From contig JBBCGO010000001.1 in assembly GCA_037200925.1 (NCBI GenBank), positions 601,607 to 665,606 of the forward strand: a stretch of 64,000 nt of DNA. Reading direction: 5' to 3'. This document shows positions 1-64,000 of this stretch, in pieces; position 1 is the first letter of the stretch, and each line of letters starts with the position of its first letter. A program made the translations under genes and the position numbers. The notes under the pieces were generated by a model. It had not been told where the DNA came from. It saw nothing but the letters and a program-made list of their open reading frames with translations, and did no database searches. Source of the DNA: Candidatus Doudnabacteria bacterium. GTDB taxonomy: Bacteria > Patescibacteriota > Doudnabacteria > UBA920 > O2-02-FULL-48-8.

Positions 1-116
1 AACTTTGATCAGAATGGCAAAACTCAAAAGATAATTGGTCAACTGGGACGCCGCCTGGGAGATCCAAAGCTTAGTAAAATCGATATTCTTCAGCACATCA
101 AGATAAGATTTGAACG
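1..116 (-). CDS. MFS-type transporter, N-terminal fragment. The CDS starts at 116 and runs off the window edge.
   Basis: Reverse-strand translation gives MTFKSYLDVLKNIDFTKLWISQAASQLTNYLLSFAILIKV, which resembles a typical MFS N-terminus. Confidence 0.35.
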
Positions 117-506
117 TCATGATCTTTTTTTCGGCAAAGTAATATTCGGCTCCCGGCCGTATTGCGGCTGTGTCATTCTTTTGCCCTTCTGTTTTGCAAG
201 CTGCTGCCAATCGATCTTAAGGCCTGCAGAAATACTAACCACCGGGATACCCAAGCCGTAAGCCAAGGCATTCGCGGCCGCTACTGCTGTGCGGATCTTG
301 GAAAAATGACCGGGACCTGTTACCACAGCGATCTTGTCCAGGTCAGCAAATTTTATTTTTTGTTTCTTTAAGAAAGTTTGGATCTGCCCGATCAATACTT
401 CTGATAAATTATGGCTGACTTTAAAAATGTGATCTATTGTTTTGCTGTTCGAGATCAAAGTTAATTTCGCAGAATCTTGATCAGTAGTATCTATAAATAG
501 CAGCAT
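117..506 (-). CDS. tsaB: tRNA threonylcarbamoyladenosine biosynthesis protein TsaB (YeaZ)
   Basis: The N-terminus MLLFIDTT...VVTGPGHFSKIRTAVAAANALAYGLGIPVVSIS matches the TsaB/YeaZ inactive-Kae1 fold. Confidence 0.7.
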   Translation of the reverse strand: MLLFIDTTDQDSAKLTLISNSKTIDHIFKVSHNLSEVLIGQIQTFLKKQKIKFADLDKIAVVTGPGHFSKIRTAVAAANALAYGLGIPVVSISAGLKIDWQQLAKQKGKRMTQPQYGREPNITLPKKRS

Positions 507-524
507 TAGAAATTAGAAATTTTT

Positions 525-1094
525 TTAAGATGCTTCCTTCCATTTCATGCTCTTTTGTTTGTCGTTGACGCGGATCAGCTTGATGACCTTATCCACCAGG
601 CGCTTCGGATCATCATCGAACACGATCCGCCTCCGGCCGCGCTCGGCCAGTTTCAAGATCCGGTCAATATCCTGTTCAATCCCCCCGGTTTTGGTCAAAA
701 CCCCGACCACCCGCTTGTCTTCAAACGCGGTGGTGAATTCATTAAGAGTGCCGATACGGCCGCAAACCACTATCACGCCGTCGGCGGATCGCGTCATCAG
801 CATGTTGCGCCCCGAATAATCAAACCCCGTATAAATGATAAGATCCATATACCGGGTCGGCAGATGATAGGTGTGAATGTGGGCCTGCTTGGAAACGGCG
901 GGCGACAGTCCGATAGAAATTCCGCCTACGGATTTCGCACCTCGGGTTGCCCATTCCGGTACGCCGACCGTGGCGCCCGTAACCAAAACGCAGCCGTGGA
1001 GCGCGACTTGCCGGCCGATCTCATAAGATTTTTTATACGCGCCTCTTGTGCAATTGTTAGTGGCAGAACCTGAAACAGCTATTTTATAATGCAT
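525..1094 (-). CDS. LOG/TIGR00725-like Rossmann-fold nucleotide-binding protein
   Basis: The motifs VLVTGATVGVPE and VVCGRIGTLNEF resemble the LOG/SLOG PGGxGTxxE region. Confidence 0.5.
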   Translation of the reverse strand: MHYKIAVSGSATNNCTRGAYKKSYEIGRQVALHGCVLVTGATVGVPEWATRGAKSVGGISIGLSPAVSKQAHIHTYHLPTRYMDLIIYTGFDYSGRNMLMTRSADGVIVVCGRIGTLNEFTTAFEDKRVVGVLTKTGGIEQDIDRILKLAERGRRRIVFDDDPKRLVDKVIKLIRVNDKQKSMKWKEAS

Positions 1095-1117
1095 GAACTA
1101 AAAAATTTCTTTAGAAA

Positions 1118-2059
1118 TTAGGATTTAGTACTTAGGATTTTTTTAAGTGTTCGTCCCTGCTTATATACATTATACCAGATGGGGGAAAAAATAAGATCAA
1201 AACTGCCGGGATACTTAACTTCAAATCCGCCAAAGCCTTTTTTGAACCGGCTGATCCCGGCCCAGGCATGACTCTCTTCTTTTGCAGGCGCCACGCCGCC
1301 AAAATCATAGTGTTTGAATCCCAAATTCCGCGCGAGCCTGATCGCTTCCCAATGCAGTAAGTGCGGGGCCATGGCTTCTTTCATTTTTTGTGAAGTTCCT
1401 CCGTGCAAAAAAGTCGCGGTATCGCCAAATAAACTCAAAAGTAAGCCGGCAAGAGGCTGGCCCTTATATTCAGCGATCAGAATCTTTAAATATTTTGGCG
1501 CCAGATGGTCCCACATCTGAAAGTAATAACTTTGCGGATGCAATCTAATTTTATTGCGGTTCGCAGTTTCCAAAAGCAGCTGCCAGACCGTGATCAGATC
1601 AGCTTGAGTTCCTTCCCGCACGACCACACCTTTGCGCTGGGACAAGTTGATGTTGTAGCGGGTTTTGGGTTTCATGCCGATCAGCAATTCTTCCTCGGTT
1701 TTTTCCAGATCCAGGACCCAGTCAATTGCCGGTTGCGTATCTTTGACAGCGCGCGGCAATTTTACAGATTGCAACGGTTCAATGCGCGAAAAAATAATTG
1801 AATGGTCCTCGTCCAGTTTTTTTAGATCAACTAAAGCCGGATCAATATTGCCCAAAGGGCCTCTGGGACAATAGGCGTATTTTTTACCAAACGGCAAAGC
1901 TGTTTCAATAGCCAAGCAAGCAAAATCCTCGCCCGAAAACCTGTGGATTTTTTGTCCCAGCGATTCCTGAAATTCCCCCCATACCCAGCTTTGCAAAATC
2001 GAGCCTCCAAGCTCGATGACTTTTTCATCCCAAGCGTCTTGTGATAGCGGGGTTATCAT
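1118..2059 (-). CDS. FemAB-family peptidoglycan bridge-formation aminoacyltransferase
   Basis: This is a 313-aa protein with a FemAB-like C-terminal acyltransferase region (HLLHWEAIRLARNLGFKHYDFGG). Confidence 0.65.
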   Translation of the reverse strand: MITPLSQDAWDEKVIELGGSILQSWVWGEFQESLGQKIHRFSGEDFACLAIETALPFGKKYAYCPRGPLGNIDPALVDLKKLDEDHSIIFSRIEPLQSVKLPRAVKDTQPAIDWVLDLEKTEEELLIGMKPKTRYNINLSQRKGVVVREGTQADLITVWQLLLETANRNKIRLHPQSYYFQMWDHLAPKYLKILIAEYKGQPLAGLLLSLFGDTATFLHGGTSQKMKEAMAPHLLHWEAIRLARNLGFKHYDFGGVAPAKEESHAWAGISRFKKGFGGFEVKYPGSFDLIFSPIWYNVYKQGRTLKKILSTKS

Positions 2060-2622
2060 TTTTGCAGAGCTTTCAGAGCCATTTTAACTTTTACTTGCAG
2101 ATTTGCAACGTCCTTAGGAACATTTTTCAGCGCATCGCGCGCTTCCTGCTGACTGTAACCTAGAGCAACAAGGGCATCCATGGCATCGGAGTGTTCGCGC
2201 GCCACCGGCATGGCAGATTTTTCGTCTTTGAGTTTTTCTTTCAACTCCACGATCACACGTTCTGCGGTTTTGCGGCCGATACCGGAAACTTTGGTGAACA
2301 CGGAAGGGTCTTCTGAAACAATGGCAGATTTAAGCATATCAATGCTGGCCAAAGACATGATCGCCAATGCTGATTTGGGGCCTACTCCCGAAACTGTGAG
2401 CAGCATTTCAAAAAATTCCAATTCCGAAAAAGTTTGAAAGCCGTATAAAGTGATCTGATCTTCCCTCACATACGTATGAATGACCAGACTCAGTTCCTGG
2501 TTCAGCTTAAATGGCACCAGCAGCACGGGCGGAACAAAAACTTTATATCCCACACCCGCGGTTTCGAGGATAATATAGTTTGCTGATTTATGAGTAATTT
2601 TACCTTTGAGTGAACCGATCAT
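2056..2622 (-). CDS. ruvA: Holliday junction DNA helicase RuvA
   Basis: The N-terminus MIGSLKGKI...GVGYKV and the HhH motifs GVGPKSALAIM and GIGRKTAERV are present, with a C-terminal domain III. Confidence 0.9.
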   Translation of the reverse strand: MIGSLKGKITHKSANYIILETAGVGYKVFVPPVLLVPFKLNQELSLVIHTYVREDQITLYGFQTFSELEFFEMLLTVSGVGPKSALAIMSLASIDMLKSAIVSEDPSVFTKVSGIGRKTAERVIVELKEKLKDEKSAMPVAREHSDAMDALVALGYSQQEARDALKNVPKDVANLQVKVKMALKALQK

Positions 2623-2649
2623 GTCTTGATTATATCGTATATGTTAGCA

Positions 2650-2678
2650 TTGACAAAGTTCCGAAAAGTAAGTTAATT
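2650..2678 (+). promoter_or_regulatory. Candidate sigma70 promoter: TTGACA, a 17-nt spacer, then TTAATT
   Basis: TTGACA lies at 2650-2655 and the spacing to an AT-rich hexamer is 17 nt. It sits upstream of a membrane-protein gene. Confidence 0.3.
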
Positions 2679-2713
2679 TACAACTGAAGATCCAGAAGTT
2701 TATGGAGGAAGTT

Positions 2714-3094
2714 ATGTTGGATTGGCATACTTCGGACCAAAACCGGCTTTTCTACACGCTCTATACGCTTGTATGTTTAGCAAGCACTTTACTGATCAAA
2801 TCCGGAGGGCCGGGTGGAAAATCCAGGAGTTCAGACGACTGGTGGGGAATCATTTGCGGCCTGATTTACACTACAGGATGGTTGGCGATGCCGGCCATCA
2901 TGAATATCAAAGGAGTAGGAGAATTTCTGGCTGGTTTGTTTTTGGTATCGTGCGCATTAGTTCTGCCTGGCCTATTATTTATAGCACTCAGCTTCACTCT
3001 TCTTGCTTTTTGGATCTGTCCATTCGCTGTCGTTTATAATCTCCTTCGAAAACCGGAGCAATGGCACTGCAATCCATTCGATTGGGTTATATAG
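2714..3094 (+). CDS. Hypothetical integral membrane protein
   Basis: GGAGG precedes the ATG at 2714 and several hydrophobic helices are predicted. Confidence 0.4.
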   Translation: MLDWHTSDQNRLFYTLYTLVCLASTLLIKSGGPGGKSRSSDDWWGIICGLIYTTGWLAMPAIMNIKGVGEFLAGLFLVSCALVLPGLLFIALSFTLLAFWICPFAVVYNLLRKPEQWHCNPFDWVI

Positions 3095-3170
3095 AACCCT
3101 GACCTGCCGTGCCACTGGCGCTGCCGGTTTTTTTTTGCCAAAAAAAAGAAGCCGAACTGCGAAGTTCGAC

Positions 3171-3998
3171 TCATTTGGTTTTCCGCCTCGGGGTTATAGA
3201 CAATCCGATCATATCGACCTGCGTCTGGATTTCCGGCATCCAGACCTTGATAATATTGACGTGGGCTCTGCCTGGAATTTTGAAATAGGGAATTTCAAAA
3301 TCAAACAGCCTGATCGCAAACCCCCAATCATATCCGATCGTGATGATTTGCTTCCCGTCCCAGTTGGGTACTCTAACTGCGAGGACTCCCGGGAAAGCGT
3401 ACATCTGCCACCTGCCATGTATATCAATCGTCATGTGAAGCCCTGCCAAGCCATAGGCTCTGGGGCTGGGCTGGGCTTGCATGTTTGTTCCAAGACCGGC
3501 CACGTGAAGGTGCTCGTAGAGAACGGTCTTGACCGTTCGCTCGTTTTGAATGCTGGTTGCCGACATCTGCCGCCGGATCCGCTGGACGACATACCCGTCT
3601 TTCCAGTCAGAGAAAAGTTTGCAGGCTTCAGCGAGCAGATCATCAGCGGCCAGCAATCCCTCCGACTCGACGCATGCTGACTCTAGCCAGTCAGGAGGCA
3701 AAGGCTCGATCCGACGAGGCGATTTGTAGCTGAACAAATCCGGCTCATCTTTCCAAAATGGATACGGAAACGGATACAACACCCACTGGGGTCTATCGAG
3801 CCATTCCGCAGCCCACTTCTGCCAGGCTTTGTACTCCTTAATCCAGGGCTGCGGATCAGGCAATGGCGGCGCTGGAATGTCCAGTCTTAGGTCCTGGGGC
3901 AGGATCGACCGGGATGGCAATAAATCATCCGAGCCTTGCGCCAGCAATATGGCACTTTTGAGCAGTAAACAGGCCAAAACAAGCGTTACGAGGCGCAT
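3171..3998 (-). CDS. Secreted hypothetical protein with a signal peptide and GC of about 57%
   Basis: The N-terminus MRLVTLVLACLLLKSAILLAQG reads as a signal peptide. An AAGGAAAAGGTGG RBS is present and a hairpin plus T-run terminator lies downstream at about 3140-3175. Confidence 0.5.
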   Translation of the reverse strand: MRLVTLVLACLLLKSAILLAQGSDDLLPSRSILPQDLRLDIPAPPLPDPQPWIKEYKAWQKWAAEWLDRPQWVLYPFPYPFWKDEPDLFSYKSPRRIEPLPPDWLESACVESEGLLAADDLLAEACKLFSDWKDGYVVQRIRRQMSATSIQNERTVKTVLYEHLHVAGLGTNMQAQPSPRAYGLAGLHMTIDIHGRWQMYAFPGVLAVRVPNWDGKQIITIGYDWGFAIRLFDFEIPYFKIPGRAHVNIIKVWMPEIQTQVDMIGLSITPRRKTK

Positions 3999-4060
3999 AG
4001 GTCCACCTTTTCCTTTGACGTATCTTAAACCCTATACAGGTTATTGCCAAGTCTGCTAAA

Positions 4061-6069
4061 ATGAAGATTGCTATGAAATTCCAGCTTCAATCCGAATTCA
4101 AACCGGCTGGCGATCAGCCGCAGGCAATAGAAAAACTGATCAAAGGCCTGGAAAAAAAATACCGCTACCAAACCCTGCTTGGCGTCACCGGCTCAGGCAA
4201 GACTTTTACCATGGCCAATGTCATCCAAAAGATCCAGAAACCGACTCTGATCATTTCCCATAATAAAACTTTGGCAGCGCAACTGGCGAGCGAGTTCCAG
4301 GATTTCTTTCCGGAAAACGCCGTGCATTACTTTGTCTCTTACTATGATTACTACCAGCCGGAAGCTTACATCCCCCGCTCTGATACTTACATTGAAAAGG
4401 AGACCGAGATCAATGAAGAAATAGATAAATTGAGAAACGCGGCCACGCAAAGTCTGTTGTCGCGCAAAGACGTGCTCATCGTCGCGTCCGTATCTTGCAT
4501 TTACGGCTTGGGCAATCCGGCCAATTATCTGGAGCTGTCCATGCCCATCAAAACCGGGGAAACTTTTAAGCGCGATAAGTTCCTGCGGCGCCTGACGGAC
4601 CTGCAATTCATGCGCAACGACGTCAACCTGACCCGCGGCACGTTCCGCGTCCGCGGCGATGTGGTGGAACTCATCCCGGCTTCCGCGGACAAGATCCTGC
4701 GCCTGAATTTCAATGGCGACGAGATAGAAAAGATCTCGGAGCATGATCCACTCACCGGCCAGGATTTCGGGGTTCATGAGGAAATAACTATTTTCCCAGC
4801 CAAGCATTTCGTCACGCCCAAAGAAAAATTATTCGCAGCCATCGGCAACATTCGCAATGAACTGGCCGATCAGGTCAAATTTTTCAAATCCCAGGATAAA
4901 CTTGTTGAAGCCCAGAGAATTGAACAGCGCACCAATTTTGACATTGAAATGATGCTTGAAACGGGCTTTGTGGCAGGCATTGAAAACTACTCCAGGCAAC
5001 TGGATTTCCGCAAACCCGGCGAGCCGCCGTCCACGCTGCTGGATTATTTCCCGGATGATTTTTTGCTGTTCATTGACGAGTCGCATATTACCGTTCCCCA
5101 GATCGGCAGCATGTACCTCGGGGATCAGTCGCGGAAAAAAAACCCTCATCGATTACGGCTTCCGTCTGCCGTCTGCCGCTGATAACAGGCCTTTGCAATT
5201 TGAAGAGTTTGAGAAAAGGATCGGCCAGACCATCTTTGTTTCCGCAACACCGAACAAAGAGCGGGAATTGGCTGTTTCCAAGCAAGTGGCCGAGCAGCTC
5301 ATCCGGCCGACCGGACTTTTGGACCCGGAAATAGAGATCCGCCCGACGAAAAACCAGATCGACGACCTTATGGAAGAGATCCAAAAAAGAGTTAAACAAA
5401 AACAGCGCGTACTGGTAACGACATTGACCAAAAATATGGCGGAAGAACTGTCCAACTATTTGGTTGAATACGGCATCCGCGGACAATATCTGCATGCGGA
5501 CATTGAAACCCTGGAGCGGCTGGAGATCCTGCGCGACCTGCGCTTGGGAGTTTATGATGTGGTCGTGGGCATCAATCTTTTGCGTGAAGGATTGGACCTG
5601 CCGGAAGTTTCCCTGGTCGCCATCCTGGATGCGGACAAGGAAGGCTACTTGCGTTCAGAAACTTCGCTCATCCAAACCATGGGCCGGGCCGCCAGGCACG
5701 TGGATGGCCACGTCATTATGTATGCGGACAAGATCACCGGCTCCATGCAGCGCGCCATGGATGAAGTAACCCGCCGCCGGAAGATCCAGCAAGACTACAA
5801 TAAAGAACACGGCATCACTCCTGCCGGGATCATCAAAGGCATCAAAGAAACGCGCCTGGCCGGCATGAAAGTCGCGGAAGAAAAAACAGTCGGACGAGAT
5901 GGATCTGAGCAAAATGAGCAAGCAGGATATCGCCTATGCCATTGAAGAACTGCGGGACCAGATGGACTTGGCTGCGCGCAACCTGGATTTTGAAAAAGCC
6001 GCGTCTCTTCGCGACCGCATCACCGCCATCCGCGCCAAAACGCGGATGAAAAAACATAAATTCAAATAA
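4061..6069 (+). CDS. uvrB: Excinuclease ABC subunit B, split into three frames by two homopolymer indels at about 5135-5142 and 5881-5886
   Basis: The ORF contains GVTGSGKTF and [10 protein letters not shown], then continues as [15 protein letters not shown] in a second frame. The C-terminal UVR domain ([22 protein letters not shown]...[13 protein letters not shown]) lies in a third frame. Confidence 0.85.
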
Positions 6070-6090
6070 CCCGCCTTATTGGAGGCGTCC

Positions 6091-6285
6091 ATGGCAAAAA
6101 AGAAATGCACTGATCCGGAAGCTGCTAAACTTTTGGGAGCTTATTTGCTAGAAGACAATGTGCTGACAAAACGGCAACTCGCGAAATTCGAAAAGCATGT
6201 ACTCGAATGTGAAGCTTGTTGGGCAAAAATCAAACGGCATCAGCAAAGGGAGGATCGAACGCCGAAAGACAAAGATCAGCCTTGA
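6091..6285 (+). CDS. Small zf-HC2-like protein (anti-sigma-factor-type zinc finger)
   Basis: The motif HVLECEACWAKI (H-x3-C-x2-C) is present and a GGAGG RBS lies upstream of the ATG at 6091. Confidence 0.4.
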   Translation: MAKKKCTDPEAAKLLGAYLLEDNVLTKRQLAKFEKHVLECEACWAKIKRHQQREDRTPKDKDQP

Positions 6286-6312
6286 TGCGCATCAAGGCTC
6301 TTTTTATTGTCT

Positions 6313-6341
6313 TGAACAAACTCCAATTACCTGCTATTATC
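6313..6341 (+). promoter_or_regulatory. Sigma70-like promoter for rpsT: TTGAAC, a 17-nt spacer, then TATTAT
   Basis: Both hexamers match the consensus closely and are spaced 17 nt apart, 28 nt upstream of the rpsT start. Confidence 0.55.
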
Positions 6342-6369
6342 CAAAAGCTTATTACTAATCCCACCTCGT

Positions 6370-6633
6370 ATGCCCAACACTAAATCAGCGATCAAAGCCG
6401 CCAGACAGAATATAAAACGCCGCATCAATAACCTCAAATCCTTGGAAGTCGTCCGGAAAACGGGCAAGGCGGTCAAGAAATTTGTAGCGGCTGCCGATAA
6501 ATCCGAAGCCCATAAAGCTTTATCCGCCGCCTTTGCCGCCCTGGACAAAGCTGCCAAGAAAAACATCATTCACAAGAACAACGCCAACCGGCATAAATCA
6601 AGGTTATCGGCCATGGTGGCGAAAATGAAATAG
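6370..6633 (+). CDS. rpsT: 30S ribosomal protein S20
   Basis: The sequence MPNTKSAIKAARQNIKRR...NANRHKSRLS matches S20. Confidence 0.9.
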   Translation: MPNTKSAIKAARQNIKRRINNLKSLEVVRKTGKAVKKFVAAADKSEAHKALSAAFAALDKAAKKNIIHKNNANRHKSRLSAMVAKMK

Positions 6634-6654
6634 TACCCAAGCATGCTCAGTAGC

Positions 6655-6682
6655 AAGAACCGCCTCGTCGGCGGTTTTTTTA
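6655..6682. terminator. Rho-independent terminator hairpin ACCGCC...GGCGGT followed by T7
   Basis: A GC stem and T-run lie directly after rpsT. Confidence 0.6.
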
Positions 6683-7144
6683 TACTTCCCTTAGATCAAA
6701 CTTTTCAAAGCCGGTGTTGTCATCATTGAAATAAAATTCTCCTTCCAGTTTTTGGCCTGCCAAAACCTTTGGCAGCCAATATTTATCGTCCGGCCACATT
6801 TGATCATATGGTATTTCCTTGAACTTGAACCATTGCGGTTTCATTTCCTCGGTTTCAACAGGCTCGCTAGTCCATTTCCTAGCAACAAAGATGCTGACTT
6901 CCTGGTCCCATTCTTTCTTGGTCTTAAAATAAAACTCCAGACAAGCAACTTTTGTCAGATCAGCAGATTCTACTGTCACGCCGATCTCTTCCTGCATTTC
7001 GCGCAGCGCGGTTTGTTCGATATTTTCACCATCCAAAGGCTTGCCCCCGTAACCATTCCACTTACCCGCCCCAAATCCGCGCTTTTTCATGGCCAAGAGA
7101 ATTTCATCATCTCTAACCAATAAACAAAGCGTGGACTGCCGCAT
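6680..7144 (-). CDS. NUDIX hydrolase (MutT-like)
   Basis: The Nudix box GGKPLDGENIEQTALREMQEEIGV is present. Confidence 0.8.
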   Translation of the reverse strand: MRQSTLCLLVRDDEILLAMKKRGFGAGKWNGYGGKPLDGENIEQTALREMQEEIGVTVESADLTKVACLEFYFKTKKEWDQEVSIFVARKWTSEPVETEEMKPQWFKFKEIPYDQMWPDDKYWLPKVLAGQKLEGEFYFNDDNTGFEKFDLREV

Positions 7145-7145
7145 G

Positions 7146-9431
7146 CTAGATCTTTATCTTCTCCATCTCCGACCAGTTGTCGCCGGATTTGGCATGGACC
7201 TCGATCGGGACTTTGAGCTTATAGACATTCTCCATGATATTTTTGATATATTTGGCCTGCTGTTCAGCTTTATTTTTCTCGGTCTCAAACACCAATTCAT
7301 CGTGAACTGATAATAGCATTTGCGCATCCGGGTGTTTTTTATCAATTTCTATCATGGCCATTTTGATTATGTCCGCGGCCAGGGATTGCAGAGGCATATT
7401 GAAAGCCTGCCGCTCTGCGGCTCCCCGCACCGCAAAGTTTGAGGCGTTGATCTCCGGCAAATACCTGATACGGCCCAGAGAATTTGTAATAAATCCCTGC
7501 TTGCGGGTTTTTTCGATCGTGCCGTCAATATATTTTTTGAGTTTTTTGAAAACTTCAAAGTATTGTTTAATGTGCTCGCCGGCTTCAGCGCGGCTCATGT
7601 CGGATCGTGACGAAAGTCCGAATGCTGATACTCCGTACAAGACACTAAAGTTAATGGTTTTCGCATCGCGGCGCTGATTAGGCGTTACCTTGTCTTCCGG
7701 AACATTAAAAATTCTGGCTGCGGTGGCGGTGTGAAAATCCCCGCCTGATTTGAAGATCTTGATCATCTCCGGATCTTCGGAAAGAGAGGCTGCAATGCGC
7801 AATTCGATCTGCGAATAATCCAGCGACAGCAACACTTTTCCTTTTTCCGCGATAAAAGCTTTCCGCACTTCGTTCCCCAGATCCGTACGGATAGGGATGT
7901 TCTGCAAATTAGGATTAATTGAAGACAATCTCCCGGTCGCGGCAATGGTCTGGCTGTAAGTTGTATGGATGCGGCCGTCTGCTTTGGATACAAGCAATGG
8001 CAACGCATCGACGTAAGTGGATTTTAATTTTGTCAGTTCGCGGTATTCAAAGATCAGCTCAATGATCGGATGAAGCTTGCGCATTTTTTCCAGCTCGTTG
8101 GCGGCCGTGGACATGCCGCCGGATTTTTTGTTCTTCTTGATGTTTTCCGTCGGGATCTGCAATGTTTCAAATAATACTTCCTGCAATTGCTTGGGAGAAG
8201 AAATATTGAACTCGCCTCCGGCGTGCTTATGAATTTCTTTTTCTAGCTGTTTAATGCGTTTATCAAGCTGCTTGGATAGATCCGAAAGCCAGACCAGATC
8301 TATTTTAATGCCCCGCTTCTGCATATTTTTAAGCACAGATATCAGAGGCACTTCAATATCCTGGAAAATTTTCAGGACATTTTTTTCTTTTAACTCGGTC
8401 GCCAAATCAGCCCAATCACCAACTTCATAACTGCGCTGGCCCGGATTACACAAATATGCGGCGATCAAGGCTTCTTCAGCCGTTTTGATCACAGCATTTG
8501 GTTTGCCCGGAATAACCGGAGCTGCGACCAATTCTGCCTGCGAACCTTTGGAAACTTTGGGCAGGCGGGCATTCAAAGCCTTGATTCCGAGACTGTTCAA
8601 AAGCCGGACGACTTTCGTTTGATCGTAATCGCCAAGCTTGGTTTTCTCAAAATCAAAATTCAGCTCGCCTTTTTGGTCTATGAAAGCCAGTTTATACGAC
8701 AAGTACGCTTTAGCCTTGCCGTCGATCAATTTTTGCAGAGTCCCGGCTTTGATCTTTTTTGCTTTGTTTTTCCACGGCTTCGTACACGCCATCCAAACTG
8801 CCAAATTGCTTGATGAGTTCTAACGCTCCTTTCTCTCCGATCCCCGGCACTCCCGGAATATTGTCGGAGGTATCTCCACGAATAGCTTTGTAATCCACCC
8901 ATTGCGACGGATGCAGGCCCGTGACCTCAACCATCTTATCAATATCAAAGATCTGAATATCTGAAAATCCGGTTTTGAACCGGTAAACTTGAGTATGATT
9001 ATCTATCAGCTGCAGCAGGTCCATGTCTCCGGTGACAATGATATTCAGAACATCTTTCGGGGTTTTATGAGCAATGATCCCTAGCAGGTCGTCAGCTTCA
9101 AATCCCTCTTTTTCATAAATAGGAATATCCAAAGCCGTCAAAATCTCTTTGATCTTCGGCAATTGCACCAACAACTCATCAGGTGCGGCTTTCCGCGTGG
9201 CTTTATAATCGGTTGTGAGTTTGTCGCGGAAAGTCGGCCCCTTCACGTCAAAAGTAACCAGAGTATGAGATGGTTTAATATCTTCCAATGCTTTAAAGAA
9301 CATGGAAAAAAATCCGAAAATGGCGCCGGTGGAAATCCGTCCTTGTTCGACATCGCCGGCAGAGCGTGGAAGGCGCGATGAAACAGCGCATGCCCGTCGA
9401 TCAATAAAAGTTTTCGTTTGGATTCAGCCAT
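7146..9431 (-). CDS. polA: DNA polymerase I, split into three ORFs by homopolymer indels at about 8750-8760 and 9300-9335
   Basis: The 5'-3' exonuclease N-terminus (LLLIDGHALFHRAFHA..., GFEADD) is present. The polymerase domain carries RRDAKTINFSVLYG and the SVHDELVFE motif C. Confidence 0.85.
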
Positions 9432-9537
9432 AAAAGTATGGTAATCATACCAAAAAACCGCCTTCCTGTCCGACGCTTATTTTTTAGACGTTATAATTAT
9501 ACTAAGATGCAAATTTGATTTGTTTGCAGGAGGAATA

Positions 9538-10122
9538 ATGCCAAGGACAAAGAAACCTGCTGATTTGCCCATGCTCGAACCTGAGGATGCGGCAATTGTC
9601 GTGGGCTATGATCTGGATGAGATGGTGCGCCAGCGCTACTGCGAATGGTGCCTGTTCTGGGATTTTAACCAAGCTTTGGAAACCAGCATCTTTCCAGAGT
9701 CCGCAAGATTAGTGCTGATCAACGCTGCGCTGGGTTCGTCAGGCGAGAAGCTGAAGAACATTTTCGAACAGAAGGGTCTTAAGGTACAGGTCGTATCAAG
9801 CGGAGTGCCCGCCATCCAATCCCTCATGGAAAAATTATTCGGGCCAAACATCAGTAAGGGCAACCGTGGGCCATTTATGCGACGAGTTATTGCTGAACCC
9901 GAACCTGATGCGGAGCTCGTACCCATAGAAGCGATGAAACGCGAACCTACCAGGCCTGCTCCAGATATTAAGAATTCTGGACAGGGCCTGCCCGTCAAGT
10001 CAAAAGACAATGCTGGCGACCTCGAAACGGTAACTCACTCGGATGAGGAATGGCAAGAGCGGCTCGGAGATGCTTTGACAGCACAAAAAAATGTTGAAAA
10101 AACATCTGACCAAGATAAGTAA
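9538..10122 (+). CDS. Hypothetical protein
   Basis: A GCAGGAGG RBS precedes the ATG at 9538. No recognisable domain was found. Confidence 0.35.
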   Translation: MPRTKKPADLPMLEPEDAAIVVGYDLDEMVRQRYCEWCLFWDFNQALETSIFPESARLVLINAALGSSGEKLKNIFEQKGLKVQVVSSGVPAIQSLMEKLFGPNISKGNRGPFMRRVIAEPEPDAELVPIEAMKREPTRPAPDIKNSGQGLPVKSKDNAGDLETVTHSDEEWQERLGDALTAQKNVEKTSDQDK

Positions 10123-10137
10123 TTTGTCTTGGTTTTT

Positions 10138-10380
10138 TTATGCTCGGCGTTTTCCGCTCTGTTCCCGCCTGCGGGTTTCGTCATCCCGGCGCTTTTGGTC
10201 AGCATCCCTTCTGGCCTTGTCTTCTTCCTGTCTTTTGCGGCTTTGCAGATCCGCGATCTTTCTTTTATCCTGTACGATTTTCGGTTCTAGCCTGCGGACA
10301 TCGTCTTGCGCACGCTTAAGATCTGTTTCGTCTTTTCGAAGCTCATCCTCCTGCCAGCGGAGCTCGCTGTTGGTATCCAT
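10138..10380 (-). CDS. Small, highly charged (K/R/D/E-rich) coiled-coil protein
   Basis: This is an 80-aa ORF made up entirely of charged heptads. Confidence 0.3.
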   Translation of the reverse strand: MDTNSELRWQEDELRKDETDLKRAQDDVRRLEPKIVQDKRKIADLQSRKRQEEDKARRDADQKRRDDETRRREQSGKRRA

Positions 10381-10394
10381 AAATTTATTATTAT

Positions 10395-12064
10395 TTATTC
10401 TTCAGTTACGCGGAAAACTTCCTCGACATCGGTGATGCCCTGCAAAGCTTTCAAGATCCCATCCTGCGCCATGGTGATCATGCCGTCCGCGACAGCCTGA
10501 TTCTTGATCTCCGTGGTGGTCGCGCCGCTGGTGATCAATTTTTCTATCTCATCATTGATCGTAAAAACCTCATAAACCCCCAACCGGCCCTTATACCCCA
10601 AGCCTTTGCATTTTTCACAGCCCGGGCTGTGAAAAAAAACCAGTTTTTTCGGGACTTCAACTTTTGAATTTTCGGAACCGTTTTCAGGATCATCTCCACG
10701 CGGGACTGCAGGTTATCGGCCAATTTATATTCTATTTTACAAAACGGACAGATCTTGCGGATCAAACGCTGGCCGATGATCGCATTAATGGCCGGAGCCA
10801 GAGTATACGGCCTGATCCCCAGGTCCAAAAGCCTCGGGACTGCGGCGGGTGCGTTGTTTGTGTGAAGGGTGGAAAGCACGATATGGCCGGTCAGGGCCGC
10901 CTGGCAGGCGGTTTCCGCGGTCTCCAGATCGCGCATTTCGCCGATCATGACAATATCCGGGTCCTGGCGCAAAATAGCCCGAAGGCCTGAGGCAAAAGTC
11001 ATGCCGGCCCGCACGTCGATCGGAGTTTGTGTAATGCCGGCTATCCTATATTCCACCGGATCTTCCAGAGTGATGATCTTCAATCCCGGTTCGTTAAGTT
11101 TATTTAAGATCGCATAGAGCGTGGTCGTTTTACCGCTGCCGGTCGGGCCTGTGGCCAGGATCATGCCGTTGGGCTTGTCCATTTCATGCCTTAATCTTTC
11201 TAATGCGATGCCTGTGAATCCCAGATCCTCAAACTTCAGGCTGCCCTTATCTTGCCGCAGGATTCGCAAGACGATCGATTCGCCGAAAGCCGAAGGAATT
11301 ATGGAAACGCGAATGTCGATGGGCGCGTCATCATAGGTAAAACTAAAGCTGCCGTCCTGCGGAGTGGCAGTCACATTCAGCTTGAGCTTGGAAAGAATTT
11401 TAATGCGCGAGATGATCTGGTGATGCAGATCCAAATGCAGAGAAGCGGCATCCTGCAACACCCCGTCAATGCGGAAACGCACCTTCACGTCGCCTGCTTC
11501 CGGTTCCACGTGGACGTCGGATGCCTCCAAGTGCAGAGCCGCGCCTAAAATTTGCTCGATGATCTCTGTTGCTGAAACTTCGGAAAATTTAGTAGCCAGT
11601 TCCTTCAAAGAACTGACCTGGTAATCGCTGCTTGCAAGCTTAATTGAGCCGGATTTATGGATCGTTTTTACGACCTTTCTATACTCATCAAGAATGCGCT
11701 TAAAACTCGAAAGCGAGATCAGATAACTCTCGACAAAATAACCCTGTTCTGTAAGCTGCTTGACCAGAGGCTGGATCGGCAGCGGAGAGCCCACAACCCC
11801 GATCTTGAGGTTGCGGCCTTCCATATAAAATACTGCGGCATGCAGATCCGCAGCCTGCTCGCGGCTGATCATATTCAAAGCCTGAGTATCAACCGGAAAT
11901 CCGTAAAGATTGATGTACCCGATATTTTGTTCTGCTGCTAATTTTTCGGTTTCTTGCTCTTCGAATTTGCGGTCAAGTTCAGAATAAACCTGCTTGACAT
12001 GCATCGCCTTATCCGAGGTATAAAGCATAGATTTGGCTTTAATTCTATGCTTAGTATAACACAA
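10395..12064 (-). CDS. Type IV pilus / type II secretion assembly ATPase (PilB/GspE family), frameshifted at a homopolymer near 10630-10650
   Basis: Walker A GPTGSGKTT is present together with LEDPVEY. The C-terminal CxxC...GYKGRLGVYEV sits in a shifted frame. Confidence 0.85.
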
Positions 12065-12085
12065 TTCGCTTATTGATTTATATTC

Positions 12086-13225
12086 CTAAATTGTGCTTTT
12101 GAACTTCGTCACTTCCTTGCCAAGGAGGGCCAAAATCTGTTTTTCAGTATTAACCGCCGAATCCGGGACCGTAAATTTCACGGCCTGCGCAGTTACCTCA
12201 TCGGAGTGAAATTGGCTGAACAAACCGGTCAAATTCAGGGGGATCAAGGTATGGCAAAACACTGTCGTGCTGGTTGCCGATTCTTCCTTCAAGAACAAAA
12301 AGATCTTGGCAAAGGAGAGCTGCGAAACCATTTCCTTAATGATCCCCTTCGCGTCCTCTTCAGAAGCGCCGGCCTTAACCAAGTCCGATTGGTTAACCAC
12401 GGAATAAACAAGCAGATTATCAAAATCTTGTTTGAGCCTGGCCAAAACCCTCCCCCATAACTTCAACAGGCCCAAACTCTTGCTCTTATACAAATGCCCG
12501 ACGATCTCCTGCTGATTGGCGCCCAAAGACACAAGCTGGGAAGCCTTGAGGAATGTCTGGGGAGTTGTCCTAATATGCTGGAAGCTGTTGGTCTCAGTAA
12601 TAATTCCGGTCAGCAGCTGTGTAGCGATGTTCTCATCGAGCAGGCTGCTTTCAAATTTATTGATCAGATCCAAAATAATTTCCGATGCCGAGGTCGCGGT
12701 CAGGTCCACGAAATTCAATTGGCCGTAATTCTCGTTGCTGCCCCTAAAATCAATGTTCAGGATCGGGGTTTGGAAGAACAATTGTGCGTTCTGGCTGTAA
12801 AATTCGCCTAGCTGTTCCAGACTTGAAATGCCGATCAGGGCCACCAGCTCAAATGGAAAAGCGGAAGTGTCAAAAGAAATGTCATCAGTGCTAAATTCTC
12901 CTTTTTTTGGCTTGATATAGATAGAGAGCTGGTCCGAATTTTTCTTATAGCTCAATTCCGACATCTGGGTTCTGTTCGTGGCAACATTTATGACCAAGCT
13001 TTTGGTAAGATCGATCCGGGTTATCACTTCGGAATAATCGGGCAAAAAATCAAACCGGGAAGATACTTCCGTAAAGCTTAACAGAGTGACTTCTTTTTCC
13101 AATTTTTTCAGAAACGCCCGCAAAGCCAAAGAAGCCGATAAACCATCGCCGCTTGAGCCTGCGGCAATGATCAGAATGTTTTTGGCCTGGGAAATTTTGG
13201 CAATAATTTGCTGGGGTAGATCCAT
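12086..13225 (-). CDS. DHH/DHHA1 phosphoesterase-like protein (NrnA-like) with catalytic motifs apparently degenerate
   Basis: The overall NrnA-like architecture is present, but GSSGDG replaces the DHH metal-binding residues. Confidence 0.5.
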   Translation of the reverse strand: MDLPQQIIAKISQAKNILIIAAGSSGDGLSASLALRAFLKKLEKEVTLLSFTEVSSRFDFLPDYSEVITRIDLTKSLVINVATNRTQMSELSYKKNSDQLSIYIKPKKGEFSTDDISFDTSAFPFELVALIGISSLEQLGEFYSQNAQLFFQTPILNIDFRGSNENYGQLNFVDLTATSASEIILDLINKFESSLLDENIATQLLTGIITETNSFQHIRTTPQTFLKASQLVSLGANQQEIVGHLYKSKSLGLLKLWGRVLARLKQDFDNLLVYSVVNQSDLVKAGASEEDAKGIIKEMVSQLSFAKIFLFLKEESATSTTVFCHTLIPLNLTGLFSQFHSDEVTAQAVKFTVPDSAVNTEKQILALLGKEVTKFKSTI

Positions 13226-13335
13226 ATATTTATCAAATCATAATACTATATCAGATTCGGCAAACTTGGTCAACCGCCTATCTGCCCGCTGGCCTTACTC
13301 TCGACCGATTTTTGGCTTAAATGCTAGAATAGCTT

Positions 13336-13756
13336 ATGACTGCGTACAAGAATCTAGATTTGAACCAGGTAAAAAAACTGGCAAGAGAACTGGCACGACA
13401 ATTGCGCGGACGGCCCCGCATTGGTTGGTTTAACCGGTCCACTGGGCAGCGGCAAAACCACGTTCATCAAAGCCTTTGCCAAAAGCCTCGGCGTCAAACA
13501 TGTGACCAGCCCGACGTTTGTGGTCACGCACGAATATCCAGTTGCGCAAGGTATTTTTTATCATATAGACTTTTATCGGCTGAAAAAACAAACCGAACTG
13601 CACCCGCTGGGGCTTTCCGATATGATCAAAAACAAAAATTTGGTATTGATCGAATGGGCGGACCGTTTCCCGCAAATATACAGGCAATGTGATATACTGA
13701 TTAACTTAAAAGTTAAAAAAGACAACAAACGTGATGTCAGCATTAAAATCGGCTAA
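13336..13756 (+). CDS. tsaE: tRNA t6A biosynthesis ATPase TsaE (YjeE), frameshifted at a C-run near 13414
   Basis: The P-loop LVGLTGPLGSGKTTF is present. The N-terminal 27 aa lie in the adjacent frame. Confidence 0.7.
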
Positions 13757-14846
13757 ATTAATTTTCATAAGCCTGCTGCTGTTTTTGCCGGCGGTTTTAG
13801 CGCATGCCAAAACGTTGACGTTTCAAGATAAACACTGGGAAGTGCCGGCGGATCAAGCTCAATTAGTGAACCAGGGTTTTGTCCGCAATGACTTTGATCT
13901 GCCGGATGTGGCCCAAGCCGCACTCTTCGGTAATGCCGTAAAACAATCGACCCGATTACTGGATGAAACTTCCGTCAACGATATTGAGCAGATAGAACAA
14001 GAAGTTGACCAGCAGGCGCATCAGGCGGTGCTTGAAATTACAGATAGTGTAGCTACTAAGTTTGATCCGGGCCAGAACGGGCAGGTCATAGATCTATATG
14101 CTTTGCGCGCCCTTTTGACATCAGATATGATCTTGATCGACCTGCCGGTTGTGGAAACTTCCGGAAAGGGCTCCCTGGCTGACACCAATGATCTGGGGAT
14201 CAAGGAGCTGGTCGCAACGGGTGAGTCAAACTTTGCAGGCTCTCCAAGCAATCGCATCCACAACATTAAAGTGGGTGCCGATAAGTTCAACGGTCTGATA
14301 ATCTCGCCCGGGCAGGAATTTTCCTTCGATAAATATCTTGGAGATGTGGATGACGTCCACGGTTTTTTGCCGGAGCTGGTGATCAAGCCTGAAGGCGTGC
14401 TCCCCGAATTTGGCGGCGGCTTGTGCCAGGTTTCGACTACAACTTTTCGGGCTGCCATGAATGCGGGTCTGCCGGTCACTGCACGCAGAAACCATTCATT
14501 TGCCGTGCAGTACTATGCGCCGCAGGGAACAGATGCCACAATTTATCCCGGCTCAGCTGACCTGAAATTCGTGAACAACCTGCCCAGTTCCCTGCTGATC
14601 CGGACCCGAGTGGAGGGGAAAAAATTATACTTTGATTTTTTTGGCACGAAAGACGACCGGGTAGTGGCTTTTGACGGCCCAACCGTATACGATAAAAAAC
14701 CGGATGGGTCCATGAAAGCCGATTGGACCAGGCATGTCACTCTAAATGGCCAGACCACGAATCAGACTTTCAAAAGCACTTATTTGCCGCCTGCGCTTTT
14801 CACCATGATTCTGTCGTTGCTCCCGCAACGCCAAATCCGCAAGTAG
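13731..14846 (+). CDS. VanW-family protein
   Basis: A signal/TM N-terminus is followed by the VanW-like core GGGLCQVSTTTFRAAMNAGLPV. Confidence 0.7.
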   Translation: MMSALKSAKLIFISLLLFLPAVLAHAKTLTFQDKHWEVPADQAQLVNQGFVRNDFDLPDVAQAALFGNAVKQSTRLLDETSVNDIEQIEQEVDQQAHQAVLEITDSVATKFDPGQNGQVIDLYALRALLTSDMILIDLPVVETSGKGSLADTNDLGIKELVATGESNFAGSPSNRIHNIKVGADKFNGLIISPGQEFSFDKYLGDVDDVHGFLPELVIKPEGVLPEFGGGLCQVSTTTFRAAMNAGLPVTARRNHSFAVQYYAPQGTDATIYPGSADLKFVNNLPSSLLIRTRVEGKKLYFDFFGTKDDRVVAFDGPTVYDKKPDGSMKADWTRHVTLNGQTTNQTFKSTYLPPALFTMILSLLPQRQIRK

Positions 14847-14874
14847 CAGGTCAACAATTAACCCACTAATAACT

Positions 14875-16112
14875 ATGTATCTACCTAGCAAAACAATACT
14901 TGACCGTTATGCCAAAGTGCTGGTCCGCTTCGCGCTCGGTAGCGGCAAGGGGATAAAAAAAGGAGAGGTCGTCAGGGTCAGCGCCAACGAATCGGCAAAG
15001 CCGCTGTTTTTGGCAGTCTGCAACGCGGTCGTGGATGCTGGAGGCCACGTCATCTCTCATTATTCCCCGGATGACGAGCAGGGCGACAAACGACGTAATG
15101 AGAGTTTTACCCGCTATTTTTACGAACAAGCGGAACAACACCAATTGGATTTTTTTCCCGACAAATATCTGAAAGGCCTGGTCAACCAGATGGATCATTC
15201 CATATTTCTTCTGTCTACGATTGATCCTCACGCCTTAAGAGGCGTTGATCCCAAAAAAAATCATGCGCCGGGGAGAGGCGCTGAAGCCTTTCATGGATTG
15301 GCGGCATGAAAAAGAGTGGAAAGGAATTTTCACCTGGACAATTGCCCTTTACGGAACAAAAGCCATGGCTGCTGAAGCCGGTCTTTCGGAAAAAGCTTAT
15401 TGGGACCAGATCATCAAGGCCTGCTTTCTGGATCAATCAGATCCCATCGCAAAATGGAAACAGGTTTACAGGGATTTGGAGAGTTACCGTTCCAAGCTTA
15501 ACAAATTAGCGCCCAAAACCGACCGTTTGCATGCGGTGGGTCCTGACATGGACCTTTGGAATCAAGCTTGGAGAAAAGCGCAACTGGCTCGGGGGCAGCG
15601 GCCGCAACATTCCGAGCTTCGAACTGTTCACTTCCCCTGATTGGCGCGGAACAAACGGCTGGATCCGCTTTAATCAGCCGCTCTACCGCTACAGTAATAA
15701 GATCACGGGGATTCAGCTTTGGTTCAAAAACGGCAGGGTGGTTAAAAGCAGTGCTTCGTCGAACGAAAAATTACTGAAACAAATGATCGCAACAAAGGGC
15801 GCCGACAAAATCGGAGAATACTCGCTGACCGACAAGCGCTTCTCGCGCATCACCAAATTCATGGCAGAAACGCTGTTTGACGAGAACATGGGCGGCCCAA
15901 ATGGCAACACACACTTAGCTCTCGGCATGTCCTATCGCGACACTTTCTCAGGCGATGTATCTAAACTTAATAAAAAACAGGCGGCAGCATTGGGATTCAA
16001 CGACTCATCCGTGCATACGGACATCATTTCCACCACCCCGCGGACCGTGACCGCACATCTGAAAAACGGACAGGAAAAAATCATCTACACACAAGGTAAA
16101 TTCGTGATTTGA
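14875..16112 (+). CDS. Aminopeptidase, peptidase M29 (AmpS/PepS-like), split by indels at an A8 run (15253-15260) and a G5 run (15591-15595)
   Basis: The three ORF pieces align consecutively to M29 aminopeptidase, with a C-terminal [13 protein letters not shown]. Confidence 0.7.
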
Positions 16113-16143
16113 TGCCGGTTTCAGGGTAGCCTATACTACCATT

Positions 16144-17185
16144 ATGGCGATTGAAACCAATGACATTGAAATAGACATCATCAGCCCGGCTCCCGTTTCT
16201 GAAGAAACGCTGTTTGAGGCAACTCTCCGTCCCCAAAAACTGTCGGACTACGTCGGTCAGGAAAAGATCAAAGAAAATTTGAAGATTTTGGTTGATGCAG
16301 CATCCGCCCGCAACGAAACATTGGAGCACATTCTGCTTTACGGACCTCCCGGCCTCGGCAAAACCACGCTCGCCCATATCATCGCCCGCGAGATCGGCTC
16401 CAACATCAAGATCACTTCAGGTCCGGCCATTGAAAAAGCCGGAGACCTCGCTTCTCTGCTGACCAATCTGACCGAGAACGACGTATTGTTCATTGATGAG
16501 ATCCATCGCCTGAATAAAACCGTGGAAGAAATTCTTTACCCGGCGATGGAAGATTATTGCCTGGACATCGTGCTCGGCAAAGGAGCCGGGGCCAAAGCGC
16601 TGCGTCTGGATCTGCCGAAGTTCACGCTGATCGGCGCCACCACCAGGATCGGCCTTTTGACCGCACCCTTCCGCGACCGGTTCGGCATGACTTACCGGCT
16701 GGACTATTATGAAGAGCCGGAGATCGGACAGATCATTGAGCGGGCGGCCAAAATTCTGAATATCAAGATCGATGAGATGGGCAAACAGGAAATTGCCAAG
16801 CGCGCCCGGCGAACTCCCAGGGTGGCTAACCGCCTGCTCAAACGCGTCCCGCGATTTTGCCCAAGTCAAAGCCGGTGGTAAAATTAATCAGTCAGTGGCG
16901 CAGCAGGCGCTGGCCCAGCTGGAGGTTGACGATCTGGGCCTCGACGGCAACGACCGCAGGATCCTCCTGGCGCTGATCGAAAAATTTGCCGGCGGCCCGG
17001 TCGGCATCTCCTCTATTGCCGCCGCCACTTCTGAAGACGCAGGCACGATAGAAGAAATTTATGAGCCGTATCTGCTGCGGCTCGGATTGATCGCGAGAAC
17101 CCCCAAGGGCCGGGTGGCCACGCCTGCCGCATATGACCATCTTAAGAAACCTTTGAAAAAAACAGAGATACAAACACTGTTGTAA
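16144..17185 (+). CDS. ruvB: Holliday junction helicase RuvB, frameshifted by an extra C near 16848
   Basis: The motifs [14 protein letters not shown] and LFIDEIHRL are present. The winged-helix C-terminus LLKRV|[10 protein letters not shown] is in the shifted frame. Confidence 0.9.
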
Positions 17186-17193
17186 AAATTCTT

Positions 17194-17418
17194 ATGACCG
17201 CTTACCAACCAACCTCGCTGGGGCGCCACAATTTTAGCCTTAGTATTTTATCTGCTCATGGCCGGGTTTGCGTTATACAGTCTTTTGGCCGTTTATGCGC
17301 TTATCCGCTTCGGCCAGTCGAAGGTTCTGGCATTCATTGTTTCATTCCTATATTTGCTAATTTCGGCCAGCTTATACGCTGCCGCGGTCATCAATCTCAA
17401 TGCCATTAGATTTTAAAC
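17194..17418 (+). CDS. Small two-TM membrane protein, frameshifted at a G-run near 17220
   Basis: The frame-2 translation GATILALVFYLLMAGFALYSLLAVYALIRFGQSKVLAFIVSFLYLLISASLYAAAVI is hydrophobic and stop-free. Confidence 0.3.
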
Positions 17419-17969
17419 ACAGGATCTTATTTCCGGGCCAGCAGGAAAACGAAGAGATCTGTCTGGTCGTGCGCGAACACTGGATGGTCTTCTTTTTTCG
17501 TCTCTTCGCGTGGCTGTTATTTGCAGCTATTCTGCTGCTGTCGAGTTGGGCGATCAATAGTTTTGCTCCGGTGTTAAATACCATGCCTTATCTCGGATAT
17601 GTCAATTTAATTAAAAGCGTCTATTTCATGTTTCTGATGCTGGGCCTTCTGATGATCTGGATAATTTATTATTTAAATGTGCAGATCATAACCGATGAAC
17701 GCGTAGTGGATATTGTCCAGGAATCTTTGATCAGACGAACAGTTTCCGAGCTTCACTTAAGCAGAGTGGAAGACGTTACCCTCCGATGTATCGGGAATTT
17801 TCGGCACTTTTCTTGATTATGGCAACGTATACATTCAAACTGCTGGCCAAACGGAACGGTTCACTTTCTCGCGCGTGCCCAATCCCGCCCGTATTGAAAA
17901 ATTGATCCTGGATCTGTACGAACAGCTGCCGGATACGGAAAAAATCAACAAAGGACCGTTGAAAAAATA
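17400..17969 (+). CDS. Bacterial PH-domain (DUF304/YdbT-like) membrane protein, frameshifted near 17790
   Basis: Two TM helices are followed by a PH-like region that continues in the next frame (YRGIFGTFLDYGNVYIQTAGQTERFTFSRVPNP). Confidence 0.55.
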
Positions 17970-18016
17970 GACTTATAAAATGCGGAGTTGCTTTATATGA
18001 CATTTTCCGGTGTATC

Positions 18017-18025
18017 TGCTATAAT
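18017..18025 (+). promoter_or_regulatory. Extended -10 element TGcTATAAT
   Basis: The element lies 24 nt upstream of the ATG at 18049 and an AAGGTGA RBS follows. Confidence 0.45.
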
Positions 18026-18048
18026 TTAATTCCAAGGTGATTTGAAAT

Positions 18049-18327
18049 ATGAGCGAGTTCGTAAAAATGGATCTTTTCTTCTTTATAACAAGTTTGGTCA
18101 CGGTCGTTTTGGGTATCCTGCTCGTGATTTTGCTGGTTTATCTGATTCGAATTCTAAGCGACGTAAAACACATATCGAATCAGGCTAAAACAGTAAGCGA
18201 TGACCTTAAACAGGATATCGATGATCTGAGGCAAAATGTGCGCACCGAAGGGATCAGATTCGGGCATGTAATAAATTTTTTAAAAATATCTTTAAAAAAA
18301 GTAAGAAAGGAAAATAATGGCAACTAA
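18049..18327 (+). CDS. DUF948 (YtxG-like) membrane-anchored protein
   Basis: An N-terminal TM is followed by a coiled-coil. It is paired with a YtxH-like gene as in Firmicutes. Confidence 0.45.
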   Translation: MSEFVKMDLFFFITSLVTVVLGILLVILLVYLIRILSDVKHISNQAKTVSDDLKQDIDDLRQNVRTEGIRFGHVINFLKISLKKVRKENNGN

Positions 18328-18688
18328 GAACAAGCATTTGGTTCTCAAGACCGGTCTGGGCCTGGCGGCAGTTGCAACAGCGGCCGCAACTTATTATTTT
18401 TTCGGCAAAGACGGGGCGAAACACCGCAAATCCGCAGCAGCCTGGATGAATAAAGCCAAACGGGAAGTTGTGGCAGAGATCAGAAAATTAAAAGAGATCA
18501 ACGAAAAGAATTACAACCTGGCGGCCCAGAAAGTAATGAAAAAGTACCAGAAATTCCAGAAAGAAAACCCTGAAGCCTATGCCATGCTTGCCAAAGAACT
18601 CAAGGCCAATTGGTCGAAGATCAAGAAACACTTGCCGAAGAAGGTCAATAAATTGATCGCGAGCAAAACTTCAGCCAAACGAAAATAG
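18317..18688 (+). CDS. YtxH-like general stress protein
   Basis: The N-terminus MATKNKHLVLKTGLGLAAVATAAATYYFFGKDG and the K-rich helical tail resemble YtxH. Confidence 0.45.
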   Translation: MATKNKHLVLKTGLGLAAVATAAATYYFFGKDGAKHRKSAAAWMNKAKREVVAEIRKLKEINEKNYNLAAQKVMKKYQKFQKENPEAYAMLAKELKANWSKIKKHLPKKVNKLIASKTSAKRK

Positions 18689-18697
18689 TAGAAAGCT

Positions 18698-18727
18698 TTA
18701 AAAAAAGCCGCTCTGCGGCTTTTTTTA
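18698..18727. terminator. Bidirectional rho-independent terminator (AAAAAAAGCCGCTCTGCGGCTTTTTTT)
   Basis: A GC hairpin is flanked by an A-run and a T-run between convergent genes. Confidence 0.6.
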
Positions 18728-19801
18728 TTTTATTTCATTATTTTCAACTTTCAGCATCAGAGCGCTTTTGGCGATTTGGGGCAAATGGTGTTCCTCGGTC
18801 GATGTGATGAAAATCTGGTGGCCGGAAAGATTTTCCAAAAGCCTGCCCCGGCGGATCTCATCAAGCTCGGAAAATACGTCGTCGAGCAGTATGATCGGTT
18901 TTCTTCCGCTTCCGGACAAATATTCGGCCTGCAGGAGCTTTAGGGCCAACACTTGTGCGCGCAACTCGCCCCGGGAAGAGTTATAAATATTAAGCTGGCT
19001 GTCTTTTTGCAATTCAAAATCATCGCGGTGCGGCCCGATCAGGTTTTTTCCGCTTCTGACTTCCGCTTCACCATGCGCTTTGAGGCTGGCAAGCAATTCC
19101 TCCTCTGTATTAGCAAACATCCTTTTATATTCAAGCCGGGCTTGATTGTTAAATCCGGTCAATTGGCTGATCCGGCCTGATAATTTTTGATTAATAAAAT
19201 CAACCAATTCCTGCCGCTTTTTAGTGATCCTTATGGCCACCGGCGCCAATTCCTGATTCCAGACATCAAGCTCAAAAGGCTTGGCCTGGCCCTGATAAAT
19301 TTGCTCGAACAACGCTGTTTTCTGCTTCAAGATATGATCCAGCGATCCTAAGTCCAGAACATAAGTTTGGTCGACCTGAGATATAGTCTCGTCGAAAAAC
19401 TTCCTTCTGAGCACGGGACCCAGATGGAATAAATTCAAATCATTGGGCACAAACAGCACCACGGGAAAAGTTTTCCAGAAAGTACGCTGGGTCTTCTGTC
19501 CGCCCGATTTAAATTGCCTTTTTAGCGCGGGTTTGGTTTGCACTACCAGTTCCAATTTCTGCTCACCGAAAAGCGCTGATAAGTTAAAATAATTTTCCTG
19601 GTTTCTGACCAGCAGATCATCCTGCACTCGGAATGATTTGAGCCGGGATAAAAAATATATGCTTTCCAAAAAATTGGTCTTGCCCGCCGCATTTTCTCCC
19701 AGAATAAGAATTAAGTCAGCGTCGGTCGGAACGCTGACTTTGGAATAATTTCTAAAATTTTCTAAGGATATATTCTGAAGTCTCATGGCTATAAGCTGCA
19801 A
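18725..19801 (-). CDS. recF: DNA replication and repair protein RecF
   Basis: Walker A GENAAGKTN is present, with the SMC-like signature and Walker B (LLDDVFSELD). Confidence 0.9.
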   Translation of the reverse strand: MQLIAMRLQNISLENFRNYSKVSVPTDADLILILGENAAGKTNFLESIYFLSRLKSFRVQDDLLVRNQENYFNLSALFGEQKLELVVQTKPALKRQFKSGGQKTQRTFWKTFPVVLFVPNDLNLFHLGPVLRRKFFDETISQVDQTYVLDLGSLDHILKQKTALFEQIYQGQAKPFELDVWNQELAPVAIRITKKRQELVDFINQKLSGRISQLTGFNNQARLEYKRMFANTEEELLASLKAHGEAEVRSGKNLIGPHRDDFELQKDSQLNIYNSSRGELRAQVLALKLLQAEYLSGSGRKPIILLDDVFSELDEIRRGRLLENLSGHQIFITSTEEHHLPQIAKSALMLKVENNEIK

Positions 19802-19817
19802 TCTTAGTGCTGATAGC

Positions 19818-20915
19818 TTATAGTTTGATCGGCATCACGATATAAATATAATTATCCCGGCCGGTTGGCGTGATGGCGGCCGGCGAAGCGTCATTGATCA
19901 TCTTGAAGTTCACTGTCGGTTCAGAAATATTATTCAGGCAATCGAGAAGATACCGGAAATTGAACACAGCCCGGTTCTCATCACCTTCAACTTTTGCCTT
20001 GATCAAAGTGATGTTCTCGCCTGAGGCCATGGACGCAGCTGTCACGGTAATGCCCGCGGGACCTGCTTCCAAATTGACATTGTTTGAATCAGGCGCAAAC
20101 AAAGCTGCCGCCTTAAGAGCATGGATGAACTCTTCGCGGGAAACCACAGCCTCGGTCTTAAAGTCCTTGGGAATGATCTGGCGGTAGTCCGGGTATTGGC
20201 CGTCAATCAGCCTTGAGATCAGTTCAGTTTCGTCAAACTTGAATAAAACCTGGCTTTCTGAGAAATAGATCTCAACCTGGCCCTTATCAGTGGTAAGAAT
20301 CTTATAAAACTCGGACACGGCTCTGGCCGGGATGATCACTTCCTTCGTACTGGCGGCAGGCTCCAAAAGCTGGGCTGTGCGTTCCGCCAGCCGGTACCGG
20401 TCAGTGGCAGCCACACGAATTGAATCTTGCTCAAAAGCCATAAAAATACCCGATATTTCAGGCTGGGTTTCGTTGGCTGCGGAAGCCCAAATGGTCTCCG
20501 CAAATGCATTTTTCAGTTCAAGAGAATCGATTTTGCTAAACGGCTCCTCACTCACTTGCGGAATAAGGGGAAAGTCTTCATGTGACAGCCCCTTAATGCT
20601 TGTGTGATAGTTTTCTGATTCCAAAGTCAGGGTTGTATTATCTTTGCTTTCAAGGGTGATCTTTTCGCTCGGAAGATTATTAATGTATTCATTGATCAGT
20701 TTCGCCGGTACTGTCAGCGCTCCTTCTTCTTCGATTTTGCCGCCGACCCAGGTATTCACTCCTATCTCTAAATTAGTTGAAGATAGTTTGATCCTTCCCT
20801 GGTCGGTCTTGATCAGAATATTGTTCAAAACCTGCAAAGGGTTCCCGCTTCCCACTACGCGACTGACTATGAACAAACCTTTTTTCAGATTTTCCTTGGT
20901 GCATATTAACTTCAT
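19818..20915 (-). CDS. dnaN: DNA polymerase III beta sliding clamp
   Basis: A 365-aa three-domain clamp lies between dnaA and recF. Confidence 0.9.
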   Translation of the reverse strand: MKLICTKENLKKGLFIVSRVVGSGNPLQVLNNILIKTDQGRIKLSSTNLEIGVNTWVGGKIEEEGALTVPAKLINEYINNLPSEKITLESKDNTTLTLESENYHTSIKGLSHEDFPLIPQVSEEPFSKIDSLELKNAFAETIWASAANETQPEISGIFMAFEQDSIRVAATDRYRLAERTAQLLEPAASTKEVIIPARAVSEFYKILTTDKGQVEIYFSESQVLFKFDETELISRLIDGQYPDYRQIIPKDFKTEAVVSREEFIHALKAAALFAPDSNNVNLEAGPAGITVTAASMASGENITLIKAKVEGDENRAVFNFRYLLDCLNNISEPTVNFKMINDASPAAITPTGRDNYIYIVMPIKL

Positions 20916-21134
20916 GACTTTATTAGATAATAATGATAATAGATTCTGTGGATTTGTGTGTAAGGTTTGTTTAACGAAGTTTTATTAGGTTTTTTGCTGA
21001 CCGTTAAATTTTTTTCCTGTAGTTAAACTGTTGGCAAGCACCTGATAAGAAAATGTTTTAAAGATTTTCTGAAAAGTTACCGACAGGCACACAACACTTA
21101 ACCAATAGTTAGCCCACAGGATGTAAACAAAAAA

Positions 21135-22472
21135 TCATACCAGATAAAGCCTGTCGCGGATCAGTTCTATCTCCTGTTTCAATCCGCTTTTTTCCTTAAT
21201 GATCCGTTCGATCTTATCAATAGCGTGAATAACAGTGGTGTGGTCGCGTCCGCCGAAAAATTCGCCGATGGAAGGCAGCGAGGTTTCGAGTTCTTTGCGG
21301 ATGATATACATGGCTATCTGCCGCGGATTGACGTATTCTTTTTTTCTCGACTGTTTCAGCAGATCTTCAGTTGTGACATTGTAAAAATCAGATACGATCT
21401 CAATGATCTTTTTGGCGGAAACTCCGCGTTTTTTGGGCGGCGTGATGACGTTTACCAGAATGCTTTTGACCTGTTCAATCGTCGGCCTGGTGTTATTCAG
21501 CTGGCAATAGACCATGAGGCGGTTTAGAGCGCCTTCCAGTTCGCGGATGTTGCTCTGTATGGTTTCCGCGATGTAGTTGAGGATCTCGGGGTCAACATTG
21601 TAGTTTTTTTCGCGGGCCTTGGTCTTCAGGATGGCCAGGCGGGTTTCCAGGTCAGGGGCCTGGATATCTGCGATCATCCCCCACTCGAACCGGGAGACCA
21701 GCCGTTCTTCAATGGCCGGTATTTCTTTGGGCAGACGGTCCGAGGTCATGACCACTTGCCTGTTATTTTGGTGCAAAGCGTTAAAAGTATGGAAAAACTC
21801 CTCTTGGGTGCCTTCACGTCCGGCCAAAAACTGGATATCATCCACTAAAAGCACGTCCACGTTGCGATAAAGCGATTTAAACTGGTCAGCCCGGCCCTGG
21901 CCTAAAGCTTGGACGAATTCATTGGTGAACCGTTCGGAGGTAACGTATAAAACTTTGGCATTCGGGTCTTTTTTGGTGATCTCAGCGCCTACCGCCTGCA
22001 TCAGATGGGTTTTCCCCAAACCCACCCCGCCATAAATAAAAAGCGGGTTATAAATATTCCCCGGTTTTCTGCTGACGGCCAGGCTGGCAGCATGAGCGAG
22101 CTGATTGTTTGAGCCGACGATAAAAGTGGTGAAAGTATATTTCGGATTAAGCGTCTGATTCTCGGCCCGTTTGGGCACGGCCGCTGTTCTGGCAACTTCT
22201 TTGGTCGCGGGCTGGGCAGAATACACAGGGCTGACAATTTGGTATTTAACTTCTTTGATCTCGGGAGCGATGGTTTTCAGGGTTTTAACTATATCTTGGT
22301 GGTATTTGTTCTGAAGCCATTCTTTGGTAAACGCATTCGGCACCCCTACCACTATTCCGTATTCGCTTTTTTCAATGATCGAAGTGTTTTTGAACCAAGT
22401 TGTGAAATTCGCCTTACTTAAAGTCAATTCCAAGTTTCCCAGTATTGCCTGCCAAAGCTGTTGGTTTGTCAT
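21135..22472 (-). CDS. dnaA: Chromosomal replication initiator DnaA
   Basis: The AAA+ motifs NPLFIYGGVGLGKTHL and LLVDDIQF are present, with a C-terminal DnaA-box-binding HTH. Confidence 0.95.
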   Translation of the reverse strand: MTNQQLWQAILGNLELTLSKANFTTWFKNTSIIEKSEYGIVVGVPNAFTKEWLQNKYHQDIVKTLKTIAPEIKEVKYQIVSPVYSAQPATKEVARTAAVPKRAENQTLNPKYTFTTFIVGSNNQLAHAASLAVSRKPGNIYNPLFIYGGVGLGKTHLMQAVGAEITKKDPNAKVLYVTSERFTNEFVQALGQGRADQFKSLYRNVDVLLVDDIQFLAGREGTQEEFFHTFNALHQNNRQVVMTSDRLPKEIPAIEERLVSRFEWGMIADIQAPDLETRLAILKTKAREKNYNVDPEILNYIAETIQSNIRELEGALNRLMVYCQLNNTRPTIEQVKSILVNVITPPKKRGVSAKKIIEIVSDFYNVTTEDLLKQSRKKEYVNPRQIAMYIIRKELETSLPSIGEFFGGRDHTTVIHAIDKIERIIKEKSGLKQEIELIRDRLYLV

Positions 22473-22799
22473 CGCGTCGCTTTCAATTCAAAGTGATTGT
22501 TTGTCCCTTGGCCACACTTTGAATTGTTAAATTAATAGCTTATATAAATGTCAACGATTTATTCTAACAGATAAGTTATCAACATGTAAATATAAAAATT
22601 TTGGCTAATTTAAGCCAAAAAAAAGCTATCATGTTAATATCATGTGGATTATGCGTGTATTAAATGTATAAAGCCGGCGTTTAGGTTAAAACAGATGACA
22701 AAAAAGTCTTGATATAGTATAATCATGAAGTTAATAATACAAAAAATTTGAATCGCAGGAATGTCTGACGTTCCCAAGAACAAATTTTGAGATACGACG
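22473..22799. other. Candidate oriC / divergent promoter region between dnaA and rpmH
   Basis: The region is AT-rich. It contains near-consensus DnaA boxes TGTGGATTA (about 22643) and TTATCAACA (about 22576), and a U-type palindromic element at 22741-22791. Confidence 0.5.
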
Positions 22800-22934
22800 A
22801 TGCAACCAACATATCGACCGAAAAAACTGCGGCGCAAGCGGGTACACGGCTTCAGAAAAAGGATGCGAACAAGCAATGGCCGAAATGTTCTGTCGCGCCG
22901 AAGAGCTCGCGGCCGAAAGAAATTGACGGTTTAA
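22800..22934 (+). CDS. rpmH: 50S ribosomal protein L34
   Basis: The 44-aa [47 protein letters not shown] was missed by the ORF track, which has a 60-aa floor. Confidence 0.9.
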
Positions 22935-23276
22935 ATGGGAAAACTGGCTTTGCTTAAAAGCGAGCAGGACTTTGAAGGATTTCGGAACAGCAAGTCATAT
23001 CAGTCAACGAACCTGAAGATAAGGGTCCGCTCTTCATCCCCAGACCAAAACACCCCCCGTTTTGGTTTTATTATCCCCAAAAAACTTGTGCCCAAAGCGG
23101 TTCACAGAAATTTGATCAAGCGCCGGATCAAAAACGCATTGCTCAAATCAGCATCAAATCTTCAGGCAGTTGACGTTCTGTTCTTCCCGCGGCCGCAATT
23201 GCTTCAGAAAAAATTCGCCGATCTGGAGCAAGAGATCAAGCTAATCTTTATCAAAGCACGTTTATGGAAACCCTAA
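22935..23276 (+). CDS. rnpA: RNase P protein component
   Basis: It lies directly after rpmH and has the basic RNR-like motif KAVHRNLIKRRIK. Confidence 0.85.
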   Translation: MGKLALLKSEQDFEGFRNSKSYQSTNLKIRVRSSSPDQNTPRFGFIIPKKLVPKAVHRNLIKRRIKNALLKSASNLQAVDVLFFPRPQLLQKKFADLEQEIKLIFIKARLWKP

Positions 23277-23521
23277 AGTTAATCAGCCGCATATTAGCCT
23301 GGCCACTACGGTTTTTGATCTGGGGTTACCAAAAAACCATTTCTCCGGACCATGGTTTTATCAGCAAGCTGTTTCCTTACGGCTACTGTAAATTCTATCC
23401 GTCCTGTTCAGCCTATGCGGATGCTGTTTTGAAACAACAGGGAATCATCGGCTTGCCTAAAATAATCCGCCGAATAATCAGTTGCCGTCCGGGTGCTCTC
23501 GGCGGGATCAATCTTCCTTAA
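23264..23521 (+). CDS. yidD: Membrane protein insertion efficiency factor YidD
   Basis: The conserved FLIWGYQKTISP...CKFYPSCSAYA is present. Confidence 0.85.
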   Translation: METLKLISRILAWPLRFLIWGYQKTISPDHGFISKLFPYGYCKFYPSCSAYADAVLKQQGIIGLPKIIRRIISCRPGALGGINLP

Positions 23522-23524
23522 TTT

Positions 23525-24238
23525 ATGAATATCGGGCATATTTTCAATTCACTTTTAGTCTACCCGCTGCTGAATTTGCTGGTTTTTTTCTACCACTATA
23601 TCCCTGACATTGGCGTAGTAATAATTCTTTTGACCGTGCTCATCCGCTTGGTGCTTCTCCCTTCATTCCATAAATCACTGAAGCAGCAGAAGGCTTTGGC
23701 GGAACTGCAGCCAAAAATGAATGAGATCAAGGAGAAATATAAGGACGACAAGGAAGCGCAGGCCAAAGCCACAATGGAGCTTTACCAGGTCCACAAGGTC
23801 AACCCGCTCAGCTCCTGTCTGCCGCTTTTGATCCAGCTCCCGATCTTGATCGCGTTATATCAGGTTTTTATTAAAAGCTTAAGCGGAAAAACCCTGGTCG
23901 GTCTGTACAGTTTTGTTCATGCCCCCCAAAGCATTAATCCGATCTTCCTTCACTTTTTAAATTTGGCGCATACGAATGTGGTGATGGCCTTCCTGGCCGG
24001 GATCCTGCAGTATTTCCAAAGCCGCTTAATGTTGCCCAAAACCCGATCCGACGACCCAACGGCCAGAATGCTGGCATATCAAACCATGTATTTTTTACCG
24101 GCAGTTACGATCCTGCTGGGCATCAGGTTCCCGGCCGGGCTGACGCTTTATTGGGTGGTGACGACGCTGTTTGGGATCGGACAGCAGTATTATATTCTGA
24201 GAAAAGAAGCAAAAGGAGCCTTAAATGCAGCCCAGTAA
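23525..24238 (+). CDS. yidC: Membrane protein insertase YidC/Oxa1 (short Gram-positive-type form)
   Basis: The 237-aa protein carries the YidC core helices and LQPKMNEIKEKYK. Confidence 0.85.
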   Translation: MNIGHIFNSLLVYPLLNLLVFFYHYIPDIGVVIILLTVLIRLVLLPSFHKSLKQQKALAELQPKMNEIKEKYKDDKEAQAKATMELYQVHKVNPLSSCLPLLIQLPILIALYQVFIKSLSGKTLVGLYSFVHAPQSINPIFLHFLNLAHTNVVMAFLAGILQYFQSRLMLPKTRSDDPTARMLAYQTMYFLPAVTILLGIRFPAGLTLYWVVTTLFGIGQQYYILRKEAKGALNAAQ

Positions 24239-24725
24239 CGAAACGTTGAAAAATATTATTCTTGAACTGTTAAAGCGCATGGATTATGATGCGCAGGTTT
24301 TTGAGCGACAGGAAGAAGGGCGTACGGTTTTTAATATCAAGACGCGCGATGCACAGCTTCTGATCGGCAAACAGGGGGCGAATATGGAAGCTTTGCAATA
24401 TATTGTCCGCATAATCTTTCGCAAGCAAACTGACGATGACCTCTTTACTTTTGCGCTGGACGTGGATGATTATAAAGATAAGCGGGTCATTTATCTGAAA
24501 GAGCTGGCCCGCAAGGCAGCACATCATGTCCGCCAGACCCGAAAACCCGTGTCGCTTGAGCCAATGCCGTCTTATGAGCGAAGAGTCATCCATAACTATT
24601 TGTCATTATTTTCCGATATTTCATCAGAGAGCGTGGGGAAAGAACCTAACCGCAAACTTGTGATCAAAAATAAACAGCGGCCCAAGACCGCTGACGACGG
24701 TTTCAATTTTATTGAGAATTCCTAA
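24225..24725 (+). CDS. Jag/KhpB RNA-binding protein (KH + R3H)
   Basis: A KH-like LLIGKQGANMEALQYI motif is followed by a C-terminal R3H (YERRVIHNYL). Confidence 0.8.
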   Translation: MQPSNETLKNIILELLKRMDYDAQVFERQEEGRTVFNIKTRDAQLLIGKQGANMEALQYIVRIIFRKQTDDDLFTFALDVDDYKDKRVIYLKELARKAAHHVRQTRKPVSLEPMPSYERRVIHNYLSLFSDISSESVGKEPNRKLVIKNKQRPKTADDGFNFIENS

Positions 24726-25858
24726 ATATGCGCTGCCGCTACCATGAACCAAAATAATACGGATAAATCATTCTTAAAATAAGGAACATCCACCAATCCG
24801 TGTAAGATCACAACCGTGATAAATACACCCGAAGCAAGCGTGAGCGCATTCGGGTGTATTTTATATTGTTTGAAAACAAAAACGCAGACAGCTCCAAAAC
24901 TTATCAATCCCAACAGGCCCATCTCCAGCCAGAAGTTAAAGAATATGTTGTGCGGATAACTTACTCCCTGATTTAGGATCGCAAAGCCGCCTAAGCCGTT
25001 GCCCAAGATCGGATTTTGCATGATTTTTTGCCAGCTCAGGCGGATCAGATCAAGGTGCGCGCTGCTGGAAGGGTCGGCAAGGCCCAACCGAATGCGCTGG
25101 TTGATCGCGGGAATGAAAAATAAAATCAACCCGGCGATCACCACGGCCGGCAGGACTTTTTTCAGGCCGTATTTTCTTGCCAACAAGACCAAAGCTACAA
25201 GCGCAACAGCAAACCAAGCGCCGCGGGAGAAAGTCAGCAAAAGCCCCAGTCCCATAATTATCAAACCTGTTGGCAGCCATTTTTTCAGACCTAAATCGTA
25301 GCGCTTGAGCCAAAGAGTAAAATAAAAACCGATCAAGGGCGCCAAGTATAAGGCCAGGGCATTGGGGTAATCAAAAACCGATGTGATGCGCTCAACTTCG
25401 TCCCCTGTCCCCCAAAACCGCAGAGGCAAATGGATATAAGTAAAATATTGGATTATCCCAAACAGGGAGATCAAGCCTGCGGACAAAAACAGCCAGCGTA
25501 AAACTGTTGCCAATTTTTCTTTTGAATCAATAATTAGAACCGCGGCATAGAAGACCAGCACCGGCTCTATGATAAAAGCTTTCAACTGGCCCAAAGCCGG
25601 CAGTTTTTCCGGCGAGATGATCGTGGAAATAATTCCGGCGAGGACGAACAATCCAATAGCATAGTTGATCTTTCCTAATCGTTTAATAGAAGCCAGTTGA
25701 TTCATCAGCTTTTTTGAGCCAATTAATCGACTGACCACAGTTCCAAACAAAAAAACCACGATCAATAATTCCAGAAAAGTGGTTGGGAGGCCGAATAATT
25801 TTAACCGGATCAAGTACGCCGGCAGCAGCGCCAGAATAAGACTTAATAGATATATCAT
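24722..25858 (-). CDS. O-antigen ligase (Wzy_C) family polytopic membrane protein
   Basis: About 10 TM helices are predicted and the central periplasmic loop carries a FSRGAW motif. Confidence 0.55.
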   Translation of the reverse strand: MIYLLSLILALLPAYLIRLKLFGLPTTFLELLIVVFLFGTVVSRLIGSKKLMNQLASIKRLGKINYAIGLFVLAGIISTIISPEKLPALGQLKAFIIEPVLVFYAAVLIIDSKEKLATVLRWLFLSAGLISLFGIIQYFTYIHLPLRFWGTGDEVERITSVFDYPNALALYLAPLIGFYFTLWLKRYDLGLKKWLPTGLIIMGLGLLLTFSRGAWFAVALVALVLLARKYGLKKVLPAVVIAGLILFFIPAINQRIRLGLADPSSSAHLDLIRLSWQKIMQNPILGNGLGGFAILNQGVSYPHNIFFNFWLEMGLLGLISFGAVCVFVFKQYKIHPNALTLASGVFITVVILHGLVDVPYFKNDLSVLFWFMVAAAHI

Positions 25859-28440
25859 TGCGAATTGACGTTGATATTGAGGCGGATGCTGTTTTGAACA
25901 GTTCCGCCGTTAGGAAGATGTGCTTTCGCAGTCAGGGTCTGCCAGCCATTTTTAACACCGGTGACGGTAAAATTATAAGGCGCCGAATTTTTCGTGCCCA
26001 GGTCCACGTTATCCAAAGAAATATCTACGGCATCGGGAGTAATGCCGTTTAGACCCACTTGCACGACAAAAGGCAGGCTGGTAATTTCTTGATTGCCGGA
26101 AGGGCTGATGATGTTTATGTTTTGGCTGCTTGTGGGCACAGCGCCTGCTGAGCCGTCATCAAACTCAGTCGGAGGATACTCGTACCCGTTAGTCGTAGCC
26201 CAGAGCTCGACCGGCGTTTCCCAGGCCGGGTTATTCGGCATTTCAGAATGGAGCACGGTGAAAACTTTTGTTTCCAGATCCTCAGGCGGAGTTTGACTGG
26301 TGGCCAGCTTGCCGTTCAGTTTGTTGATCTGGACCGGCACATGCACATCATCAAAAGCAGTAGGCAAAGCAAAGCTCGTGAAGACCTCGGATTTTGTAGA
26401 AAGAGTGTATTGGGTCGGCAGTTTGCCGGAGACTGAGTCAACCATAATATGCTGGATGCCGGAAGGCTCGGCGAATTGTTCCGGCGGCGTGCCTTTCAGG
26501 GCATTGCGCATGAACTGGTTCCAGATGGGCGCGGCAACCACTACGCCGTCAGCCCCTTGCTTCATGGGAGTGTAATCATTGTTGCCGACCCAGACGCCGG
26601 CTGCCAGGGATGGGGTAAATCCAAGGGTCCAGCCGTCGCGCCAGGCCTGGGTTGTTCCTGTTTTGGCAGCCACCACGCGGTCAGGCAGGATCAGGGGCGA
26701 TTTGGCGCCGAAAACAAAGGTACGTGCGTCATTATCGGTCATGATGCTGACGATCTGATACGCGATCTGCGGGTCCAAAACCTGCTGGCCGGGATTGTCT
26801 TTGTATTGTTCCAAAACCTTCCCGCTGCTGTCGGTAACGCTCAGAATGGAAGTTTGGTCATGTTTTACTCCTCCATCGGCGAATACCGACATGGCTGAAG
26901 TGTGGTCAAGCAGCGTCACTTCGCATCCGCCCAGAACCAAGGATAAACCGCAGCGGTCCGCGCTAATATCAGATGTAATACCCATGTCTTTGGCGGTATC
27001 AATTGCAGACTGCACCCCGACCAAGGCCAAAGTTTTGACCGCCGGCACGTTCAATGATCCGGCCATGGCTTTGCGGATGTTGACTATGCCATGGTCCTGC
27101 CCGTCGTAATTGGTGGGAATATAATCTTTGTTTCCGTAAGTGCCGAAGTTGGTTTTGACATCCATGAGCATTGTGGCCGGGCTCATGCCTTGTTTAAAGG
27201 CTGTAGCATAGACGTAAGGCTTGATCGATGAGCCGGGCTGTTCCGGAGCAAGCGCGACGTTGACCTGGCAGAAATCGCAATCAGGTTTAAAATAATCTCG
27301 AGATCCGACCATGGCCAAGATCTGATTGGTTTTAGGATCTACGGCCACGAGCGCGGCATTGGAAGCCTTGTCGTTATTTTTTTCATTTTTGGCCACGCCA
27401 TCTTCGACCGCCTGTTCGGCAGTCTGTTGCAAGTTCCAATCCAAGGTCGTTACAACCTTCAGGCCGCCTTCCTCAAGCGTCGTCTCTCCGTATTTTTGGG
27501 CAAGTTGAGATTCCACGTAAAGGACAAAATGCGGAGCCAGGATCGCGTCCCTCACTCCGGTAAAAGCAACTTTTTCGTTTTTTGCGGAGTCGCGCTGATC
27601 TTTCGTGATATATCCTTGGTCAAACATCTGATCCAAGATCGTATTTTTTCTGGCTTCCAGCGCGTCTCGGTGGGCGCTATAGTAGGTCGGAGCTTGGGGG
27701 AGAGCCGCCAGATAAGCGGCTTGCGCTAAGTCCAGATCATGCGCGTGCTTGCCAAAGTAAGTTTGCGCCGCCGCCTCGATGCCGTAGGCGTTCTGGCCGT
27801 AAGGAATTTCATTCAGATAAAGTTTCAGAATGTCGTCTTTGGAATATATTTGATCCAGCTCAATGGCCAAAAGGATCTCTTTGAATTTGCGCGTTATCGT
27901 TTTTTCGCGCGTTAATATCGCGTTACGCACAAACTGCTGCGTAATAGTTGATCCGCCCTGGCTTAAGCTGCCGGAAGTCAGGTCGACCCAGACCGATCGG
28001 ATGATGCCGGTCCAGCTGACGCCCGGGTTTTTATAAAAATTTTTGTCCTCAATGGCGATCGTGGCCTGTTTGACATTGTCCGGAATGTCGTTCCAATCCA
28101 GCAACGTCCGCTTGACCTCGCCGTGAATTTCATAAAGCAGGGTCGTGCCGTCGCGCGCGTAGATCTTGGTTGATTGCGCCACGATCCGGCTGTTTAGCTT
28201 ATTCGGGTCAGGAAGGCTTAAAGAGATCGTCGCAAAGGCCAAGCTTACGAGCAATAAAAGAACCGCTCCCGTGTAGATGAGTGTCTGGAAGATCTTGTGC
28301 CGGAAGTTTTTTTCCGTGCGGAATTTATATATCAAAAATTTGGGATAACTTAAGAGGCCGTCCCAAACTTTTTTGAAGCTTGGCTTTTGATTCCTGTTCC
28401 ATTTGGAATAGTTTAGGTAAACCATAAAATGCCTACTCAT
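25855..28440 (-). CDS. Bifunctional class A penicillin-binding protein (GT51 transglycosylase + transpeptidase) with a C-terminal extension
   Basis: GT51 motifs (EDKNFYKNPGVS) are present, with the transpeptidase SxxK/SxN/KTG (SSIKP, KTGTT). Confidence 0.85.
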   Translation of the reverse strand: MSRHFMVYLNYSKWNRNQKPSFKKVWDGLLSYPKFLIYKFRTEKNFRHKIFQTLIYTGAVLLLLVSLAFATISLSLPDPNKLNSRIVAQSTKIYARDGTTLLYEIHGEVKRTLLDWNDIPDNVKQATIAIEDKNFYKNPGVSWTGIIRSVWVDLTSGSLSQGGSTITQQFVRNAILTREKTITRKFKEILLAIELDQIYSKDDILKLYLNEIPYGQNAYGIEAAAQTYFGKHAHDLDLAQAAYLAALPQAPTYYSAHRDALEARKNTILDQMFDQGYITKDQRDSAKNEKVAFTGVRDAILAPHFVLYVESQLAQKYGETTLEEGGLKVVTTLDWNLQQTAEQAVEDGVAKNEKNNDKASNAALVAVDPKTNQILAMVGSRDYFKPDCDFCQVNVALAPEQPGSSIKPYVYATAFKQGMSPATMLMDVKTNFGTYGNKDYIPTNYDGQDHGIVNIRKAMAGSLNVPAVKTLALVGVQSAIDTAKDMGITSDISADRCGLSLVLGGCEVTLLDHTSAMSVFADGGVKHDQTSILSVTDSSGKVLEQYKDNPGQQVLDPQIAYQIVSIMTDNDARTFVFGAKSPLILPDRVVAAKTGTTQAWRDGWTLGFTPSLAAGVWVGNNDYTPMKQGADGVVVAAPIWNQFMRNALKGTPPEQFAEPSGIQHIMVDSVSGKLPTQYTLSTKSEVFTSFALPTAFDDVHVPVQINKLNGKLATSQTPPEDLETKVFTVLHSEMPNNPAWETPVELWATTNGYEYPPTEFDDGSAGAVPTSSQNINIISPSGNQEITSLPFVVQVGLNGITPDAVDISLDNVDLGTKNSAPYNFTVTGVKNGWQTLTAKAHLPNGGTVQNSIRLNINVNSQ

Positions 28441-28478
28441 TGTACCAAAAAACTGATATAATTGGAATGCACTAAATA

Positions 28479-29654
28479 ATGCTCATGGATAAAAATCAAG
28501 CAGCTGATGAATTATTGAATCGGGCAGTTTCCGAGACGATCGACCGCAAGCATCTGGAAACCGCACTTAAGTCTTCCAAAAAATTACGCGTGAAGCTCGG
28601 TATCGATCCGACAAGTCCAAACCTTCATATTGGCCGCGCAGTGGTGCTTTGGAAATTGCGCCAGTTCCAGGATCTGGGCCATCAGGTAGTGTTAATAGTC
28701 GGAGATTTTACGGGTTTGATCGGAGATACGTCTGATAAAGATTCGGAACGCCCAATGATGACCGAAGTTGCTGTTCGAGCCAATATGAAAACTTATTTGG
28801 AACAAGCTTTCAAGATTCTGGACCCGAAGAAAACTGAGACACATTACAATTCCGAGTGGTTAAAGAAATTGGGCTTCCATGAAATCGGAAAAATGGCCGA
28901 TCTTTTTGGATTGCATGAATTTGAAGCTCGAGAGGTTATTTCAAAACGAATGAAAGCCGGTAAAAGAGTTTCCTTGCGTGAAATCCTCTATCCTTTGATG
29001 CAAGGATACGATTCTGTTGCAATTAAAGCCGATGTGGAACTGGGTGGCACTGATCAGAGGTTTAATTTGCTGGCCGGACGGACGATTCAGCCGACTTACG
29101 GACAGGCGCCGCAGGATATTTTAATGACGAATCTGCTGGAAGGCACGGATGGCCGAAAAATGTCATCGTCTTGGGGTAATGTCATCAATCTGACCGATGA
29201 ACCCAATGATATGTTCGGCAAGGTCATGTCAATTGCCGATGAGTTGATCATAAAGTACTTTGAATACGCTACCCGTCTTTCTATGCATAAGGTCAAACAA
29301 CTGGAAAAAGAATTGAAAGCCGGAACAAATCCTCGTGATATCAAGAAATTGCTGGCTGAAGAGATAGTTTCTTTGTACTATGGCGCCAAAGTTGCCAAGA
29401 AAGCTTCTGCTGAGTGGGCTAAAGTTTTTTCAAACAAAGAAAAACCCTCGGCGATAGAGAAGATGCACGTGAGATCAAAAAATATTGTAGATGTTATGGT
29501 TGAAACCAAACTTGCGGCCAGCAAAAGCGAGGCGAAAAGATTGATTGAGCAAAAAGGCGTGAAGGTGGATGATGAGATTGCTTCTGAATCAGCCAAAGTT
29601 TCAAGCGGTTCTATCATCCAAGTCGGGAAAAGAAAATTTGTCCGGATTAAATAA
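28479..29654 (+). CDS. tyrS: Tyrosine--tRNA ligase
   Basis: A class I HIGH-like motif (PNLHIGRAV) and KMSSS are present, with a C-terminal S4 domain. Confidence 0.85.
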   Translation: MLMDKNQAADELLNRAVSETIDRKHLETALKSSKKLRVKLGIDPTSPNLHIGRAVVLWKLRQFQDLGHQVVLIVGDFTGLIGDTSDKDSERPMMTEVAVRANMKTYLEQAFKILDPKKTETHYNSEWLKKLGFHEIGKMADLFGLHEFEAREVISKRMKAGKRVSLREILYPLMQGYDSVAIKADVELGGTDQRFNLLAGRTIQPTYGQAPQDILMTNLLEGTDGRKMSSSWGNVINLTDEPNDMFGKVMSIADELIIKYFEYATRLSMHKVKQLEKELKAGTNPRDIKKLLAEEIVSLYYGAKVAKKASAEWAKVFSNKEKPSAIEKMHVRSKNIVDVMVETKLAASKSEAKRLIEQKGVKVDDEIASESAKVSSGSIIQVGKRKFVRIK

Positions 29655-29681
29655 GATAAAAAATCGCATCTTAAATAAAAT

Positions 29682-29712
29682 ACCCCGAAACAAGTTCGGG
29701 GTTTCGTTTTAA
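29682..29712. terminator. Bidirectional terminator hairpin CCCCGAAACAAGTTCGGGG followed by a T-run
   Basis: A GC stem and T-tract lie between the convergent tyrS and ruvC. Confidence 0.55.
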
Positions 29713-30182
29713 TATTTCATTCGTCCAATTCCGGCCCAAGCGATAGCAACAGCATCAGCCGCGTCATCCGGCTTTGGGATCTTTTTTAGTTTCAGAACCG
29801 TTTGCATCATGCGGTGGACCTGGCGCTTGTCCGCCTTGCCATAGCCCGTGGATGCAATTTTGACCTGCAGTGGAGTTACTTCAACGATTTTAAGCTTATG
29901 GTCAGCACAAGTCGCAAGAATCACCCCGCGCGCTTGCGATACCATCATGGCAGTTTTGACATTAGCCGCAAAGAATAAAGACTCCACGCAGACGGCGTCA
30001 GGCTTAAATTTTTTGATCAGCTGCGAAAGGTCCTGCTTGATCTCCAAAAGCCGCCGGTATTCCGCATCTCCTATTGTAGTTGTGATACAGCCGACTTCTT
30101 TCAGCGAAATATTATTGCCGGTTTGCTCCAGCAGTGCATATCCTGTCCTTCCCAGCCCCGGATCAATTCCCAGTATTTTCAT
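29709..30182 (-). CDS. ruvC: Crossover junction endodeoxyribonuclease RuvC
   Basis: The catalytic-Asp N-terminus MKILGIDPGLGRTGYA is present, with ESLFF. Confidence 0.9.
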   Translation of the reverse strand: MKILGIDPGLGRTGYALLEQTGNNISLKEVGCITTTIGDAEYRRLLEIKQDLSQLIKKFKPDAVCVESLFFAANVKTAMMVSQARGVILATCADHKLKIVEVTPLQVKIASTGYGKADKRQVHRMMQTVLKLKKIPKPDDAADAVAIAWAGIGRMKY

Positions 30183-30895
30183 AAGTTTGTGTTTGAATGA
30201 ACCGCCACTACATCGTCATCGTCGTTTAACGCATCGATCAGGGTTTGGACTTTTGTCTGATCAGCTTCCTGCAGTTGAGTGGGCTGTTGCGGACGCATGA
30301 CGAGTTCACTAGAAAGTACTTTGATCCTTTTGCTTTCAATGAATTTCTTTGTTTTTTCAATGTCCAGCGGCAAAGTATAAACTTCCATTCCTTCTTCCGT
30401 TTCTTTAACATCCTCGACTCCTTGGTCGATCAGCTCCAGAGACAGATTCTCAAGTCCCGCTTGTTTTTCTATCAGGATCTCGCCTTTTGATTCGAACATC
30501 CAGGCTACAGAACCCTGCTCCCCCATCCGTCCGCCGTTTTTGGAAAAAATATTGCGGATGCTCTGCAGAGTGCGGTTGGAATTGTCAGTCACCGCCTCAA
30601 CTATAAAAGCCGAGCCTGCCGGCCCGTAGCCTTCGTACGTCACCTGTTCAATTGCTTCTTTGCCTTCGCCGGCGCCTCGTTTGATCGATCGGTCAATGTT
30701 GTCTTTCGGCATCCCGGACTCTTTCGCTTTATCCACTGCCATGCGCAACTGAAAATTAAAGGTCGGATCAGGGCCGCCGCCGGTTTTGACGGCAATGGAA
30801 ATATTTTTGGCAAGCTTAGTAAAAAGCGTGCCGCGCTTGGCATCTGCCGCGCCTTTGCTTCGTTTGATTGTCGCCCACTTGCTGTGTCCTGACAT
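30179..30895 (-). CDS. yebC: YebC/PmpR-family transcriptional regulator
   Basis: The N-terminus is MSGHSKWATIKRSKGAADAKRG. It forms an operon with ruvC. Confidence 0.85.
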   Translation of the reverse strand: MSGHSKWATIKRSKGAADAKRGTLFTKLAKNISIAVKTGGGPDPTFNFQLRMAVDKAKESGMPKDNIDRSIKRGAGEGKEAIEQVTYEGYGPAGSAFIVEAVTDNSNRTLQSIRNIFSKNGGRMGEQGSVAWMFESKGEILIEKQAGLENLSLELIDQGVEDVKETEEGMEVYTLPLDIEKTKKFIESKRIKVLSSELVMRPQQPTQLQEADQTKVQTLIDALNDDDDVVAVHSNTNL

Positions 30896-30986
30896 ATAAG
30901 CATTATAACAAAATTTGCTCAGTAGCATGCTCATGATTAAAGTCTTAAGCAAAACAAAACCGCTTCTTTCGAAGCGGTTAGTTTTT

Positions 30987-33453
30987 TTATATCAATGTCG
31001 TAGTCGCAACTTTATCTCCTGCATCTAGGGTCATGATTCTTACGCCTTGCGTAGCGCGGCCCAGGGTTGAGATCTTGGCCAGAGGCGTGCGCAGGGTTTG
31101 GCCGAGCTTACTGATGACGACCAGGTCGTGCTCTTCGGATTTGTCCACCACATGTAAGGATACGATCTTGCCGGTTTTGGGCGTGACTTTCAAAGTCTTG
31201 ATGCCGGAGCCGCCGCGATGCTGTTTTTTGTAGAACTTCAGATCGGTCTTTTTGCCCAAACCGTTTTCCGTGACGATCAAAAGCTGCACATTATCAATGT
31301 TATTTTTCTTGGATACCAGATCCATGCTGATCAGGACATCGTCTTTTTTCAATCGCATGCCTTTGACGCCTGCGGCAGTGCGGCCCATGGCGCGGACATC
31401 TTTTTCATCAAATCGGATTGCTTGGCCGTTGGAAGTAGAAAGGATAACGTCATCATCACCTGCAGAATATTTGACCCAGCGCAGTTCGTCCCCTGTTTTG
31501 ATCTTGATCGCGATGAGACCCGAGCGTCTGACCTTGGCAAACTCTTCAATAGCTGTTTTTTTGATCAAGCCTTTTTTGGTCGCCAGCACCAGGAACTTGG
31601 CCGGGATCTTTTTTGATAAGGTCAGCACTGAAGAGACCAATTCGTCGGTCGGCAGTTCCAGGAAATTGACCAAGGCCTGACCTCTGGCCACACGGGAAGC
31701 TTCCGGCAGTTCGTAAACTTTGGTCTGGAACACGCGGCCTTTGTTGGTGAAGAACAGGATATCATCATGAGTATTGGTCGTGTTGATCCATTCGACCACG
31801 TCCTCTTCCTTGGTGGTCATGCCGATGACGCCTTTGCCGCCGCGGCCCTGGGTTTTGTAAGTGTCAGGCGGCAAACGTTTGACGTAGCCTGATTTGGTGA
31901 TGATGACAATGGCCTGCTGTTCCGGAATCAGATCTTCGACTTTGAACTCGCCGATCGGCTGCTTGACCAGGGTCGTTTTGCGCGGATTATTGTATTTGTC
32001 TTTCAGTTCCAGCAGTTCGGTTTTCACCACGCCGCGGATCTTCTTTTCACTTTTCAGAAGCAGTTCCAGCTCTTCGATCAGTTTGCGTTTTTCTTTCAGT
32101 TCATCGTCAACTTTTTTGCGTTCCAGGCCGGCCAGTGCCCGCAGCTGCATCAATAAAATGGCTGCAGCTTGTTTGTCTGATAATTTAAATTTGCTTATCA
32201 AAGCCGCATGAGCCTCTTCCGTGGTATCAGATTTTCTGATGATTTGGATGACCGCGTCAATGTGGTCCAGAGCGATCTTCAAGCCTTCCAGGATGTGTGC
32301 GCGTTCTTTGGCGCGATTAAGATCGAAAACTGTTCTGCGCGTGATGATCTGGACTCGGTGCTTGATGTAATATTCCAGAATATTTTTCAGGTTCAAAACC
32401 TGCGGCTCGATCCCGTCCACCAGCGCCAGCATGTTGACGTGGAAAGTATCCTGCAAGGAAGAATATTTGAACAGCTGATTCAGGATTTTATTCGGCAGGC
32501 CTTCTTTTTTCAATTCAATGACGATCCGCACGCCGTCTTTGTCTGATTCATCGCGCAGATCTTTGATGCCCTCTATCTTTTTATCCTTGACCAGCTCCGC
32601 GAACTGTTCCAAGAGAGTTGCCTTGTTCACCTGATACGGGATCTCGTTGATGATGATCTTGTGCTGACCTTTTTCTTCCACGATCTCGGTGCGGGCGCGC
32701 ATGACAACCGGTCCTTTGCCCGTGGCGTAAACCTGCTTGATCGTGTTCCAGTCATAAATAAATCCGCCGGTGGGAAAATCCGGACCTTTCACGAATTCCA
32801 GCAGATCTTCCGTGGTGGCAGACGGCTCATCAATGAGCTTGACCGTGGCATCCACAACCTCGCCCAGATTATGCGGCGGAATGTTAGTCGCCATGCCGAC
32901 CGCAATTCCCAGAGTGCCGTTAAGCAGGAGGTTCGGCGCTTTGGCTGGCAGGACTTTTGGCTCCTGCCTTGTGGCGTCGTAGTTGTCCATCCAATCCACG
33001 GTTTCTTTATCCAAATCGGTCAGCATTTCTTCGGCCAGCGCCATCATGCGGGCCTCGGTATAGCGCATTGCGGCCGGCGCATCGCCGTCCATGGAGCCGA
33101 AGTTACCCTGCCCGTTCACCAGCGGGTACCGCATGGCGAATTCTTGGGCCATGCGAGCCATGGAATCATAGACCGCGGCATCGCCGTGGGGGGTGGTATT
33201 TGGCCAGCACTTCTCCGACCACAGCTGCGGATTTTCGGAATTTGGCATTGGAGCGAAGGCCGAGCTCTGACATGGCGTAAAGGATCCTTCGGTGCACAGG
33301 TTTGAGCCCGTCGCGCACATCCGGCAGGGCTCGCTGGACGATCACGCTCATGGCGTAATCCAAATATGACTCCTCCATTTCCCGTTCAATGGACCGGGGG
33401 TTGATCTGCCCTATATTTTTATCAATGGCTGCAGGTTCGTTAGGTTTGGCCAT
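30987..33453 (-). CDS. gyrA: DNA gyrase subunit A, frameshifted at a C6 run near 33188-33193
   Basis: The segment ...[11 protein letters not shown]...AKYHP|[15 protein letters not shown] spans the frame junction. GyrA beta-pinwheel repeats follow. Confidence 0.9.
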
Positions 33454-33458
33454 ATAGA

Positions 33459-34019
33459 TTAGTTCCTTAGGTTATTCGGTTTTCCCAGTTTTTTCAGATC
33501 CAGATCAAGTTTTTGGCTTAAGATCTGATCGGGAGAGCCTTCAAAAAACATTTGGTCAAAAGTAAGCTGGGCCGAAGCGCCATCAATTTTTGGAAAGACC
33601 AAAATTCCGAAGTTCTGAGTGTGTGAAAGAATTTTTTGCACGAACGGCTTGCCCTGTCTGTCCGTCATCTGGCTGGGTGCGATTGATGCGCCATTGGCGG
33701 TCAGGCTTATGTTGCTCAGGGACGAGACGTTCAAAATGTCGTCAGTTGTGTTATTAAAATTAAAGAATATTTTCAGGTTACCGGAACCGGTATCGACCCG
33801 TTCCACCGCGGCGTAATTAACTTTGGTTGAATTTGCACCTGCCGTGCTGGGCGATTTCAGCAGATCGCTGGTATCCAGATGTTTTATGCTTGACCTAAGG
33901 GTCAGGACCCACAGCCCGAATAAGATTATGGCCGCGACAACCACGCTCCCCCAGAGGATTTTTACCCGGGTATTGTACGGTTGTTTTTGCAGTTTGGTTA
34001 AAAAATCTTGAGCAGTCAT
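33459..34019 (-). CDS. Hypothetical membrane-anchored protein
   Basis: There is a single N-terminal TM. No recognisable domain was found. Confidence 0.35.
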
Positions 34020-34696
34020 CTTTGCGGCGTTAAAATGATCAGTTGGGTTTGCTCGCCTGTCAGATCTTTTTTCTTCAGGGTCAGTTTTTCTTCCTCGGTG
34101 TGCTTGCCGCCCATTTCCTGCAGAAACTTATCCAGCTTATCAAGGTTTAATGTAAGCCCCGCAGTTTTATAGCTGTGCGGAATGATAATGAACGGCTCAA
34201 GCTGGGTGGCGATCTTCGTGGCATTCTCATAGTCCAGGATCTGCTTGCCGCCGACCGGGACCAAGACAATGTCTGAGCCTTCGAGCGTTTCTTTTTGCTC
34301 GTCAGTCAGCGAAGCTTGCTTGATCGGCCCTAAAAAAGCGATCCTGATCCCTTCAACCTCTATGCTGTAGATCGTATTCTTGCCAAGTTCCTTGTTCTCA
34401 GCTTCGGTGCCGATCACAAACGCGTCTTTAATATCGTATTCCCCCGGACCGTCGATCATAAAAGGATTGCCGGAGATGGATGAAAAATTATTGCACCAGT
34501 CAAGCTCGGGATTTGTGCAAATGACAACATCAGCCGCTCCCCGCACAGCGGTGAGTCCAGTGGCTTTGCCGAACGGATCTGTAATAATGGTGATTTCACG
34601 GCCTGTGATTTTAAAGCTGGAAAGCCCAAACCAAGATATGGTCATAGATAGAAGATATAATTTGGAATATAGAAATTGGAATAAAAAGGCACTCAA
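34016..34696 (-). CDS. MBL-fold metal-dependent hydrolase (UlaG-like). An alternative start lies at 34645.
   Basis: The sequence ITIITDPF...VVICTNPELD...IIPHSY is typical of the metallo-beta-lactamase superfamily. Confidence 0.6.
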   Translation of the reverse strand: MSAFLFQFLYSKLYLLSMTISWFGLSSFKITGREITIITDPFGKATGLTAVRGAADVVICTNPELDWCNNFSSISGNPFMIDGPGEYDIKDAFVIGTEAENKELGKNTIYSIEVEGIRIAFLGPIKQASLTDEQKETLEGSDIVLVPVGGKQILDYENATKIATQLEPFIIIPHSYKTAGLTLNLDKLDKFLQEMGGKHTEEEKLTLKKKDLTGEQTQLIILTPQR

Positions 34697-34760
34697 ATGA
34701 GCCTTTAAATCCTCTATTATTTTAGCAAATTTTAGACATTTTTGGAAGCCCTAAAAGCCC

Positions 34761-34789
34761 TTGATTTTTGCCCGGATTTGGCTTATAAT
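34761..34789 (+). promoter_or_regulatory. Sigma70-like promoter: TTGATT, a 17-nt spacer, then TATAAT
   Basis: A perfect -10 hexamer lies 64 nt upstream of the rpsA ATG at 34853. Confidence 0.55.
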
Positions 34790-34852
34790 CGTAAGGCTAA
34801 GAAAGGGTTAAATCGTCGTAGCATCGAATGGTTTAACACCAACAAAATTATC

Positions 34853-35998
34853 ATGGCAAATACAGCAACCTTCACGGCAGATCCCAAGACCATGCAGGAG
34901 CTTTTGGCCCAGGAAGGCGTGGATATCAAGGTTCCCAAAGTTGGCGATGTCCTGGAAGCAAAAGTTTTGTCAGTAGGCAAAAATGAAGTTTTTGTGGACA
35001 TTGACGGGATAGGCTTAGGCGTGGTGCGGGGACGAGAGCTTTTTGACGAATCCGTCAGAGCCAGCTCCCTCAAGATCGGCGATCAGGTCATCGCTTCGGT
35101 GATAGAACCGGAGAACAAAGACGGCAATATTGAATTGTCATTCCGGGCAGCCGGCCAGGAACGCGTCTGGCAGACTTTGCAGGAGCGCTTAAAATCGCGC
35201 GAAGTGATCAAGACCAAGATCCTGGAAGCCAACAAAGGCGGGCTGATGGTGGAGGTTAATGGCGTCATCGGTTTCTTGCCGGTTTCCCAGCTTTCATCGG
35301 AACATTATCCGCGCGTGGAAGAAGGCGATAAGAATAAGATCCTGGGCGTACTCAAAAGTTATGTCGGCAAAATTTTTGACGTGCAGATCATCACTGCCGA
35401 TCCTGCGGATGAAAAATTGATAGTCTCGGAAAAAGCGGTCAGTGAAGAAGAACTGCGCTCCAAGATCGGTAAACTGCAATTGGGAGCCATAGTGGAAGGC
35501 GAAGTTTCCGGCATTGTGGACTTTGGGATATTCTTAAAGTTCGGCGAAGGCCTGGAAGGCCTGGTCCATATTTCCGAACTGGCCTGGACCCGAATTGACC
35601 ATCCGAAAGACCTGTTCCGCGTCGGCCAGAAAGTGCAAGCCCAGGTCATTTCCATTGACCGCGACCGCATCTCCCTGTCCATCAAGCGCCTGCAGCCTGA
35701 CCCGTGGGCGGAATCAATAAAAAAATACCAGGTCGGGCAGATTGTCCTCGGCAAGGTCACGAAAGTCATGTCATTCGGGGCTTTCGTGGAGCTGGACCCG
35801 GATATTTACGGTCTGGTCCACTCCGTGGAGCTTTCCAATGAAGAAGTCAAAGACCCGTCAGAATTAGTGAAGGTCGGCCAAGAGATGGAATTCAAGATAA
35901 TCTCTATTGAACCGCAGGAACACCGTCTGGGCTTGTCGCTCCGCGCAGTCGCATCCCCTGCTGAAGCACCTGAAGTTAAAGAAGAAAAAACCGCCTAA
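34853..35998 (+). CDS. rpsA: 30S ribosomal protein S1 (4 S1 domains)
   Basis: S1-fold repeats are present (GDVLEAKVLSV..., GAIVEGEVSGIVDFG..., GQIVLGKVTKVMSFGAFVEL). Confidence 0.8.
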   Translation: MANTATFTADPKTMQELLAQEGVDIKVPKVGDVLEAKVLSVGKNEVFVDIDGIGLGVVRGRELFDESVRASSLKIGDQVIASVIEPENKDGNIELSFRAAGQERVWQTLQERLKSREVIKTKILEANKGGLMVEVNGVIGFLPVSQLSSEHYPRVEEGDKNKILGVLKSYVGKIFDVQIITADPADEKLIVSEKAVSEEELRSKIGKLQLGAIVEGEVSGIVDFGIFLKFGEGLEGLVHISELAWTRIDHPKDLFRVGQKVQAQVISIDRDRISLSIKRLQPDPWAESIKKYQVGQIVLGKVTKVMSFGAFVELDPDIYGLVHSVELSNEEVKDPSELVKVGQEMEFKIISIEPQEHRLGLSLRAVASPAEAPEVKEEKTA

Positions 35999-36010
35999 CG
36001 GCGGTTTTTT
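35983..36010. terminator. Terminator hairpin AAAACCGCCTAACGGCGGTTTTTT
   Basis: A GC stem and T6 lie immediately after the rpsA stop. Confidence 0.65.
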
Positions 36011-36693
36011 CATAAATTATTTTCTATTGAGACCAGATCATCGTAGACAGTCCTGTTGTTGGCCACCCAATGATCTGCCGGCGGCTGCTTGTATAGTCCG
36101 TTCATTTGTTCAAAGCTCATCTGCGCATATTTGATCGGCGAGTGCAAAGGATATTTGTTTAAAAAATGATTCATGGTGATCACTCCATCGCCAAGGTTCG
36201 TGCCCATGTTCCAAGGGCTTGTTCCCCCGACCCCCCAGCAGTTGGATGTATCAATATGGTAATGCAGGCACATGGAGCTTTCGGCGTTGGACAGCGCCAC
36301 GATCTGTTTCCAGTTGCGGAGTGTGACCAAGGTTGAGGCATATTCGGCCAAGGGAGATCTTTGCTCCTGAAGATATGTCCGGACTTTGGATGTGAGCTCC
36401 TGCTGTCTCATCGCCTGCTGGCGTATCTGCGCCTGGTAATATTGATCGCTCAGTTCCAGGGAGCGCATATCCAGATAATCATTGAAGCTGGCATCGGACA
36501 GATCAAACACCAGTAAGGGTCCTATGTCCGGCTGATTGACTTTGGTGTCTGCAGCATAGGTTACGTGGGGGATAACGGTTGTGGACAGGCTGACCAAAAG
36601 AACGATCAGGACCAGTTTATGTTTCAGGGCAAGTGTAGTGAAGCTTGCTTTCAGCTGGGGAAATTTTATTTTAAAGATTATATCAAGATCCAT
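36010..36693 (-). CDS. Secreted protein with a C-terminal SNAES...C...NCWGVGG domain of unknown function
   Basis: An N-terminal TM/signal is present. The C-terminal domain is shared with the paralog at 40668..41252. Confidence 0.5.
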   Translation of the reverse strand: MDLDIIFKIKFPQLKASFTTLALKHKLVLIVLLVSLSTTVIPHVTYAADTKVNQPDIGPLLVFDLSDASFNDYLDMRSLELSDQYYQAQIRQQAMRQQELTSKVRTYLQEQRSPLAEYASTLVTLRNWKQIVALSNAESSMCLHYHIDTSNCWGVGGTSPWNMGTNLGDGVITMNHFLNKYPLHSPIKYAQMSFEQMNGLYKQPPADHWVANNRTVYDDLVSIENNL

Positions 36694-36835
36694 GGGAAAT
36701 TTAGGATACCAAATTCACATAAGCAACCATATCAGAATTATGTCCAATGGTCAATCTTAGCATGTGGATTGTTTGTGGGGTAATTTATTAGTCTTTAAAA
36801 AAAGACTAAAAAAAGCTATAATATTATTAATTCAC

Positions 36836-36885
36836 GAAAAAACTGAGTCGCAGGCGCAAAGGCGCCGAGAACAGTTTTTTCGAGA
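36836..36885 (+). repeat. U-type palindromic element (A5-CTGAGTCGCAG-hairpin-GAGAACAG-T6-CGAGAG)
   Basis: It has three further copies, at 22741, 57274 and 57422. The outer and inner stems covary between copies. Confidence 0.7.
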
Positions 36886-36950
36886 GAAGCAGCTGTAGAC
36901 CGTAGCGTATTTGCGAAGCAAATCGCGAAGTGTCTACCAGACTGCGACGA

Positions 36951-37024
36951 GGCGTCATGGCCGAGCGGTTAGGCAGAGGTCTGCAAAACCTTTTACACCG
37001 GTTCAACTCCGGTTGACGCCTCCA
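36951..37024 (+). tRNA. tRNA-Cys (GCA)
   Basis: The sequence folds into a cloverleaf with acceptor GGCGTCA/TGACGCC, anticodon loop CTGCAAA and T-arm ACCGG-TTCAACT-CCGGT. It ends with a discriminator T followed by CCA. Confidence 0.8.
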
Positions 37025-37029
37025 ATAAA

Positions 37030-37116
37030 GCCTGGGTGGCGGAACTGGCATACGCATGGGACTTAAAATCCCAGGCCCGCAAGGGATTGAGGGTTCGATT
37101 CCCTCCCCAGGCACCA
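37030..37116 (+). tRNA. tRNA-Leu (TAA)
   Basis: The acceptor is GCCTGGG/CCCAGGC and the anticodon loop is CTTAAAA. It has a long variable arm, the T-arm GAGGG-TTCGATT-CCCTC, and ends ACCA. Confidence 0.9.
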
Positions 37117-37326
37117 GAAATCGGAATCGAAGGGCAGAAGTGAAGCGAAGCTGAACGTCGACGAATGCGAGCAAGCGCAGCATTCGGCGCTGCCCCGGAC
37201 AGATTCCCTCCCCAGGCACCAGAAATCGGAATCGAAGGGCAGAAGTGAAGCGAAGCTGAACGTCGACGAATGCGAGCAAGCGCAGCATTCGGCGCTGCCC
37301 CGGACAGATTCCCTCCCCAGGCACCA
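37117..37326 (+). repeat. Two perfect tandem copies of a 105-bp unit, each an 85-bp structured D element plus an exact copy of the last 20 nt of tRNA-Leu
   Basis: The units at 37117-37221 and 37222-37326 are identical. Each ends gattccctccccaggcacca, matching tRNA-Leu 37097-37116. Confidence 0.85.
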
Positions 37327-37350
37327 GATTGATATACTATAACCATAACC

Positions 37351-39723
37351 ATGAATAAGAAAAATAAAATCTCCGCATCCAGTAAGAAAACCCTTAAGCT
37401 TAAAGTTTTAGCCAAGGAAAAGGAAGGTATCAGGCGCAGACTGGCTGTGACCGCAGGCAAACTTCGCCTTAAAGCCGAAAAACTTGCAGTGACGGCCAAA
37501 AAAAAGGAAAGCGTCAGGCGCAAGCTGGCCGTGAGGGCTAAGAGGCTTCCTATTAAAGCCGAAAAGTTGGCGGTAACAGCCAAAGAAAAGGAAAGTATCA
37601 GACGAAGGCTGGCTGTGACCGCAGAGAAACTTGCCATTACTGCCAAGGAAAAAGAAAGCATCAGGCGCAACCTGGCTGTGACCGCAAGACAACTTGCCAG
37701 AACAGCGAAAGAAAAAGAAAGCGTTCGGAACAAGCTGGTGGTAACGGCAGAGAAACTTGCTATAACAGCTAAGGAAAGAGAAAGCATCAGGCAAAATCTT
37801 GCCGTAACCGCCAAGGAAAAAGAAAGCGTTCGGAACAAGCTGGTGGTAACGGCAGAAAAGCTGGCTGTGACCGCCAAGGAAAAAGAAAGTGTGAGGCGCA
37901 ATTTGGCTGTGACCGCCAAGGAAAAAGAAAGCGTTCGGAACAAGCTGGTGGTTACTGCTAAAAAGCTCGCAATTACCGCCAAGGAAAAAGAAAGCGTTCG
38001 GAACAAGCTGGTGGTAACGGCAGAAAAGCTGGCTGTGACCGCCAAGGAAAAAGAAAGTGTGAGGCGCAATTTGGCTGTGACCGCCAAGGAAAAAGAAAGC
38101 GTTCGGAACAAGCTGGTGGTTACTGCTAAAAAGCTCGCAATTACCGCCAAGGAAAAAGAAAGCGTTCGGAACAAGCTGGTGGTAACGGCAGAGAAACTTG
38201 CTATAACAGCTAAGGAAAGAGAAAGCATCAGGCAAAATCTTGCCGTAACCGCCAAGGAAAAAGAAAGCATCAGGCGCAACCTGGCTGTGACCGCAGAGAA
38301 ACTTGCCATTACTGCCAAGGAAAAAGAAAGCATCAGACAGAACTTGGCAGTGACAGCCAAGGAAAAAGAAAGCATCAGACAGAACCTGGCTGTGACTGCC
38401 AAGGAGCTTGCCGTAACCGCCAAGGAAAAAGAAAGCATCAGACAGAACTTGGCAGTGACAGCAAAAGAAAAAGAAAGTATCAGGGAAAACCTGGCAGTGA
38501 CAGCAAAAGAAAAAGAAAGTATCAGACAGAACCTGGCTGTGACAGCAGAAAAACTGGCCGTGACTGCCATAGAAAAAGAAACAATGATCGCCAGTATCGG
38601 GGAGGGGCTTATTGCTACCGATGAAAAAGGAATTATTACCGTTATAAATAATACGGCTGAAAAACTGCTTGATATTAAAAGCGAAGAAGTTATAGGAAAA
38701 GTTTTTTCCGAAGTGATCCCTATGGAAGACGAAAAAGGAGCATCAATTCCGCCCCAAAAACGTCCTATGATCATGGCTTTGACAGCCGGTACGACTACCA
38801 GCACAACAACAGAGGGCGCAAGCTATTATTACGTGCGGAAAGACAAAACAAAATTTCCGGTCGCAATGGTGGTGACGCCTATTATTCTTGACAGCAAGGT
38901 CATCGGGACCATTGAAGTTTTCCGTGATATCACGCGGGAAAAAGAAGTTGACCGGGCTAAAAGCGAATTTGTGTCGCTTGCTTCTCATCAGCTCCGCACT
39001 CCGCCCACGAGCATGAAATGGTTTTTGGAAATGCTGCTTTCCGGTGAGGTCGGAGAATTAAACGAAAAACAGAGAGAATATTTCGAAGAGGTGTATAGGA
39101 ACAATCAGCGGATGATAACCCTTGTTAATACACTGCTTAATGTGTCGCGGATCGATCTTGGTGTGTTCGCCATTCAGCCCGAACCAACCGACGTAGTAGC
39201 CCTCACCAAGGGAATAATTGAAGAAATGAACCCGCAAATACACGAAAAAGAATTGCGCGTGAATGAAAAATATTCGAAGAACCTTCAAAAGATTTTCGTT
39301 GATCCGAAACTCATAAGCATCGCGATACAAGATGTTGTCAGCAATGCGGTGAAATATACGCCGCCGAAAGGAACTATTGATGTGGAGATCTCCTTGAAAC
39401 AAAACGGTGAGAGTATCGGAGGCCGATTGATCAAAAAAGACAGTTTGGTCGTATTTATATCGGACACCGGCTACGGTATTCCCAAAGACCAGCAGGATAA
39501 GATCTTTACCAAGCTTTTCCGCGCTGACAATGTGAAAGAAAAGGATACGGACGGGACAGGATTAGGGCTGTACCTGGCCAAGTCTATCATTGACCACGCC
39601 CAAGGGAATATTTGGTTCGAGTCTGAACTGAACAAGGGATCGAAATTCTATCTTACGATCCCGCTCGAAGGCATGAAGAAAAAAGAAGGAATAACAAAGA
39701 TCACCAGCGGTTCTACCGGTTAG
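37351..39723 (+). CDS. Cytoplasmic sensor histidine kinase with about 400 aa of N-terminal near-identical coiled-coil tandem repeats, then PAS, HisKA and HATPase domains
   Basis: The H-box SHQLRTP is present, with the N/G boxes (DTGYGIP, GTGLGL). A PAS domain carries a Thr-rich insert. The N-terminal region consists of 14-aa LAVTAKEKESVRRN units. Confidence 0.8.
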   Translation: MNKKNKISASSKKTLKLKVLAKEKEGIRRRLAVTAGKLRLKAEKLAVTAKKKESVRRKLAVRAKRLPIKAEKLAVTAKEKESIRRRLAVTAEKLAITAKEKESIRRNLAVTARQLARTAKEKESVRNKLVVTAEKLAITAKERESIRQNLAVTAKEKESVRNKLVVTAEKLAVTAKEKESVRRNLAVTAKEKESVRNKLVVTAKKLAITAKEKESVRNKLVVTAEKLAVTAKEKESVRRNLAVTAKEKESVRNKLVVTAKKLAITAKEKESVRNKLVVTAEKLAITAKERESIRQNLAVTAKEKESIRRNLAVTAEKLAITAKEKESIRQNLAVTAKEKESIRQNLAVTAKELAVTAKEKESIRQNLAVTAKEKESIRENLAVTAKEKESIRQNLAVTAEKLAVTAIEKETMIASIGEGLIATDEKGIITVINNTAEKLLDIKSEEVIGKVFSEVIPMEDEKGASIPPQKRPMIMALTAGTTTSTTTEGASYYYVRKDKTKFPVAMVVTPIILDSKVIGTIEVFRDITREKEVDRAKSEFVSLASHQLRTPPTSMKWFLEMLLSGEVGELNEKQREYFEEVYRNNQRMITLVNTLLNVSRIDLGVFAIQPEPTDVVALTKGIIEEMNPQIHEKELRVNEKYSKNLQKIFVDPKLISIAIQDVVSNAVKYTPPKGTIDVEISLKQNGESIGGRLIKKDSLVVFISDTGYGIPKDQQDKIFTKLFRADNVKEKDTDGTGLGLYLAKSIIDHAQGNIWFESELNKGSKFYLTIPLEGMKKKEGITKITSGSTG
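37411..38566 (+). repeat. Coding tandem repeat with a 42-bp unit (14 aa = 2 heptads), about 27 copies, and higher-order 168-bp near-perfect duplications
   Basis: Identical blocks such as gtgaggcgcaatttggctgtgaccgccaag recur at 37891 and 38059. Confidence 0.9.
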
Positions 39724-39762
39724 GAATTCATTGACATTGCAGCTTGTGCTATAATTCAGGCT

Positions 39763-40155
39763 ATGACAGATACATCAAATAAAAAAATACTTATTGTAGA
39801 AGATGAGATGTCCCAGCGGAAAGCTCTTGTGGATAAATTTACACGGGAAGGTTTTCAGGTTGTTTCGGCCAGAGACGGCGAGGAAGGATTGAGCACCGCC
39901 CTTAAGGAAAAACCCGACCTAATTCTCCTCGACATTGTAATGCCCAAAATGGACGGCATGACCATGCTCAAAAAACTGAGGCAAGAGAACGAATGGAGCA
40001 AAACTGTTCCTGTGATAATGCTTACGAACTTAAGCGCCGATGACGATAAAATAATGAAGGGAGTCACTGAAGATCTACCTTCATATTATTTGGTGAAATC
40101 AAACTGGGCGATCAATGATGTGGTGGAAAAGGTCAAAGACCGTCTTTCTCAATAA
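39763..40155 (+). CDS. Stand-alone response-regulator receiver (CheY-like) protein
   Basis: The acidic pocket DE-D (EDE...D), the phospho-acceptor LLDIVMP and a conserved K are present. Confidence 0.8.
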   Translation: MTDTSNKKILIVEDEMSQRKALVDKFTREGFQVVSARDGEEGLSTALKEKPDLILLDIVMPKMDGMTMLKKLRQENEWSKTVPVIMLTNLSADDDKIMKGVTEDLPSYYLVKSNWAINDVVEKVKDRLSQ

Positions 40156-40161
40156 AATTAT

Positions 40162-40629
40162 ATGCCGGAATCAGCAAGTGCTTTAGAAAATAGACCCAGC
40201 ACGGATAGTCCTGATATCATTGAAAACCAAAAAGAGCAACTGAGTCCGCTTGAGAAAAAAATAGAAGAACTCCGTGATCTGGAAGGGATCATTGGTGCTC
40301 TGGATTTGGATTATAATTTCCAGAATAGTGAATCAGATCTCGTTGTAAAAAAAGACAGTAGCGTGAAGACCCATGTCAACAAGATATTGGATCGGATCAG
40401 ACAAGGATATGAAGGTAAGTTAAAAGGTAAGGATATTGCTGAGCATATCAAGCACGTTCTTTTCGAAGGAAATTTAAAAGAACAAGATCTGACAGATAGG
40501 ATAAATAATATTTATGCCGATCTTGCAAATTTAGAGGAACGGTTGCAGTCGGCTAAAACTGAGGATGATATAAGCAATTCAATTCAACCTATTGTAGATA
40601 AATATGGAGGCCAGGACTGGCCGGAATAA
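40162..40629 (+). CDS. Hypothetical protein, likely co-operonic with the histidine kinase and response regulator
   Basis: The ORF lies 7 nt after the response-regulator stop. No recognisable domain was found. Confidence 0.4.
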   Translation: MPESASALENRPSTDSPDIIENQKEQLSPLEKKIEELRDLEGIIGALDLDYNFQNSESDLVVKKDSSVKTHVNKILDRIRQGYEGKLKGKDIAEHIKHVLFEGNLKEQDLTDRINNIYADLANLEERLQSAKTEDDISNSIQPIVDKYGGQDWPE

Positions 40630-40667
40630 TAAATTAAAAAAGCCCTCCGTGCGGAGGGCTTTTTTAA

Positions 40668-41252
40668 TTAGTTTTGCAGGGGTAATTGATTCAATTGATT
40701 TAAAATTTGGTTTACCGCCAATACCCAGTTTGCATTGGGATGCCCGACATATCGGTTCACGATTTTTTTCGGAGTGTCTGCGCCGGCCGCAATATATTTG
40801 GTGGCCAGCAGCTGGTCGACGTCTGCGAACCCTTCAGAGAAAGACTCGTAGCGTTTCAGGTTCCAAGCGCCGCCCACGCCCCAGCAATTGTTGTACATCT
40901 GATGCTTGCAGAGTGTTGATTCTCCGTTGGAAATGGCCAAAACCAATTTCCAATTGTCATTCTGTAAGATGTCAGCGGCATATGGCGCCAAAGGCGAATT
41001 TTTTTGCTCCAGATAAGTTTGTAAGATCGCGATGTTCGGATCCGGTTGTTCGGGCTGTTGGGTTTGAAGCACATCCGCAGCCTGATCGTTATTGTTCTGC
41101 ACAAGCGGAGCCAGATCAGTAAGATTGACGTTTTGTAGTGTTTGTATTTCAAGGACGAGTTTTGTGTTTTGTGTTTGGGCTGAAGCTGAGTATGGCAGTA
41201 ATGAAACCGCCGAAGTCACAATCAGTGTAGCCAAGACAAAACGGGCTGTCAT
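40668..41252 (-). CDS. Secreted paralog carrying the SNGES...C...NCWGVGG domain
   Basis: A GGGGAAA RBS precedes the ATG at 41252. The signal peptide is MTARFVLATLIVTSAVSLLPYSASA. The C-terminal domain is homologous to 36010..36693. Confidence 0.5.
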   Translation of the reverse strand: MTARFVLATLIVTSAVSLLPYSASAQTQNTKLVLEIQTLQNVNLTDLAPLVQNNNDQAADVLQTQQPEQPDPNIAILQTYLEQKNSPLAPYAADILQNDNWKLVLAISNGESTLCKHQMYNNCWGVGGAWNLKRYESFSEGFADVDQLLATKYIAAGADTPKKIVNRYVGHPNANWVLAVNQILNQLNQLPLQN

Positions 41253-41419
41253 TGAATATTTCCCCACGCGTTCATAATCCAGGAACCGGGTCACTCTGCT
41301 GAGGTTGCAATTCAGGAAAGTTCACATTGAAGTGAGGACCCAGGTATGGGCAATAAACGGTTCGGTAGACCTTTAAATATTCTTAAAGAGCTGTTGCGCG
41401 GTTTTACATAGTTTGAATT

Positions 41420-41550
41420 AGCGAGGGTGTTGCAGAAAAAAGAATTCTGAGGCCGAAGTCACATTGCCGTGACGAGGCCGAGGACTTAGGTGTAAATTTG
41501 TGACTAGCAAATTTATACCGTCTTTTTTCGCAATACCCGAGCGCCCTATG
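41420..41550 (+). repeat. Element 'A': a conserved 27-nt box (AGCGAGGGTGTTGCAGAAAAAAGAATT), variable hairpins and a terminator-like hairpin with T6. It is a candidate small RNA.
   Basis: The 27-mer and the block CGTCTTTTTTYGCAATRCCCGAGCGYCCT are both repeated in inverse orientation at 63195-63300. Confidence 0.45.
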
Positions 41551-41599
41551 TTGCCTGCCCCCGCCTGGCACGGGGCCAGGACGGGGTACGCAACTATCA

Positions 41600-41628
41600 A
41601 TATTAGCAAAAAAAAGCTATTTTGTCAA
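41600..41628 (-). promoter_or_regulatory. Minus-strand sigma70-like promoter: TTGACA, a 17-nt spacer, then TAATAT
   Basis: The reverse strand reads ctaTTGACAaaatagcttttttttgcTAATAT. A near-identical cassette lies at 44929-44957. Confidence 0.4.
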
Positions 41629-41725
41629 TAGCCGGAGGAAGAGGGCAAAAGGCCAAATTGCCCTTAATATATTGGGTATATTTGGTCAAAATAAAAAAGG
41701 TTTCTGACAAAATGTCAGAAACCTG

Positions 41726-42508
41726 TTAGCCCAGGTGGTCGACCAAAAAATCGGTCGTGTAACTGACCACTTTGGGAACGTGTGCGTCCAGCCGGTGGTT
41801 GCCGCCGCTGATCACCATCAGCTCCATTTTGGGATAGAGCCCGATCAGTTTTTTGGATTGCTCCAGCGGAATGGACTCATCGTTCTCGCCGTGGATGATC
41901 ATGACCGGACATTTGATGTGGCCGGCCTCGGCGTAGAAATCGATCCCCTTGCCTACAGGCAGCATGATGCGGTTCTCGACGCGGCCGTTTGGGCCGTCGA
42001 AGCTGTACATGTCCTGCCTGACTTCGCTGAAGTCCAAACGGGGCGAGATGAGGACGCCGCAGCGGAATGCGGCCGGATGATAAGCCATTGCCAGCAATGC
42101 TGCGGAAGCTCCGATCGAAGCGCCCACGATCCCGATGCCTCTGGGATTGACCCGCGGATTGGTCACAAGATATGCGCAGGCGGCGGCAACATCTTCCGCC
42201 TCGGTGGAAACGCTGATTTGGCGGATGTCGCCTTCAGAATCTCCGTGTCCGCGGAAGTCGAATGACAGTGAGCCGATCCCTTCTTGGGCCAGCTTTGTGG
42301 CCAGCATGGAGTTGCGCGCTCCCTGCCGGTTGGATTTCCAGCCATGCAGCAGCAGAACGATGTTGACTTCGTTCGTACCACGCGGCATCGTCATGGTTCC
42401 TGTGAGCATACTATCGTCTACCGTCGGAAAGCGAACAGTCTCGGACATGGTTCTACCTCCTTTTCCGAATCCTTCTGTGAGTTTTGCGAACCAGGAAGTA
42501 TACTTCAT
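41726..42508 (-). CDS. Alpha/beta hydrolase (dienelactone hydrolase / BAAT-like), GC about 58%
   Basis: The nucleophile elbow is GASIGAS. A HGW...GHGDS N-terminal region is present, and the catalytic His lies near the C-terminus. Confidence 0.65.
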   Translation of the reverse strand: MKYTSWFAKLTEGFGKGGRTMSETVRFPTVDDSMLTGTMTMPRGTNEVNIVLLLHGWKSNRQGARNSMLATKLAQEGIGSLSFDFRGHGDSEGDIRQISVSTEAEDVAAACAYLVTNPRVNPRGIGIVGASIGASAALLAMAYHPAAFRCGVLISPRLDFSEVRQDMYSFDGPNGRVENRIMLPVGKGIDFYAEAGHIKCPVMIIHGENDESIPLEQSKKLIGLYPKMELMVISGGNHRLDAHVPKVVSYTTDFLVDHLG

Positions 42509-42521
42509 TTGGAGTTGTTTG

Positions 42522-43973
42522 TCAATGCCGCAGCAGGTTGCCCATGGAGCTTAGTATCTCCCCGTAGAGCGGCTTGATCTTATTCGTTGCTTCCGCGATC
42601 GTGTGCGGAAAAATAAATTTAAACAATCTGGGCACGCCCTGCATTATCGGCTGATTCAATCTTGGGACTGGGTCGATGATAATAAATTCCCGATCATTTT
42701 TCAGTTCGTGCAAAAAAGCCCCGGGTCTTAAATATTCCAATGCTTTTTCTTTTTCATGGTAAGTGTAGATCCCGCAGGCAAGATTGACCTTCATCGTTTC
42801 GATGCCATAAGGCACGATCGCAATATGGGCAACATTGTGCGGTTGTTTCCATGCGTCGTTGACTGCGTTGAAATCGAACTGGACCGGTATTTTCAGATAA
42901 GATACCAGGGTAAAAAAATCTATAGGCGGAACGCCTGTCAATAAATTAAGCTGGGAATATACGGGAATAGCGCCCGTGAATCTGGGATTGCACTCTAGGG
43001 GATAAAGGTCGTTTTTCTCCTGATCCAAGATAAAATCTATTCCAAAAATCCCTGTATATCCCCGGCGGTACAGCCAATGGCCGATCGTTTCAACGATCTT
43101 TTGCGCTTTTTTTTCGGTTTCCGAAGACCACGGATGGAACCCCCAGTCATGGCCGAAAAAATGCCCTGAGGCCGGATGCCCGTGCAGCGATTCCGGAACG
43201 TCCACTAATTGCAGCTGCAATGTTGAAGTCAGCACGCCTTGTTCCGTGGCGCATCCGAGCATGCTTAAGGCATTGCCCGTGACGAAAGGAGTAAGTTTGA
43301 TCGTATGCACTTTTTCAAATTTTTCGGAGATCACCGTTTGTTTTGCCAGCAAGAGGTCCTGTTCGGAATGGATGAACATCGTGCCGCCTGAAATTTCATA
43401 GTCCCCGGGTTGTACGACAACGCTGCTCCCCCAGCGTTTGAAAATTTCCTCAAAATTTTTATCCCGAAATTCCGCGACGGACAGCGTCCAGTCTTCGAGA
43501 TGCTTGAGTTTTAAAGATTTTAAAAGATTGCGGAAAGTGTCTTTGTGAAGCACCGGATCAAAGGATTTCGGATCATTGCCGATCCAGGGAATATTTTCGG
43601 CATTCAGAAAATCAACGATCGGTTTGGTGGTCTGATAAAAAAGCAGCGTATATTGGGATCTCTGATTTTTAAGAAACCCCTGGAACATATAATTTTTAAG
43701 AAGATATCCGGTGGATTGGACTTTCAGGGCGATCTTGGGGTTTTTCTGTTCCAGACAGTAAATATTGGCGTAGTTTTGAAGCACATCAATGTCAGCCGAA
43801 TCTCTGACGCAATATATCTGGTAATGGGACCGGCGCATAAAAAAAGCCGGAATTATCCGCTGGTACGGCGCCACTCCCACAGCGATGATTTGTTGCAGAT
43901 GGAGCTGTTCAATTACGTCATCCAGGTTCCGGACGTATTTGCGCCAAGAATGTGTGAGATCGTTCATGAACAT
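42522..43973 (-). CDS. ATP-grasp family protein (putative peptide or amino-acid ligase)
   Basis: The C-terminal half carries ATP-grasp signatures including LECNPRFTG. The stop lies 14 nt upstream of the start of the hydrolase gene. Confidence 0.6.
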   Translation of the reverse strand: MFMNDLTHSWRKYVRNLDDVIEQLHLQQIIAVGVAPYQRIIPAFFMRRSHYQIYCVRDSADIDVLQNYANIYCLEQKNPKIALKVQSTGYLLKNYMFQGFLKNQRSQYTLLFYQTTKPIVDFLNAENIPWIGNDPKSFDPVLHKDTFRNLLKSLKLKHLEDWTLSVAEFRDKNFEEIFKRWGSSVVVQPGDYEISGGTMFIHSEQDLLLAKQTVISEKFEKVHTIKLTPFVTGNALSMLGCATEQGVLTSTLQLQLVDVPESLHGHPASGHFFGHDWGFHPWSSETEKKAQKIVETIGHWLYRRGYTGIFGIDFILDQEKNDLYPLECNPRFTGAIPVYSQLNLLTGVPPIDFFTLVSYLKIPVQFDFNAVNDAWKQPHNVAHIAIVPYGIETMKVNLACGIYTYHEKEKALEYLRPGAFLHELKNDREFIIIDPVPRLNQPIMQGVPRLFKFIFPHTIAEATNKIKPLYGEILSSMGNLLRH

Positions 43974-44095
43974 ATTATAAGCTATTGACGGCTTTTGCTC
44001 TATAACGAAGAAGAACCAGATAAGCGTAAGCTATATCTGGTTCTTTTCTTTTGCCCGTCCCCTGTTGGTAAGACGGAGCGATGTGCGATCGTGAA

Positions 44096-44764
44096 TTAGA
44101 TGCTGCGGCTGATTGCCTCGGCCAGCGGCAGACCCCGAAGCGGATGGGTTTCCTTGCCGCCCTCGATTGAGGTGAACCGGTCAGCGATGAGCGGGATGTT
44201 CTCCGCGCTCGCCGCAGGGAATGGTCCGTGGCTTTTGCGCACTACGGTGAAATGCTCCTTGCCGCGGGTGACCGTCATCTTGTCGACGGCGAGAACGATG
44301 TTGCCGTCGGCCTGTCGGTTGAGCCGGATGACGAAGAAGAATCGAAGTCCTTCCCCTGCCTTATCAAGGCCGTGGAGCGGCATTGAGTAGACATAGTCGC
44401 CATTGTCGCGCTTGGCCTGCGTCTTGTCAAAATCCCAAAGCTTGCCTTTGCGATCATCGGTGACCATGGCAAGATTGGCATAGCGGCCAATCGGCAGCGG
44501 AGTGACCAGCTTTACCATCATGTGCCCGCCGTAACGAGTGAACACGTCGATGACATGGTGCGGGATGTCCACTGTTCCGTTCTGGTCGATCTCGGCCGGG
44601 ATGGCGAAGTGCTTGGTCGGATCTGGCCGCGTTTTTGTGCGCGCCCAGTTGACCTTGGCGTCCTTGCCGAGCAGACTCTCGAGCTCCCGGTAGGATGCCT
44701 GCGTGCTCTTGATCCGGAAACCGAACTCGAGCCTGGCATTTTCATCGAGCGCATACTGCTTCAC
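44096..44764 (-). CDS. Hypothetical protein, GC about 60% and compositionally atypical
   Basis: An AAGGAGGG RBS and a GTG start are present. No recognisable domain was found. Confidence 0.45.
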   Translation of the reverse strand: MKQYALDENARLEFGFRIKSTQASYRELESLLGKDAKVNWARTKTRPDPTKHFAIPAEIDQNGTVDIPHHVIDVFTRYGGHMMVKLVTPLPIGRYANLAMVTDDRKGKLWDFDKTQAKRDNGDYVYSMPLHGLDKAGEGLRFFFVIRLNRQADGNIVLAVDKMTVTRGKEHFTVVRKSHGPFPAASAENIPLIADRFTSIEGGKETHPLRGLPLAEAISRSI

Positions 44765-44928
44765 GATACTACCCTCCTTAAAATCAACCTCACAAGCGTG
44801 AAGTTGTGCATGTATTATTTACCCCATACCGGGCTTGTGCCGTTATGGCATCCGCTTCTACAGTCTCTTCAGAAACTACAGGAGCGGAGGCCAAAAGGCG
44901 GGTTTTATAAGGAACTACTAGATTTTAC

Positions 44929-44957
44929 ATATTAGCACAAAAAGGTGGTTTTGTCAA
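44929..44957 (-). promoter_or_regulatory. Minus-strand sigma70-like promoter: TTGACA, a 17-nt spacer, then TAATAT
   Basis: The reverse strand reads ctaTTGACAaaaccacctttttgtgcTAATAT. It sits about 165 nt upstream of the GTG start at 44764. Confidence 0.45.
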
Positions 44958-45029
44958 TAGTAATGACGTGGCCATAACAAAAACCCCGCTTTTAGAGCGG
45001 AGTGGCTGCTTTTTTTATCGCGAGATGCT

Positions 45030-46016
45030 TCACCAGATAATCAGAACGGCCATAACACCTATTCCAATGACAAGAGTGGATGTAATTATTGCATTAACCG
45101 GTGTTGCAAATAAACTTTTTGCGGACTGAACAAGCGTTTGGCCTGAGGTTGGCGAAGTTGTGGTGAGGGAAGGTACTGTTTCCGGGAGCGGAGAAGGAGT
45201 TGCCGGAATGGCAACCGGGGTTGGCGAAGGAGTAGCTGGCGGAGTCGGTGTCGGTGTGGAAGCGGGAGTAGGTGAAGGTGTGGCCTCCGGAGTCGTTGTT
45301 GGCGTGGTTGAAGTAGGATTAACCGATATGGGGCCTTCTGACGGTATGGCATCAGTGAATACCACAAGCCGTTGGGGGTACATACCGTTAACCTGATTCC
45401 AAATTCCTTCGCAGGTAATAAGATTTAAGTGCGCTAGGCCGTCGGTAGATGTGAAAACAGTCGTGGCATCCGCATCCCGGTCAAATGAATTGATGGCGCG
45501 GACCTGGAATGCAAGAGTTTCATTTTTATCATCCAGTATATATATTTTATCGCCGACCCGCAGCTTGTCCAAATTATAAAAAACCCATGGCACTCCGTTG
45601 CTGATGCCGAAGTGTCCGCCGATGACCGCGCTTCCCGTATCGCCGGGGTGTGGACCCAAGGCAAACCAGGCAACATTCACAGAACCGGCCGGCACATCCA
45701 TTCTCCCGTCAGAAGTGATGAGTGCGTCCTCAATTAAAGAGTCCACTCCTATAACCGGGATCTGAAGGCGGACCGGGAGTCCTGAAGGTATGCCTCCAGG
45801 ATCGCGGATGTCGGAATAAGCGACCTGGCCGCCCGATCCGGTTGTCGGGAATTTCGTTACCGGGAATTTCCAGCCGAAAAGCGCATCGGGTACGAGTGTC
45901 ACCGGCTTATTCTTGTTGAGGTGAGGCAACAACAGCAAATACCCGGCTCCCAATATTACTATGGAAACAATTACGATCAATATTCTTTTTAATCTTGATT
46001 TGGATTTTCTTTTCAT
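45030..46016 (-). CDS. Sortase-family transpeptidase with an N-terminal TM, a PT-rich linker and a C-terminal TM
   Basis: The catalytic TLxTC-type motif HLNLITCEGIW is present, with the conserved His region GGHFGI. Confidence 0.75.
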   Translation of the reverse strand: MKRKSKSRLKRILIVIVSIVILGAGYLLLLPHLNKNKPVTLVPDALFGWKFPVTKFPTTGSGGQVAYSDIRDPGGIPSGLPVRLQIPVIGVDSLIEDALITSDGRMDVPAGSVNVAWFALGPHPGDTGSAVIGGHFGISNGVPWVFYNLDKLRVGDKIYILDDKNETLAFQVRAINSFDRDADATTVFTSTDGLAHLNLITCEGIWNQVNGMYPQRLVVFTDAIPSEGPISVNPTSTTPTTTPEATPSPTPASTPTPTPPATPSPTPVAIPATPSPLPETVPSLTTTSPTSGQTLVQSAKSLFATPVNAIITSTLVIGIGVMAVLIIW

Positions 46017-46033
46017 TGTTTTTTTACCGTTCT

Positions 46034-46978
46034 TTAGGATTTGCGCTTATTTACCGGCTTCCCGAATTTTCTCCGGTAGACGAATCCGATAATAAGCAGC
46101 ACTAGAAGGCCGGCCAAGATCTCCCACACAATACTTTTGCTGTTATTGTTGACCGATCCTGTTTCCGGGAAATTGGGATTTGCCTGAGCAGTCGCGGCAG
46201 GCGAAGTGGCTACGTAGACGGTAAGAGCCACGTTATCTGAAGCCTGCAAACCGTTGGCAAAACCAGTTACTGTAGCTGTGTTCGTGGTTGTTTGCGTCAG
46301 GGTCGTGTCGCAGGTATAGATCCAGGCTTCACTAACATCCAGAAGATTGTTGCCGTTAGTGTCTCCCAGCTTGTTGGATATAGCGCTGCACTTATTGTCA
46401 GTAACGGTCACGTAGCTTAAAGGCACCACTCCCGGATTGGTGACCCTATAAGTATAGGTGATCTTGCCCCCTTCGGGAGGCAGGGATAAAGGGTAAGCAA
46501 CTTTGGTGATGTTGATAATGCTGACCAGCGGAGGCGGAGTCTTGGAACCGACAACGACGGTGGCATATGCCTGGTGCGTTGCGGTTATATCATTGGCAGT
46601 GCCAGTGGCTGTGGCAGTGCTTTGGGTAGTTTGGGAAACGGTTTTTGTACAGGTAAATCTCCATGTCTCGCTAAAGTCCAACTTTTTATCACCGTTGTCG
46701 TCGCCTTCTGAAAATTTAACAGGGCTGCAGTTGTCGTCAGAAACCTTTATGTCGGTCAAAGGCACTTCTTGAAGAAAATTCTTGACCGCATATTTGTATG
46801 TTACCTTGCCGGGTCCTTTCGGCAGTGCCAGCGGCTCCGGCACTTCGGTTATGCCGATCAAGGGAACATATAAAACGCTCGGGCTGGTTTGGGCAAGACT
46901 CGCCTTTGTGCCGTATCCAAATACCAATGCCGCGGCCAGTATCAGAACAAGGCCCGATGATTTAACTGTTTGTTTCAT
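46034..46978 (-). CDS. Surface protein with tandem DUF11-like repeat domains and a C-terminal cell-wall sorting signal (NFPETG + TM + RRKFGK)
   Basis: A signal peptide is present. The repeats read D-NCSPV...GDDNGD..LD..E.W.YTCT and GKITYTYRVTNPGVVPL. The C-terminus carries the tripartite sorting signal. Confidence 0.7.
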   Translation of the reverse strand: MKQTVKSSGLVLILAAALVFGYGTKASLAQTSPSVLYVPLIGITEVPEPLALPKGPGKVTYKYAVKNFLQEVPLTDIKVSDDNCSPVKFSEGDDNGDKKLDFSETWRFTCTKTVSQTTQSTATATGTANDITATHQAYATVVVGSKTPPPLVSIINITKVAYPLSLPPEGGKITYTYRVTNPGVVPLSYVTVTDNKCSAISNKLGDTNGNNLLDVSEAWIYTCDTTLTQTTTNTATVTGFANGLQASDNVALTVYVATSPAATAQANPNFPETGSVNNNSKSIVWEILAGLLVLLIIGFVYRRKFGKPVNKRKS

Positions 46979-46989
46979 ATTAAATTATT

Positions 46990-47769
46990 TTAATTACTTT
47001 TTTTATTTATAACCTTGATGGTCAGAGCGACATTATCAGTGGCCTGCAAACCGTTGGCAAAGGCGGTAACATGAGCCGTATCTGTTGTTGTTTGCGTCAG
47101 AGTTGCGGTGCATGTATAAACCCAGATTTCATTTATATCCAAAAGATTATTGCCGTTGGTATCTCCGAGTCTGCCGGACATATCGGTGCATTTATCGTCA
47201 GTGACCGTTACATTGCTTAAAGGCACTACGCCCGGATTGCCGACTCGGAAAGTATAGGTGATCTTGCCCCCTGCGATGGGCAAGGGTAAAGGATAGGCAA
47301 TTTTGGTGACGTTAACAATACTGACCAGCGGGGGCGGAGTCTTGGAGCCGACAACAACAGTGGCATAGGCTTTATGTGTTGCGGTTAGGTTATTGGCAAC
47401 TCCTGTTGCCGTCGCAGTGCTGAGAGTCGTTTGGGAAAGTTTTGCAGTGCAGGTATATCTCCATGTTTCATTATAATCAAGTCTGGCATTGCGATTGTCA
47501 TCGCCGGTTACAAACCTGACAGGGCTGCAGTTGTCATCGACAACCCTGACACCGGCCAAAGGCGCTTCTTTAACGAAACTTTTAACCGCATAACTGTAAG
47601 TGATGTTACCCGGCCCATTCGGCAGTGCCAGCGGTTTGGGCACAGATGTAATGCCGATCAAAGGGACATATAATGTTTGTGCCAGCACCGTCTTTAAAGC
47701 GTAAACAGATACGAATCCGATTAGCAGTATCAGCACAAAACTTACTATTGATTTAATCGTTTGTTTCAT
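46990..47769 (-). CDS. Tandem paralog of the DUF11-repeat surface protein, lacking the sorting signal
   Basis: About 70% identity to 46034..46978 over two repeat domains. The C-terminus ends KVINKKSN with no anchor. Confidence 0.65.
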   Translation of the reverse strand: MKQTIKSIVSFVLILLIGFVSVYALKTVLAQTLYVPLIGITSVPKPLALPNGPGNITYSYAVKSFVKEAPLAGVRVVDDNCSPVRFVTGDDNRNARLDYNETWRYTCTAKLSQTTLSTATATGVANNLTATHKAYATVVVGSKTPPPLVSIVNVTKIAYPLPLPIAGGKITYTFRVGNPGVVPLSNVTVTDDKCTDMSGRLGDTNGNNLLDINEIWVYTCTATLTQTTTDTAHVTAFANGLQATDNVALTIKVINKKSN

Positions 47770-47864
47770 GTTTGATTATTCCGATTCTTGCTTATAGCTT
47801 AACATTTTTCGGCAACTTTGTATTGTTCGTCTGTGGGTAAGTTGAATACTTTTTTCCGGGTTTT

Positions 47865-49721
47865 TTAATCCCCTAACTCCGAAATGAGTTTGGCGCGCGT
47901 CAACGGGCCGAAAACACCGACCTGCGGCAATCCTGTGTTTGCCTGGTATTTTTTGACTGCCGCTCTCGTTAGCTGACCGTAGAACCCGTAAGCAACCCCA
48001 GCCGGAATTCGCAGAAACCCTTTTTGCACCAGAACTGTTTGAAGCGCTTTGACATCCGCGCCGCGCGCGCCCGTGCCGAGCGATCTGCGGAAAATAGTAT
48101 TCGCTTCAGTTTTGTTCATTTGAATGGTTCCAGTATTGGGAAAACCGGGAACAACCGGGAGGGCGGACAGGCCGGGAACAGACACAATGACAGTAACAGA
48201 AGCCGAATCTGTCGCAGTGATCCCATTGGCTGTTCCGGTAGCCGTGGCCGTGTTCGTTGTGGTAGTTTTGAGATTTGTCCTGCAGGCGTAACTCCAAGTT
48301 TCCGAAACATCAAGCAAATTATTGCTATTGGCATCACCGGAAGGGTCTGAGAGCGGACTGCATGTATTATCAATTAGATTCACATTGCTCAAAGCGACGA
48401 TACCCGGATTGGTTACTGTATATGAGTAGGCAATCATTCCTCCTCCAACAGGCAGTGACATTGGACTTGGAATTTTTGTCACATGAATTAAGGGCGGGAT
48501 CACGACTCCTGTATTCGGCAGTCCCGGAGCGCCGACAACTACTGTTGCTGTTGCGGTATCAGTGGTGCTCAGCCCATTGGCGAATCCTGTCGCCGTGACT
48601 GTGTTCGTCTGGGTCGCTGTAAGTGTCGTTGTGCAGGTGTAGACCCAAGTTTCATTCGCATCGAGCGCGCCGTTGTTATTGGCATCGCCTGAAACCAAGG
48701 TTAACGGGCTGCAAGAATCATCCGTCAAAGTTACCGTGGTCATAGGGACTGTTCCGATATTGCGAACCGTATAGTTGTAGATTACAGGCCCTGGTCCTGC
48801 CGGCAGAGCGAGAGGGCTAGGTACTTTCACGACATCGATCATGGGCGGAACCGGGACCGGGCCGGAGCTTGCAGATGCAGGGACGCCGCCGGGAACGGGC
48901 ACCGGTCCGCTGAAAGAAGAAAAATTATCGATCAAGAATCCATTGCCCAAGGTCGCCGGGGCGGCTGTGCCAGCAACGCGGAACATTATTGAATCGACGG
49001 GGAAAGGTATGCCGCCGGCAAAATCGCGGAAATAATCTTCCCAGCTCGTTCCCGTGTGGATGAGTACGCCGTCCAGGTAGACGTTCACAATATCGTTTTC
49101 TGCCCCATCGATGAATTGCATCGTTATTTTGACCGTGTGCGGGACCGTTCTGTCGATACCGGTGGCGATGGGAGTGAGGACAAAATTCGATATTGAGTGC
49201 TGGTAATCCTCAAAATTAAGCTGGAGGCCTGCGGGAGTATCCTGCATCTGCAGCCAGCTCATTCGCATTGTGTCGCCGCGATCCGGGCTTGCGACCACGG
49301 ACAGGCCTGGCTGTTCGCTTCCCGGGACTGTTGAAGCAAAATCCCATTGCGCTTCAAAATACGGCTGGCGTGTTCCTCCGGAAAATGCGCTGCTGCCAGC
49401 CAATGTTTCCCCTGCCTCATCCGCCAAAGATTTGGAAAAAGTCTGGTCGTTAAAACTGCCGCAGGTAATGGCATTGGAAATGCGCAAGCTTTGGGTTCCG
49501 AAATTTGCAAAGCCCGCGGTATTGGGAACCACAGCTACGTCATACAAAGGACAGGTCGAAGACCCGTGTCCGCTGGTCCAGCCATCCTGGCCATTTAAGT
49601 CGCCAAGGGTGAAACCGTCAAAATTCGTACTATTAGTATCGGCAGCAGCTTTCTTCCCTCCCGCCAGGACCAGAATGGCCATAATAAAACCCAAAAAAAA
49701 GCGTTTGAATGTTTTCAACAT
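47865..49721 (-). CDS. Large secreted protein with an N-terminal beta-rich domain, DUF11-like repeats and a C-terminal peptidoglycan-binding domain (PG_binding_1)
   Basis: Internal LPNTG and FPNTG motifs are present. The C-terminal GADVKALQTVLVQKGF...AVKKYQANTGLPQVG region is a PG-binding fold. Confidence 0.65.
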   Translation of the reverse strand: MLKTFKRFFLGFIMAILVLAGGKKAAADTNSTNFDGFTLGDLNGQDGWTSGHGSSTCPLYDVAVVPNTAGFANFGTQSLRISNAITCGSFNDQTFSKSLADEAGETLAGSSAFSGGTRQPYFEAQWDFASTVPGSEQPGLSVVASPDRGDTMRMSWLQMQDTPAGLQLNFEDYQHSISNFVLTPIATGIDRTVPHTVKITMQFIDGAENDIVNVYLDGVLIHTGTSWEDYFRDFAGGIPFPVDSIMFRVAGTAAPATLGNGFLIDNFSSFSGPVPVPGGVPASASSGPVPVPPMIDVVKVPSPLALPAGPGPVIYNYTVRNIGTVPMTTVTLTDDSCSPLTLVSGDANNNGALDANETWVYTCTTTLTATQTNTVTATGFANGLSTTDTATATVVVGAPGLPNTGVVIPPLIHVTKIPSPMSLPVGGGMIAYSYTVTNPGIVALSNVNLIDNTCSPLSDPSGDANSNNLLDVSETWSYACRTNLKTTTTNTATATGTANGITATDSASVTVIVSVPGLSALPVVPGFPNTGTIQMNKTEANTIFRRSLGTGARGADVKALQTVLVQKGFLRIPAGVAYGFYGQLTRAAVKKYQANTGLPQVGVFGPLTRAKLISELGD

Positions 49722-49735
49722 AAAAAAATTAATGA

Positions 49736-50404
49736 TTAATTAGTAGTTTCTTTATCGGTAAATACGATGAGCCGTTTGGAGTAACTCTTCTGGGCTTCAT
49801 CCCAAACCCCTTCGCAGGTGATCAGGTTAAGGTGGGCTTTTCCGTCTGTGGAGCCAAAAATATCCGATGAGTCCGCGTCCGGTTCATAGTTTTTGCTGCC
49901 AACCACAACGAAAGTCATAATCGTTCCAGTGTCGTCTTCGATGTATAATTTATCACCGCTGCGCAATTTATATAAATTATCAAACACAGACTTGTCCCCG
50001 TTTTTCCAAATTCCATAATGGCCGTCAAGAACAGCGCTGCCTGTTTGCCCCGGCCGGGAACCGAGTTGGAACCATCCTACGTCTGAAGGCGCTTTCGGTA
50101 CATCCATCGCTCCGTCAGCAGCAAGGCCAAGATCTACAACTGCGGCATCAACATTTATTGCAGGGATCTTGAGACGAACCGGAAGTCCCGGGCCTGCTTC
50201 GGAATCGGGAGATTCAACTGACTGTCCGCTGATCAGATTTTGGGAAGATTGGCTTGCAACTGAGCCTTGCGGCGCGCCGAGAAAAAAAGTAACTATTAAA
50301 GAGATCGAAGAGAAGGCAACTCCCGCAATGCTGATATAAAGCCAAGACCGTTCAAATGAGATTTTCGATCGCATAGATTTTTTTCCGTCAAAAGCGGCGG
50401 GCAA
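49736..50404 (-). CDS. Sortase-family transpeptidase, paralog of 45030..46016
   Basis: The motifs HLNLITCEGVW and LDGHYGI are present, with an N-terminal TM. Confidence 0.75.
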   Translation of the reverse strand: MPAAFDGKKSMRSKISFERSWLYISIAGVAFSSISLIVTFFLGAPQGSVASQSSQNLISGQSVESPDSEAGPGLPVRLKIPAINVDAAVVDLGLAADGAMDVPKAPSDVGWFQLGSRPGQTGSAVLDGHYGIWKNGDKSVFDNLYKLRSGDKLYIEDDTGTIMTFVVVGSKNYEPDADSSDIFGSTDGKAHLNLITCEGVWDEAQKSYSKRLIVFTDKETTN

Positions 50405-50408
50405 AGTT

Positions 50409-50972
50409 TCATTTATTTACGGGCGGAGTTTCGCCGATTGCCTCGTCTGCGCTGTCGGCATCAGCGTCAGCCTTAGTTTTATGGATTCGGCCGTCAATAT
50501 GATTGGGAGGAGCATAGACTGTGTAAATTTTGAGGTCTTGCGTGCCGGTATTAGTGAAATTATGTTCCGTCCCCGGGACCACGACGACGACATCGCCGGG
50601 TTTGATGGGGAATTTTTTACCGTCCAGTTCGCCCTCGCCCGTACCCGAAAGGAAGAACAGCGTTTGTTCGGTGTACTTATGCGTCTCCGCTCCGACCTCG
50701 CCTCCTGGCGGAATGCTCATGATGACCAGCTGGCTGTTCGCACCGGTGAACAGAACGCGCCGGAAATAATCGTTAGCTTGCGTATCTTTGATGATGTTTG
50801 TATGGTAGCTCATTTTTTTTGGGGTCTGAACGGCGGCCGTAGGCGCTGGTTTCGTATATAATACCATGCCGCGCTGACCGAGTGTCAGAAAGAAAATAAT
50901 TATTGATAAGAAAGCAATTCCTGCGATGCCGATGTTCAACAATGGCCATTTTGACGAAATTTTTGGTCGCAT
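50409..50972 (-). CDS. Membrane-anchored cupin-domain protein
   Basis: The cupin motifs G(X)5HXH-like ETHKYTEQTLFFLSG and PGTEHNFTN are present. Confidence 0.55.
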   Translation of the reverse strand: MRPKISSKWPLLNIGIAGIAFLSIIIFFLTLGQRGMVLYTKPAPTAAVQTPKKMSYHTNIIKDTQANDYFRRVLFTGANSQLVIMSIPPGGEVGAETHKYTEQTLFFLSGTGEGELDGKKFPIKPGDVVVVVPGTEHNFTNTGTQDLKIYTVYAPPNHIDGRIHKTKADADADSADEAIGETPPVNK

Positions 50973-51101
50973 AGATCTTTTATGAGCTTCTAAGGTAAAG
51001 GCTCCGCTTGAGCGGAGCCTTTACAGTCTTTAGGCTAAGCGCATTTTGCTGACACTTAACATCTAGATTAAGTTGCGTTTTAAAACTACAGTGGACTATG
51101 A

Positions 51102-52664
51102 TTAAGCTGTCAGTTTTTTTCTCATCAAGTAGGATGAGAACAATCCGAGGAAGATCCCGGCTGTCGGAATGACGATGCCCCAAGGAGTGTTTTTCTTTTC
51201 CGGAGCAAATCCCGCTGCCGGCAAAGGCGGAGCTACGATCGCAGCCGGAGCCAGGCTCGGTACAACCACTGTAGCGGTAGCGACATCTGTTGCGGTAATG
51301 CCATTGGCAGTTCCGGTCGCTGTTGCCGTGTTCGTTGTGGTTGCGGTCAGGTTTGAGGTGCAGGTATACGTCCAGGTTTCCGTAGGATCAAGCAAATTAT
51401 CGGCATTGATGTCGCCGGTATGCCCTGAGATGCCGCTGCAGAAGTTATCGGTCAGAGTGACGTTGCTTAGAGCAACAGTGCCAGGATTGGTTAAATTGTA
51501 AGTGTATGTGACCAGTCCGCCGTTGGCTGAAGGAGTGACGAACATGTTTGGTGTTTTTACCACATGGATCAGGGGCGGAATAATTGCCGCGCCAACAATC
51601 ACTGTTGCGCTGGCAATATGGGTTGTGCTCTGGCCAAGATAATATCCGGTCGCTGTGACAGTGTTCGTGTGCGTGGCCGCAAGCGTCGTGGTGCAGGTGT
51701 AGACCCAGGTTTCATTCACATCCAGCGCGCCGTTGTTATTAGTGTCTCCTGACTGCAGAACTATCGGGCTGCAGGTATCACCAACCATGGTTACTGTGGT
51801 CATGGGCACGGTTCCAATATTAGTGGCAGTGTAAGTATAAGTTACGGGCCCTGGTCCTCCCGGCAGAGCCAAAGGATTTGGTACTTTCAAGACATCAATA
51901 AGCGGTGGAACAACAACTGGGCCATTGGAACCCGCTGGAGGCGTACCCGCGCATGTCGGTGGTACGTTAATGGTGTCGGTATCGGTCGTTACTGTTCCGC
52001 CAAATGCCAAAAGCCTTCCAGACCAGTTTGTAGTACTGCCGACAGTAATACCTGCAGCATCAATATCAGTTCCAATCATTGTAGTATTAGCACTAAGCGT
52101 CGTGGCCTGGGTCGGTGTCCAAAAAACATCGCATGGTGAAGCTCCGGCGAGTGCGACAATCGCTCCGGGCGATGAAGTAAGAGCGCCAACAGCTCTGAAG
52201 ATGTAAGTTCCAGCACCTGTAAGAGTAATTGTAGCCGATATATTCATTGCCCCTCCACTGCAATATATTCCAGGAGCATAAACTCCAATCGTACCATGAA
52301 TAACGTCAGTTCCAAGATCTATTGGACCTCCCCACGTGGTTGTGCACGGTGATTGGGCAGCCAAAGCAGCTAAGGCTGCACCTTGATCCGTACCTGCCGT
52401 GGTATATGGAGGGGTATTGCCATAACGTGCCTGAGCTCCCGCAGGATGGACGGGCGCTCCTGTAGTAAATCCGATATCGCCATTGACTGTGGTTCCTGCG
52501 GTTGTGTTAGTAAAGGTACTGGCAAGAATAGCATAGGATGTCGCAGCGCCAAGGTTAGGCGTAGTTGCTGCGATTGCGGCCATTGGCTCGGCAAAACCCA
52601 GGGCCAAGAGCGTTAAACAGGCTACAAATAGTGTTAAAATAGAGTTTTTATTGAATATTTTCAT
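51102..52664 (-). CDS. Surface protein with an N-terminal DUF3494 (ice-binding-like) domain, DUF11-like repeats and a C-terminal sorting signal (LPAAG + TM + MRKK)
   Basis: The DUF3494 signature SYAILASTFTNTTAGTTVNGDIG is present. The DUF11 repeats resemble those in neighbouring genes. The C-terminus reads PPLPAAGFAPEKKNTPWGIVIPTAGIFLGLFSSYLMRKKLTA. Confidence 0.7.
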   Translation of the reverse strand: MKIFNKNSILTLFVACLTLLALGFAEPMAAIAATTPNLGAATSYAILASTFTNTTAGTTVNGDIGFTTGAPVHPAGAQARYGNTPPYTTAGTDQGAALAALAAQSPCTTTWGGPIDLGTDVIHGTIGVYAPGIYCSGGAMNISATITLTGAGTYIFRAVGALTSSPGAIVALAGASPCDVFWTPTQATTLSANTTMIGTDIDAAGITVGSTTNWSGRLLAFGGTVTTDTDTINVPPTCAGTPPAGSNGPVVVPPLIDVLKVPNPLALPGGPGPVTYTYTATNIGTVPMTTVTMVGDTCSPIVLQSGDTNNNGALDVNETWVYTCTTTLAATHTNTVTATGYYLGQSTTHIASATVIVGAAIIPPLIHVVKTPNMFVTPSANGGLVTYTYNLTNPGTVALSNVTLTDNFCSGISGHTGDINADNLLDPTETWTYTCTSNLTATTTNTATATGTANGITATDVATATVVVPSLAPAAIVAPPLPAAGFAPEKKNTPWGIVIPTAGIFLGLFSSYLMRKKLTA

Positions 52665-52933
52665 AATTTTTTATTTTTTGGTTAATGATTTGTGTGAGTT
52701 GTATATTGATGTTTACAGGGTTGAAGATATTGGTTTAAGCGGGTCGACCACTCAGCTTGTTCCAATATTTGATGTTTTGTTAAGTAATTTTGGCAACAAA
52801 AAATTCCGGGCCAGATTCCCAACTGTCTTTATAATATGATCCTTTGTCTTTTTTTGTTTCAATGTCTTATTAACTTAAGCTATATATATATTATAGCACA
52901 ATTACAAAAAAATTGCAATATCCACAGAGTAGC

Positions 52934-53341
52934 TTACGTTGTTGGTGTTTTTTCTTCAGGCTGATTGTTTTTTGCAAGAAACCTTTTTACTTTCTCGACA
53001 ATATCGCCTACAGCCTGGTTTGATTTGATCAGATATTCGTCTGATCCCAGTCCAAGGCCTTTTTTGATGTCTTCGTCTTCGCCAAGTAGCGTGAGTATTA
53101 CCACAGGGATGGCTTTCGTGTCAGGAGAATTTTTTAATTCCTCGAGCACTTCCAGGCCCGGCTTTTTTGGAAGGATGAGATCAAGCATCACTACATCGGG
53201 GCGCTTGGACTTCACCAGTTCCAGACCGGCAATACCATCAAATGCCTGAAAGACCTCAAATCCGGCATCTCTGAATTCCGTAGAAAGCACTTTGGACAGA
53301 ATTTCATCGTCTTCAATCAATGCTATTTTTTTTGCGCTCAT
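52934..53341 (-). CDS. Stand-alone response-regulator receiver protein, paralog of 39763..40155
   Basis: The receiver motifs are present (EDDE, D in MLDLILP, conserved K). The gene lies immediately downstream of the histidine kinase. Confidence 0.8.
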   Translation of the reverse strand: MSAKKIALIEDDEILSKVLSTEFRDAGFEVFQAFDGIAGLELVKSKRPDVVMLDLILPKKPGLEVLEELKNSPDTKAIPVVILTLLGEDEDIKKGLGLGSDEYLIKSNQAVGDIVEKVKRFLAKNNQPEEKTPTT

Positions 53342-53369
53342 ATAAATTCCGCATTCGCGCCTAATTTAT

Positions 53370-54995
53370 TTATTTAAGATTTTTAACATATGCCAATCCG
53401 CTTCCTCCGGCTTTGGACGGCGATATCAAAGGCAGTTCAACAAAGAAAGTCGTGCCTTTTTCTTCCGGCAGTGTGGGCGATTCAACCCAGATCTTTCCTC
53501 CCAGCAGTTTTGCCGCTTCGCGGGCGATGTAAAGACCCAATCCCGTGCCGTCGGTTTTTGTAACAACTGCATTGCTCGCGCGCATGAACTTTTCAAACAA
53601 ATGTTCCTGATCCTTCTTGGGGATCCCGATGCCGGAGTCTTTGACCTGGAGGATCACCGAATTTTCCTTCTTCTCCAGCAAGATATCGATCTTTCCGGCG
53701 GGCGGAGTATAATCTATTGCATTGGTAACGAGATTCTGCAGGATGTATTCGAGCAGGTTCATATCCGTAACAATCGTAATTTCTTCCGGGTGCGGCGTGA
53801 ATTTAAGCGACAATTTTTTCTTTTCGGAAAGCAGGCGGTATTCGCCAATGTGTTTTTCGATAAAACCGACCAACTCCAGGGATTCAGCATGTACACCGAC
53901 GCTCCCGTTCTCGATCCGGGAAGTATCCAGCAACAATTTTACCAGTGCATTGGAGCGTTGAACCGAATAAAGAATATCATTGAGATATTCTTTACCTTTG
54001 TCCGTTAATTTTTCTTTTTTCATGATCAGCTCGATCAGCCACCTTATGCCCGTAAGCGGTGTGCGCAATTGGTGTGATGCGAGCGAAACGAATTCAGTTT
54101 TGGCGCGGTCGATCTCTTTTTCGCGGGTTATATCCCGGAAGATGTTTATTGCTCCTATGACTTTGCCGCCAAGGACTATGGGAGACACGGTTCTTGATAC
54201 AGGGAATTTTGTCCCGTCCTTTCTTATGTAATAAAAGGAAGTTGTTATAGTTGTGGTCGTGGTTGCGGCCGTTGTCAGAGCGGCATGTATAGCCCCTTCC
54301 TCAGCTGACAGCGGATTGCCCTTCTCGTCCTCGCGAATCAGGATCTCATACCATTGCTTGCCGATCGATTCGGAGCTGTTATAGCCGAGCATCTGTTCGG
54401 CCGTGTGGTTCATAAAAATGATCTTCCCTTTCTCATCAAGCGCTATCAGCCCGTCGCCGACCGAAAGCAAGATCGCCTCTTCTTTGGCTTTTGCCTGCGC
54501 TAGCTTTTCCGCCTCAGCCTGAAGATCTTCGTAGACATTCCGCGCGGCTATCTTTGCGTTTTCCAGATCTTTCTCCACCCGTTTCCTGGTAGAGATATTT
54601 TGAAATGAAGCTGCGCCTATAATACCTACCGCTATGAGAAGAGAGGAGGTGGTCAGCCCGTCCAGTGGAGTTGCATATAAACTTTTTGCAGAAACAGCTG
54701 CTGCTTGAGGGACCTGAATTGATCCTGTTAACGGGAATTTAACCGTTTGGGATAAAGCGGTCTGGGGTAAACTTTGGTTGGATGGAGGCAGCAATAGAAA
54801 ATAGATCTCAGCTCCAAGGATCACAAAAAAAATTAAGATCAGAATCAAATTGAATAAATATGCAGTTTTTTTTTGAGTCTTCTGTTGCCTGCTTTTTTTG
54901 GTTAAAAAGAAAAAAATAAAAAGTGCTAACAATGCACCTGATAAGATGCTCCATACTATGATCTTTATATCGGAATTCACCGTAATAGAGTTCAT
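53370..54995 (-). CDS. Membrane sensor histidine kinase (2 TM, coiled-coil, PAS, HisKA, HATPase)
   Basis: The H-box SHQLRTP is present, with DSGIGIP and GTGLGL. The PAS domain has the same Thr-rich insert as the kinase at 37351. Confidence 0.85.
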   Translation of the reverse strand: MNSITVNSDIKIIVWSILSGALLALFIFFFLTKKSRQQKTQKKTAYLFNLILILIFFVILGAEIYFLLLPPSNQSLPQTALSQTVKFPLTGSIQVPQAAAVSAKSLYATPLDGLTTSSLLIAVGIIGAASFQNISTRKRVEKDLENAKIAARNVYEDLQAEAEKLAQAKAKEEAILLSVGDGLIALDEKGKIIFMNHTAEQMLGYNSSESIGKQWYEILIREDEKGNPLSAEEGAIHAALTTAATTTTTITTSFYYIRKDGTKFPVSRTVSPIVLGGKVIGAINIFRDITREKEIDRAKTEFVSLASHQLRTPLTGIRWLIELIMKKEKLTDKGKEYLNDILYSVQRSNALVKLLLDTSRIENGSVGVHAESLELVGFIEKHIGEYRLLSEKKKLSLKFTPHPEEITIVTDMNLLEYILQNLVTNAIDYTPPAGKIDILLEKKENSVILQVKDSGIGIPKKDQEHLFEKFMRASNAVVTKTDGTGLGLYIAREAAKLLGGKIWVESPTLPEEKGTTFFVELPLISPSKAGGSGLAYVKNLK

Positions 54996-54998
54996 TTG

Positions 54999-55817
54999 TC
55001 AGCGATTTTTTTGATTACCATCGCCGTTTTTGATTTGTTTTTTCAGGTCATCGATTTCTTTTTTGAGCTCCACCATTTTCAGTTCCCTGCCGATCATGCT
55101 TTTATTCACTGATTCCAATTCTGTTACTCTGCTGAGCAGTTCTTTTGCGCGCTCGGCGATCTTGACCTCGAGGCTTTTGGTATATTCGGCTAATTTACCC
55201 TCAAGCCCTTTTCTGGTGGTGATGTCTTCCATGGCCAGGATGATCAGTTGCACAGTGTCTATTTGTTTGGCATTGAGCAGTATAGTTTTTTCACCGATGG
55301 TTTCGAAAGTATGCGTGACGCCGTAATCCCTGACCATTTTTTTCTCCGGCAGAATTTCTTCCAGCAGGCTCTTCAGTTCAGGAATATTCCACTGGCCGTT
55401 CCCCAGTTTATAAAGAAGAATATTTTCCGTTTCTTGGGGCGAAACCTGAAAGGTTTCATAGAAAGTCGGATTCGCTTCAACCACGCGAAGATCAGCGTCA
55501 AGAATTAAGAACGACTCTCTGGCAACGTCTACCAAAGTTTTCATATAATGCAAAGCTTCCTGTTGTGATTCTTTGATCTCCTGCTTTGATTCTGTTAACT
55601 GCGCTTCTGATTCTTTTATTTTCTCTTCCGATTCTGTTATATTCTGCTTTGATTCTGTTAACTGCGCTTCTGATTTTTTTATTTTTTGTTTCGATTCTTT
55701 TACATCCTGCTTTGATTCTCTAATGTCCTCTTCGGATTCTCTTACTCCCAGTTTTGATTCTTTTAACTCCGCTTCCGATTCTTTTAATGTATCTGATTTT
55801 TTTGTGTCGTCGTTCAT
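54999..55817 (-). CDS. PAS-like domain protein with N-terminal ESK-rich coiled-coil tandem repeats, upstream partner of the histidine kinase and response regulator
   Basis: Repeats of KESEAQLTESKQ are followed by a PAS-like core and a C-terminal coiled-coil. The underlying DNA repeat spans 55560-55800. Confidence 0.55.
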   Translation of the reverse strand: MNDDTKKSDTLKESEAELKESKLGVRESEEDIRESKQDVKESKQKIKKSEAQLTESKQNITESEEKIKESEAQLTESKQEIKESQQEALHYMKTLVDVARESFLILDADLRVVEANPTFYETFQVSPQETENILLYKLGNGQWNIPELKSLLEEILPEKKMVRDYGVTHTFETIGEKTILLNAKQIDTVQLIILAMEDITTRKGLEGKLAEYTKSLEVKIAERAKELLSRVTELESVNKSMIGRELKMVELKKEIDDLKKQIKNGDGNQKNR

Positions 55818-56035
55818 ATTTTTGATCCCCCCAGTTAGTTTTAAGATTTTTAAGCTAAAATTAGTTTAATATTCCCTACGGTATAAAATCAGAATAGTTA
55901 AATTTTACCCCAATGTCAATAAACGCCAGTAAATCACTATATATCCGGCCAAAAATATTATAAATTGAGCGGGGTTTAATAATAAGGGCTTCGCAAAAGC
56001 CGCGAAGCCCCGAGTCCCAGCAGGACGCGTAACAG

Positions 56036-56905
56036 TCAGTACTTTTTTTTGTCCTTGTCGTGATCTTTGTCTTTGTGTTCGTCCTTGTGGTCTTTATCGT
56101 GATCCTTATGATCCTTGTCCTTGTGGTGATCACGATCGTGGTCCTTGTCGTGGTGATGATGGTGGTGCTTCTTGGGCGGCACTTCGCACTTTTCCACCGG
56201 CGGGAAAGTGGAACCCTTTGAGCAGACGGCGACATGGTTCGTGTCCATCGTCACCGCTGCCGTGAGGGCTATCACACTGCCGGAAACATTGACGCCGGTC
56301 GTCAGGGTGACGCTCGCCAGTGCCAGAATGTTTCCCGCAAATTGCGTGCCGGTTCCGAGGGTAGCGGAGCTTCCGATCTGCCAAAAGACATTTCCGCAAT
56401 TCGTTGCATCCATCATGACAACGTGCGAGTTGCTTGCGGTTGTCAGCGTGCTTGCGATCTGGAAAACCCAGGGACCGGACCCGGTCAGAACGAGCGTTCC
56501 GGTCAGCTGCGCCGAGGAGTTGAAACAGTACACTCCCGGCGGAAGCGTGAGCGTGCCCAGATCTTGGCCGGTCAGATTATTGACGCTTGGGCAAGGCAAC
56601 GCTTTTAGCGCGGCGTACGCCAGGTGGGCATCTGCTTGAGCTGTTGCCGCGCGCATGTTGCCCGCGTTTATTGTTCCTCCGACCACGACTCCCGGCGGGA
56701 AGCCGGTGATCGAGGTGCCGGGACTGACCCCGAGATCACCGGTGACGACGCTCGCGCCGGTGTTGGTGACCGTCGTGGCGCCAAGCACGGCGAAGTTCTG
56801 CGCCGAACCGAGCGACTGGGCGGATGCCGCGGAAGCGAAGAGAACAATCGCAGCGAGAGGGACAGACACAAACCACCGCATCTTCTTTCGCATACAATCC
56901 TCCAT
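56036..56905 (-). CDS. Secreted DUF3494 (ice-binding-like) domain protein with a C-terminal His/Asp/Lys-rich tail, GC about 62%
   Basis: A signal peptide is present. The DUF3494 signature is FAVLGATTVTNTGASVVTGDLGVSPGTSITGF. The tail reads HHHHHHDKDHDRDHHKDKDHKDHDKDHKDEHKDKDHDKDKKKY. Confidence 0.65.
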   Translation of the reverse strand: MEDCMRKKMRWFVSVPLAAIVLFASAASAQSLGSAQNFAVLGATTVTNTGASVVTGDLGVSPGTSITGFPPGVVVGGTINAGNMRAATAQADAHLAYAALKALPCPSVNNLTGQDLGTLTLPPGVYCFNSSAQLTGTLVLTGSGPWVFQIASTLTTASNSHVVMMDATNCGNVFWQIGSSATLGTGTQFAGNILALASVTLTTGVNVSGSVIALTAAVTMDTNHVAVCSKGSTFPPVEKCEVPPKKHHHHHHDKDHDRDHHKDKDHKDHDKDHKDEHKDKDHDKDKKKY

Positions 56906-57020
56906 GGAAAACCGAGTATAGCTTCATTATAAAATGTTATTTATTCAATTACAAAAGAAAAAAAACGGAACAGGTCCGTTTACGAAAATTATTTCTGAAT
57001 TCAGGCCATTATAAAATTGA

Positions 57021-57049
57021 TTGACCTAAGAACGAAATTTGCTTATAAT
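57021..57049 (+). promoter_or_regulatory. Sigma70-like promoter for the tRNA operon: TTGACC, a 17-nt spacer, then TATAAT
   Basis: The hexamers are near-consensus and lie 31 nt upstream of tRNA-Leu(GAG). Confidence 0.6.
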
Positions 57050-57079
57050 TGATAGGATTTTTGTGCAAATTGAATTCAT

Positions 57080-57165
57080 GCACGGGTGGCGAAATGGTAC
57101 ACGCACTACCTTGAGGTGGTAGCGCCCGCAAGGGCTTGGAGGTTCGAGTCCTCTCCCGTGCACCA
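57080..57165 (+). tRNA. tRNA-Leu (GAG)
   Basis: The acceptor is GCACGGG/CCCGTGC and the anticodon loop is TTGAGGT. It has a long variable arm and ends ACCA. Confidence 0.85.
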
Positions 57166-57166
57166 C

Positions 57167-57241
57167 GGGCGGTTAGCTCAGTGGTAGAGCGTCTCGTTTA
57201 CACCGAGAAGGCCGTAGGTCCGATCCCTACACCGCCCACCA
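57167..57241 (+). tRNA. tRNA-Val (TAC)
   Basis: The acceptor is GGGCGGT/ACCGCCC, the D-arm is GCTCAGTGGTAGAGC and the anticodon loop is TTTACAC. It ends ACCA. Confidence 0.85.
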
Positions 57242-57273
57242 ATAAGATTTGGTATAATAGGATTTCTAAGACC

Positions 57274-57325
57274 AAAAAATTGAGTCGCAGTCCCGATTTA
57301 TCGGGACGAGAACAATTTTTTTGAG
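57274..57325 (+). repeat. U-type palindromic element (A6-TTGAGTCGCAG-TCCCGAtttaTCGGGA-CGAGAACAA-T7-GAG)
   Basis: It belongs to the same family as 36836, 57422 and 22741, and abuts tRNA-Phe. Confidence 0.7.
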
Positions 57326-57328
57326 GAC

Positions 57329-57403
57329 GCCTCGGTAGCTCATTGGTAGAGCGCAGCCCTGAAGAGGCTGGCGTAGTCAGTTCGATTCTGACCCGAGGCA
57401 CCA
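57329..57403 (+). tRNA. tRNA-Phe (GAA)
   Basis: The acceptor is GCCTCGG/CCGAGGC and the anticodon loop is CTGAAGA. It ends ACCA. Confidence 0.85.
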
Positions 57404-57421
57404 AAGAATATAAGGAATTAC

Positions 57422-57467
57422 AAAAAATTTGAGTCGCAGGCCGAAGGCCGAGAACAAATTTTTTGAG
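57422..57467 (+). repeat. U-type palindromic element (A6-TTTGAGTCGCAG-GGCCgaaGGCC-GAGAACAAA-T6-GAG)
   Basis: It is followed by a roughly 65-nt leader homologous to the one preceding tRNA-Cys. Confidence 0.7.
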
Positions 57468-57533
57468 AGGAGCGACGACCAGACCGTAGCACTTTTACGG
57501 GGTAAAATGCGAAGCGTCTGTCAGTCGCGACGA

Positions 57534-57607
57534 GCGGGTATGGTTCAGTGGTAGAACATTGCCTTGCCAAGGCAGAGATGCGGGTTCGATTCCCGCTACC
57601 CGCTCCA
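57534..57607 (+). tRNA. tRNA-Gly (GCC)
   Basis: The acceptor is GCGGGTA/TACCCGC and the anticodon loop is CTTGCCAA. It ends with a discriminator T followed by CCA. Confidence 0.85.
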
Positions 57608-57617
57608 AAAGAAAGTG

Positions 57618-57646
57618 CTCCATATGAGGTGATGGAGTTTTTTTTT
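57618..57646 (+). terminator. Terminator hairpin CTCCATatgaggtgATGGAG followed by T9
   Basis: A GC/AT stem and a long T-run lie directly after tRNA-Gly. Confidence 0.6.
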
Positions 57647-57777
57647 GGAATCGAACGGGCAGAAGCGAGACGAGGCATCAGCCGAAGTCGAGCGTCGATG
57701 AAAGCGAGCAAGCGCAGCTTTCAGCGCTGCCCCGGGCAAGGCGCATTAGCGCCGCGGAATTCCCGCTACCCGCTCCA
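57647..57777 (+). repeat. D-type structured element homologous to the 37117 units, followed by a 19-nt exact copy of the tRNA-Gly 3' end (attcccgctacccgctcca)
   Basis: The conserved blocks are GGAATCGAACGGGCAGAAG...GCGAGCAAGCGCAGC...GCGCTGCCCCGG. The inner stem TGAAAG/CTTTCA here corresponds to CGAATG/CATTCG in the Leu copies. Confidence 0.8.
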
Positions 57778-57780
57778 AAG

Positions 57781-57812
57781 AAAAAATCCGACCATAATGT
57801 CGGATTTTTTCT
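57781..57812. terminator. Bidirectional terminator AAAAAATCCGACCataatGTCGGATTTTTT
   Basis: A perfect hairpin is flanked by an A-run and a T-run. Confidence 0.65.
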
Positions 57813-57815
57813 TTG

Positions 57816-58634
57816 CTAAACTTTCCTGTCGCGGCCCACGATTATTTTCAATGCCTTGGGCAGGATCTCTATCACCGCAGGTGTTTTGGCGATGACGCGG
57901 CTCCCGACGCGCAGGGGCAAGCCGGTGGGCGTCAGGACTTCTATTTTATTGGCGTGGATGACCGACGCTTCGGGAATTTCCTGATAATCGCCTGTGAGAA
58001 TTTGCTTGCGGTACCGGAAAGTTTTGGATTTGGACAGTTTGGGTAAAAGCAATACTTCGGCGCTGCCTTTGGCGTCATGGTTATTTGTGATTATTCCGCT
58101 GACCACTTTTGTGCTGGCCTGGTATTGTCCGTTCACCGAGAATTTAACTTCAAACGCAGGAAGATTAAAAAGCGAACGGATCAATTTTAAATTGAACAGG
58201 CTGCCAAATCCCCCATCCGGATTGATGCTTGGTCCGAACATGAGCTTTGATAAAAAATAATTGCCGTTCACCAGGCCCAGATCCAGTTCTTCTATTCTGC
58301 GGCCGCCGATGATCTTGGCCGCGCGCGCGATATCCATGATCCCGAGCATCTGGCCGATCCGGGTCTCAAAGATCGGAATAAAACCCACTACTATTTCCCG
58401 ATTTTTGATCGCATTGATCACGTCGTGCAGGGTATCGTCATAACCCACGGCGACAATGGTTTTGGCGCCGTGAAAAAAAGCGTTCTCCACCAGCTGATTG
58501 ATGGTGCGAAGCCCGGTCGAGCGCACGACTTCGCCCGAAACCCGGTACTCAGACAAAGACGAGTACAAAAGGTTTTGTACTCGTTCAAACTCTCTTTGTG
58601 AGATTTTCTGCGGGTCAACAATGTAGTAGTACAT
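57816..58634 (-). CDS. Diacylglycerol/lipid kinase catalytic-domain family protein (YegS/BmrU-like)
   Basis: The DAGK_cat region is present, with the motif IVAVGYDDTLHDVINA (an A in the usual first-Gly position of GGDGT). Confidence 0.65.
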   Translation of the reverse strand: MYYYIVDPQKISQREFERVQNLLYSSLSEYRVSGEVVRSTGLRTINQLVENAFFHGAKTIVAVGYDDTLHDVINAIKNREIVVGFIPIFETRIGQMLGIMDIARAAKIIGGRRIEELDLGLVNGNYFLSKLMFGPSINPDGGFGSLFNLKLIRSLFNLPAFEVKFSVNGQYQASTKVVSGIITNNHDAKGSAEVLLLPKLSKSKTFRYRKQILTGDYQEIPEASVIHANKIEVLTPTGLPLRVGSRVIAKTPAVIEILPKALKIIVGRDRKV

Positions 58635-58635
58635 A

Positions 58636-58995
58636 CTATTCCTGCGCGTCAGCTACAGCTTTCGGCTCCTGCATTTTGCATGCTCCCGAGAAGTAAGCTC
58701 CTTCGCGGATGCCCAAAGAACCGCAGCTGATATTGCCGATGACCTTTGCTGTTTCCAAAAGCAGCAATGATTCTTTGACCGTGACATTGCCTTTGACCAC
58801 CCCGCCTATCACTGCGTTGGCAGCGATGATGTCGGCGTCGATCTGGGCGTTCGGGCCGACGAGCAGATCCTGGGAAGTATGAACTTTACCGGAAACTACA
58901 CCGTCAATTTTTACGTTGCCGTTTGATTTCAGCTCGCCATCGATCCGCATGGAAGCGGCGACAATTGTTTCCGGATTTTGTTCTTGTCGGGCCAT
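58636..58995 (-). CDS. Bactofilin (DUF583) cytoskeletal protein
   Basis: The repetitive beta-helix pattern IDGELKSNGNVKIDGVVSGKV...ANAVIGGVVKGNVTV is present. Confidence 0.75.
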   Translation of the reverse strand: MARQEQNPETIVAASMRIDGELKSNGNVKIDGVVSGKVHTSQDLLVGPNAQIDADIIAANAVIGGVVKGNVTVKESLLLLETAKVIGNISCGSLGIREGAYFSGACKMQEPKAVADAQE

Positions 58996-59076
58996 AAAAA
59001 GTAAATTTCTAATTACTAATTTCTAATTGACCTAAATAATTAGAAATTAGATCAATTAGACTAATTAGGCCAATTT

Positions 59077-59541
59077 TTATTTTGCTTCTTTTATCGCCTG
59101 AATTTCTTCTTCGGTTAATTTGGATTCAGACAAACCGGCTTTCACGGCTTTGGCATAAATTCTGGTCCCTTCTCGGCCGTGAAGGGACGAGATGACTATT
59201 CCCTCGTCTGAAGCATCGAGCAGCGCCAAAGTAAAACTGATATTGCCGCCGGCATCATCAAACGGATTGAAACGCAAAAATCCAACCTTTTGGATATTGG
59301 AACGGTTATCTTTGTAAAGCCTGGTCAGGCTTTCATCCAGTTCAGTAAGTTCCTGGTTGATCTTCGTGATGCCGCGGTTCTGGTCGATCAGAATCTGCTC
59401 CAGGTCCTTGCCCAGGCCGGAAGAAAAAAACTCCCGGCGAACTCGGTCGAGTTTGGCAAGCTTTAACGCCAGCCAAATGACCGCAATAAGCAAGATGGCG
59501 CTTAAAATAGTGCTGATCAAAACTAAATATTGATTGTTCAT
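59077..59541 (-). CDS. DUF4446-like membrane-anchored protein
   Basis: An N-terminal TM is followed by a conserved LALLDASDEGIVISSLHGREGTRIYAK region. Confidence 0.45.
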   Translation of the reverse strand: MNNQYLVLISTILSAILLIAVIWLALKLAKLDRVRREFFSSGLGKDLEQILIDQNRGITKINQELTELDESLTRLYKDNRSNIQKVGFLRFNPFDDAGGNISFTLALLDASDEGIVISSLHGREGTRIYAKAVKAGLSESKLTEEEIQAIKEAK

Positions 59542-59545
59542 AATT

Positions 59546-59619
59546 TGGTGGACTTAGGCAGAATCGAACTGCCGCTTCCACAATGCGAATGTGGCGTCAT
59601 ACCACTAGACCATAAGCCC
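59546..59619 (-). tRNA. tRNA-Ala (CGC)
   Basis: The reverse strand reads GGGCTTA...TAAGTCC-A-CCA and carries the G3:U70 Ala identity pair. The anticodon loop is TTCGCAT. Confidence 0.8.
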
Positions 59620-59624
59620 ATGAA

Positions 59625-59855
59625 TTAAAATTTCAGCAAGTGGGAGAAAAACGCGTCAACGCGGCCGGTCGAACGATTGAAAAAATATAAACCGAGCAAA
59701 AGGGCCAGGAAGATCAGGTTCATCGTTACGACAAAGATCAGGTCCCGGCGCACTTGGCGATATTCTTCTTCCTCATTTCTTACTAAAACAGGATTATTTT
59801 TTATCATAAAAGTAGCTTGATTATATAGGTAATCGATAATTTTCTCAACCCTCAA
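59625..59855 (-). CDS. Small hypothetical membrane protein
   Basis: This is a 76-aa ORF with one TM. Confidence 0.25.
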   Translation of the reverse strand: MRVEKIIDYLYNQATFMIKNNPVLVRNEEEEYRQVRRDLIFVVTMNLIFLALLLGLYFFNRSTGRVDAFFSHLLKF

Positions 59856-59881
59856 TATCGCGCATTTATTTTGATCAAATT

Positions 59882-60103
59882 TTACAAACCGTTGATGGTC
59901 CGCTCAATGCGGGCTTGCGCTTCGCGCAGGTCCTGCTTGAGTTTGTTGCGCTCATCCTGTTCGCCTTGCAAACTCTCAGGCGGAGAATCATAGTGGCGGT
60001 CTATCGTGTCTTTTATGATTCCCAGGACATCATCGCGCATGTTTTGCAAATATTTCATTGCTTCCAAATGTTTATCCTTGGCTTCTTGTATTTCATCTGC
60101 CAT
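59882..60103 (-). CDS. Small hypothetical coiled-coil protein
   Basis: This is a 73-aa charged helical ORF. Confidence 0.3.
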   Translation of the reverse strand: MADEIQEAKDKHLEAMKYLQNMRDDVLGIIKDTIDRHYDSPPESLQGEQDERNKLKQDLREAQARIERTINGL

Positions 60104-60116
60104 AAATTTTTGTTAA

Positions 60117-61442
60117 TTATTTTTTAATTGATTTTTTTAGCTCTTCTCTTGCCACTTCTCTGTCGTCCCAGGGAATATAACCGTTTTTGACAGCCATTGT
60201 TTGCTCAGCCCCCTTGCCCGTGATGAGTACCAGATCATTTTGACCGGCGAGACTGAACGCTTTGGCGATCGCTTCCCGCCTGTCTGTAATTTTGAAAAGA
60301 TCTTCATTCAGTTTTTTTCCTTTTTCAATGCAGCCTGTTGCGACTTCATTAATAATTTTTTCGGGATTTTCGTCATAAGGATCATCCGTGGTCAGAATAA
60401 CCATGTCAGCACCGGCTGCCAGTCTGCCAAGAATCGGCCGGCGGGCTTTGTCCCGTCCTCCGCCTGTTCCACCCAGGACGTGAATGATTTTTCCATGCGC
60501 CCAGTTGTTAATCGTAGCATAAAGCTGGCGAAGAGCTTCCGGTTCATAAGCGTAATCAACCAGGACGCGGAAATTTTGGCCTTCATCTATCAGTTCCACC
60601 CGGCCGGGAATGTTCGGGATCTTTTCCAGCGCTTTTTTTGCAACAGTTATATCCACGTCAGAGCCGATCGCTGTAGCAATTGCCGCTAAGGCATTATAGA
60701 AGTCAAAAACTCCTTTTAAGTGAAGGCTAAAATCAGTATCCCATGCCTTAAATCTTATCCCCTGCTCTGAAGCTGACAAATCCGTGCCTCTGACTCGGGC
60801 TGTCGGATTTTTTCCATAGGTAATAATTTTATCAACCTTGAAATTCGTAAATTCCGCCTCGTATCGGTCATCCGCGTTGATAACTATCCCCTTCGGAATT
60901 TTTTCTTCGTTGATGATTTTGTAAGGCGACCTTTCCAGATGCCGAAAATATTCCAGCTTCGCGTTTTTGTAATTTTCAAATCCCTTATGAGCTTCGATAT
61001 GCTCCGGCGTCAGGTTCGTGAACACCATGGCGTCATAGTGTATGCCGATATGGCGGTGTTGCATGATGCCTTCGGATGAAGATTCAATGATCGCAAACCG
61101 GCAGCCGGCTTTTACCCCGTCTGATAAAAGTTTTTGCAAAAAAAATCTTCCCGGCATGGTGATCTTTTTTGGGTTTAACCATTCTCTGTCCGCAATTTTG
61201 AGGCTCACGGTTGATGATACGGCCGTTTTGAACCCGGCTTCTTCCAGAATTTTGGATATCAAATTGGCAGTGGTTGATTTGCCGTTCGTGCCGGTCACTC
61301 CGATAACGATCAATTTTTCCGAAGGCCGGCCGTAAATAAAATTCGCCAGATGTGCGAGCGACAAATGATACCAGTTCAGCAAAAAGTCCGGAGTAAATTT
61401 TTTAATCAGGTTTTTGAGCATATATATTCGGCAAAGCGGCAA
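60117..61442 (-). CDS. murE: Mur ligase family enzyme, MurE-like UDP-MurNAc-tripeptide synthetase
   Basis: The motif GVTGTNGKSTTANLI is present, with the Mur ligase middle and C-terminal domains. Confidence 0.65.
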   Translation of the reverse strand: MPLCRIYMLKNLIKKFTPDFLLNWYHLSLAHLANFIYGRPSEKLIVIGVTGTNGKSTTANLISKILEEAGFKTAVSSTVSLKIADREWLNPKKITMPGRFFLQKLLSDGVKAGCRFAIIESSSEGIMQHRHIGIHYDAMVFTNLTPEHIEAHKGFENYKNAKLEYFRHLERSPYKIINEEKIPKGIVINADDRYEAEFTNFKVDKIITYGKNPTARVRGTDLSASEQGIRFKAWDTDFSLHLKGVFDFYNALAAIATAIGSDVDITVAKKALEKIPNIPGRVELIDEGQNFRVLVDYAYEPEALRQLYATINNWAHGKIIHVLGGTGGGRDKARRPILGRLAAGADMVILTTDDPYDENPEKIINEVATGCIEKGKKLNEDLFKITDRREAIAKAFSLAGQNDLVLITGKGAEQTMAVKNGYIPWDDREVAREELKKSIKK

Positions 61443-62715
61443 TTAATCCCAATACCGTGAAAAACATCAGCCTCCCCTGCTGTATTGTAACAAAATAATG
61501 ATCGAACAGGCTCATAAATAAAAATAAGATTCCCAGGACCGCAAAAGTAAATGTCAGTGTTTCCCATGAAACATTTTTTAGCCTTGAAAATATTTCAAAC
61601 AGGATCAGAATGAATAATCCCAACCCAAGTATTCCGAGTTCTGCCGCAATAAAGATGAAAATATTATGAGCCGGCTGATATTGCCAGGCATCAAGTTTGT
61701 TTGCGGCTTCCAATGCGGGAATATAGTTCCCCACCCCGACCCCAAACAATGGATGATGGCTGAACAATTCTAAACCCAACCGGTCAAAGAAGGCTCTGTC
61801 AGTAATACTGGCTGAATTAGTATCTGAAACCCGTGCCTTAAGCGTATTTGGCATCAAGATAAGTATCGTTGCACATGAAACAATTACCGGAACAAGAATT
61901 AAGGCCATGAGTTCTCTTCTATTAACTTTGAGGTAATAGAAGAGGAAGCTTATGGTTGCGATCGTTCCCCCAACCCAGGCTAATCTTGAGAAACTAGCGA
62001 ATAGGCCTAACATTATTATAAGTAAGCCCACTGAAATTAGGGATTTTTGTCTCTTTGTTGCATGTGAAACAATAAAAAGACCGGATATCAGCCCAAAAAC
62101 AAGAAAAGCACCTAAAATGTTCGGATGCGGCATAGTTCCATAAGCCCGGATCAGTTTTTGGCTCCCAACTTGGATTGTTGCAAGCCCGGAAGTTCCAAGT
62201 GGGGCAATATATTCTCCCAAAAACCCAAGACCTAGAGAATGTTGCACGTGGAACTGAATTAAACCCAATATGCTTTGAAAGACTGCAGCGAGAAAAGTGA
62301 TCCAAAAAACTGTTAGGAACTGAACCTGAGTTTTTAAGACTTGGGAAACATATAGGATTATCAGAAGTAGTTCAGACCATTTTAAAGCGTTATATAAGCC
62401 TAAATCTAATCGTTTCATATGGAACAAGCTTAGCAAAATTAGGGTAAAAAAGGCTAATATAAGCCATAATAACCCATTTTTTGTAATCTTTGGTTGATCA
62501 AAGAGAAACCAGGCTATGAAACACACGATTAACAGAAGATCTGAAAGATAAACAAACAAAGCCAGATGATAGTTAAAATACCAACCTATATATGCCTGCT
62601 CCGGTTTGTAAAGAATTCTGGTTTGGATAGGAATAAAAAAAAGGAAAACATAGAACAAGAGCTCGTGAATTGGCTTATTTATTGTAGTATTTATAAATTG
62701 TTTCACGTGAAACAT
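61402..62715 (-). CDS. O-antigen ligase/polymerase-like polytopic membrane protein
   Basis: At least 10 TM helices are predicted, with a FSRLAW motif analogous to 24722..25858. Confidence 0.5.
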   Translation of the reverse strand: MFHVKQFINTTINKPIHELLFYVFLFFIPIQTRILYKPEQAYIGWYFNYHLALFVYLSDLLLIVCFIAWFLFDQPKITKNGLLWLILAFFTLILLSLFHMKRLDLGLYNALKWSELLLIILYVSQVLKTQVQFLTVFWITFLAAVFQSILGLIQFHVQHSLGLGFLGEYIAPLGTSGLATIQVGSQKLIRAYGTMPHPNILGAFLVFGLISGLFIVSHATKRQKSLISVGLLIIMLGLFASFSRLAWVGGTIATISFLFYYLKVNRRELMALILVPVIVSCATILILMPNTLKARVSDTNSASITDRAFFDRLGLELFSHHPLFGVGVGNYIPALEAANKLDAWQYQPAHNIFIFIAAELGILGLGLFILILFEIFSRLKNVSWETLTFTFAVLGILFLFMSLFDHYFVTIQQGRLMFFTVLGLIAALPNIYAQKPD

Positions 62716-63194
62716 ATATTATTTTGTTGTATATATAAGAATTATACATTTAAAAGAGGATTTGCATGTTATAGATTATTTTTCCTCTTGAAATGCCGGG
62801 CAAGACGTGTTAATAATTAATTACTTTCAATAGAAAGGGGGGATTGGTAGTGGCATCCGATGTAGCTCGCAAGAACAAGCTCATCAAACAGGGTCGTTTG
62901 CTCCGTGATCAGCCGGAAAAAGCCGAGATGACGCTTGGCGAGTGGTTTGCAGAATACGAAATACTCAGTGAAGAAGGAGAATTTTTGGAGGAGCAGGCCG
63001 CAATCGTGAAGAGACTGGCAAGCGTACTTACTTCCGTGCAGCTCGCCCGGCAGTCCAGAGAATCGAACGCAGCATCTGCTTGAGGTGTCGTCGATGCCCA
63101 CCCGCGTTTTAGAAAAAAGGCTAGTGTTCGTCTTGTGATGCAAAGTTGTTGCCCCCCAGCAGCATACAAACCATCATGACACTAGCCTTTCGTC

Positions 63195-63300
63195 GCGTCA
63201 GGACGCTCGGGCATTGCAAAAAAAGACGTCCGCTGAAGCGGACTAAGGCTCACCGCATTGGAAAGCGGTTCGCAATTCTTTTTTCTGCAACACCCTCGCT
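63195..63300 (-). repeat. Element 'B': an inverse-orientation homolog of element A (27-nt box at 63274-63300 as reverse complement, plus hairpin GTCCGCttcaGCGGAC with a T-run)
   Basis: The 27-mer matches 41420-41446 exactly. A conserved downstream block and terminator-like hairpin are present. It lies immediately downstream of tRNA-Pro. Confidence 0.45.
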
Positions 63301-63319
63301 GAAGGAATAATGGAAAAAT

Positions 63320-63342
63320 AAAAAACGCCTGAGCGTTTTTAT
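63320..63342 (-). terminator. Terminator hairpin AAAAACGCCTGAGCGTTTTT
   Basis: A GC stem is flanked by A and T runs after tRNA-Pro. Confidence 0.55.
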
Positions 63343-63416
63343 TGGTCGGGGTGCTGGGAATTGAACCCAGTCTACACGCACCCGAAGCGTGCGTACTACC
63401 GGTATACGACACCCCG
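63343..63416 (-). tRNA. tRNA-Pro (CGG)
   Basis: The reverse strand has a C1:G72 acceptor CGGGGTG/CACCCCG and anticodon loop TTCGGGT, ending ACCA. Confidence 0.8.
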
Positions 63417-63451
63417 TTTCATGATGTTTAACAATATACTATACTTTTTGT

Positions 63452-63883
63452 ATGAAAAAGGGAATTGATTTTATCGGAGTCGCAGTAGTTTATTTTTGCC
63501 ATGACGGCAAAGGAAATGTTTTGATGGGAAAAAGAAGCAAGCAGGCACGGGATGAAAATGGCAGATGGGATATCGGCGGCGGGGGCGTGGAGTTTGGTGA
63601 AACAGTTGAAGGCACTTTGAAAAAAGAGATCAAGGAAGAATACAGTGCCGATGTTCTAAGTTTTGAATTTTTGGGGTTTCGCGATGTGCACCGAGCGCAT
63701 GATGGGCAAAAAACGCATTGGCTTGCGCTTGATTATAAAGTTTTGATAAATCCTTTGAATGTAAAAATAGGAGAGCCGCATAAGTTTGACGACCTGAAAT
63801 GGTTTACGCTGGAAAATTTGCCTGAACCCGTGCACTCCCAATTTCCTGAGTTCCTTGAAAAATACAAAGAAAAGTTGAAATAA
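63452..63883 (+). CDS. NUDIX hydrolase
   Basis: The Nudix box GGGGVEFGETVEGTLKKEIKEE is present. Confidence 0.75.
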   Translation: MKKGIDFIGVAVVYFCHDGKGNVLMGKRSKQARDENGRWDIGGGGVEFGETVEGTLKKEIKEEYSADVLSFEFLGFRDVHRAHDGQKTHWLALDYKVLINPLNVKIGEPHKFDDLKWFTLENLPEPVHSQFPEFLEKYKEKLK

Positions 63884-64000
63884 AAAACCGCAGGAGATTA
63901 GTCGTGCGGCGGCTTCTTAAAAGCCTTGATCCTGTGTCTAGCTGAATTTATACCTGCCCTACTTTATGGCTGTGGCGATGTTTTTCGAGGATCGTTTCCA

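What the first reader, a model, noticed from the sequence alone, without database searches (positions are those of the whole stretch)
41420..41550. Two inverse-orientation copies, 22 kb apart, of a candidate small-RNA element with a conserved 27-nt box and terminator hairpin
Seen in sequence: AGCGAGGGTGTTGCAGAAAAAAGAATT at 41420-41446 recurs exactly as the reverse complement at 63274-63300.

In both copies the box is followed by different but well-formed hairpins. Copy A has GTCACattgccGTGAC and GTAAATTTG-tgactag-CAAATTTAT. Copy B has CCGCtttccaatGCGG and GTCCGCttcaGCGGAC. Next comes a conserved block CGTCTTTTTTYGCAATRCCCGAGCGYCCT. Its T-run sits immediately 3' of the last hairpin, which is terminator-like.

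Copy B lies directly downstream of tRNA-Pro and its terminator on the minus strand. Copy A lies in a 430-bp intergenic region next to a promoter-like cassette.

Inference: this is a small structured RNA family, or an attenuator-like module, with a conserved 5' seed-like box and a variable middle.
Basis: seen in the sequence. Interest (0 to 1): 0.6.

Follow-up and report, generated by a model that had tools for sequence, protein, structure and literature searches.

The report
Structured terminator-bearing interspersed repeat in Doudnabacteria
The two inverted copies are real members of a small, undescribed family of 100-130-nt elements in Candidatus Doudnabacteria that fold into a tightly clamped three-way junction with a built-in terminator hairpin and come and go between related genomes, so they look more like a structured interspersed repeat than a dedicated small-RNA gene.

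Summary
The 27-mer occurs exactly twice, in inverse orientation, with 0 expected by chance, and the hairpins and 3' block are as described.

They form a 20-bp closing stem that encloses two hairpins, giving a three-way junction.

I found two further members in related Doudnabacteria metagenome contigs (L054 and L071). Across the four members every helix is kept by compensatory changes. A vs D has 10 double changes in 39 pairs.

No Rfam family matches, and there are no phage or plasmid matches.

There is no forward-strand sigma-70-type promoter at any copy. No copy is syntenic. Copy A is an insertion into a 5' leader that four related lineages conserve without it. Other copies sit in gene-end or terminator slots where relatives have a plain terminator or no room.

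An adjacent IS200-like transposase in L054 proved unrelated.

Best reading (about 0.5): a lineage-specific, structure-constrained, terminator-bearing interspersed repeat, analogous to SPRITE, BOX or REPIN, whose means of spread is unknown. Main rival (about 0.25): a genuine multicopy small RNA.

Interest is moderate.

The parts
41420..41547 (+). Copy A, whole element (128 nt): closing stem P1 + hairpin HP1 + hairpin HP2, a three-way junction
   Evidence: MFE -61.5 kcal/mol, z = -8.4, 0 of 200 shuffles as stable. CM R1 91 bits, E = 7e-23. The orthologous loci of four other lineages lack it.
41420..41446 (+). Copy A 5' box. Contains the 5' strand of P1: GC, tandem GA, GGGUGUUGC, bulged A, GAAAAAAGA, then junction AAUU.
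   Evidence: Exact 27-mer repeat. Pairs with 41521-41542.
41447..41483 (+). Copy A HP1: CU-GA-GGCC-GAA-GUCAC(auugcc)GUGAC-GA-GGCC-GA-GG
   Evidence: Folds. Homologous to HP1 of D, with compensatory changes (helices 2 and 3).
41484..41488 (+). Copy A junction (A)CUUA(G). The CUUAG motif is conserved in all four members.
   Evidence: Alignments A1 and A2.
41489..41519 (+). Copy A HP2: GGUGUAAAUUUG(ugacuag)CAAAUUUAUACC, the stem of a terminator-like site
   Evidence: Called terminator-like together with GTCTTTTTTC. Same loop as D, and the stem covaries with D's (helix 4).
41519..41547 (+). Copy A 3' block: CG, UCUUUUUU, C, GCAAUACCC, GA, GC, GCCCU. This is the T-run plus the 3' strand of P1.
   Evidence: Its last base abuts the conserved leader hairpin of the neighbouring gene.
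63200..63300 (-). Copy B, whole element (101 nt), same architecture
   Evidence: MFE -48.5 kcal/mol, z = -3.8. CM R1 135 bits.
63274..63300 (-). Copy B 5' box (identical 27-mer)
63248..63273 (-). Copy B HP1: GC-GA-ACCGC(uuuccaau)GCGGU-GA-GC
   Evidence: Two compensatory double changes against L054 (helix 3).
63228..63243 (-). Copy B HP2: GUCCGC(uuca)GCGGAC, followed by G-UCUUUUUUU
   Evidence: Called terminator-like. One compensatory change against L054 (helix 4).
63200..63228 (-). Copy B 3' block (T-run plus 3' strand of P1). Differs from A at three positions; the two inside P1 (C>U, A>G) give G.U pairs on this strand only, and the third lies outside the stem.
41548..41628 (-). Context, not part of the element: sigma-70-type promoter (41628->41600) and conserved structured leader hairpin (41599->41548) of gene 40668-41252
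   Evidence: Promoter matches 10 of 12 with TG. Promoter and hairpin are conserved in L071, L072/73, L074 and L075-77 without the element.
63321..63416 (-). Context: tRNA-Pro(CGG) 63343-63416 and its terminator 63340-63321, 20 nt upstream of copy B
63113..63190 (-). Context: long-loop hairpin AAAGGCUAGUGU...ACACUAGCCUUU followed by a T-run, 9 nt downstream of copy B
   Evidence: Read from the sequence. Not called by the simple scan because the loop is about 52 nt.

Best explanation
The two copies belong to a lineage-restricted family (Candidatus Doudnabacteria) of 100-130-nt interspersed, structure-constrained elements.

Shown:
- On one defined strand, each element folds into a three-way junction.
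- The closing stem has 20 bp. It is made of a GC clamp, a conserved tandem G.A/A.G loop, 9 bp, a bulged purine, and a 9-bp A-run/U-run helix.
- The stem encloses two hairpins joined by a conserved CUUAG linker.
- The second hairpin followed by G-UCUUUUUU has the form of a Rho-independent terminator.
- Copies are gained or lost between related genomes. They sit next to pre-existing hairpins, terminators or gene ends, in either orientation relative to local transcription.

Inferred:
- The element is a non-autonomous repeat. It is spread by transposition or recombination through an unidentified mechanism that probably depends on a single-strand or hairpin form.
- Persistence requires the folded form. 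This would explain compensatory evolution without synteny, and a closing-stem sequence that is identical within one genome but diverged between genomes.
- Where transcribed on its forward strand, it would act as a portable terminator. On read-through, the 3' box would clamp onto the 5' box. That would give a compact 3' end that either resists nucleases or is cut by RNase III, insulating neighbouring genes.
For: Fold and covariation:
- All four members fold independently into the same architecture. A is -61.5 kcal/mol (z = -8.4), B is -48.5 (z = -3.8), and D is -68.2 (z = -7.4). L054 is -45.9 kcal/mol.
- Closing stem: 80 of 80 cells are paired, with 3 double and 3 single changes. Slid controls pair only 44-61%.
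- A vs D: 39 shared pairs, 10 compensatory double changes in all four helices, 0 of 500 shuffles as high.
- B vs L054: 3 more double changes.

Strand:
- Six independent G.U/U.G pairs are compatible only with the forward strand, and none favour the other.
- The forward strand is more stable in every copy.
- The conserved GA/GA loops are not palindromic.

Terminator form: called in A, B and L054.

Sporadic distribution:
- Copy A is absent from the orthologous leader in L071, L072/73, L074 and L075-77. Promoter, leader hairpin and downstream boxes are conserved there.
- The gap orthologous to D's site is only 60 nt in another relative.
- L054's copy abuts the efp stop codon, where L068 and L069 have a plain bidirectional terminator.
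- L054's B-type copy is in a different gene context from B, although the genomes share 72-95% nucleotide identity.

No promoter: no forward-strand promoter at any copy.

Mosaic pattern: A and B (same genome) share an identical 5' box. A's hairpins are homologous to D's (another genome). B's are homologous to L054's.
Against: - Only four distinct members are known, and the density is low. There are 2 in about 74 kb of the source genome, 1 in 20.6 kb of L071, and 0 in about 57 kb of other Doudnabacteria loci.
- No target-site duplication, no cognate transposase and no near-identical copies were found, so mobility is inferred only from presence/absence and lack of synteny.
- Deletion in relatives, rather than insertion here, cannot be strictly excluded for each locus.
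- Conservation of all helices between genomes whose orthologous protein is only 62% identical is also what a functional RNA gene would show.
- The conserved 3' strand of the stem lies beyond the putative termination point, so simple termination cannot be the whole story.
- Transcription was not measured.
Confidence: 0.5

Rival explanations
1. A genuine multicopy small non-coding RNA family, either trans-acting or a ribonucleoprotein component. Each copy would be transcribed and processed into a stable 100-130-nt three-way-junction RNA. The clamped 5'/3' stem and tandem G.A motifs would be a protein-binding or processing platform, and the hairpins would be paralogue-specific.
For: - Covariation in every helix.
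- Strand-specific wobble pairs, and conserved non-palindromic GA/GA loops and CUUAG junction.
- The HP2 loop UGACUAG is identical in A and D across genomes whose orthologous protein is only 62% identical.
- B and L054 lie just downstream of tRNA genes and could be co-transcribed with them.
- No Rfam match, so it would be new.
Against: - No forward-strand promoter at any copy, although this genome clearly uses TTGACA-17-TAATAT promoters.
- D starts 16 nt after a stop codon.
- Copy A is antisense inside another gene's leader and is absent from four orthologous loci.
- There is no synteny for any copy.
- The exact 18/19-mer of the 5' box is absent from 185,579 species-representative genomes. It occurs once (L054) as a genuine element copy in 241 million metagenome records.
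Confidence: 0.25
2. A cis-acting attenuator or riboswitch-like leader that controls a downstream gene.
For: It has a terminator-like hairpin plus T-run, and the 5' box can pair with sequence on both sides of the T-run, so alternative pairings are conceivable. Copy A lies in a 5' leader.
Against: On the forward strand, no copy has a downstream co-oriented gene at leader distance. A faces a promoter and a convergent gene, B faces a convergent ORF, L054 faces efp, and D is followed by a terminator and then a separate promoter. In the leader, A is in the reverse orientation, and relatives lack it. The conserved parts are the ends, not a ligand-pocket-like core.
Confidence: 0.04
3. An end, or a miniature derivative (PATE), of the IS200/IS605-family insertion sequence found next to the L054 copy, mobilised by its Y1 (HUH) transposase.
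For: - In L054 a Y1_Tnp gene lies immediately upstream (Pfam E = 1e-27; NCBIfam IS200 equivalog 110 bits).
- HUH transposition is single-strand and hairpin-dependent, which would fit strand-specific structure.
- The IS inserts right after terminator T-runs (GGTTTT|), and the elements also sit near terminators.
Against: - The IS ends are defined by three copies (L054, L061, L062). They stop 22 nt before the element.
- L060-L063 IS copies have no element.
- The element shares no sequence with the CCCCGGG...CCCGGGG hairpins at the IS ends.
- There is no Y1 transposase in the 64-kb window.
- The protein is not a RAYT (28.9 bits against a cut-off of 80).
- A and B are on one replichore in opposite orientations.
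Confidence: 0.05
4. Structure-specific recombination sites. These could be attC-like, or inverted sites that flip the 22-kb segment between A and B.
For: - Imperfect inverted repeats with a bulged base, an internal unpaired loop and a variable terminal structure.
- Strand-specific folding.
- Position right after stop codons in L054 and D.
- Genome-specific homogeneity of the stem.
- Two copies in inverse orientation.
Against: - The polarity of the GTT/AAC motifs is opposite to the attC R-box consensus (5' arm GTTGC, 3' arm GCAAT), as read from the sequence.
- Copies are solitary, not in cassette arrays.
- The 22 kb between A and B carries core genes such as tRNAs and a Mur ligase.
- No recombinase was seen next to any copy.
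Confidence: 0.05
5. Part of a small protein-coding repeat on the reverse strand. ORFs of about 55 aa containing ...ILFSATPSL... span A and B.
For: Open frames span the element on the reverse strand in A, B and D. A and B keep the same frame at both boxes.
Against: L054 has stop codons in that frame. D uses a different frame through the 3' box. The stem substitutions are compensatory for pairing but radical or frameshifting for a peptide. In L054 the region starts at the efp stop codon, with no start codon or ribosome-binding site.
Confidence: 0.01

Closest known systems
[quoted passage not shown]
   Same: An interspersed intergenic repeat of about 100 nt. [quoted passage not shown] Here HP2 plus the T-run is terminator-like. 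B and L054 lie between convergent genes, and D lies at a gene's 3' end.
   Different: There is no evidence of sequence relatedness, and the phylum is different. This element has a 20-bp outer clamp beyond the T-run, a three-way junction, conserved tandem G.A loops, a low copy number, and interiors that differ between copies in one genome.
BOX elements of S. pneumoniae, and ERIC/Correia-type MITEs
   Same: Modular or palindromic intergenic repeats of 100-160 nt. Their terminal modules pair into a long stem around a variable middle. They are often co-transcribed at gene 3' ends, with orientation-dependent effects on mRNA (PMC3184786).
   Different: MITEs are defined by terminal inverted repeats plus target-site duplications and a cognate transposase. 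No duplication or transposase was found here. The ends contain conserved non-palindromic GA/GA motifs. Copies are few and are not near-identical.
REPINs (REP doublets) mobilised by RAYTs
   Same: Two inverted conserved arms separated by a spacer, forming a long hairpin. They are non-autonomous and thought to rely on a Y1/HUH transposase acting on single strands (PMC3337134 abstract). From my own knowledge of that literature, they persist in lineages with the structure maintained.
   Different: The arms here are not themselves palindromic REPs. There is no GTAG or CGTC terminal tag arrangement. The only Y1 transposase seen is an ordinary IS200-type enzyme, unlinked to the element. The copy number is low.
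Ordinary bidirectional intrinsic terminators (A-run, GC hairpin, T-run)
   Same: The inner half of the element is A-run, hairpin(s), T-run. The element occupies the slot where relatives have such a terminator after efp.
   Different: It has an extra conserved 11-bp outer stem with a GA/GA loop, a second hairpin, a conserved junction, and sequence homology between unlinked copies.

Membership tests
Any Rfam 15 family (6S, SRP, RNase P, Y RNA, ribozymes and others) | cmscan score at or above the family's gathering threshold | tested here: not met
   Only tRNAs pass in the window. Over either copy, no meaningful match even at E <= 10: best are Pinc at E = 4 (A) and tmRNA_permuted at E = 0.62, 14.6 bits against a gathering score of 47 (B).
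Independent bacterial sRNA gene | Own promoter upstream of the transcribed strand | tested here: not met
   No sigma-70-type site on the forward strand upstream of A, B, L054 or D. Only 16-22 nt separate B, L054 and D from the upstream gene or terminator. Non-canonical promoters cannot be excluded.
Independent bacterial sRNA gene | Rho-independent terminator at the 3' end | tested here: met
   HP2 plus the T-run is called in A, B and L054. D's HP2 has a bulge and is not called, but a terminator follows it directly.
Independent bacterial sRNA gene | Conserved genomic position in related genomes | tested here: not met
   Copy A is absent from four orthologous loci. D's site is too short in a relative. 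L054's context differs from B's.
Independent bacterial sRNA gene | A discrete transcript is detected | not testable with these tools
   No expression data are available.
Structured RNA (generic) | Base pairs maintained by compensatory substitutions | tested here: met
   80 of 80 cells paired in P1 with 3 double changes. 10 double changes in 39 pairs for A vs D, with 0 of 500 shuffles as high. 3 double changes for B vs L054. Caveats: there are few sequences, and the structure was derived from them.
MITE | Terminal inverted repeats | tested here: inconclusive
   The arms are about 85% complementary over 20 bp. However, the outermost conserved GA/GA positions are not inverted repeats of each other.
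MITE | Flanking target-site duplication | tested here: not met
   The flanks of A, B, L054 and D share no direct repeat.
MITE | A cognate autonomous IS with the same ends | tested here: not met
   None in the window or the fetched loci. The adjacent IS200-like element has unrelated ends. The full genomes could not be scanned.
REPIN / REP-RAYT system | A RAYT gene associated with the repeats, and arms that are themselves palindromic REPs | tested here: not met
   The L054 transposase scores 28.9 bits against a cut-off of 80 for the RAYT model, and 110 bits for IS200. It is not linked to the element. The arms are not self-palindromic, as read from the sequence.
IS200/IS605 end or PATE | The element lies within the IS boundaries or shares its subterminal hairpins | tested here: not met
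   The right end of the IS is 22 nt upstream of the element. Four other IS copies lack the element.
Integron attC site | R''/R' boxes RYYYAAC...GTTRRRY in that polarity, and arrays of cassettes | tested here: not met
   The 5' arm carries GTTGC and the 3' arm carries GCAAT, which is the opposite polarity. Copies are solitary.
TIGR array (tigRNA) | Tandem array of units next to a Nop-domain Tas gene | tested here: not met
   Copies are solitary with hairpin interiors. Definition taken from PMC12045711. The neighbouring genes are unrelated.
SPRITE-like terminator repeat | [quoted passage not shown] | tested here: met
   Terminator-like motif. B, L054 and D are at gene 3' ends. Copy A is the exception. 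Sequence homology to SPRITE itself was not tested.

The most novel reading that the evidence does not exclude
The element is a previously unknown class of structured nucleic-acid module in CPR bacteria. A genome-specific factor (a protein or RNP yet to be found) would recognise the clamped stem with its tandem G.A motifs. That factor would process it into a stable three-way-junction RNA with paralogue-specific hairpins, or mobilise it through a single-stranded intermediate. In either case it would be a new RNA-protein or mobile-element system, not a variant of MITE or REP biology.
Probability: 0.2. Interest if true: 0.7.

Novelty: new variant of a known kind. Interest (0 to 1): 0.42.

Why it matters
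CPR/Patescibacteria genomes are tiny and poor in repeats, and their non-coding repertoire is almost unexplored.

This element is well folded and supported by covariation, it carries its own terminator-like hairpin, and it moves between gene ends. If it is what I propose, it would be a portable transcription-insulating module. It would also be a handle on how these streamlined genomes gain and lose regulatory structure.

If it instead proves to be a processed RNA, it would add a new RNA family specific to Doudnabacteria. The closing stem is identical within a genome and diverged between genomes, which points to a co-evolving partner that could be identified by phylogenetic profiling.

Tried and rejected
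- **Rfam.** Searched at gathering threshold and at E <= 10. Nothing matched.
- **Exact-word scans of the 5' box.** Genome representatives gave 6 hits, all chance. Viral contigs gave 0 hits, twice. Metagenomes gave 53 hits, of which only L054 is real.
- **Link to the IS200-like transposase beside the L054 copy.** Rejected by mapping the IS ends in three copies and by four IS copies that lack the element.
- **RAYT/REPIN membership.** Rejected.
- **efp-linked synteny.** The two closest efp fragments (L068, L069) carry plain terminators instead.
- **More members.** Covariance models R1 and R2, run with filters off on about 74 kb of the source genome and about 95 kb of other Doudnabacteria loci, gave only D. 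A weak hit at 57640-57784 (E = 0.05) is not credible.
- **Reverse-strand small ORF.** Rejected.
- **TIGR-Tas / box C/D-like guide RNA.** Rejected on architecture.
- **attC-like site.** Rejected on R-box polarity and the lack of arrays.
- **GC-rich hairpin right of copy A.** I first suspected an IS end. It is in fact a conserved leader of the neighbouring gene.
- **Replication-strand bias test.** Uninformative. dnaA and the origin lie at about 22.5 kb, and A and B are on one replichore in opposite orientations.
- **Phage and plasmid collections.** No match.
- **Upstream similarity.** A and L054 share about 20 nt upstream of the element (GGTTTT-A(CA)TAGTTT(G/C)AATT). It may be part of the unit, a target preference or chance. 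Part of it (ACATAGTT(T)G) also matches native leader sequence in L074, so the left boundary is uncertain by 0-18 nt.

Full report
**1. Observation**

The 27-mer AGCGAGGGTGTTGCAGAAAAAAGAATT occurs at 41420-41446 (+) and 63274-63300 (-). It occurs nowhere else in the window, even with three mismatches allowed, and none are expected by chance. It is also the longest inverted repeat in the window.

The block lies at 41519-41547 (+) and 63228-63200 (-).

Copy B follows tRNA-Pro(CGG) at 63343-63416 (-) and its terminator. Copy A lies between two minus-strand genes.

**2. Anatomy**

- A closing stem P1 of 20 bp. It is made of GC, a tandem GA/GA loop, GGGUGUUGC paired with GCAAURCCC, a bulged A, and GAAAAAAGA paired with UCUUUUUU.
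- Hairpin HP1, whose base again carries GA...GA.
- A linker (N)CUUAG, then hairpin HP2, then G and the U-run.

Copy A folds at -61.5 kcal/mol (z = -8.4) and copy B at -48.5 (z = -3.8). The opposite strands are weaker, at -45.8 and -41.7. HP2 plus the T-run is called terminator-like in both copies.

**3. Known families**

No Rfam family matches at gathering threshold or at E <= 10. Phage and plasmid collections give no match.

**4. Relatives**

The source is a Candidatus Doudnabacteria MAG, GCA_037975565.1, on a 964-kb contig.

Exact-word scans gave the following:

- Species-representative genomes: only chance hits.
- Viral contigs: no hits.
- Metagenomes: one true member, L054.

A covariance model built from A, B and L054 found no other copy in the window or in the 10 kb beyond it. 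It did find a diverged member, D, in L071 at 48.6 bits, E = 2e-11. D folds into the same junction at -68.2 kcal/mol, z = -7.4.

A second model that included D found nothing more in about 81 kb of Doudnabacteria loci.

**5. Covariation and strand**

- Over the four members, all 80 cells of the 20 P1 pairs are standard pairs. Three pairs changed on both sides and three on one side. Slid controls pair only 44-61%.
- A and D are homologous throughout. They share the HP2 loop UGACUAG and have 39 shared pairs. Ten of these carry compensatory double changes, spread over all four helices. No shuffle out of 500 reaches this.
- B and L054 add three more double changes.
- Every one-sided change gives G.U or U.G on the forward strand. 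I count six independent events and none for the other strand, roughly p = 0.03 two-sided by my own count.
- The conserved GA/GA loops are not palindromic. On the other strand they would be UC/UC.

The structure is therefore selected on one strand, either as RNA or as single-stranded DNA.

**6. Context**

*(a) The L054 transposase.* The L054 copy lies beside a Y1_Tnp gene. The protein is an ordinary IS200/IS605 transposase, not a RAYT.

- Comparing three copies of the same IS (L054, L061, L062) places its right end 22 nt before the element.
- Its left end lies directly after a terminator T-run.
- The four other IS copies (L060-L063) have no element.

The IS therefore simply inserted between the tRNA-Ala terminator and the element. 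Before that insertion, L054 read tRNA, terminator, about 22 nt, element. That is the same layout as copy B.

*(b) The efp slot.* The 3' end of the L054 copy abuts the stop codon of a convergent efp gene. The two closest efp fragments from other lineages have a plain A-run, hairpin, T-run terminator in that position.

*(c) Copy A.* It sits inside the 5' leader of gene 40668-41252, in reverse orientation. It lies downstream of a TTGACA-17-TAATAT promoter (41628->41600) and a GC-rich leader hairpin.

- The promoter, the hairpin (which itself covaries) and the downstream boxes are conserved in four other lineages: L071, L072/73, L074 and L075-77.
- In those lineages a short unrelated spacer replaces the element.
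- The element's last base abuts the foot of the hairpin.

Copy A is therefore an insertion of about 130-146 nt, or was lost everywhere else.

*(d) Copy D.* It starts 16 nt after the stop codon of a co-oriented gene. A terminator and then the next gene's promoter follow it directly. In another relative the same intergenic gap is only 60 nt.

*(e) Promoters.* No forward-strand sigma-70-type promoter precedes any copy.

*(f) Replication.* dnaA, dnaN and yidC, together with a GC-skew switch, place the origin at about 22.5-23.5 kb. A and B are therefore on one replichore in opposite orientations.

**7. Mosaic pattern**

A and B, from the same genome, share a 100% identical 5' box but have unrelated hairpins. 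A's hairpins match D's, and B's match L054's. D and L054 come from other genomes, and D's stem has diverged at several paired positions. The stem is thus homogenised, or co-evolves with some factor, within a genome, while two hairpin types persist across genomes.

**8. Interpretation**

The fold is real and is selected on one strand. The following features fit a structure-constrained interspersed repeat that carries a Rho-independent-terminator-like hairpin:

- No promoter at any copy.
- No synteny between relatives.
- Insertion into a conserved leader.
- Occupation of terminator or gene-end slots.
- Either orientation relative to local transcription.

The closest analogues are SPRITE, BOX or ERIC-type elements and REPINs (definitions from PMC3184786, and PMC3337134). 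It fails the defining tests for MITE, REPIN/RAYT, IS200 end and attC:

- MITE: no target-site duplication and no cognate IS.
- REPIN/RAYT: rejected on the transposase score and the arm structure.
- IS200 end: the element lies outside the IS boundaries.
- attC: wrong R-box polarity and no cassette arrays.

I therefore file it as a new variant of that general kind, not as a member of any named family.

My confidence in this reading is about 0.5. The mechanism of spread, and any function in termination, 3'-end protection or RNase III processing, are inferred, not shown.

The main rival, at about 0.25, is a real multicopy small RNA or RNP component. The depth of the covariation would fit that equally well. 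The two readings are separable by a whole-genome model scan and by transcript mapping.

The attenuator, coding, IS-end, TIGR and recombination-site readings were tested and are unlikely.

**9. Verdict**

The interpretation as a small structured family is partly right, but the 'seed box', the promoter cassette and the attenuator ideas are not supported. The finding is of moderate interest: an undescribed, well-supported structured element in a poorly explored phylum. Its function and mobility remain unproven.

Noticed in passing
window 41548-41628 (-); also L071:9760-9819, L072:925-989, L074:1990-2036, L075:9757-9790: There is a strongly conserved promoter (TTGACA-17-TAATAT) followed by a structured leader hairpin, GAUAGUUGC-GUA-CCCCG...CGGGG-GCAG-GCAAC-AU, upstream of a lineage-specific secreted-looking 194-aa gene. 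The hairpin is conserved in five Doudnabacteria lineages, with compensatory changes in its apical part (L074, L075). Rfam has no match. It is a candidate cis-regulatory RNA in its own right.
   Followed up: partly
L054:254-885, L061, L062, L060: An IS200/IS605-family element carrying tnpA only (142 aa) is inserted in three independent loci exactly after the T-run of an intrinsic terminator (…GGTTTT|AAATACCAGG…, …GGTTTT|CTTTACCAGA…). This suggests that it targets post-terminator sites. Most homologues lie on contigs of about 1 kb, consistent with a multicopy IS that breaks assemblies.
   Followed up: partly
window 37097-37306 and 57683-57738: A 105-nt unit that includes a copy of the 3' end of tRNA-Leu(UAA) is tandemly duplicated right after that tRNA. 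The two copies are 100% identical. A third, 86%-identical copy of its core follows tRNA-Gly at 57.7 kb. This resembles att-site remnants of an integrative element, or a second repeat family.
   Followed up: no
window 22738-22759, 36833-36854, 57270-57291, 57419-57440: The motif (T)ACAAAAAAYTTGAGTCGCAGG recurs four times, three of them just upstream of or between tRNA genes. It may be a tRNA promoter or a processing-associated box.
   Followed up: no
window 19818-24238: dnaN (19818-20915, -), dnaA (21135-22472, -), a 1-kb AT-rich intergenic region (22473-23524) and yidC (23525-24238, +) coincide with the minimum of cumulative GC skew. This is the probable chromosomal origin of replication.
   Followed up: partly
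window 37351-39723 (+): A PAS/HisKA/HATPase histidine-kinase gene has a long N-terminal array of 21-aa (63-nt) and 35-aa (105-nt) coiled-coil-like repeats (AVTAKEKESIRxNL...). This also creates a spurious 603-aa antisense ORF.
   Followed up: no
window 55540-55829: There are about ten tandem 21-nt repeats at the 5' end of the minus-strand gene 54999-55817.
   Followed up: no
window 63113-63190 (-): A 12-bp stem (AAAGGCUAGUGU / ACACUAGCCUUU) closes a loop of about 52 nt and is followed by a T-run, 9 nt downstream of copy B. It makes a third consecutive terminator-like structure on the minus strand after tRNA-Pro. It lies just beyond the 3' end of a small called ORF on the opposite strand (62850-63083, +).
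   Followed up: no

What the first reader, a model, noticed from the sequence alone, without database searches (positions are those of the whole stretch)
45030..52664. High-GC cell-surface island with two sortases and DUF11-repeat substrates carrying non-canonical sorting signals (NFPETG, LPAAG) and ice-binding-like (DUF3494) heads
Seen in sequence: there are two paralogous sortase genes (45030..46016 and 49736..50404) with HLNLITCEG(I/V)W. Between them and around them lie four secreted proteins built from DUF11-like repeats, with motifs D-NCSP...GD-NGN-LD-E-W-YTC and GKITYT-RV-NPG.

The protein at 46034..46978 ends NFPETG, a TM, then RRKFGK. The protein at 51102..52664 ends PPLPAAG, a TM, then MRKK. 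These are classic tripartite sorting signals, but with unusual pentapeptides in place of LPXTG.

The 618-aa protein at 47865..49721 has internal LPNTG and FPNTG motifs. It anchors instead via a C-terminal PG_binding_1 domain.

The protein at 51102..52664 and a separate gene at 56036..56905 carry DUF3494 ice-binding-like domains (…TNTGA-VV-GDLGVSPG…).

GC is about 55-62%, against about 40-48% in the core genes. This suggests the island was acquired.

The sorting motifs inferred from sequence would define the specificity of these two sortases.
Basis: partly seen in the sequence, partly recalled or inferred. Interest (0 to 1): 0.75.

Follow-up and report, generated by a model that had tools for sequence, protein, structure and literature searches.

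The report
Two-sortase surface-protein locus of a CPR bacterium
This is a cell-surface gene cluster shared by many ultra-small Patescibacteria (CPR), not an acquired island: two different sortases each sit beside their own class of stalked surface protein, and a neighbouring sensor kinase appears to be built from pieces of one sortase and its substrate.

Summary
The GC claim is wrong. The island is 49.7% GC against 47.0% for the rest of the window.

Sortase 2 is 100% identical to a Candidatus Doudnabacteria protein. The same gene order recurs across Patescibacteria, so this is a lineage-typical locus, not an import.

It holds two cassettes:
- An ice-binding-like/CLIPPER_2 protein ending LPx[T/A/S]G + TM + RKK lies just upstream of the short sortase, SRT2. 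In 58 such neighbours position 1 is L 54 and F 4, and LPAAG occurs twice.
- A conserved ~300-aa two-CLIPPER_2 protein ending [F/L]Px[T/V/A]G lies just upstream of the long sortase, SRT1. Position 1 is F 65 and L 35, and FPETG is the commonest form. SRT1 is the next gene or is fused in 39 of 44 loci.

So the "non-canonical" motifs are family norms. Both also fall within known natural LPXTG variation.

New points:
- SRT1 carries a conserved FPx[T/V]G in its own stalk.
- Protein C belongs to a recurrent class with [L/F]PxTG directly followed by PG_binding_1 instead of a membrane anchor.
- The adjacent histidine kinase has a sensor that is a chimera of substrate tail and catalytic-domain-less SRT1.

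All function is inferred.

The parts
51102..52664 (-). Protein D, the type I substrate. It has a signal peptide, an ice-binding-like (DUF3494) head at aa 47-233, two CLIPPER_2 (DUF7507) repeats, and the sorting signal LPAAG-FAPEKKNTPWG-TM-MRKK.
   Evidence: Pfam hits are PF11999 at 65 bits and PF24346 at 46.5 bits. Homologues of the head domain lie next to SRT2-type sortases in 64 of 81 sources. The tail matches the family consensus 'LPNTG[IFL]xP[DE]....PWN IIIPAGIF..LFSFYLARKK'.
51210..51224 (-). LPAAG pentapeptide of protein D (aa 481-485).
   Evidence: Read from the translation. The same pentapeptide occurs in L015. Position 4 is Ala in 8 of 58 SRT2-adjacent substrates.
50409..50972 (-). 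Membrane-anchored cupin lying between protein D and SRT2.
   Evidence: Pfam Cupin_2 at 62 bits. Close homologues sit beside the sortase in 9 further genome loci and in many metagenome loci. Its role is unknown.
49736..50404 (-). SRT2, the short sortase: an N-terminal TM segment followed by the catalytic domain. His129, Cys197 and Arg211 are invariant.
   Evidence: PF04203 at 84 bits. NCBIfam class_F_sortase at 117 bits against a cutoff of 166. It is 100% identical to a protein NCBI names 'class F sortase [Candidatus Doudnabacteria bacterium]'.
47865..49721 (-). Protein C, the type III substrate. It has a signal peptide, an unassigned ~260-aa N-terminal domain, two CLIPPER_2/CLIPPER repeats with LPNTG in the linker between them, then FPNTG directly followed by a C-terminal PG_binding_1 domain.
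   Evidence: Pfam hits are PF24346, PF01345 and PF01471. The same layout is found in L079/L092, L102 (LPDTG at 387 and FPNTG at 515), L104, L112 and L131.
48129..48143 (-). FPNTG (aa 527-531) immediately upstream of PG_binding_1 (aa 553-612, nt 47886-48065). A second motif, LPNTG (aa 401-405), lies at nt 48507-48521.
46990..47769 (-). Protein B, a paralogue of A with two CLIPPER_2 repeats. It ends ..IKVINKKSN with no sorting signal.
   Evidence: Only 11 nt separate its stop from the start of A, so there is no room for a frameshifted signal remnant.
46034..46978 (-). Protein A, the type II substrate: a signal peptide, two CLIPPER_2 beta-sandwich domains, and the sorting signal FPETG-SVNNNSKSIVWE-TM-RRKFGKPVNKRKS.
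   Evidence: The best 120 homologues are 59-69% identical and carry a conserved signal. The AF2 model has pLDDT 82.5 with two beta-sandwich domains. An SRT1-type sortase is the next gene in 37 of 44 loci and is fused in 2 more.
46157..46171 (-). FPETG pentapeptide of protein A (aa 270-274).
   Evidence: Pro271 and Gly274 are nearly invariant. FPETG is the commonest variant, in 18 of 115 homologues.
45030..46016 (-). SRT1, the long sortase. It has an N-terminal TM segment, a conserved stalk 'LFGWKFPVTKFPTTG', the catalytic domain (His135, Cys202, Arg216), a Pro/Thr-rich linker with LPETV, and the C-terminal 'SAKSLFATPVN'+TM.
   Evidence: PF04203 at 66 bits and class_F_sortase at 102 of 166 bits. 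It belongs to a distinct family; the best 120 homologues are 48-78% identical.
45837..45851 (-). FPTTG motif (aa 56-60) in the SRT1 stalk, between the N-terminal TM segment and the catalytic domain.
   Evidence: [F]Px[TVA]G is present in 98 of 107 SRT1 homologues against 5.8 expected from shuffles, and in 2 of 111 SRT2 homologues. Phe56, Pro57 and Gly60 are nearly invariant.
53370..54995 (-). Histidine kinase. Its N-terminal 135 aa (nt 54591-54995) form a chimera: an A-type post-cleavage tail (TM1), then the SRT1 N-terminal TM and stalk including FPLTG (aa 87-91, nt 54723-54737), then the SRT1 C-terminal 'SAKSLYATPLDG'+TM. PAS, HisKA and HATPase domains follow.
   Evidence: Local alignment scores are 69, 78 and 100 against shuffle means of 24-33, with 0 of 500 shuffles reaching them. 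The same sensor lies next to sortase loci in L016, L081, L083, L102 and L131.
52934..53341 (-). Receiver-only response regulator downstream of the kinase.
   Evidence: PF00072 at 71 bits. The same arrangement is seen in L016, L081 and L084.
54999..55817 (-). Coiled-coil/PAS protein upstream of the kinase.
   Evidence: Weak PAS hits only. An orthologous gene sits in the same position in L016 at 15459-16121.
44983..45003 (-). Terminator-like hairpin just after the SRT1 stop codon. It is a possible end of the D-cupin-SRT2-C-B-A-SRT1 transcription unit.
   Evidence: Consensus scan only. A promoter-like site lies at 52918-52890, upstream of D.

Best explanation
The region is a conserved Patescibacteria (CPR) cell-envelope locus. 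It builds covalently wall-anchored, stalked surface proteins using two dedicated sortase-substrate cassettes.

Cassette 1:
- Protein D has an ice-binding-like beta-solenoid head on CLIPPER_2 Ig-like stalk domains.
- It is exported by Sec and held in the membrane by its C-terminal TM segment and basic tail.
- The short sortase SRT2 cleaves it within LPAAG (family motif LPx[T/A/S]G).
- The acyl-enzyme is resolved onto the peptidoglycan precursor.

Cassette 2:
- The small two-CLIPPER_2 protein A is processed in the same way at FPETG (family motif [F/L]Px[T/V/A]G) by the long sortase SRT1.
- SRT1 is anchored by TM segments at both ends.
- Its stalk carries a copy of the substrate-like FPx[T/V]G motif. 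This is proposed to act as a cis pseudo-substrate or an autoprocessing site.

Protein C:
- It is a third substrate type, in which a PG_binding_1 domain rather than a membrane anchor retains the precursor next to the wall.
- The sortase then cleaves at FPNTG.

The adjacent kinase and response regulator:
- The kinase sensor is a copy of the substrate's post-cleavage tail plus a catalytic-domain-less SRT1.
- The pair is proposed to monitor flux through SRT1.

What is shown: gene content, motif conservation, synteny, gene fusions and catalytic residues. What is inferred: cleavage, wall attachment, which sortase acts on which substrate, and the regulatory role.
For: Enzymes:
- Both proteins have the Sortase domain.
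- His, Cys and Arg are invariant.
- Class F is the best NCBIfam class.

Lineage:
- Sortase 2 is 100% identical to a Doudnabacteria MAG protein.
- All 80 GTDB loci are Patescibacteria-type MAGs.

Cassette 1:
- 67 SRT2 loci have an IBP/CLIPPER_2 gene within 900 nt upstream.
- 58 of these carry [LF]Px[TAS]G + TM + basic tail. Position 1 is L 54, F 4. Position 4 is T 47, A 8, S 3, V 0.

Cassette 2:
- 115 of 120 protein A homologues carry xPxxG + TM + basic tail. Position 1 is F 65, L 35. Position 4 is T 74, V 21, A 9.
- An SRT1-type sortase is the next gene in 37 of 44 evaluable A-centred loci.
- It is fused in frame in L104 and L130, and also in L016.
- The two signal types differ at position 1 (Fisher p = 9e-14) and in position-4 Val (p = 1e-4). 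These p-values are indicative only, because the sequences are related.

SRT1 stalk motif:
- It is present in 98 of 107 homologues against 5.8 expected, and in 2 of 111 SRT2 homologues.

Protein C architecture:
- It recurs in 6 loci.

Kinase sensor:
- Chimera alignments are far above shuffle scores.
- Only 7 representative clusters exist among 1.84 billion proteins, and FP[LS]TG is kept in 6 of the 7.
- The sensor lies next to the sortase locus in 6 loci.

Stalk domains:
- DUF7507 and DUF11 are the CLIPPER_2 and CLIPPER isopeptide stalk domains of fibrillar adhesins (PMC12617251).
- The K/D/N triad is present in 5 of 8 repeats.

Precedent for a two-component system that monitors sortase processing: S. 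gordonii SGO_1180 (cited in PMC11326707).
Against: - No biochemical data exist for any CPR sortase.
- The pairing of sortase with substrate rests on adjacency, fusion and motif statistics only.
- Both sortases score below the curated class F cutoff.
- AF2 gives the SRT1 stalk (aa 36-77) pLDDT below 50, so there is no structural support for a docked pseudo-substrate.
- There is no covariation between the SRT1 stalk motif and the neighbouring A-type motif. Position 4 is identical in only 15 of 28 pairs.
- Protein B has no sorting signal, and its role is unexplained.
- The C-terminal LPxT[A/G] motif, found in 77 of 111 SRT1 homologues, is degenerate (LPETV) in the window copy.
- The chimeric-sensor kinase is rare. 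Two of its loci (L082, L084) show no sortase in their short flanks.
Confidence: 0.75

Rival explanations
1. Horizontally acquired high-GC surface island. On this view the sortases and substrates arrived together from a higher-GC donor.
For: The island lies at the upper end of the window's GC range, at 49.7% against a mean of 47.6% with sd 1.2% for windows of equal size. Nearby single genes are truly GC-rich: 56036-56905 at 58% with GC3 70%, and 44096-44764 at 59%.
Against: Gene GC is 46-53%, not 55-62%. The gene order D-(cupin)-SRT2-(C)-A-SRT1 is shared by many divergent Patescibacteria. All close homologues are from CPR or metagenome sources. No mobility genes, flanking repeats or tRNA junctions were seen at the borders in the ORF list and tRNA scan, but these were not searched for specifically.
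Confidence: 0.05
2. Cassette 2 is a sortase-assembled pilus. SRT1 would act like a class C pilin polymerase, joining A subunits Thr-to-Lys into a fibre. SRT2, as the housekeeping enzyme, would attach the fibre to the wall.
For: SRT1 has class C-like topology, with an N-terminal TM or signal segment plus a C-terminal TM segment and basic residues. The top Foldseek hits of its model are class C sortases (E about 2e-9). Protein A is a small, very conserved protein of two Ig-like CnaA-type domains with an isopeptide triad in domain 2. Dedicated sortase-substrate adjacency is typical of pilus islands.
Against: Class A and class E structures match almost as well (E about 1e-8). NCBIfam class C scores 28 bits against a cutoff of 160. 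The fold search with A returns only generic tandem Ig/FnIII proteins and no Gram-positive pilins. No pilin motif or E-box was recognised. No DP[FWY] lid is present.
Confidence: 0.15
3. The two sortases are redundant or overlapping housekeeping enzymes. Either would process all [L/F]Px[T/A/V/S]G proteins, so the adjacency reflects co-regulation and not specificity.
For: Both signal types share the xPxxG core. L and F each occur at position 1 in both classes. The sortases are 41% identical with identical catalytic-loop sequence HLNLITCEG. Many CPR loci carry only the SRT2 type.
Against: Position-1 and position-4 preferences differ strongly between the classes, and so do the spacer and TM signatures ('PWN-IIIPAGIF' against 'K.IVWE'). 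SRT1 is linked to A in 39 of 44 loci, including fusions. The SRT1 stalk motif is always F at position 1 with T/V/A at position 4, like the A-type signals.
Confidence: 0.2
4. The kinase's N-terminal resemblance to A and SRT1 is an evolutionary relic of a rearrangement that merely supplies membrane anchors. It would have no role in sensing the sortase pathway.
For: The architecture is rare, with 7 representative clusters. In L016, and in the short 204-206-aa representatives P0362 and P0365, the sensor is a separate short ORF. L082 and L084 show no sortase nearby.
Against: The chimera is old. DNA similarity to A and SRT1 in the window is only 74 bp at 70%. Even so, the loop FP[LS]TG and the 'SLY.TP.DG' motifs are retained in 6 of 7 representatives. 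The gene lies beside the sortase locus in six loci.
Confidence: 0.3

Closest known systems
Class F sortases (e.g. Cutibacterium/Propionibacterium acnes SrtF, an LPXTG housekeeping sortase; Di Girolamo et al. 2019, as cited in PMC8225981)
   Same: Both window sortases score best against the class F NCBIfam model. They have the His-Cys-Arg triad, an N-terminal membrane anchor and LPXTG-type substrates. NCBI names SRT2 'class F sortase'.
   Different: Both score below the curated class F cutoff (102 and 117 bits against 166). They come from Patescibacteria, not Actinobacteria. SRT1 adds a conserved FPxTG stalk, an optional PG_binding_1 domain and a C-terminal 'SLYATPLDG'+TM module, none of which I know to be described for class F.
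Class C (pilus-specific) sortases with adjacent pilin genes in Gram-positive pilus islands
   Same: SRT1 has a C-terminal TM segment with basic residues, a dedicated neighbouring substrate built of Ig-like isopeptide-type domains, and closest structural matches to SrtC structures. A conserved N-terminal element lies ahead of the barrel, where class C enzymes carry their lid.
   Different: There is no DP[FWY] lid. The class C HMM score is negligible. The substrate shows no recognisable pilin motif and no similarity to solved pilins.
Variant LPXTG signals: FPXTG in Streptococcus agalactiae (PMC8225981) and LPXAG/LPXSG in staphylococci (PMC7137321)
   Same: These are the same pentapeptide variants as FPETG and LPAAG, followed by a TM segment and a basic tail.
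   Different: In Firmicutes these are rare exceptions among LPXTG proteins. Here F at position 1 is the majority state of a whole conserved family, and Val is tolerated at position 4.
CLIPPER/CLIPPER_2 (DUF11/DUF7507) stalk domains of fibrillar adhesins (Costa et al. 2025, PMC12617251)
   Same: Pfam hits are above threshold. The domains are tandem CnaA-like beta-sandwiches between an adhesive head and a sorting signal. The Lys/Asp/Asn triad is conserved in 5 of 8 repeats, and each repeat has a Cys pair.
   Different: There are only two repeats per protein. Three of the eight repeats lack the triad. Each repeat carries an EF-hand-like 'GDxNGNxxLDxxE' loop between the cysteines; a Ca2+-binding role is my inference from the pattern.
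S. gordonii SGO_1180/1181 two-component system, which senses the membrane remnant (C-pep) of sortase A substrates (Hall et al. 2019, as cited in PMC11326707)
   Same: The concept is the same: a kinase linked to sortase processing, with the membrane-embedded remnant of the sorting signal as the cue.
   Different: Here the kinase itself contains a copy of the substrate's post-cleavage tail and of the sortase's TM segment, stalk and tail, including the FPxTG motif. No homology to SGO_1180 was tested.
Pam pili of CPR bacteria (bioRxiv 10.64898/2026.03.03.709456)
   Same: They are CPR-specific surface structures made of Ig-like domains. The RbmA-like PamR has two beta-sandwich domains and a C-terminal TM segment, and RbmA is among the top fold matches of protein A.
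   Different: Pam pili assemble by donor-strand exchange with chaperones, and no sortase lies in that operon. No sequence relationship was tested.

Membership tests
Sortase superfamily (PF04203) | Sortase domain above the Pfam gathering score | tested here: met
   66.0 and 83.6 bits against a cutoff of 26.6.
Sortase superfamily (PF04203) | Catalytic His, Cys (TLxTC-type loop) and Arg conserved | tested here: met
   His129, Cys197 and Arg211 (SRT2) and His135, Cys202 and Arg216 (SRT1) are invariant in alignments of 27 and 66 sequences. The loop reads NLITCEG.
Class F sortase (NCBIfam NF033748) | Score at or above the curated cutoff of 166 bits | tested here: not met
   102.0 bits (SRT1) and 117.4 bits (SRT2). 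Class F is the best class by about 70 bits or more, but both are below the cutoff. NCBI nevertheless names SRT2 'class F sortase'.
Class F sortase (NCBIfam NF033748) | Phylogenetic placement within the class F clade alongside reference sortases of classes A to F | not tested
   No reference set was available offline. PDB sequence searches gave only weak matches to class C and class A enzymes.
Class C (pilin-polymerising) sortase | Class C HMM match and a DP[FWY] lid | tested here: not met
   Class C scores 27.7 and 27.5 bits against a cutoff of 160. The conserved pre-barrel element is 'IRDPGGIP', with no aromatic residue after DP.
Class C (pilin-polymerising) sortase | C-terminal TM anchor and an adjacent pilin-like substrate | tested here: inconclusive
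   SRT1 has the C-terminal TM segment and a dedicated Ig-domain neighbour. Protein A shows no pilin fold match and no pilin motif.
LPXTG-type cell-wall sorting signal | Pentapeptide, then a hydrophobic segment, then a basic tail at the C-terminus | tested here: met
   A has FPETG, a 12-aa spacer, a TM segment and RRKFGK.. D has LPAAG, a 10-aa spacer, a TM segment and MRKK. Both are conserved across their families. B lacks the signal. C has the pentapeptide but PG_binding_1 in place of the TM segment and tail.
LPXTG-type cell-wall sorting signal | Cleavage between positions 4 and 5 and amide linkage to peptidoglycan | not testable with these tools
   This needs biochemistry or mass spectrometry.
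CLIPPER_2 / DUF7507 (PF24346) isopeptide stalk domain | Pfam hit above the gathering score | tested here: met
   38.5 to 47.6 bits against a cutoff of 27 in A, B, C and D.
CLIPPER_2 / DUF7507 (PF24346) isopeptide stalk domain | Lys-Asp-Asn isopeptide triad | tested here: inconclusive
   By repeat alignment the triad is present in A2, B2, C1, C2 and D2. It is absent from A1 and B1 (no Lys) and from D1 (no Asn). Bond formation was not tested.
Ice-binding-like / DUF3494 (PF11999) | Pfam hit above the gathering score | tested here: met
   D scores 65 bits and 56036-56905 scores 187.6 bits, against a cutoff of 28.7. Ice binding itself was not tested and is not implied.
Horizontally acquired genomic island | Atypical composition and patchy distribution relative to the host lineage | tested here: not met
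   GC is 49.7% against 47.0%. Synteny is conserved across Patescibacteria.

The most novel reading that the evidence does not exclude
CPR bacteria may have a self-referential sortase circuit.

- The substrate-specific sortase SRT1 carries its own recognition motif (FPx[T/V]G) in its stalk, acting as a pseudo-substrate gate or an autoprocessing site.
- A third substrate class uses a peptidoglycan-binding domain instead of a membrane anchor as the retention module of the sorting signal.
- A histidine kinase, built from the substrate's post-cleavage tail plus a catalytic-domain-less copy of SRT1, acts as a decoy substrate or partner that reports sortase activity to the cell.
Probability: 0.3. Interest if true: 0.8.

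Novelty: new variant of a known kind. Interest (0 to 1): 0.6.

Why it matters
Patescibacteria make up a large share of bacterial diversity, and the cultivated ones live attached to other microbes. Apart from type IV pili and the recently described Pam pili, their surface molecules are almost unknown.

This locus points to three things:
- A widespread class of candidate adhesins, with ice-binding-like heads on isopeptide-type stalks.
- The enzymes that fix those proteins to the wall.
- Testable recognition motifs for two sortase families, which have not been characterised in the literature searched here.

If the stalk motif and the chimeric kinase work as proposed, they would be new ways of gating and monitoring a sortase. 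The FPx[T/V]G and LPx[T/A/S]G enzymes might also serve as orthogonal tools for protein ligation.

Tried and rejected
- GC/HGT reading: rejected by direct composition statistics and by conserved synteny.
- Docked pseudo-substrate in the SRT1 model: AF2 gave pLDDT below 50 for aa 36-77, so there is no support either way. The tool returns no coordinates for contact analysis.
- Closest solved sortase by sequence: only weak class C and class A matches.
- Closest solved sortase by fold: class C ranks first, but class A and class E are nearly equal. This does not decide the class.
- Pilin homology of protein A: Foldseek against the PDB returned generic tandem Ig/FnIII proteins such as RbmA, integrin and transglutaminase, and no Gram-positive pilins.
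- N-terminal domain of protein C (aa 1-279): there was no Pfam or NCBIfam hit there, no PDB sequence hit and no homologue in the 80 genome loci.
- Recent duplication as the origin of the kinase sensor: only 74 bp at 70% DNA identity to SRT1, so the chimera is old.
- Covariation between the SRT1 stalk motif and the neighbouring substrate motif: none found, with position 4 identical in 15 of 28 pairs.
- Relation to Pam pili: no sortase lies in that operon.
- Other sorting-signal proteins in the 64-kb window: none beyond A and D.
- Whole-proteome scan: not possible from the window alone.

Full report
**1. Observation**

- The two sortases (45030-46016, 328 aa; 49736-50404, 222 aa) contain AHLNLITCEG[I/V]W.
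- Both hit Pfam Sortase at 66 and 84 bits.
- They are 41% identical to each other.

Four proteins have hydrophobic N-termini and DUF7507/DUF11 repeats. I call them A (46034-46978), B (46990-47769), C (47865-49721) and D (51102-52664).
- A ends NFPETG + spacer + TM + RRKFGK...
- D ends PPLPAAG + spacer + TM + MRKK.
- C has LPNTG (aa 401), FPNTG (aa 527) and PG_binding_1 (aa 553-612).
- D and the separate gene 56036-56905 hit Pfam Ice_binding (65 and 188 bits).

The composition claim fails.
- The island is 49.7% GC, with genes at 46-53%. The rest of the window is 47.0%.
- Only 56036-56905 (58%, GC3 70%), 44096-44764 (59%) and 41726-42508 (57%) are GC-rich.

**2. Organism and distribution**

- SRT2 is 100% identical to an NCBI protein named 'class F sortase [Candidatus Doudnabacteria bacterium]', on a 964-kb contig.
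- Named homologues of both sortases come from Patescibacteria (CPR) MAGs.
- A sortase family is already known to occur in more than half of CPR genomes (PMC6744442).
- I found no paper in the searchable library that analyses CPR sortase substrates, motifs or loci.

**3. Two cassettes**

I fetched 80 species-representative loci around SRT2 relatives and annotated their ORFs with profiles made from the window proteins.
- In 67 loci an ice-binding-like and/or CLIPPER_2 protein lies within 900 nt upstream of the SRT2-type sortase.
- 58 of these end in [L/F]Px[T/A/S]G + TM + basic tail.
- LPNTG occurs 29 times and LPAAG twice. Position 1 is L 54 and F 4. Position 4 is T 47, A 8, S 3, V 0.
- Their tails share the signature 'LPNTG[IFL]xP[DE]....PWN-IIIPAGIF..LFSFYLARKK'. 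Protein D matches it residue for residue.
- A membrane-anchored cupin, like 50409-50972, often sits between substrate and sortase.

Protein A belongs to a different and very conserved family. The best 120 homologues are 59-69% identical.
- 115 of the 120 carry an xPxxG motif + spacer 'NPxLK.IVWE' + TM + a long basic tail.
- Position 1 is F 65 and L 35. Position 4 is T 74, V 21, A 9. FPETG is the commonest pentapeptide, with 18 cases.

In 80 metagenome loci centred on A homologues, 44 were evaluable.
- The next gene downstream was an SRT1-type sortase in 37.
- A and SRT1 were fused in frame in 2, L104 and L130.
- A third fusion is L016 10541-12712.

SRT1 relatives form their own family. The best 120 homologues are 48-78% identical.

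The window order D-cupin-SRT2-C-B-A-SRT1 is also seen in L016, L029, L073, L077, L079, L083, L086, L102, L112, L131, L152 and others.

I conclude that there are two sortase-substrate pairs. The pairing is inferred from adjacency, from the fusions, and from the difference in motif statistics. That difference gives Fisher p = 9e-14 for F against L, which is indicative only because the sequences are related.

**4. The 'non-canonical' motifs**

Both motifs are the norm, or a regular minority state, within their families.
- FPXTG occurs in S. agalactiae (PMC8225981).
- LPXAG and LPXSG occur in staphylococci (PMC7137321).
- The new element is quantitative: F is the majority residue at position 1, and Val is tolerated at position 4, in the A-type class.

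**5.

(a) A conserved stalk lies between the N-terminal TM segment and the catalytic domain: 'LFGWKFPvaKFPx[T/V]G[S/P]..AYSxIRDPGGIPqGLPVRLkIP'.
- The FPx[TVA]G motif is present in 98 of 107 homologues, against 5.8 expected from shuffles. It is present in only 2 of 111 SRT2 homologues.
- Gly48, Trp49 and Pro52 are invariant. Phe47, Phe56, Pro57 and Gly60 are at least 90% conserved.
- The motif has the same F and T/V/A preferences as the A-type sorting signal.

(b) About half of the homologues insert PG_binding_1 after the catalytic domain.

(c) 77 of 111 homologues have LPx[T/A][A/G] about 34 aa before the C-terminal TM segment, against 17.6 expected. The window copy has only LPETV.

(d) Nearly all homologues end 'SLYATPlDGlITS..TM..KIIRR'.

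AF2 models the catalytic barrel adequately, but it gives the stalk pLDDT below 50. A docked pseudo-substrate is therefore neither supported nor excluded. Foldseek ranks class C sortases first (E about 2e-9), with classes A and E close behind.

**6. Protein C**

Protein C is not a one-off.
- CLIPPER_2 repeats followed by [L/F]P[D/N]TG and then directly by a C-terminal PG_binding_1 domain occur in L079/L092, L102, L104, L112 and L131.
- L102 has LPDTG at 387 and FPNTG at 515, mirroring the window's motifs at 401 and 527.
- I infer a third type of sorting signal, in which a wall-binding domain replaces the TM segment and charged tail as the retention module. This is untested.
- The N-terminal domain of C remains unassigned.

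**7. Stalk and head domains**

DUF11 and DUF7507 were renamed CLIPPER and CLIPPER_2. They are CnaA-like domains with an intramolecular isopeptide bond, and they form the stalks of fibrillar adhesins (PMC12617251).
- Aligning the eight window repeats shows the Lys/Asp/Asn triad in A2, B2, C1, C2 and D2, but not in A1, B1 or D1.
- Every repeat has a Cys pair flanking an EF-hand-like 'GDxNGNxxLDxxE' loop. A Ca2+-binding role is my inference from the pattern.
- The AF2 model of A (pLDDT 82.5) shows two beta-sandwich domains. The sorting motif lies in a disordered linker.
- Fold matches are generic tandem Ig/FnIII proteins, not pilins.
- The ice-binding-like head is the conserved passenger of cassette 1. 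I treat it as a candidate adhesin head. No ice-related function is implied.

**8. The neighbouring two-component system**

The kinase at 53370-54995 has PAS, HisKA and HATPase domains. They follow a three-TM sensor whose parts align as follows:
- to the post-cleavage tail of A, score 69;
- to the N-terminal TM segment and stalk of SRT1, including KFPLTGS against KFPTTGS, score 78;
- to the C-terminal 'SAKSL[F/Y]ATP..'+TM of SRT1, score 100.

Shuffle means are 24-33, and 0 of 500 shuffles reach these scores. The sensor is in effect 'A tail + SRT1 minus its catalytic domain'.

- DNA similarity to A and SRT1 in the window is negligible, so the chimera is ancient.
- An exhaustive search of 1.84 billion representative proteins found only 7 relatives. 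Six of them keep FP[LS]TG in the loop and 'S[LV]Y.[TS]P.DG' before TM3.
- One relative, P0363, even retains a signal peptide and an LPDAG motif ahead of TM1.
- The sensor gene lies beside the sortase locus in the window, L016, L081, L083, L102 and L131.
- A two-component system that monitors sortase processing through the membrane remnant of the sorting signal is known in S. gordonii (cited in PMC11326707). That makes a monitoring role plausible. It remains a hypothesis.

**9. Mechanism**

The most likely mechanism is Sec export, retention of the precursor, cleavage by sortase inside the pentapeptide, and transfer to the peptidoglycan precursor. SRT2 would serve the LPx[T/A/S]G proteins with ice-binding-like heads. 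SRT1 would serve the [F/L]Px[T/V/A]G two-domain proteins.

My confidence by statement:
- Sortase-dependent surface-protein locus: high.
- Specific sortase-substrate pairing: moderate.
- Stalk gate, PG-binding retention module and kinase circuit: low to moderate.

The pilus rival (SRT1 acting like a class C polymerase) is not excluded.

**10. Classification**

- Superfamily membership is met.
- Class F is the nearest class, but both enzymes are below the curated cutoff.
- Class C criteria are not met by HMM or by lid.

Overall this is a new variant of a known kind. Its HGT reading and its 'unusual motif' reading are not.

Noticed in passing
window 53370-54995 (-), sensor aa 1-135 = nt 54591-54995: The N-terminal three-TM sensor of the histidine kinase is a chimera. 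It combines the A-type post-cleavage sorting-signal tail, the SRT1 N-terminal TM segment and stalk (with FPLTG in the outer loop), and the SRT1 C-terminal 'SAKSLYATPLDG'+TM. The same sensor sits beside sortase loci in five other contigs, and only 7 representative clusters exist among 1.84 billion proteins.
   Followed up: yes
L016 10541-12712; L104 9005-11131; L130 9896-11551: These are natural in-frame fusions of the A-type substrate, with its complete sorting signal, to the SRT1-type sortase. They give Rosetta-stone evidence for the functional pairing.
   Followed up: partly
window 56036-56905 (-): This is a separate DUF3494 protein (Pfam 188 bits) with a signal peptide and a His/Asp/Lys-rich C-terminal tail (HHHHHHDKDHDRDHH...) but no sorting signal. 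Its composition is very atypical (58% GC, GC3 70%). Terminator-like hairpins lie just downstream of its stop (56011-55985, strong) and just upstream of its start (56981-56963, weaker), and a cluster of four tRNA genes lies beyond at 57080-57607. It is a better candidate for horizontal acquisition than the sortase island.
   Followed up: partly
window 44096-44764 (-) and 41726-42508 (-): Two more GC-rich genes (59% and 57%) lie just outside the island. The first has no Pfam or NCBIfam hit. The second is an alpha/beta hydrolase.
   Followed up: no
window 50409-50972 (-): A cupin with an N-terminal TM segment lies between substrate D and SRT2. Close homologues occupy the same position in many other CPR sortase loci (L004, L048, L062, L066, L086, L102, L152 and others). 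Its role in the pathway is unknown.
   Followed up: partly
L010 6718-8028, L016 6778-8031, L070 6689-8065, L073 3788-5062 and others: A further conserved family lies upstream of the LPxTG-anchored ice-binding-like proteins. It has an ice-binding-like head joined directly to a C-terminal PG_binding_1 domain, with no LPxTG. These look like non-covalently wall-bound versions of the same head.
   Followed up: no
SRT1 homologues P0241-P0360; window 45033-45134 (-): The C-terminal module 'SLYATPlDGlITS..TM..KIIRR' is nearly universal in SRT1-type sortases. It is preceded in 77 of 111 homologues by LPx[T/A][A/G], so the sortase itself carries something like a sorting signal. The window copy has only LPETV. 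The meaning is unexplained.
   Followed up: partly
window 46990-47769 (-): Protein B is a paralogue of A (67% identical in the A3 alignment) that stops right after the second CLIPPER_2 domain and has no sorting signal. No remnant of a signal could fit in the 11-nt gap before A. Its fate, whether secreted or non-covalently bound, is unknown.
   Followed up: no
window 46034-46978, 46990-47769, 47865-49721, 51102-52664: Every CLIPPER_2 repeat carries a Cys pair bracketing an EF-hand-like loop, GD[DT]NG[DN]xxLDxxE[TA]W. This suggests disulfide-stapled Ca2+-binding loops. The suggestion comes from the sequence pattern only.
   Followed up: no
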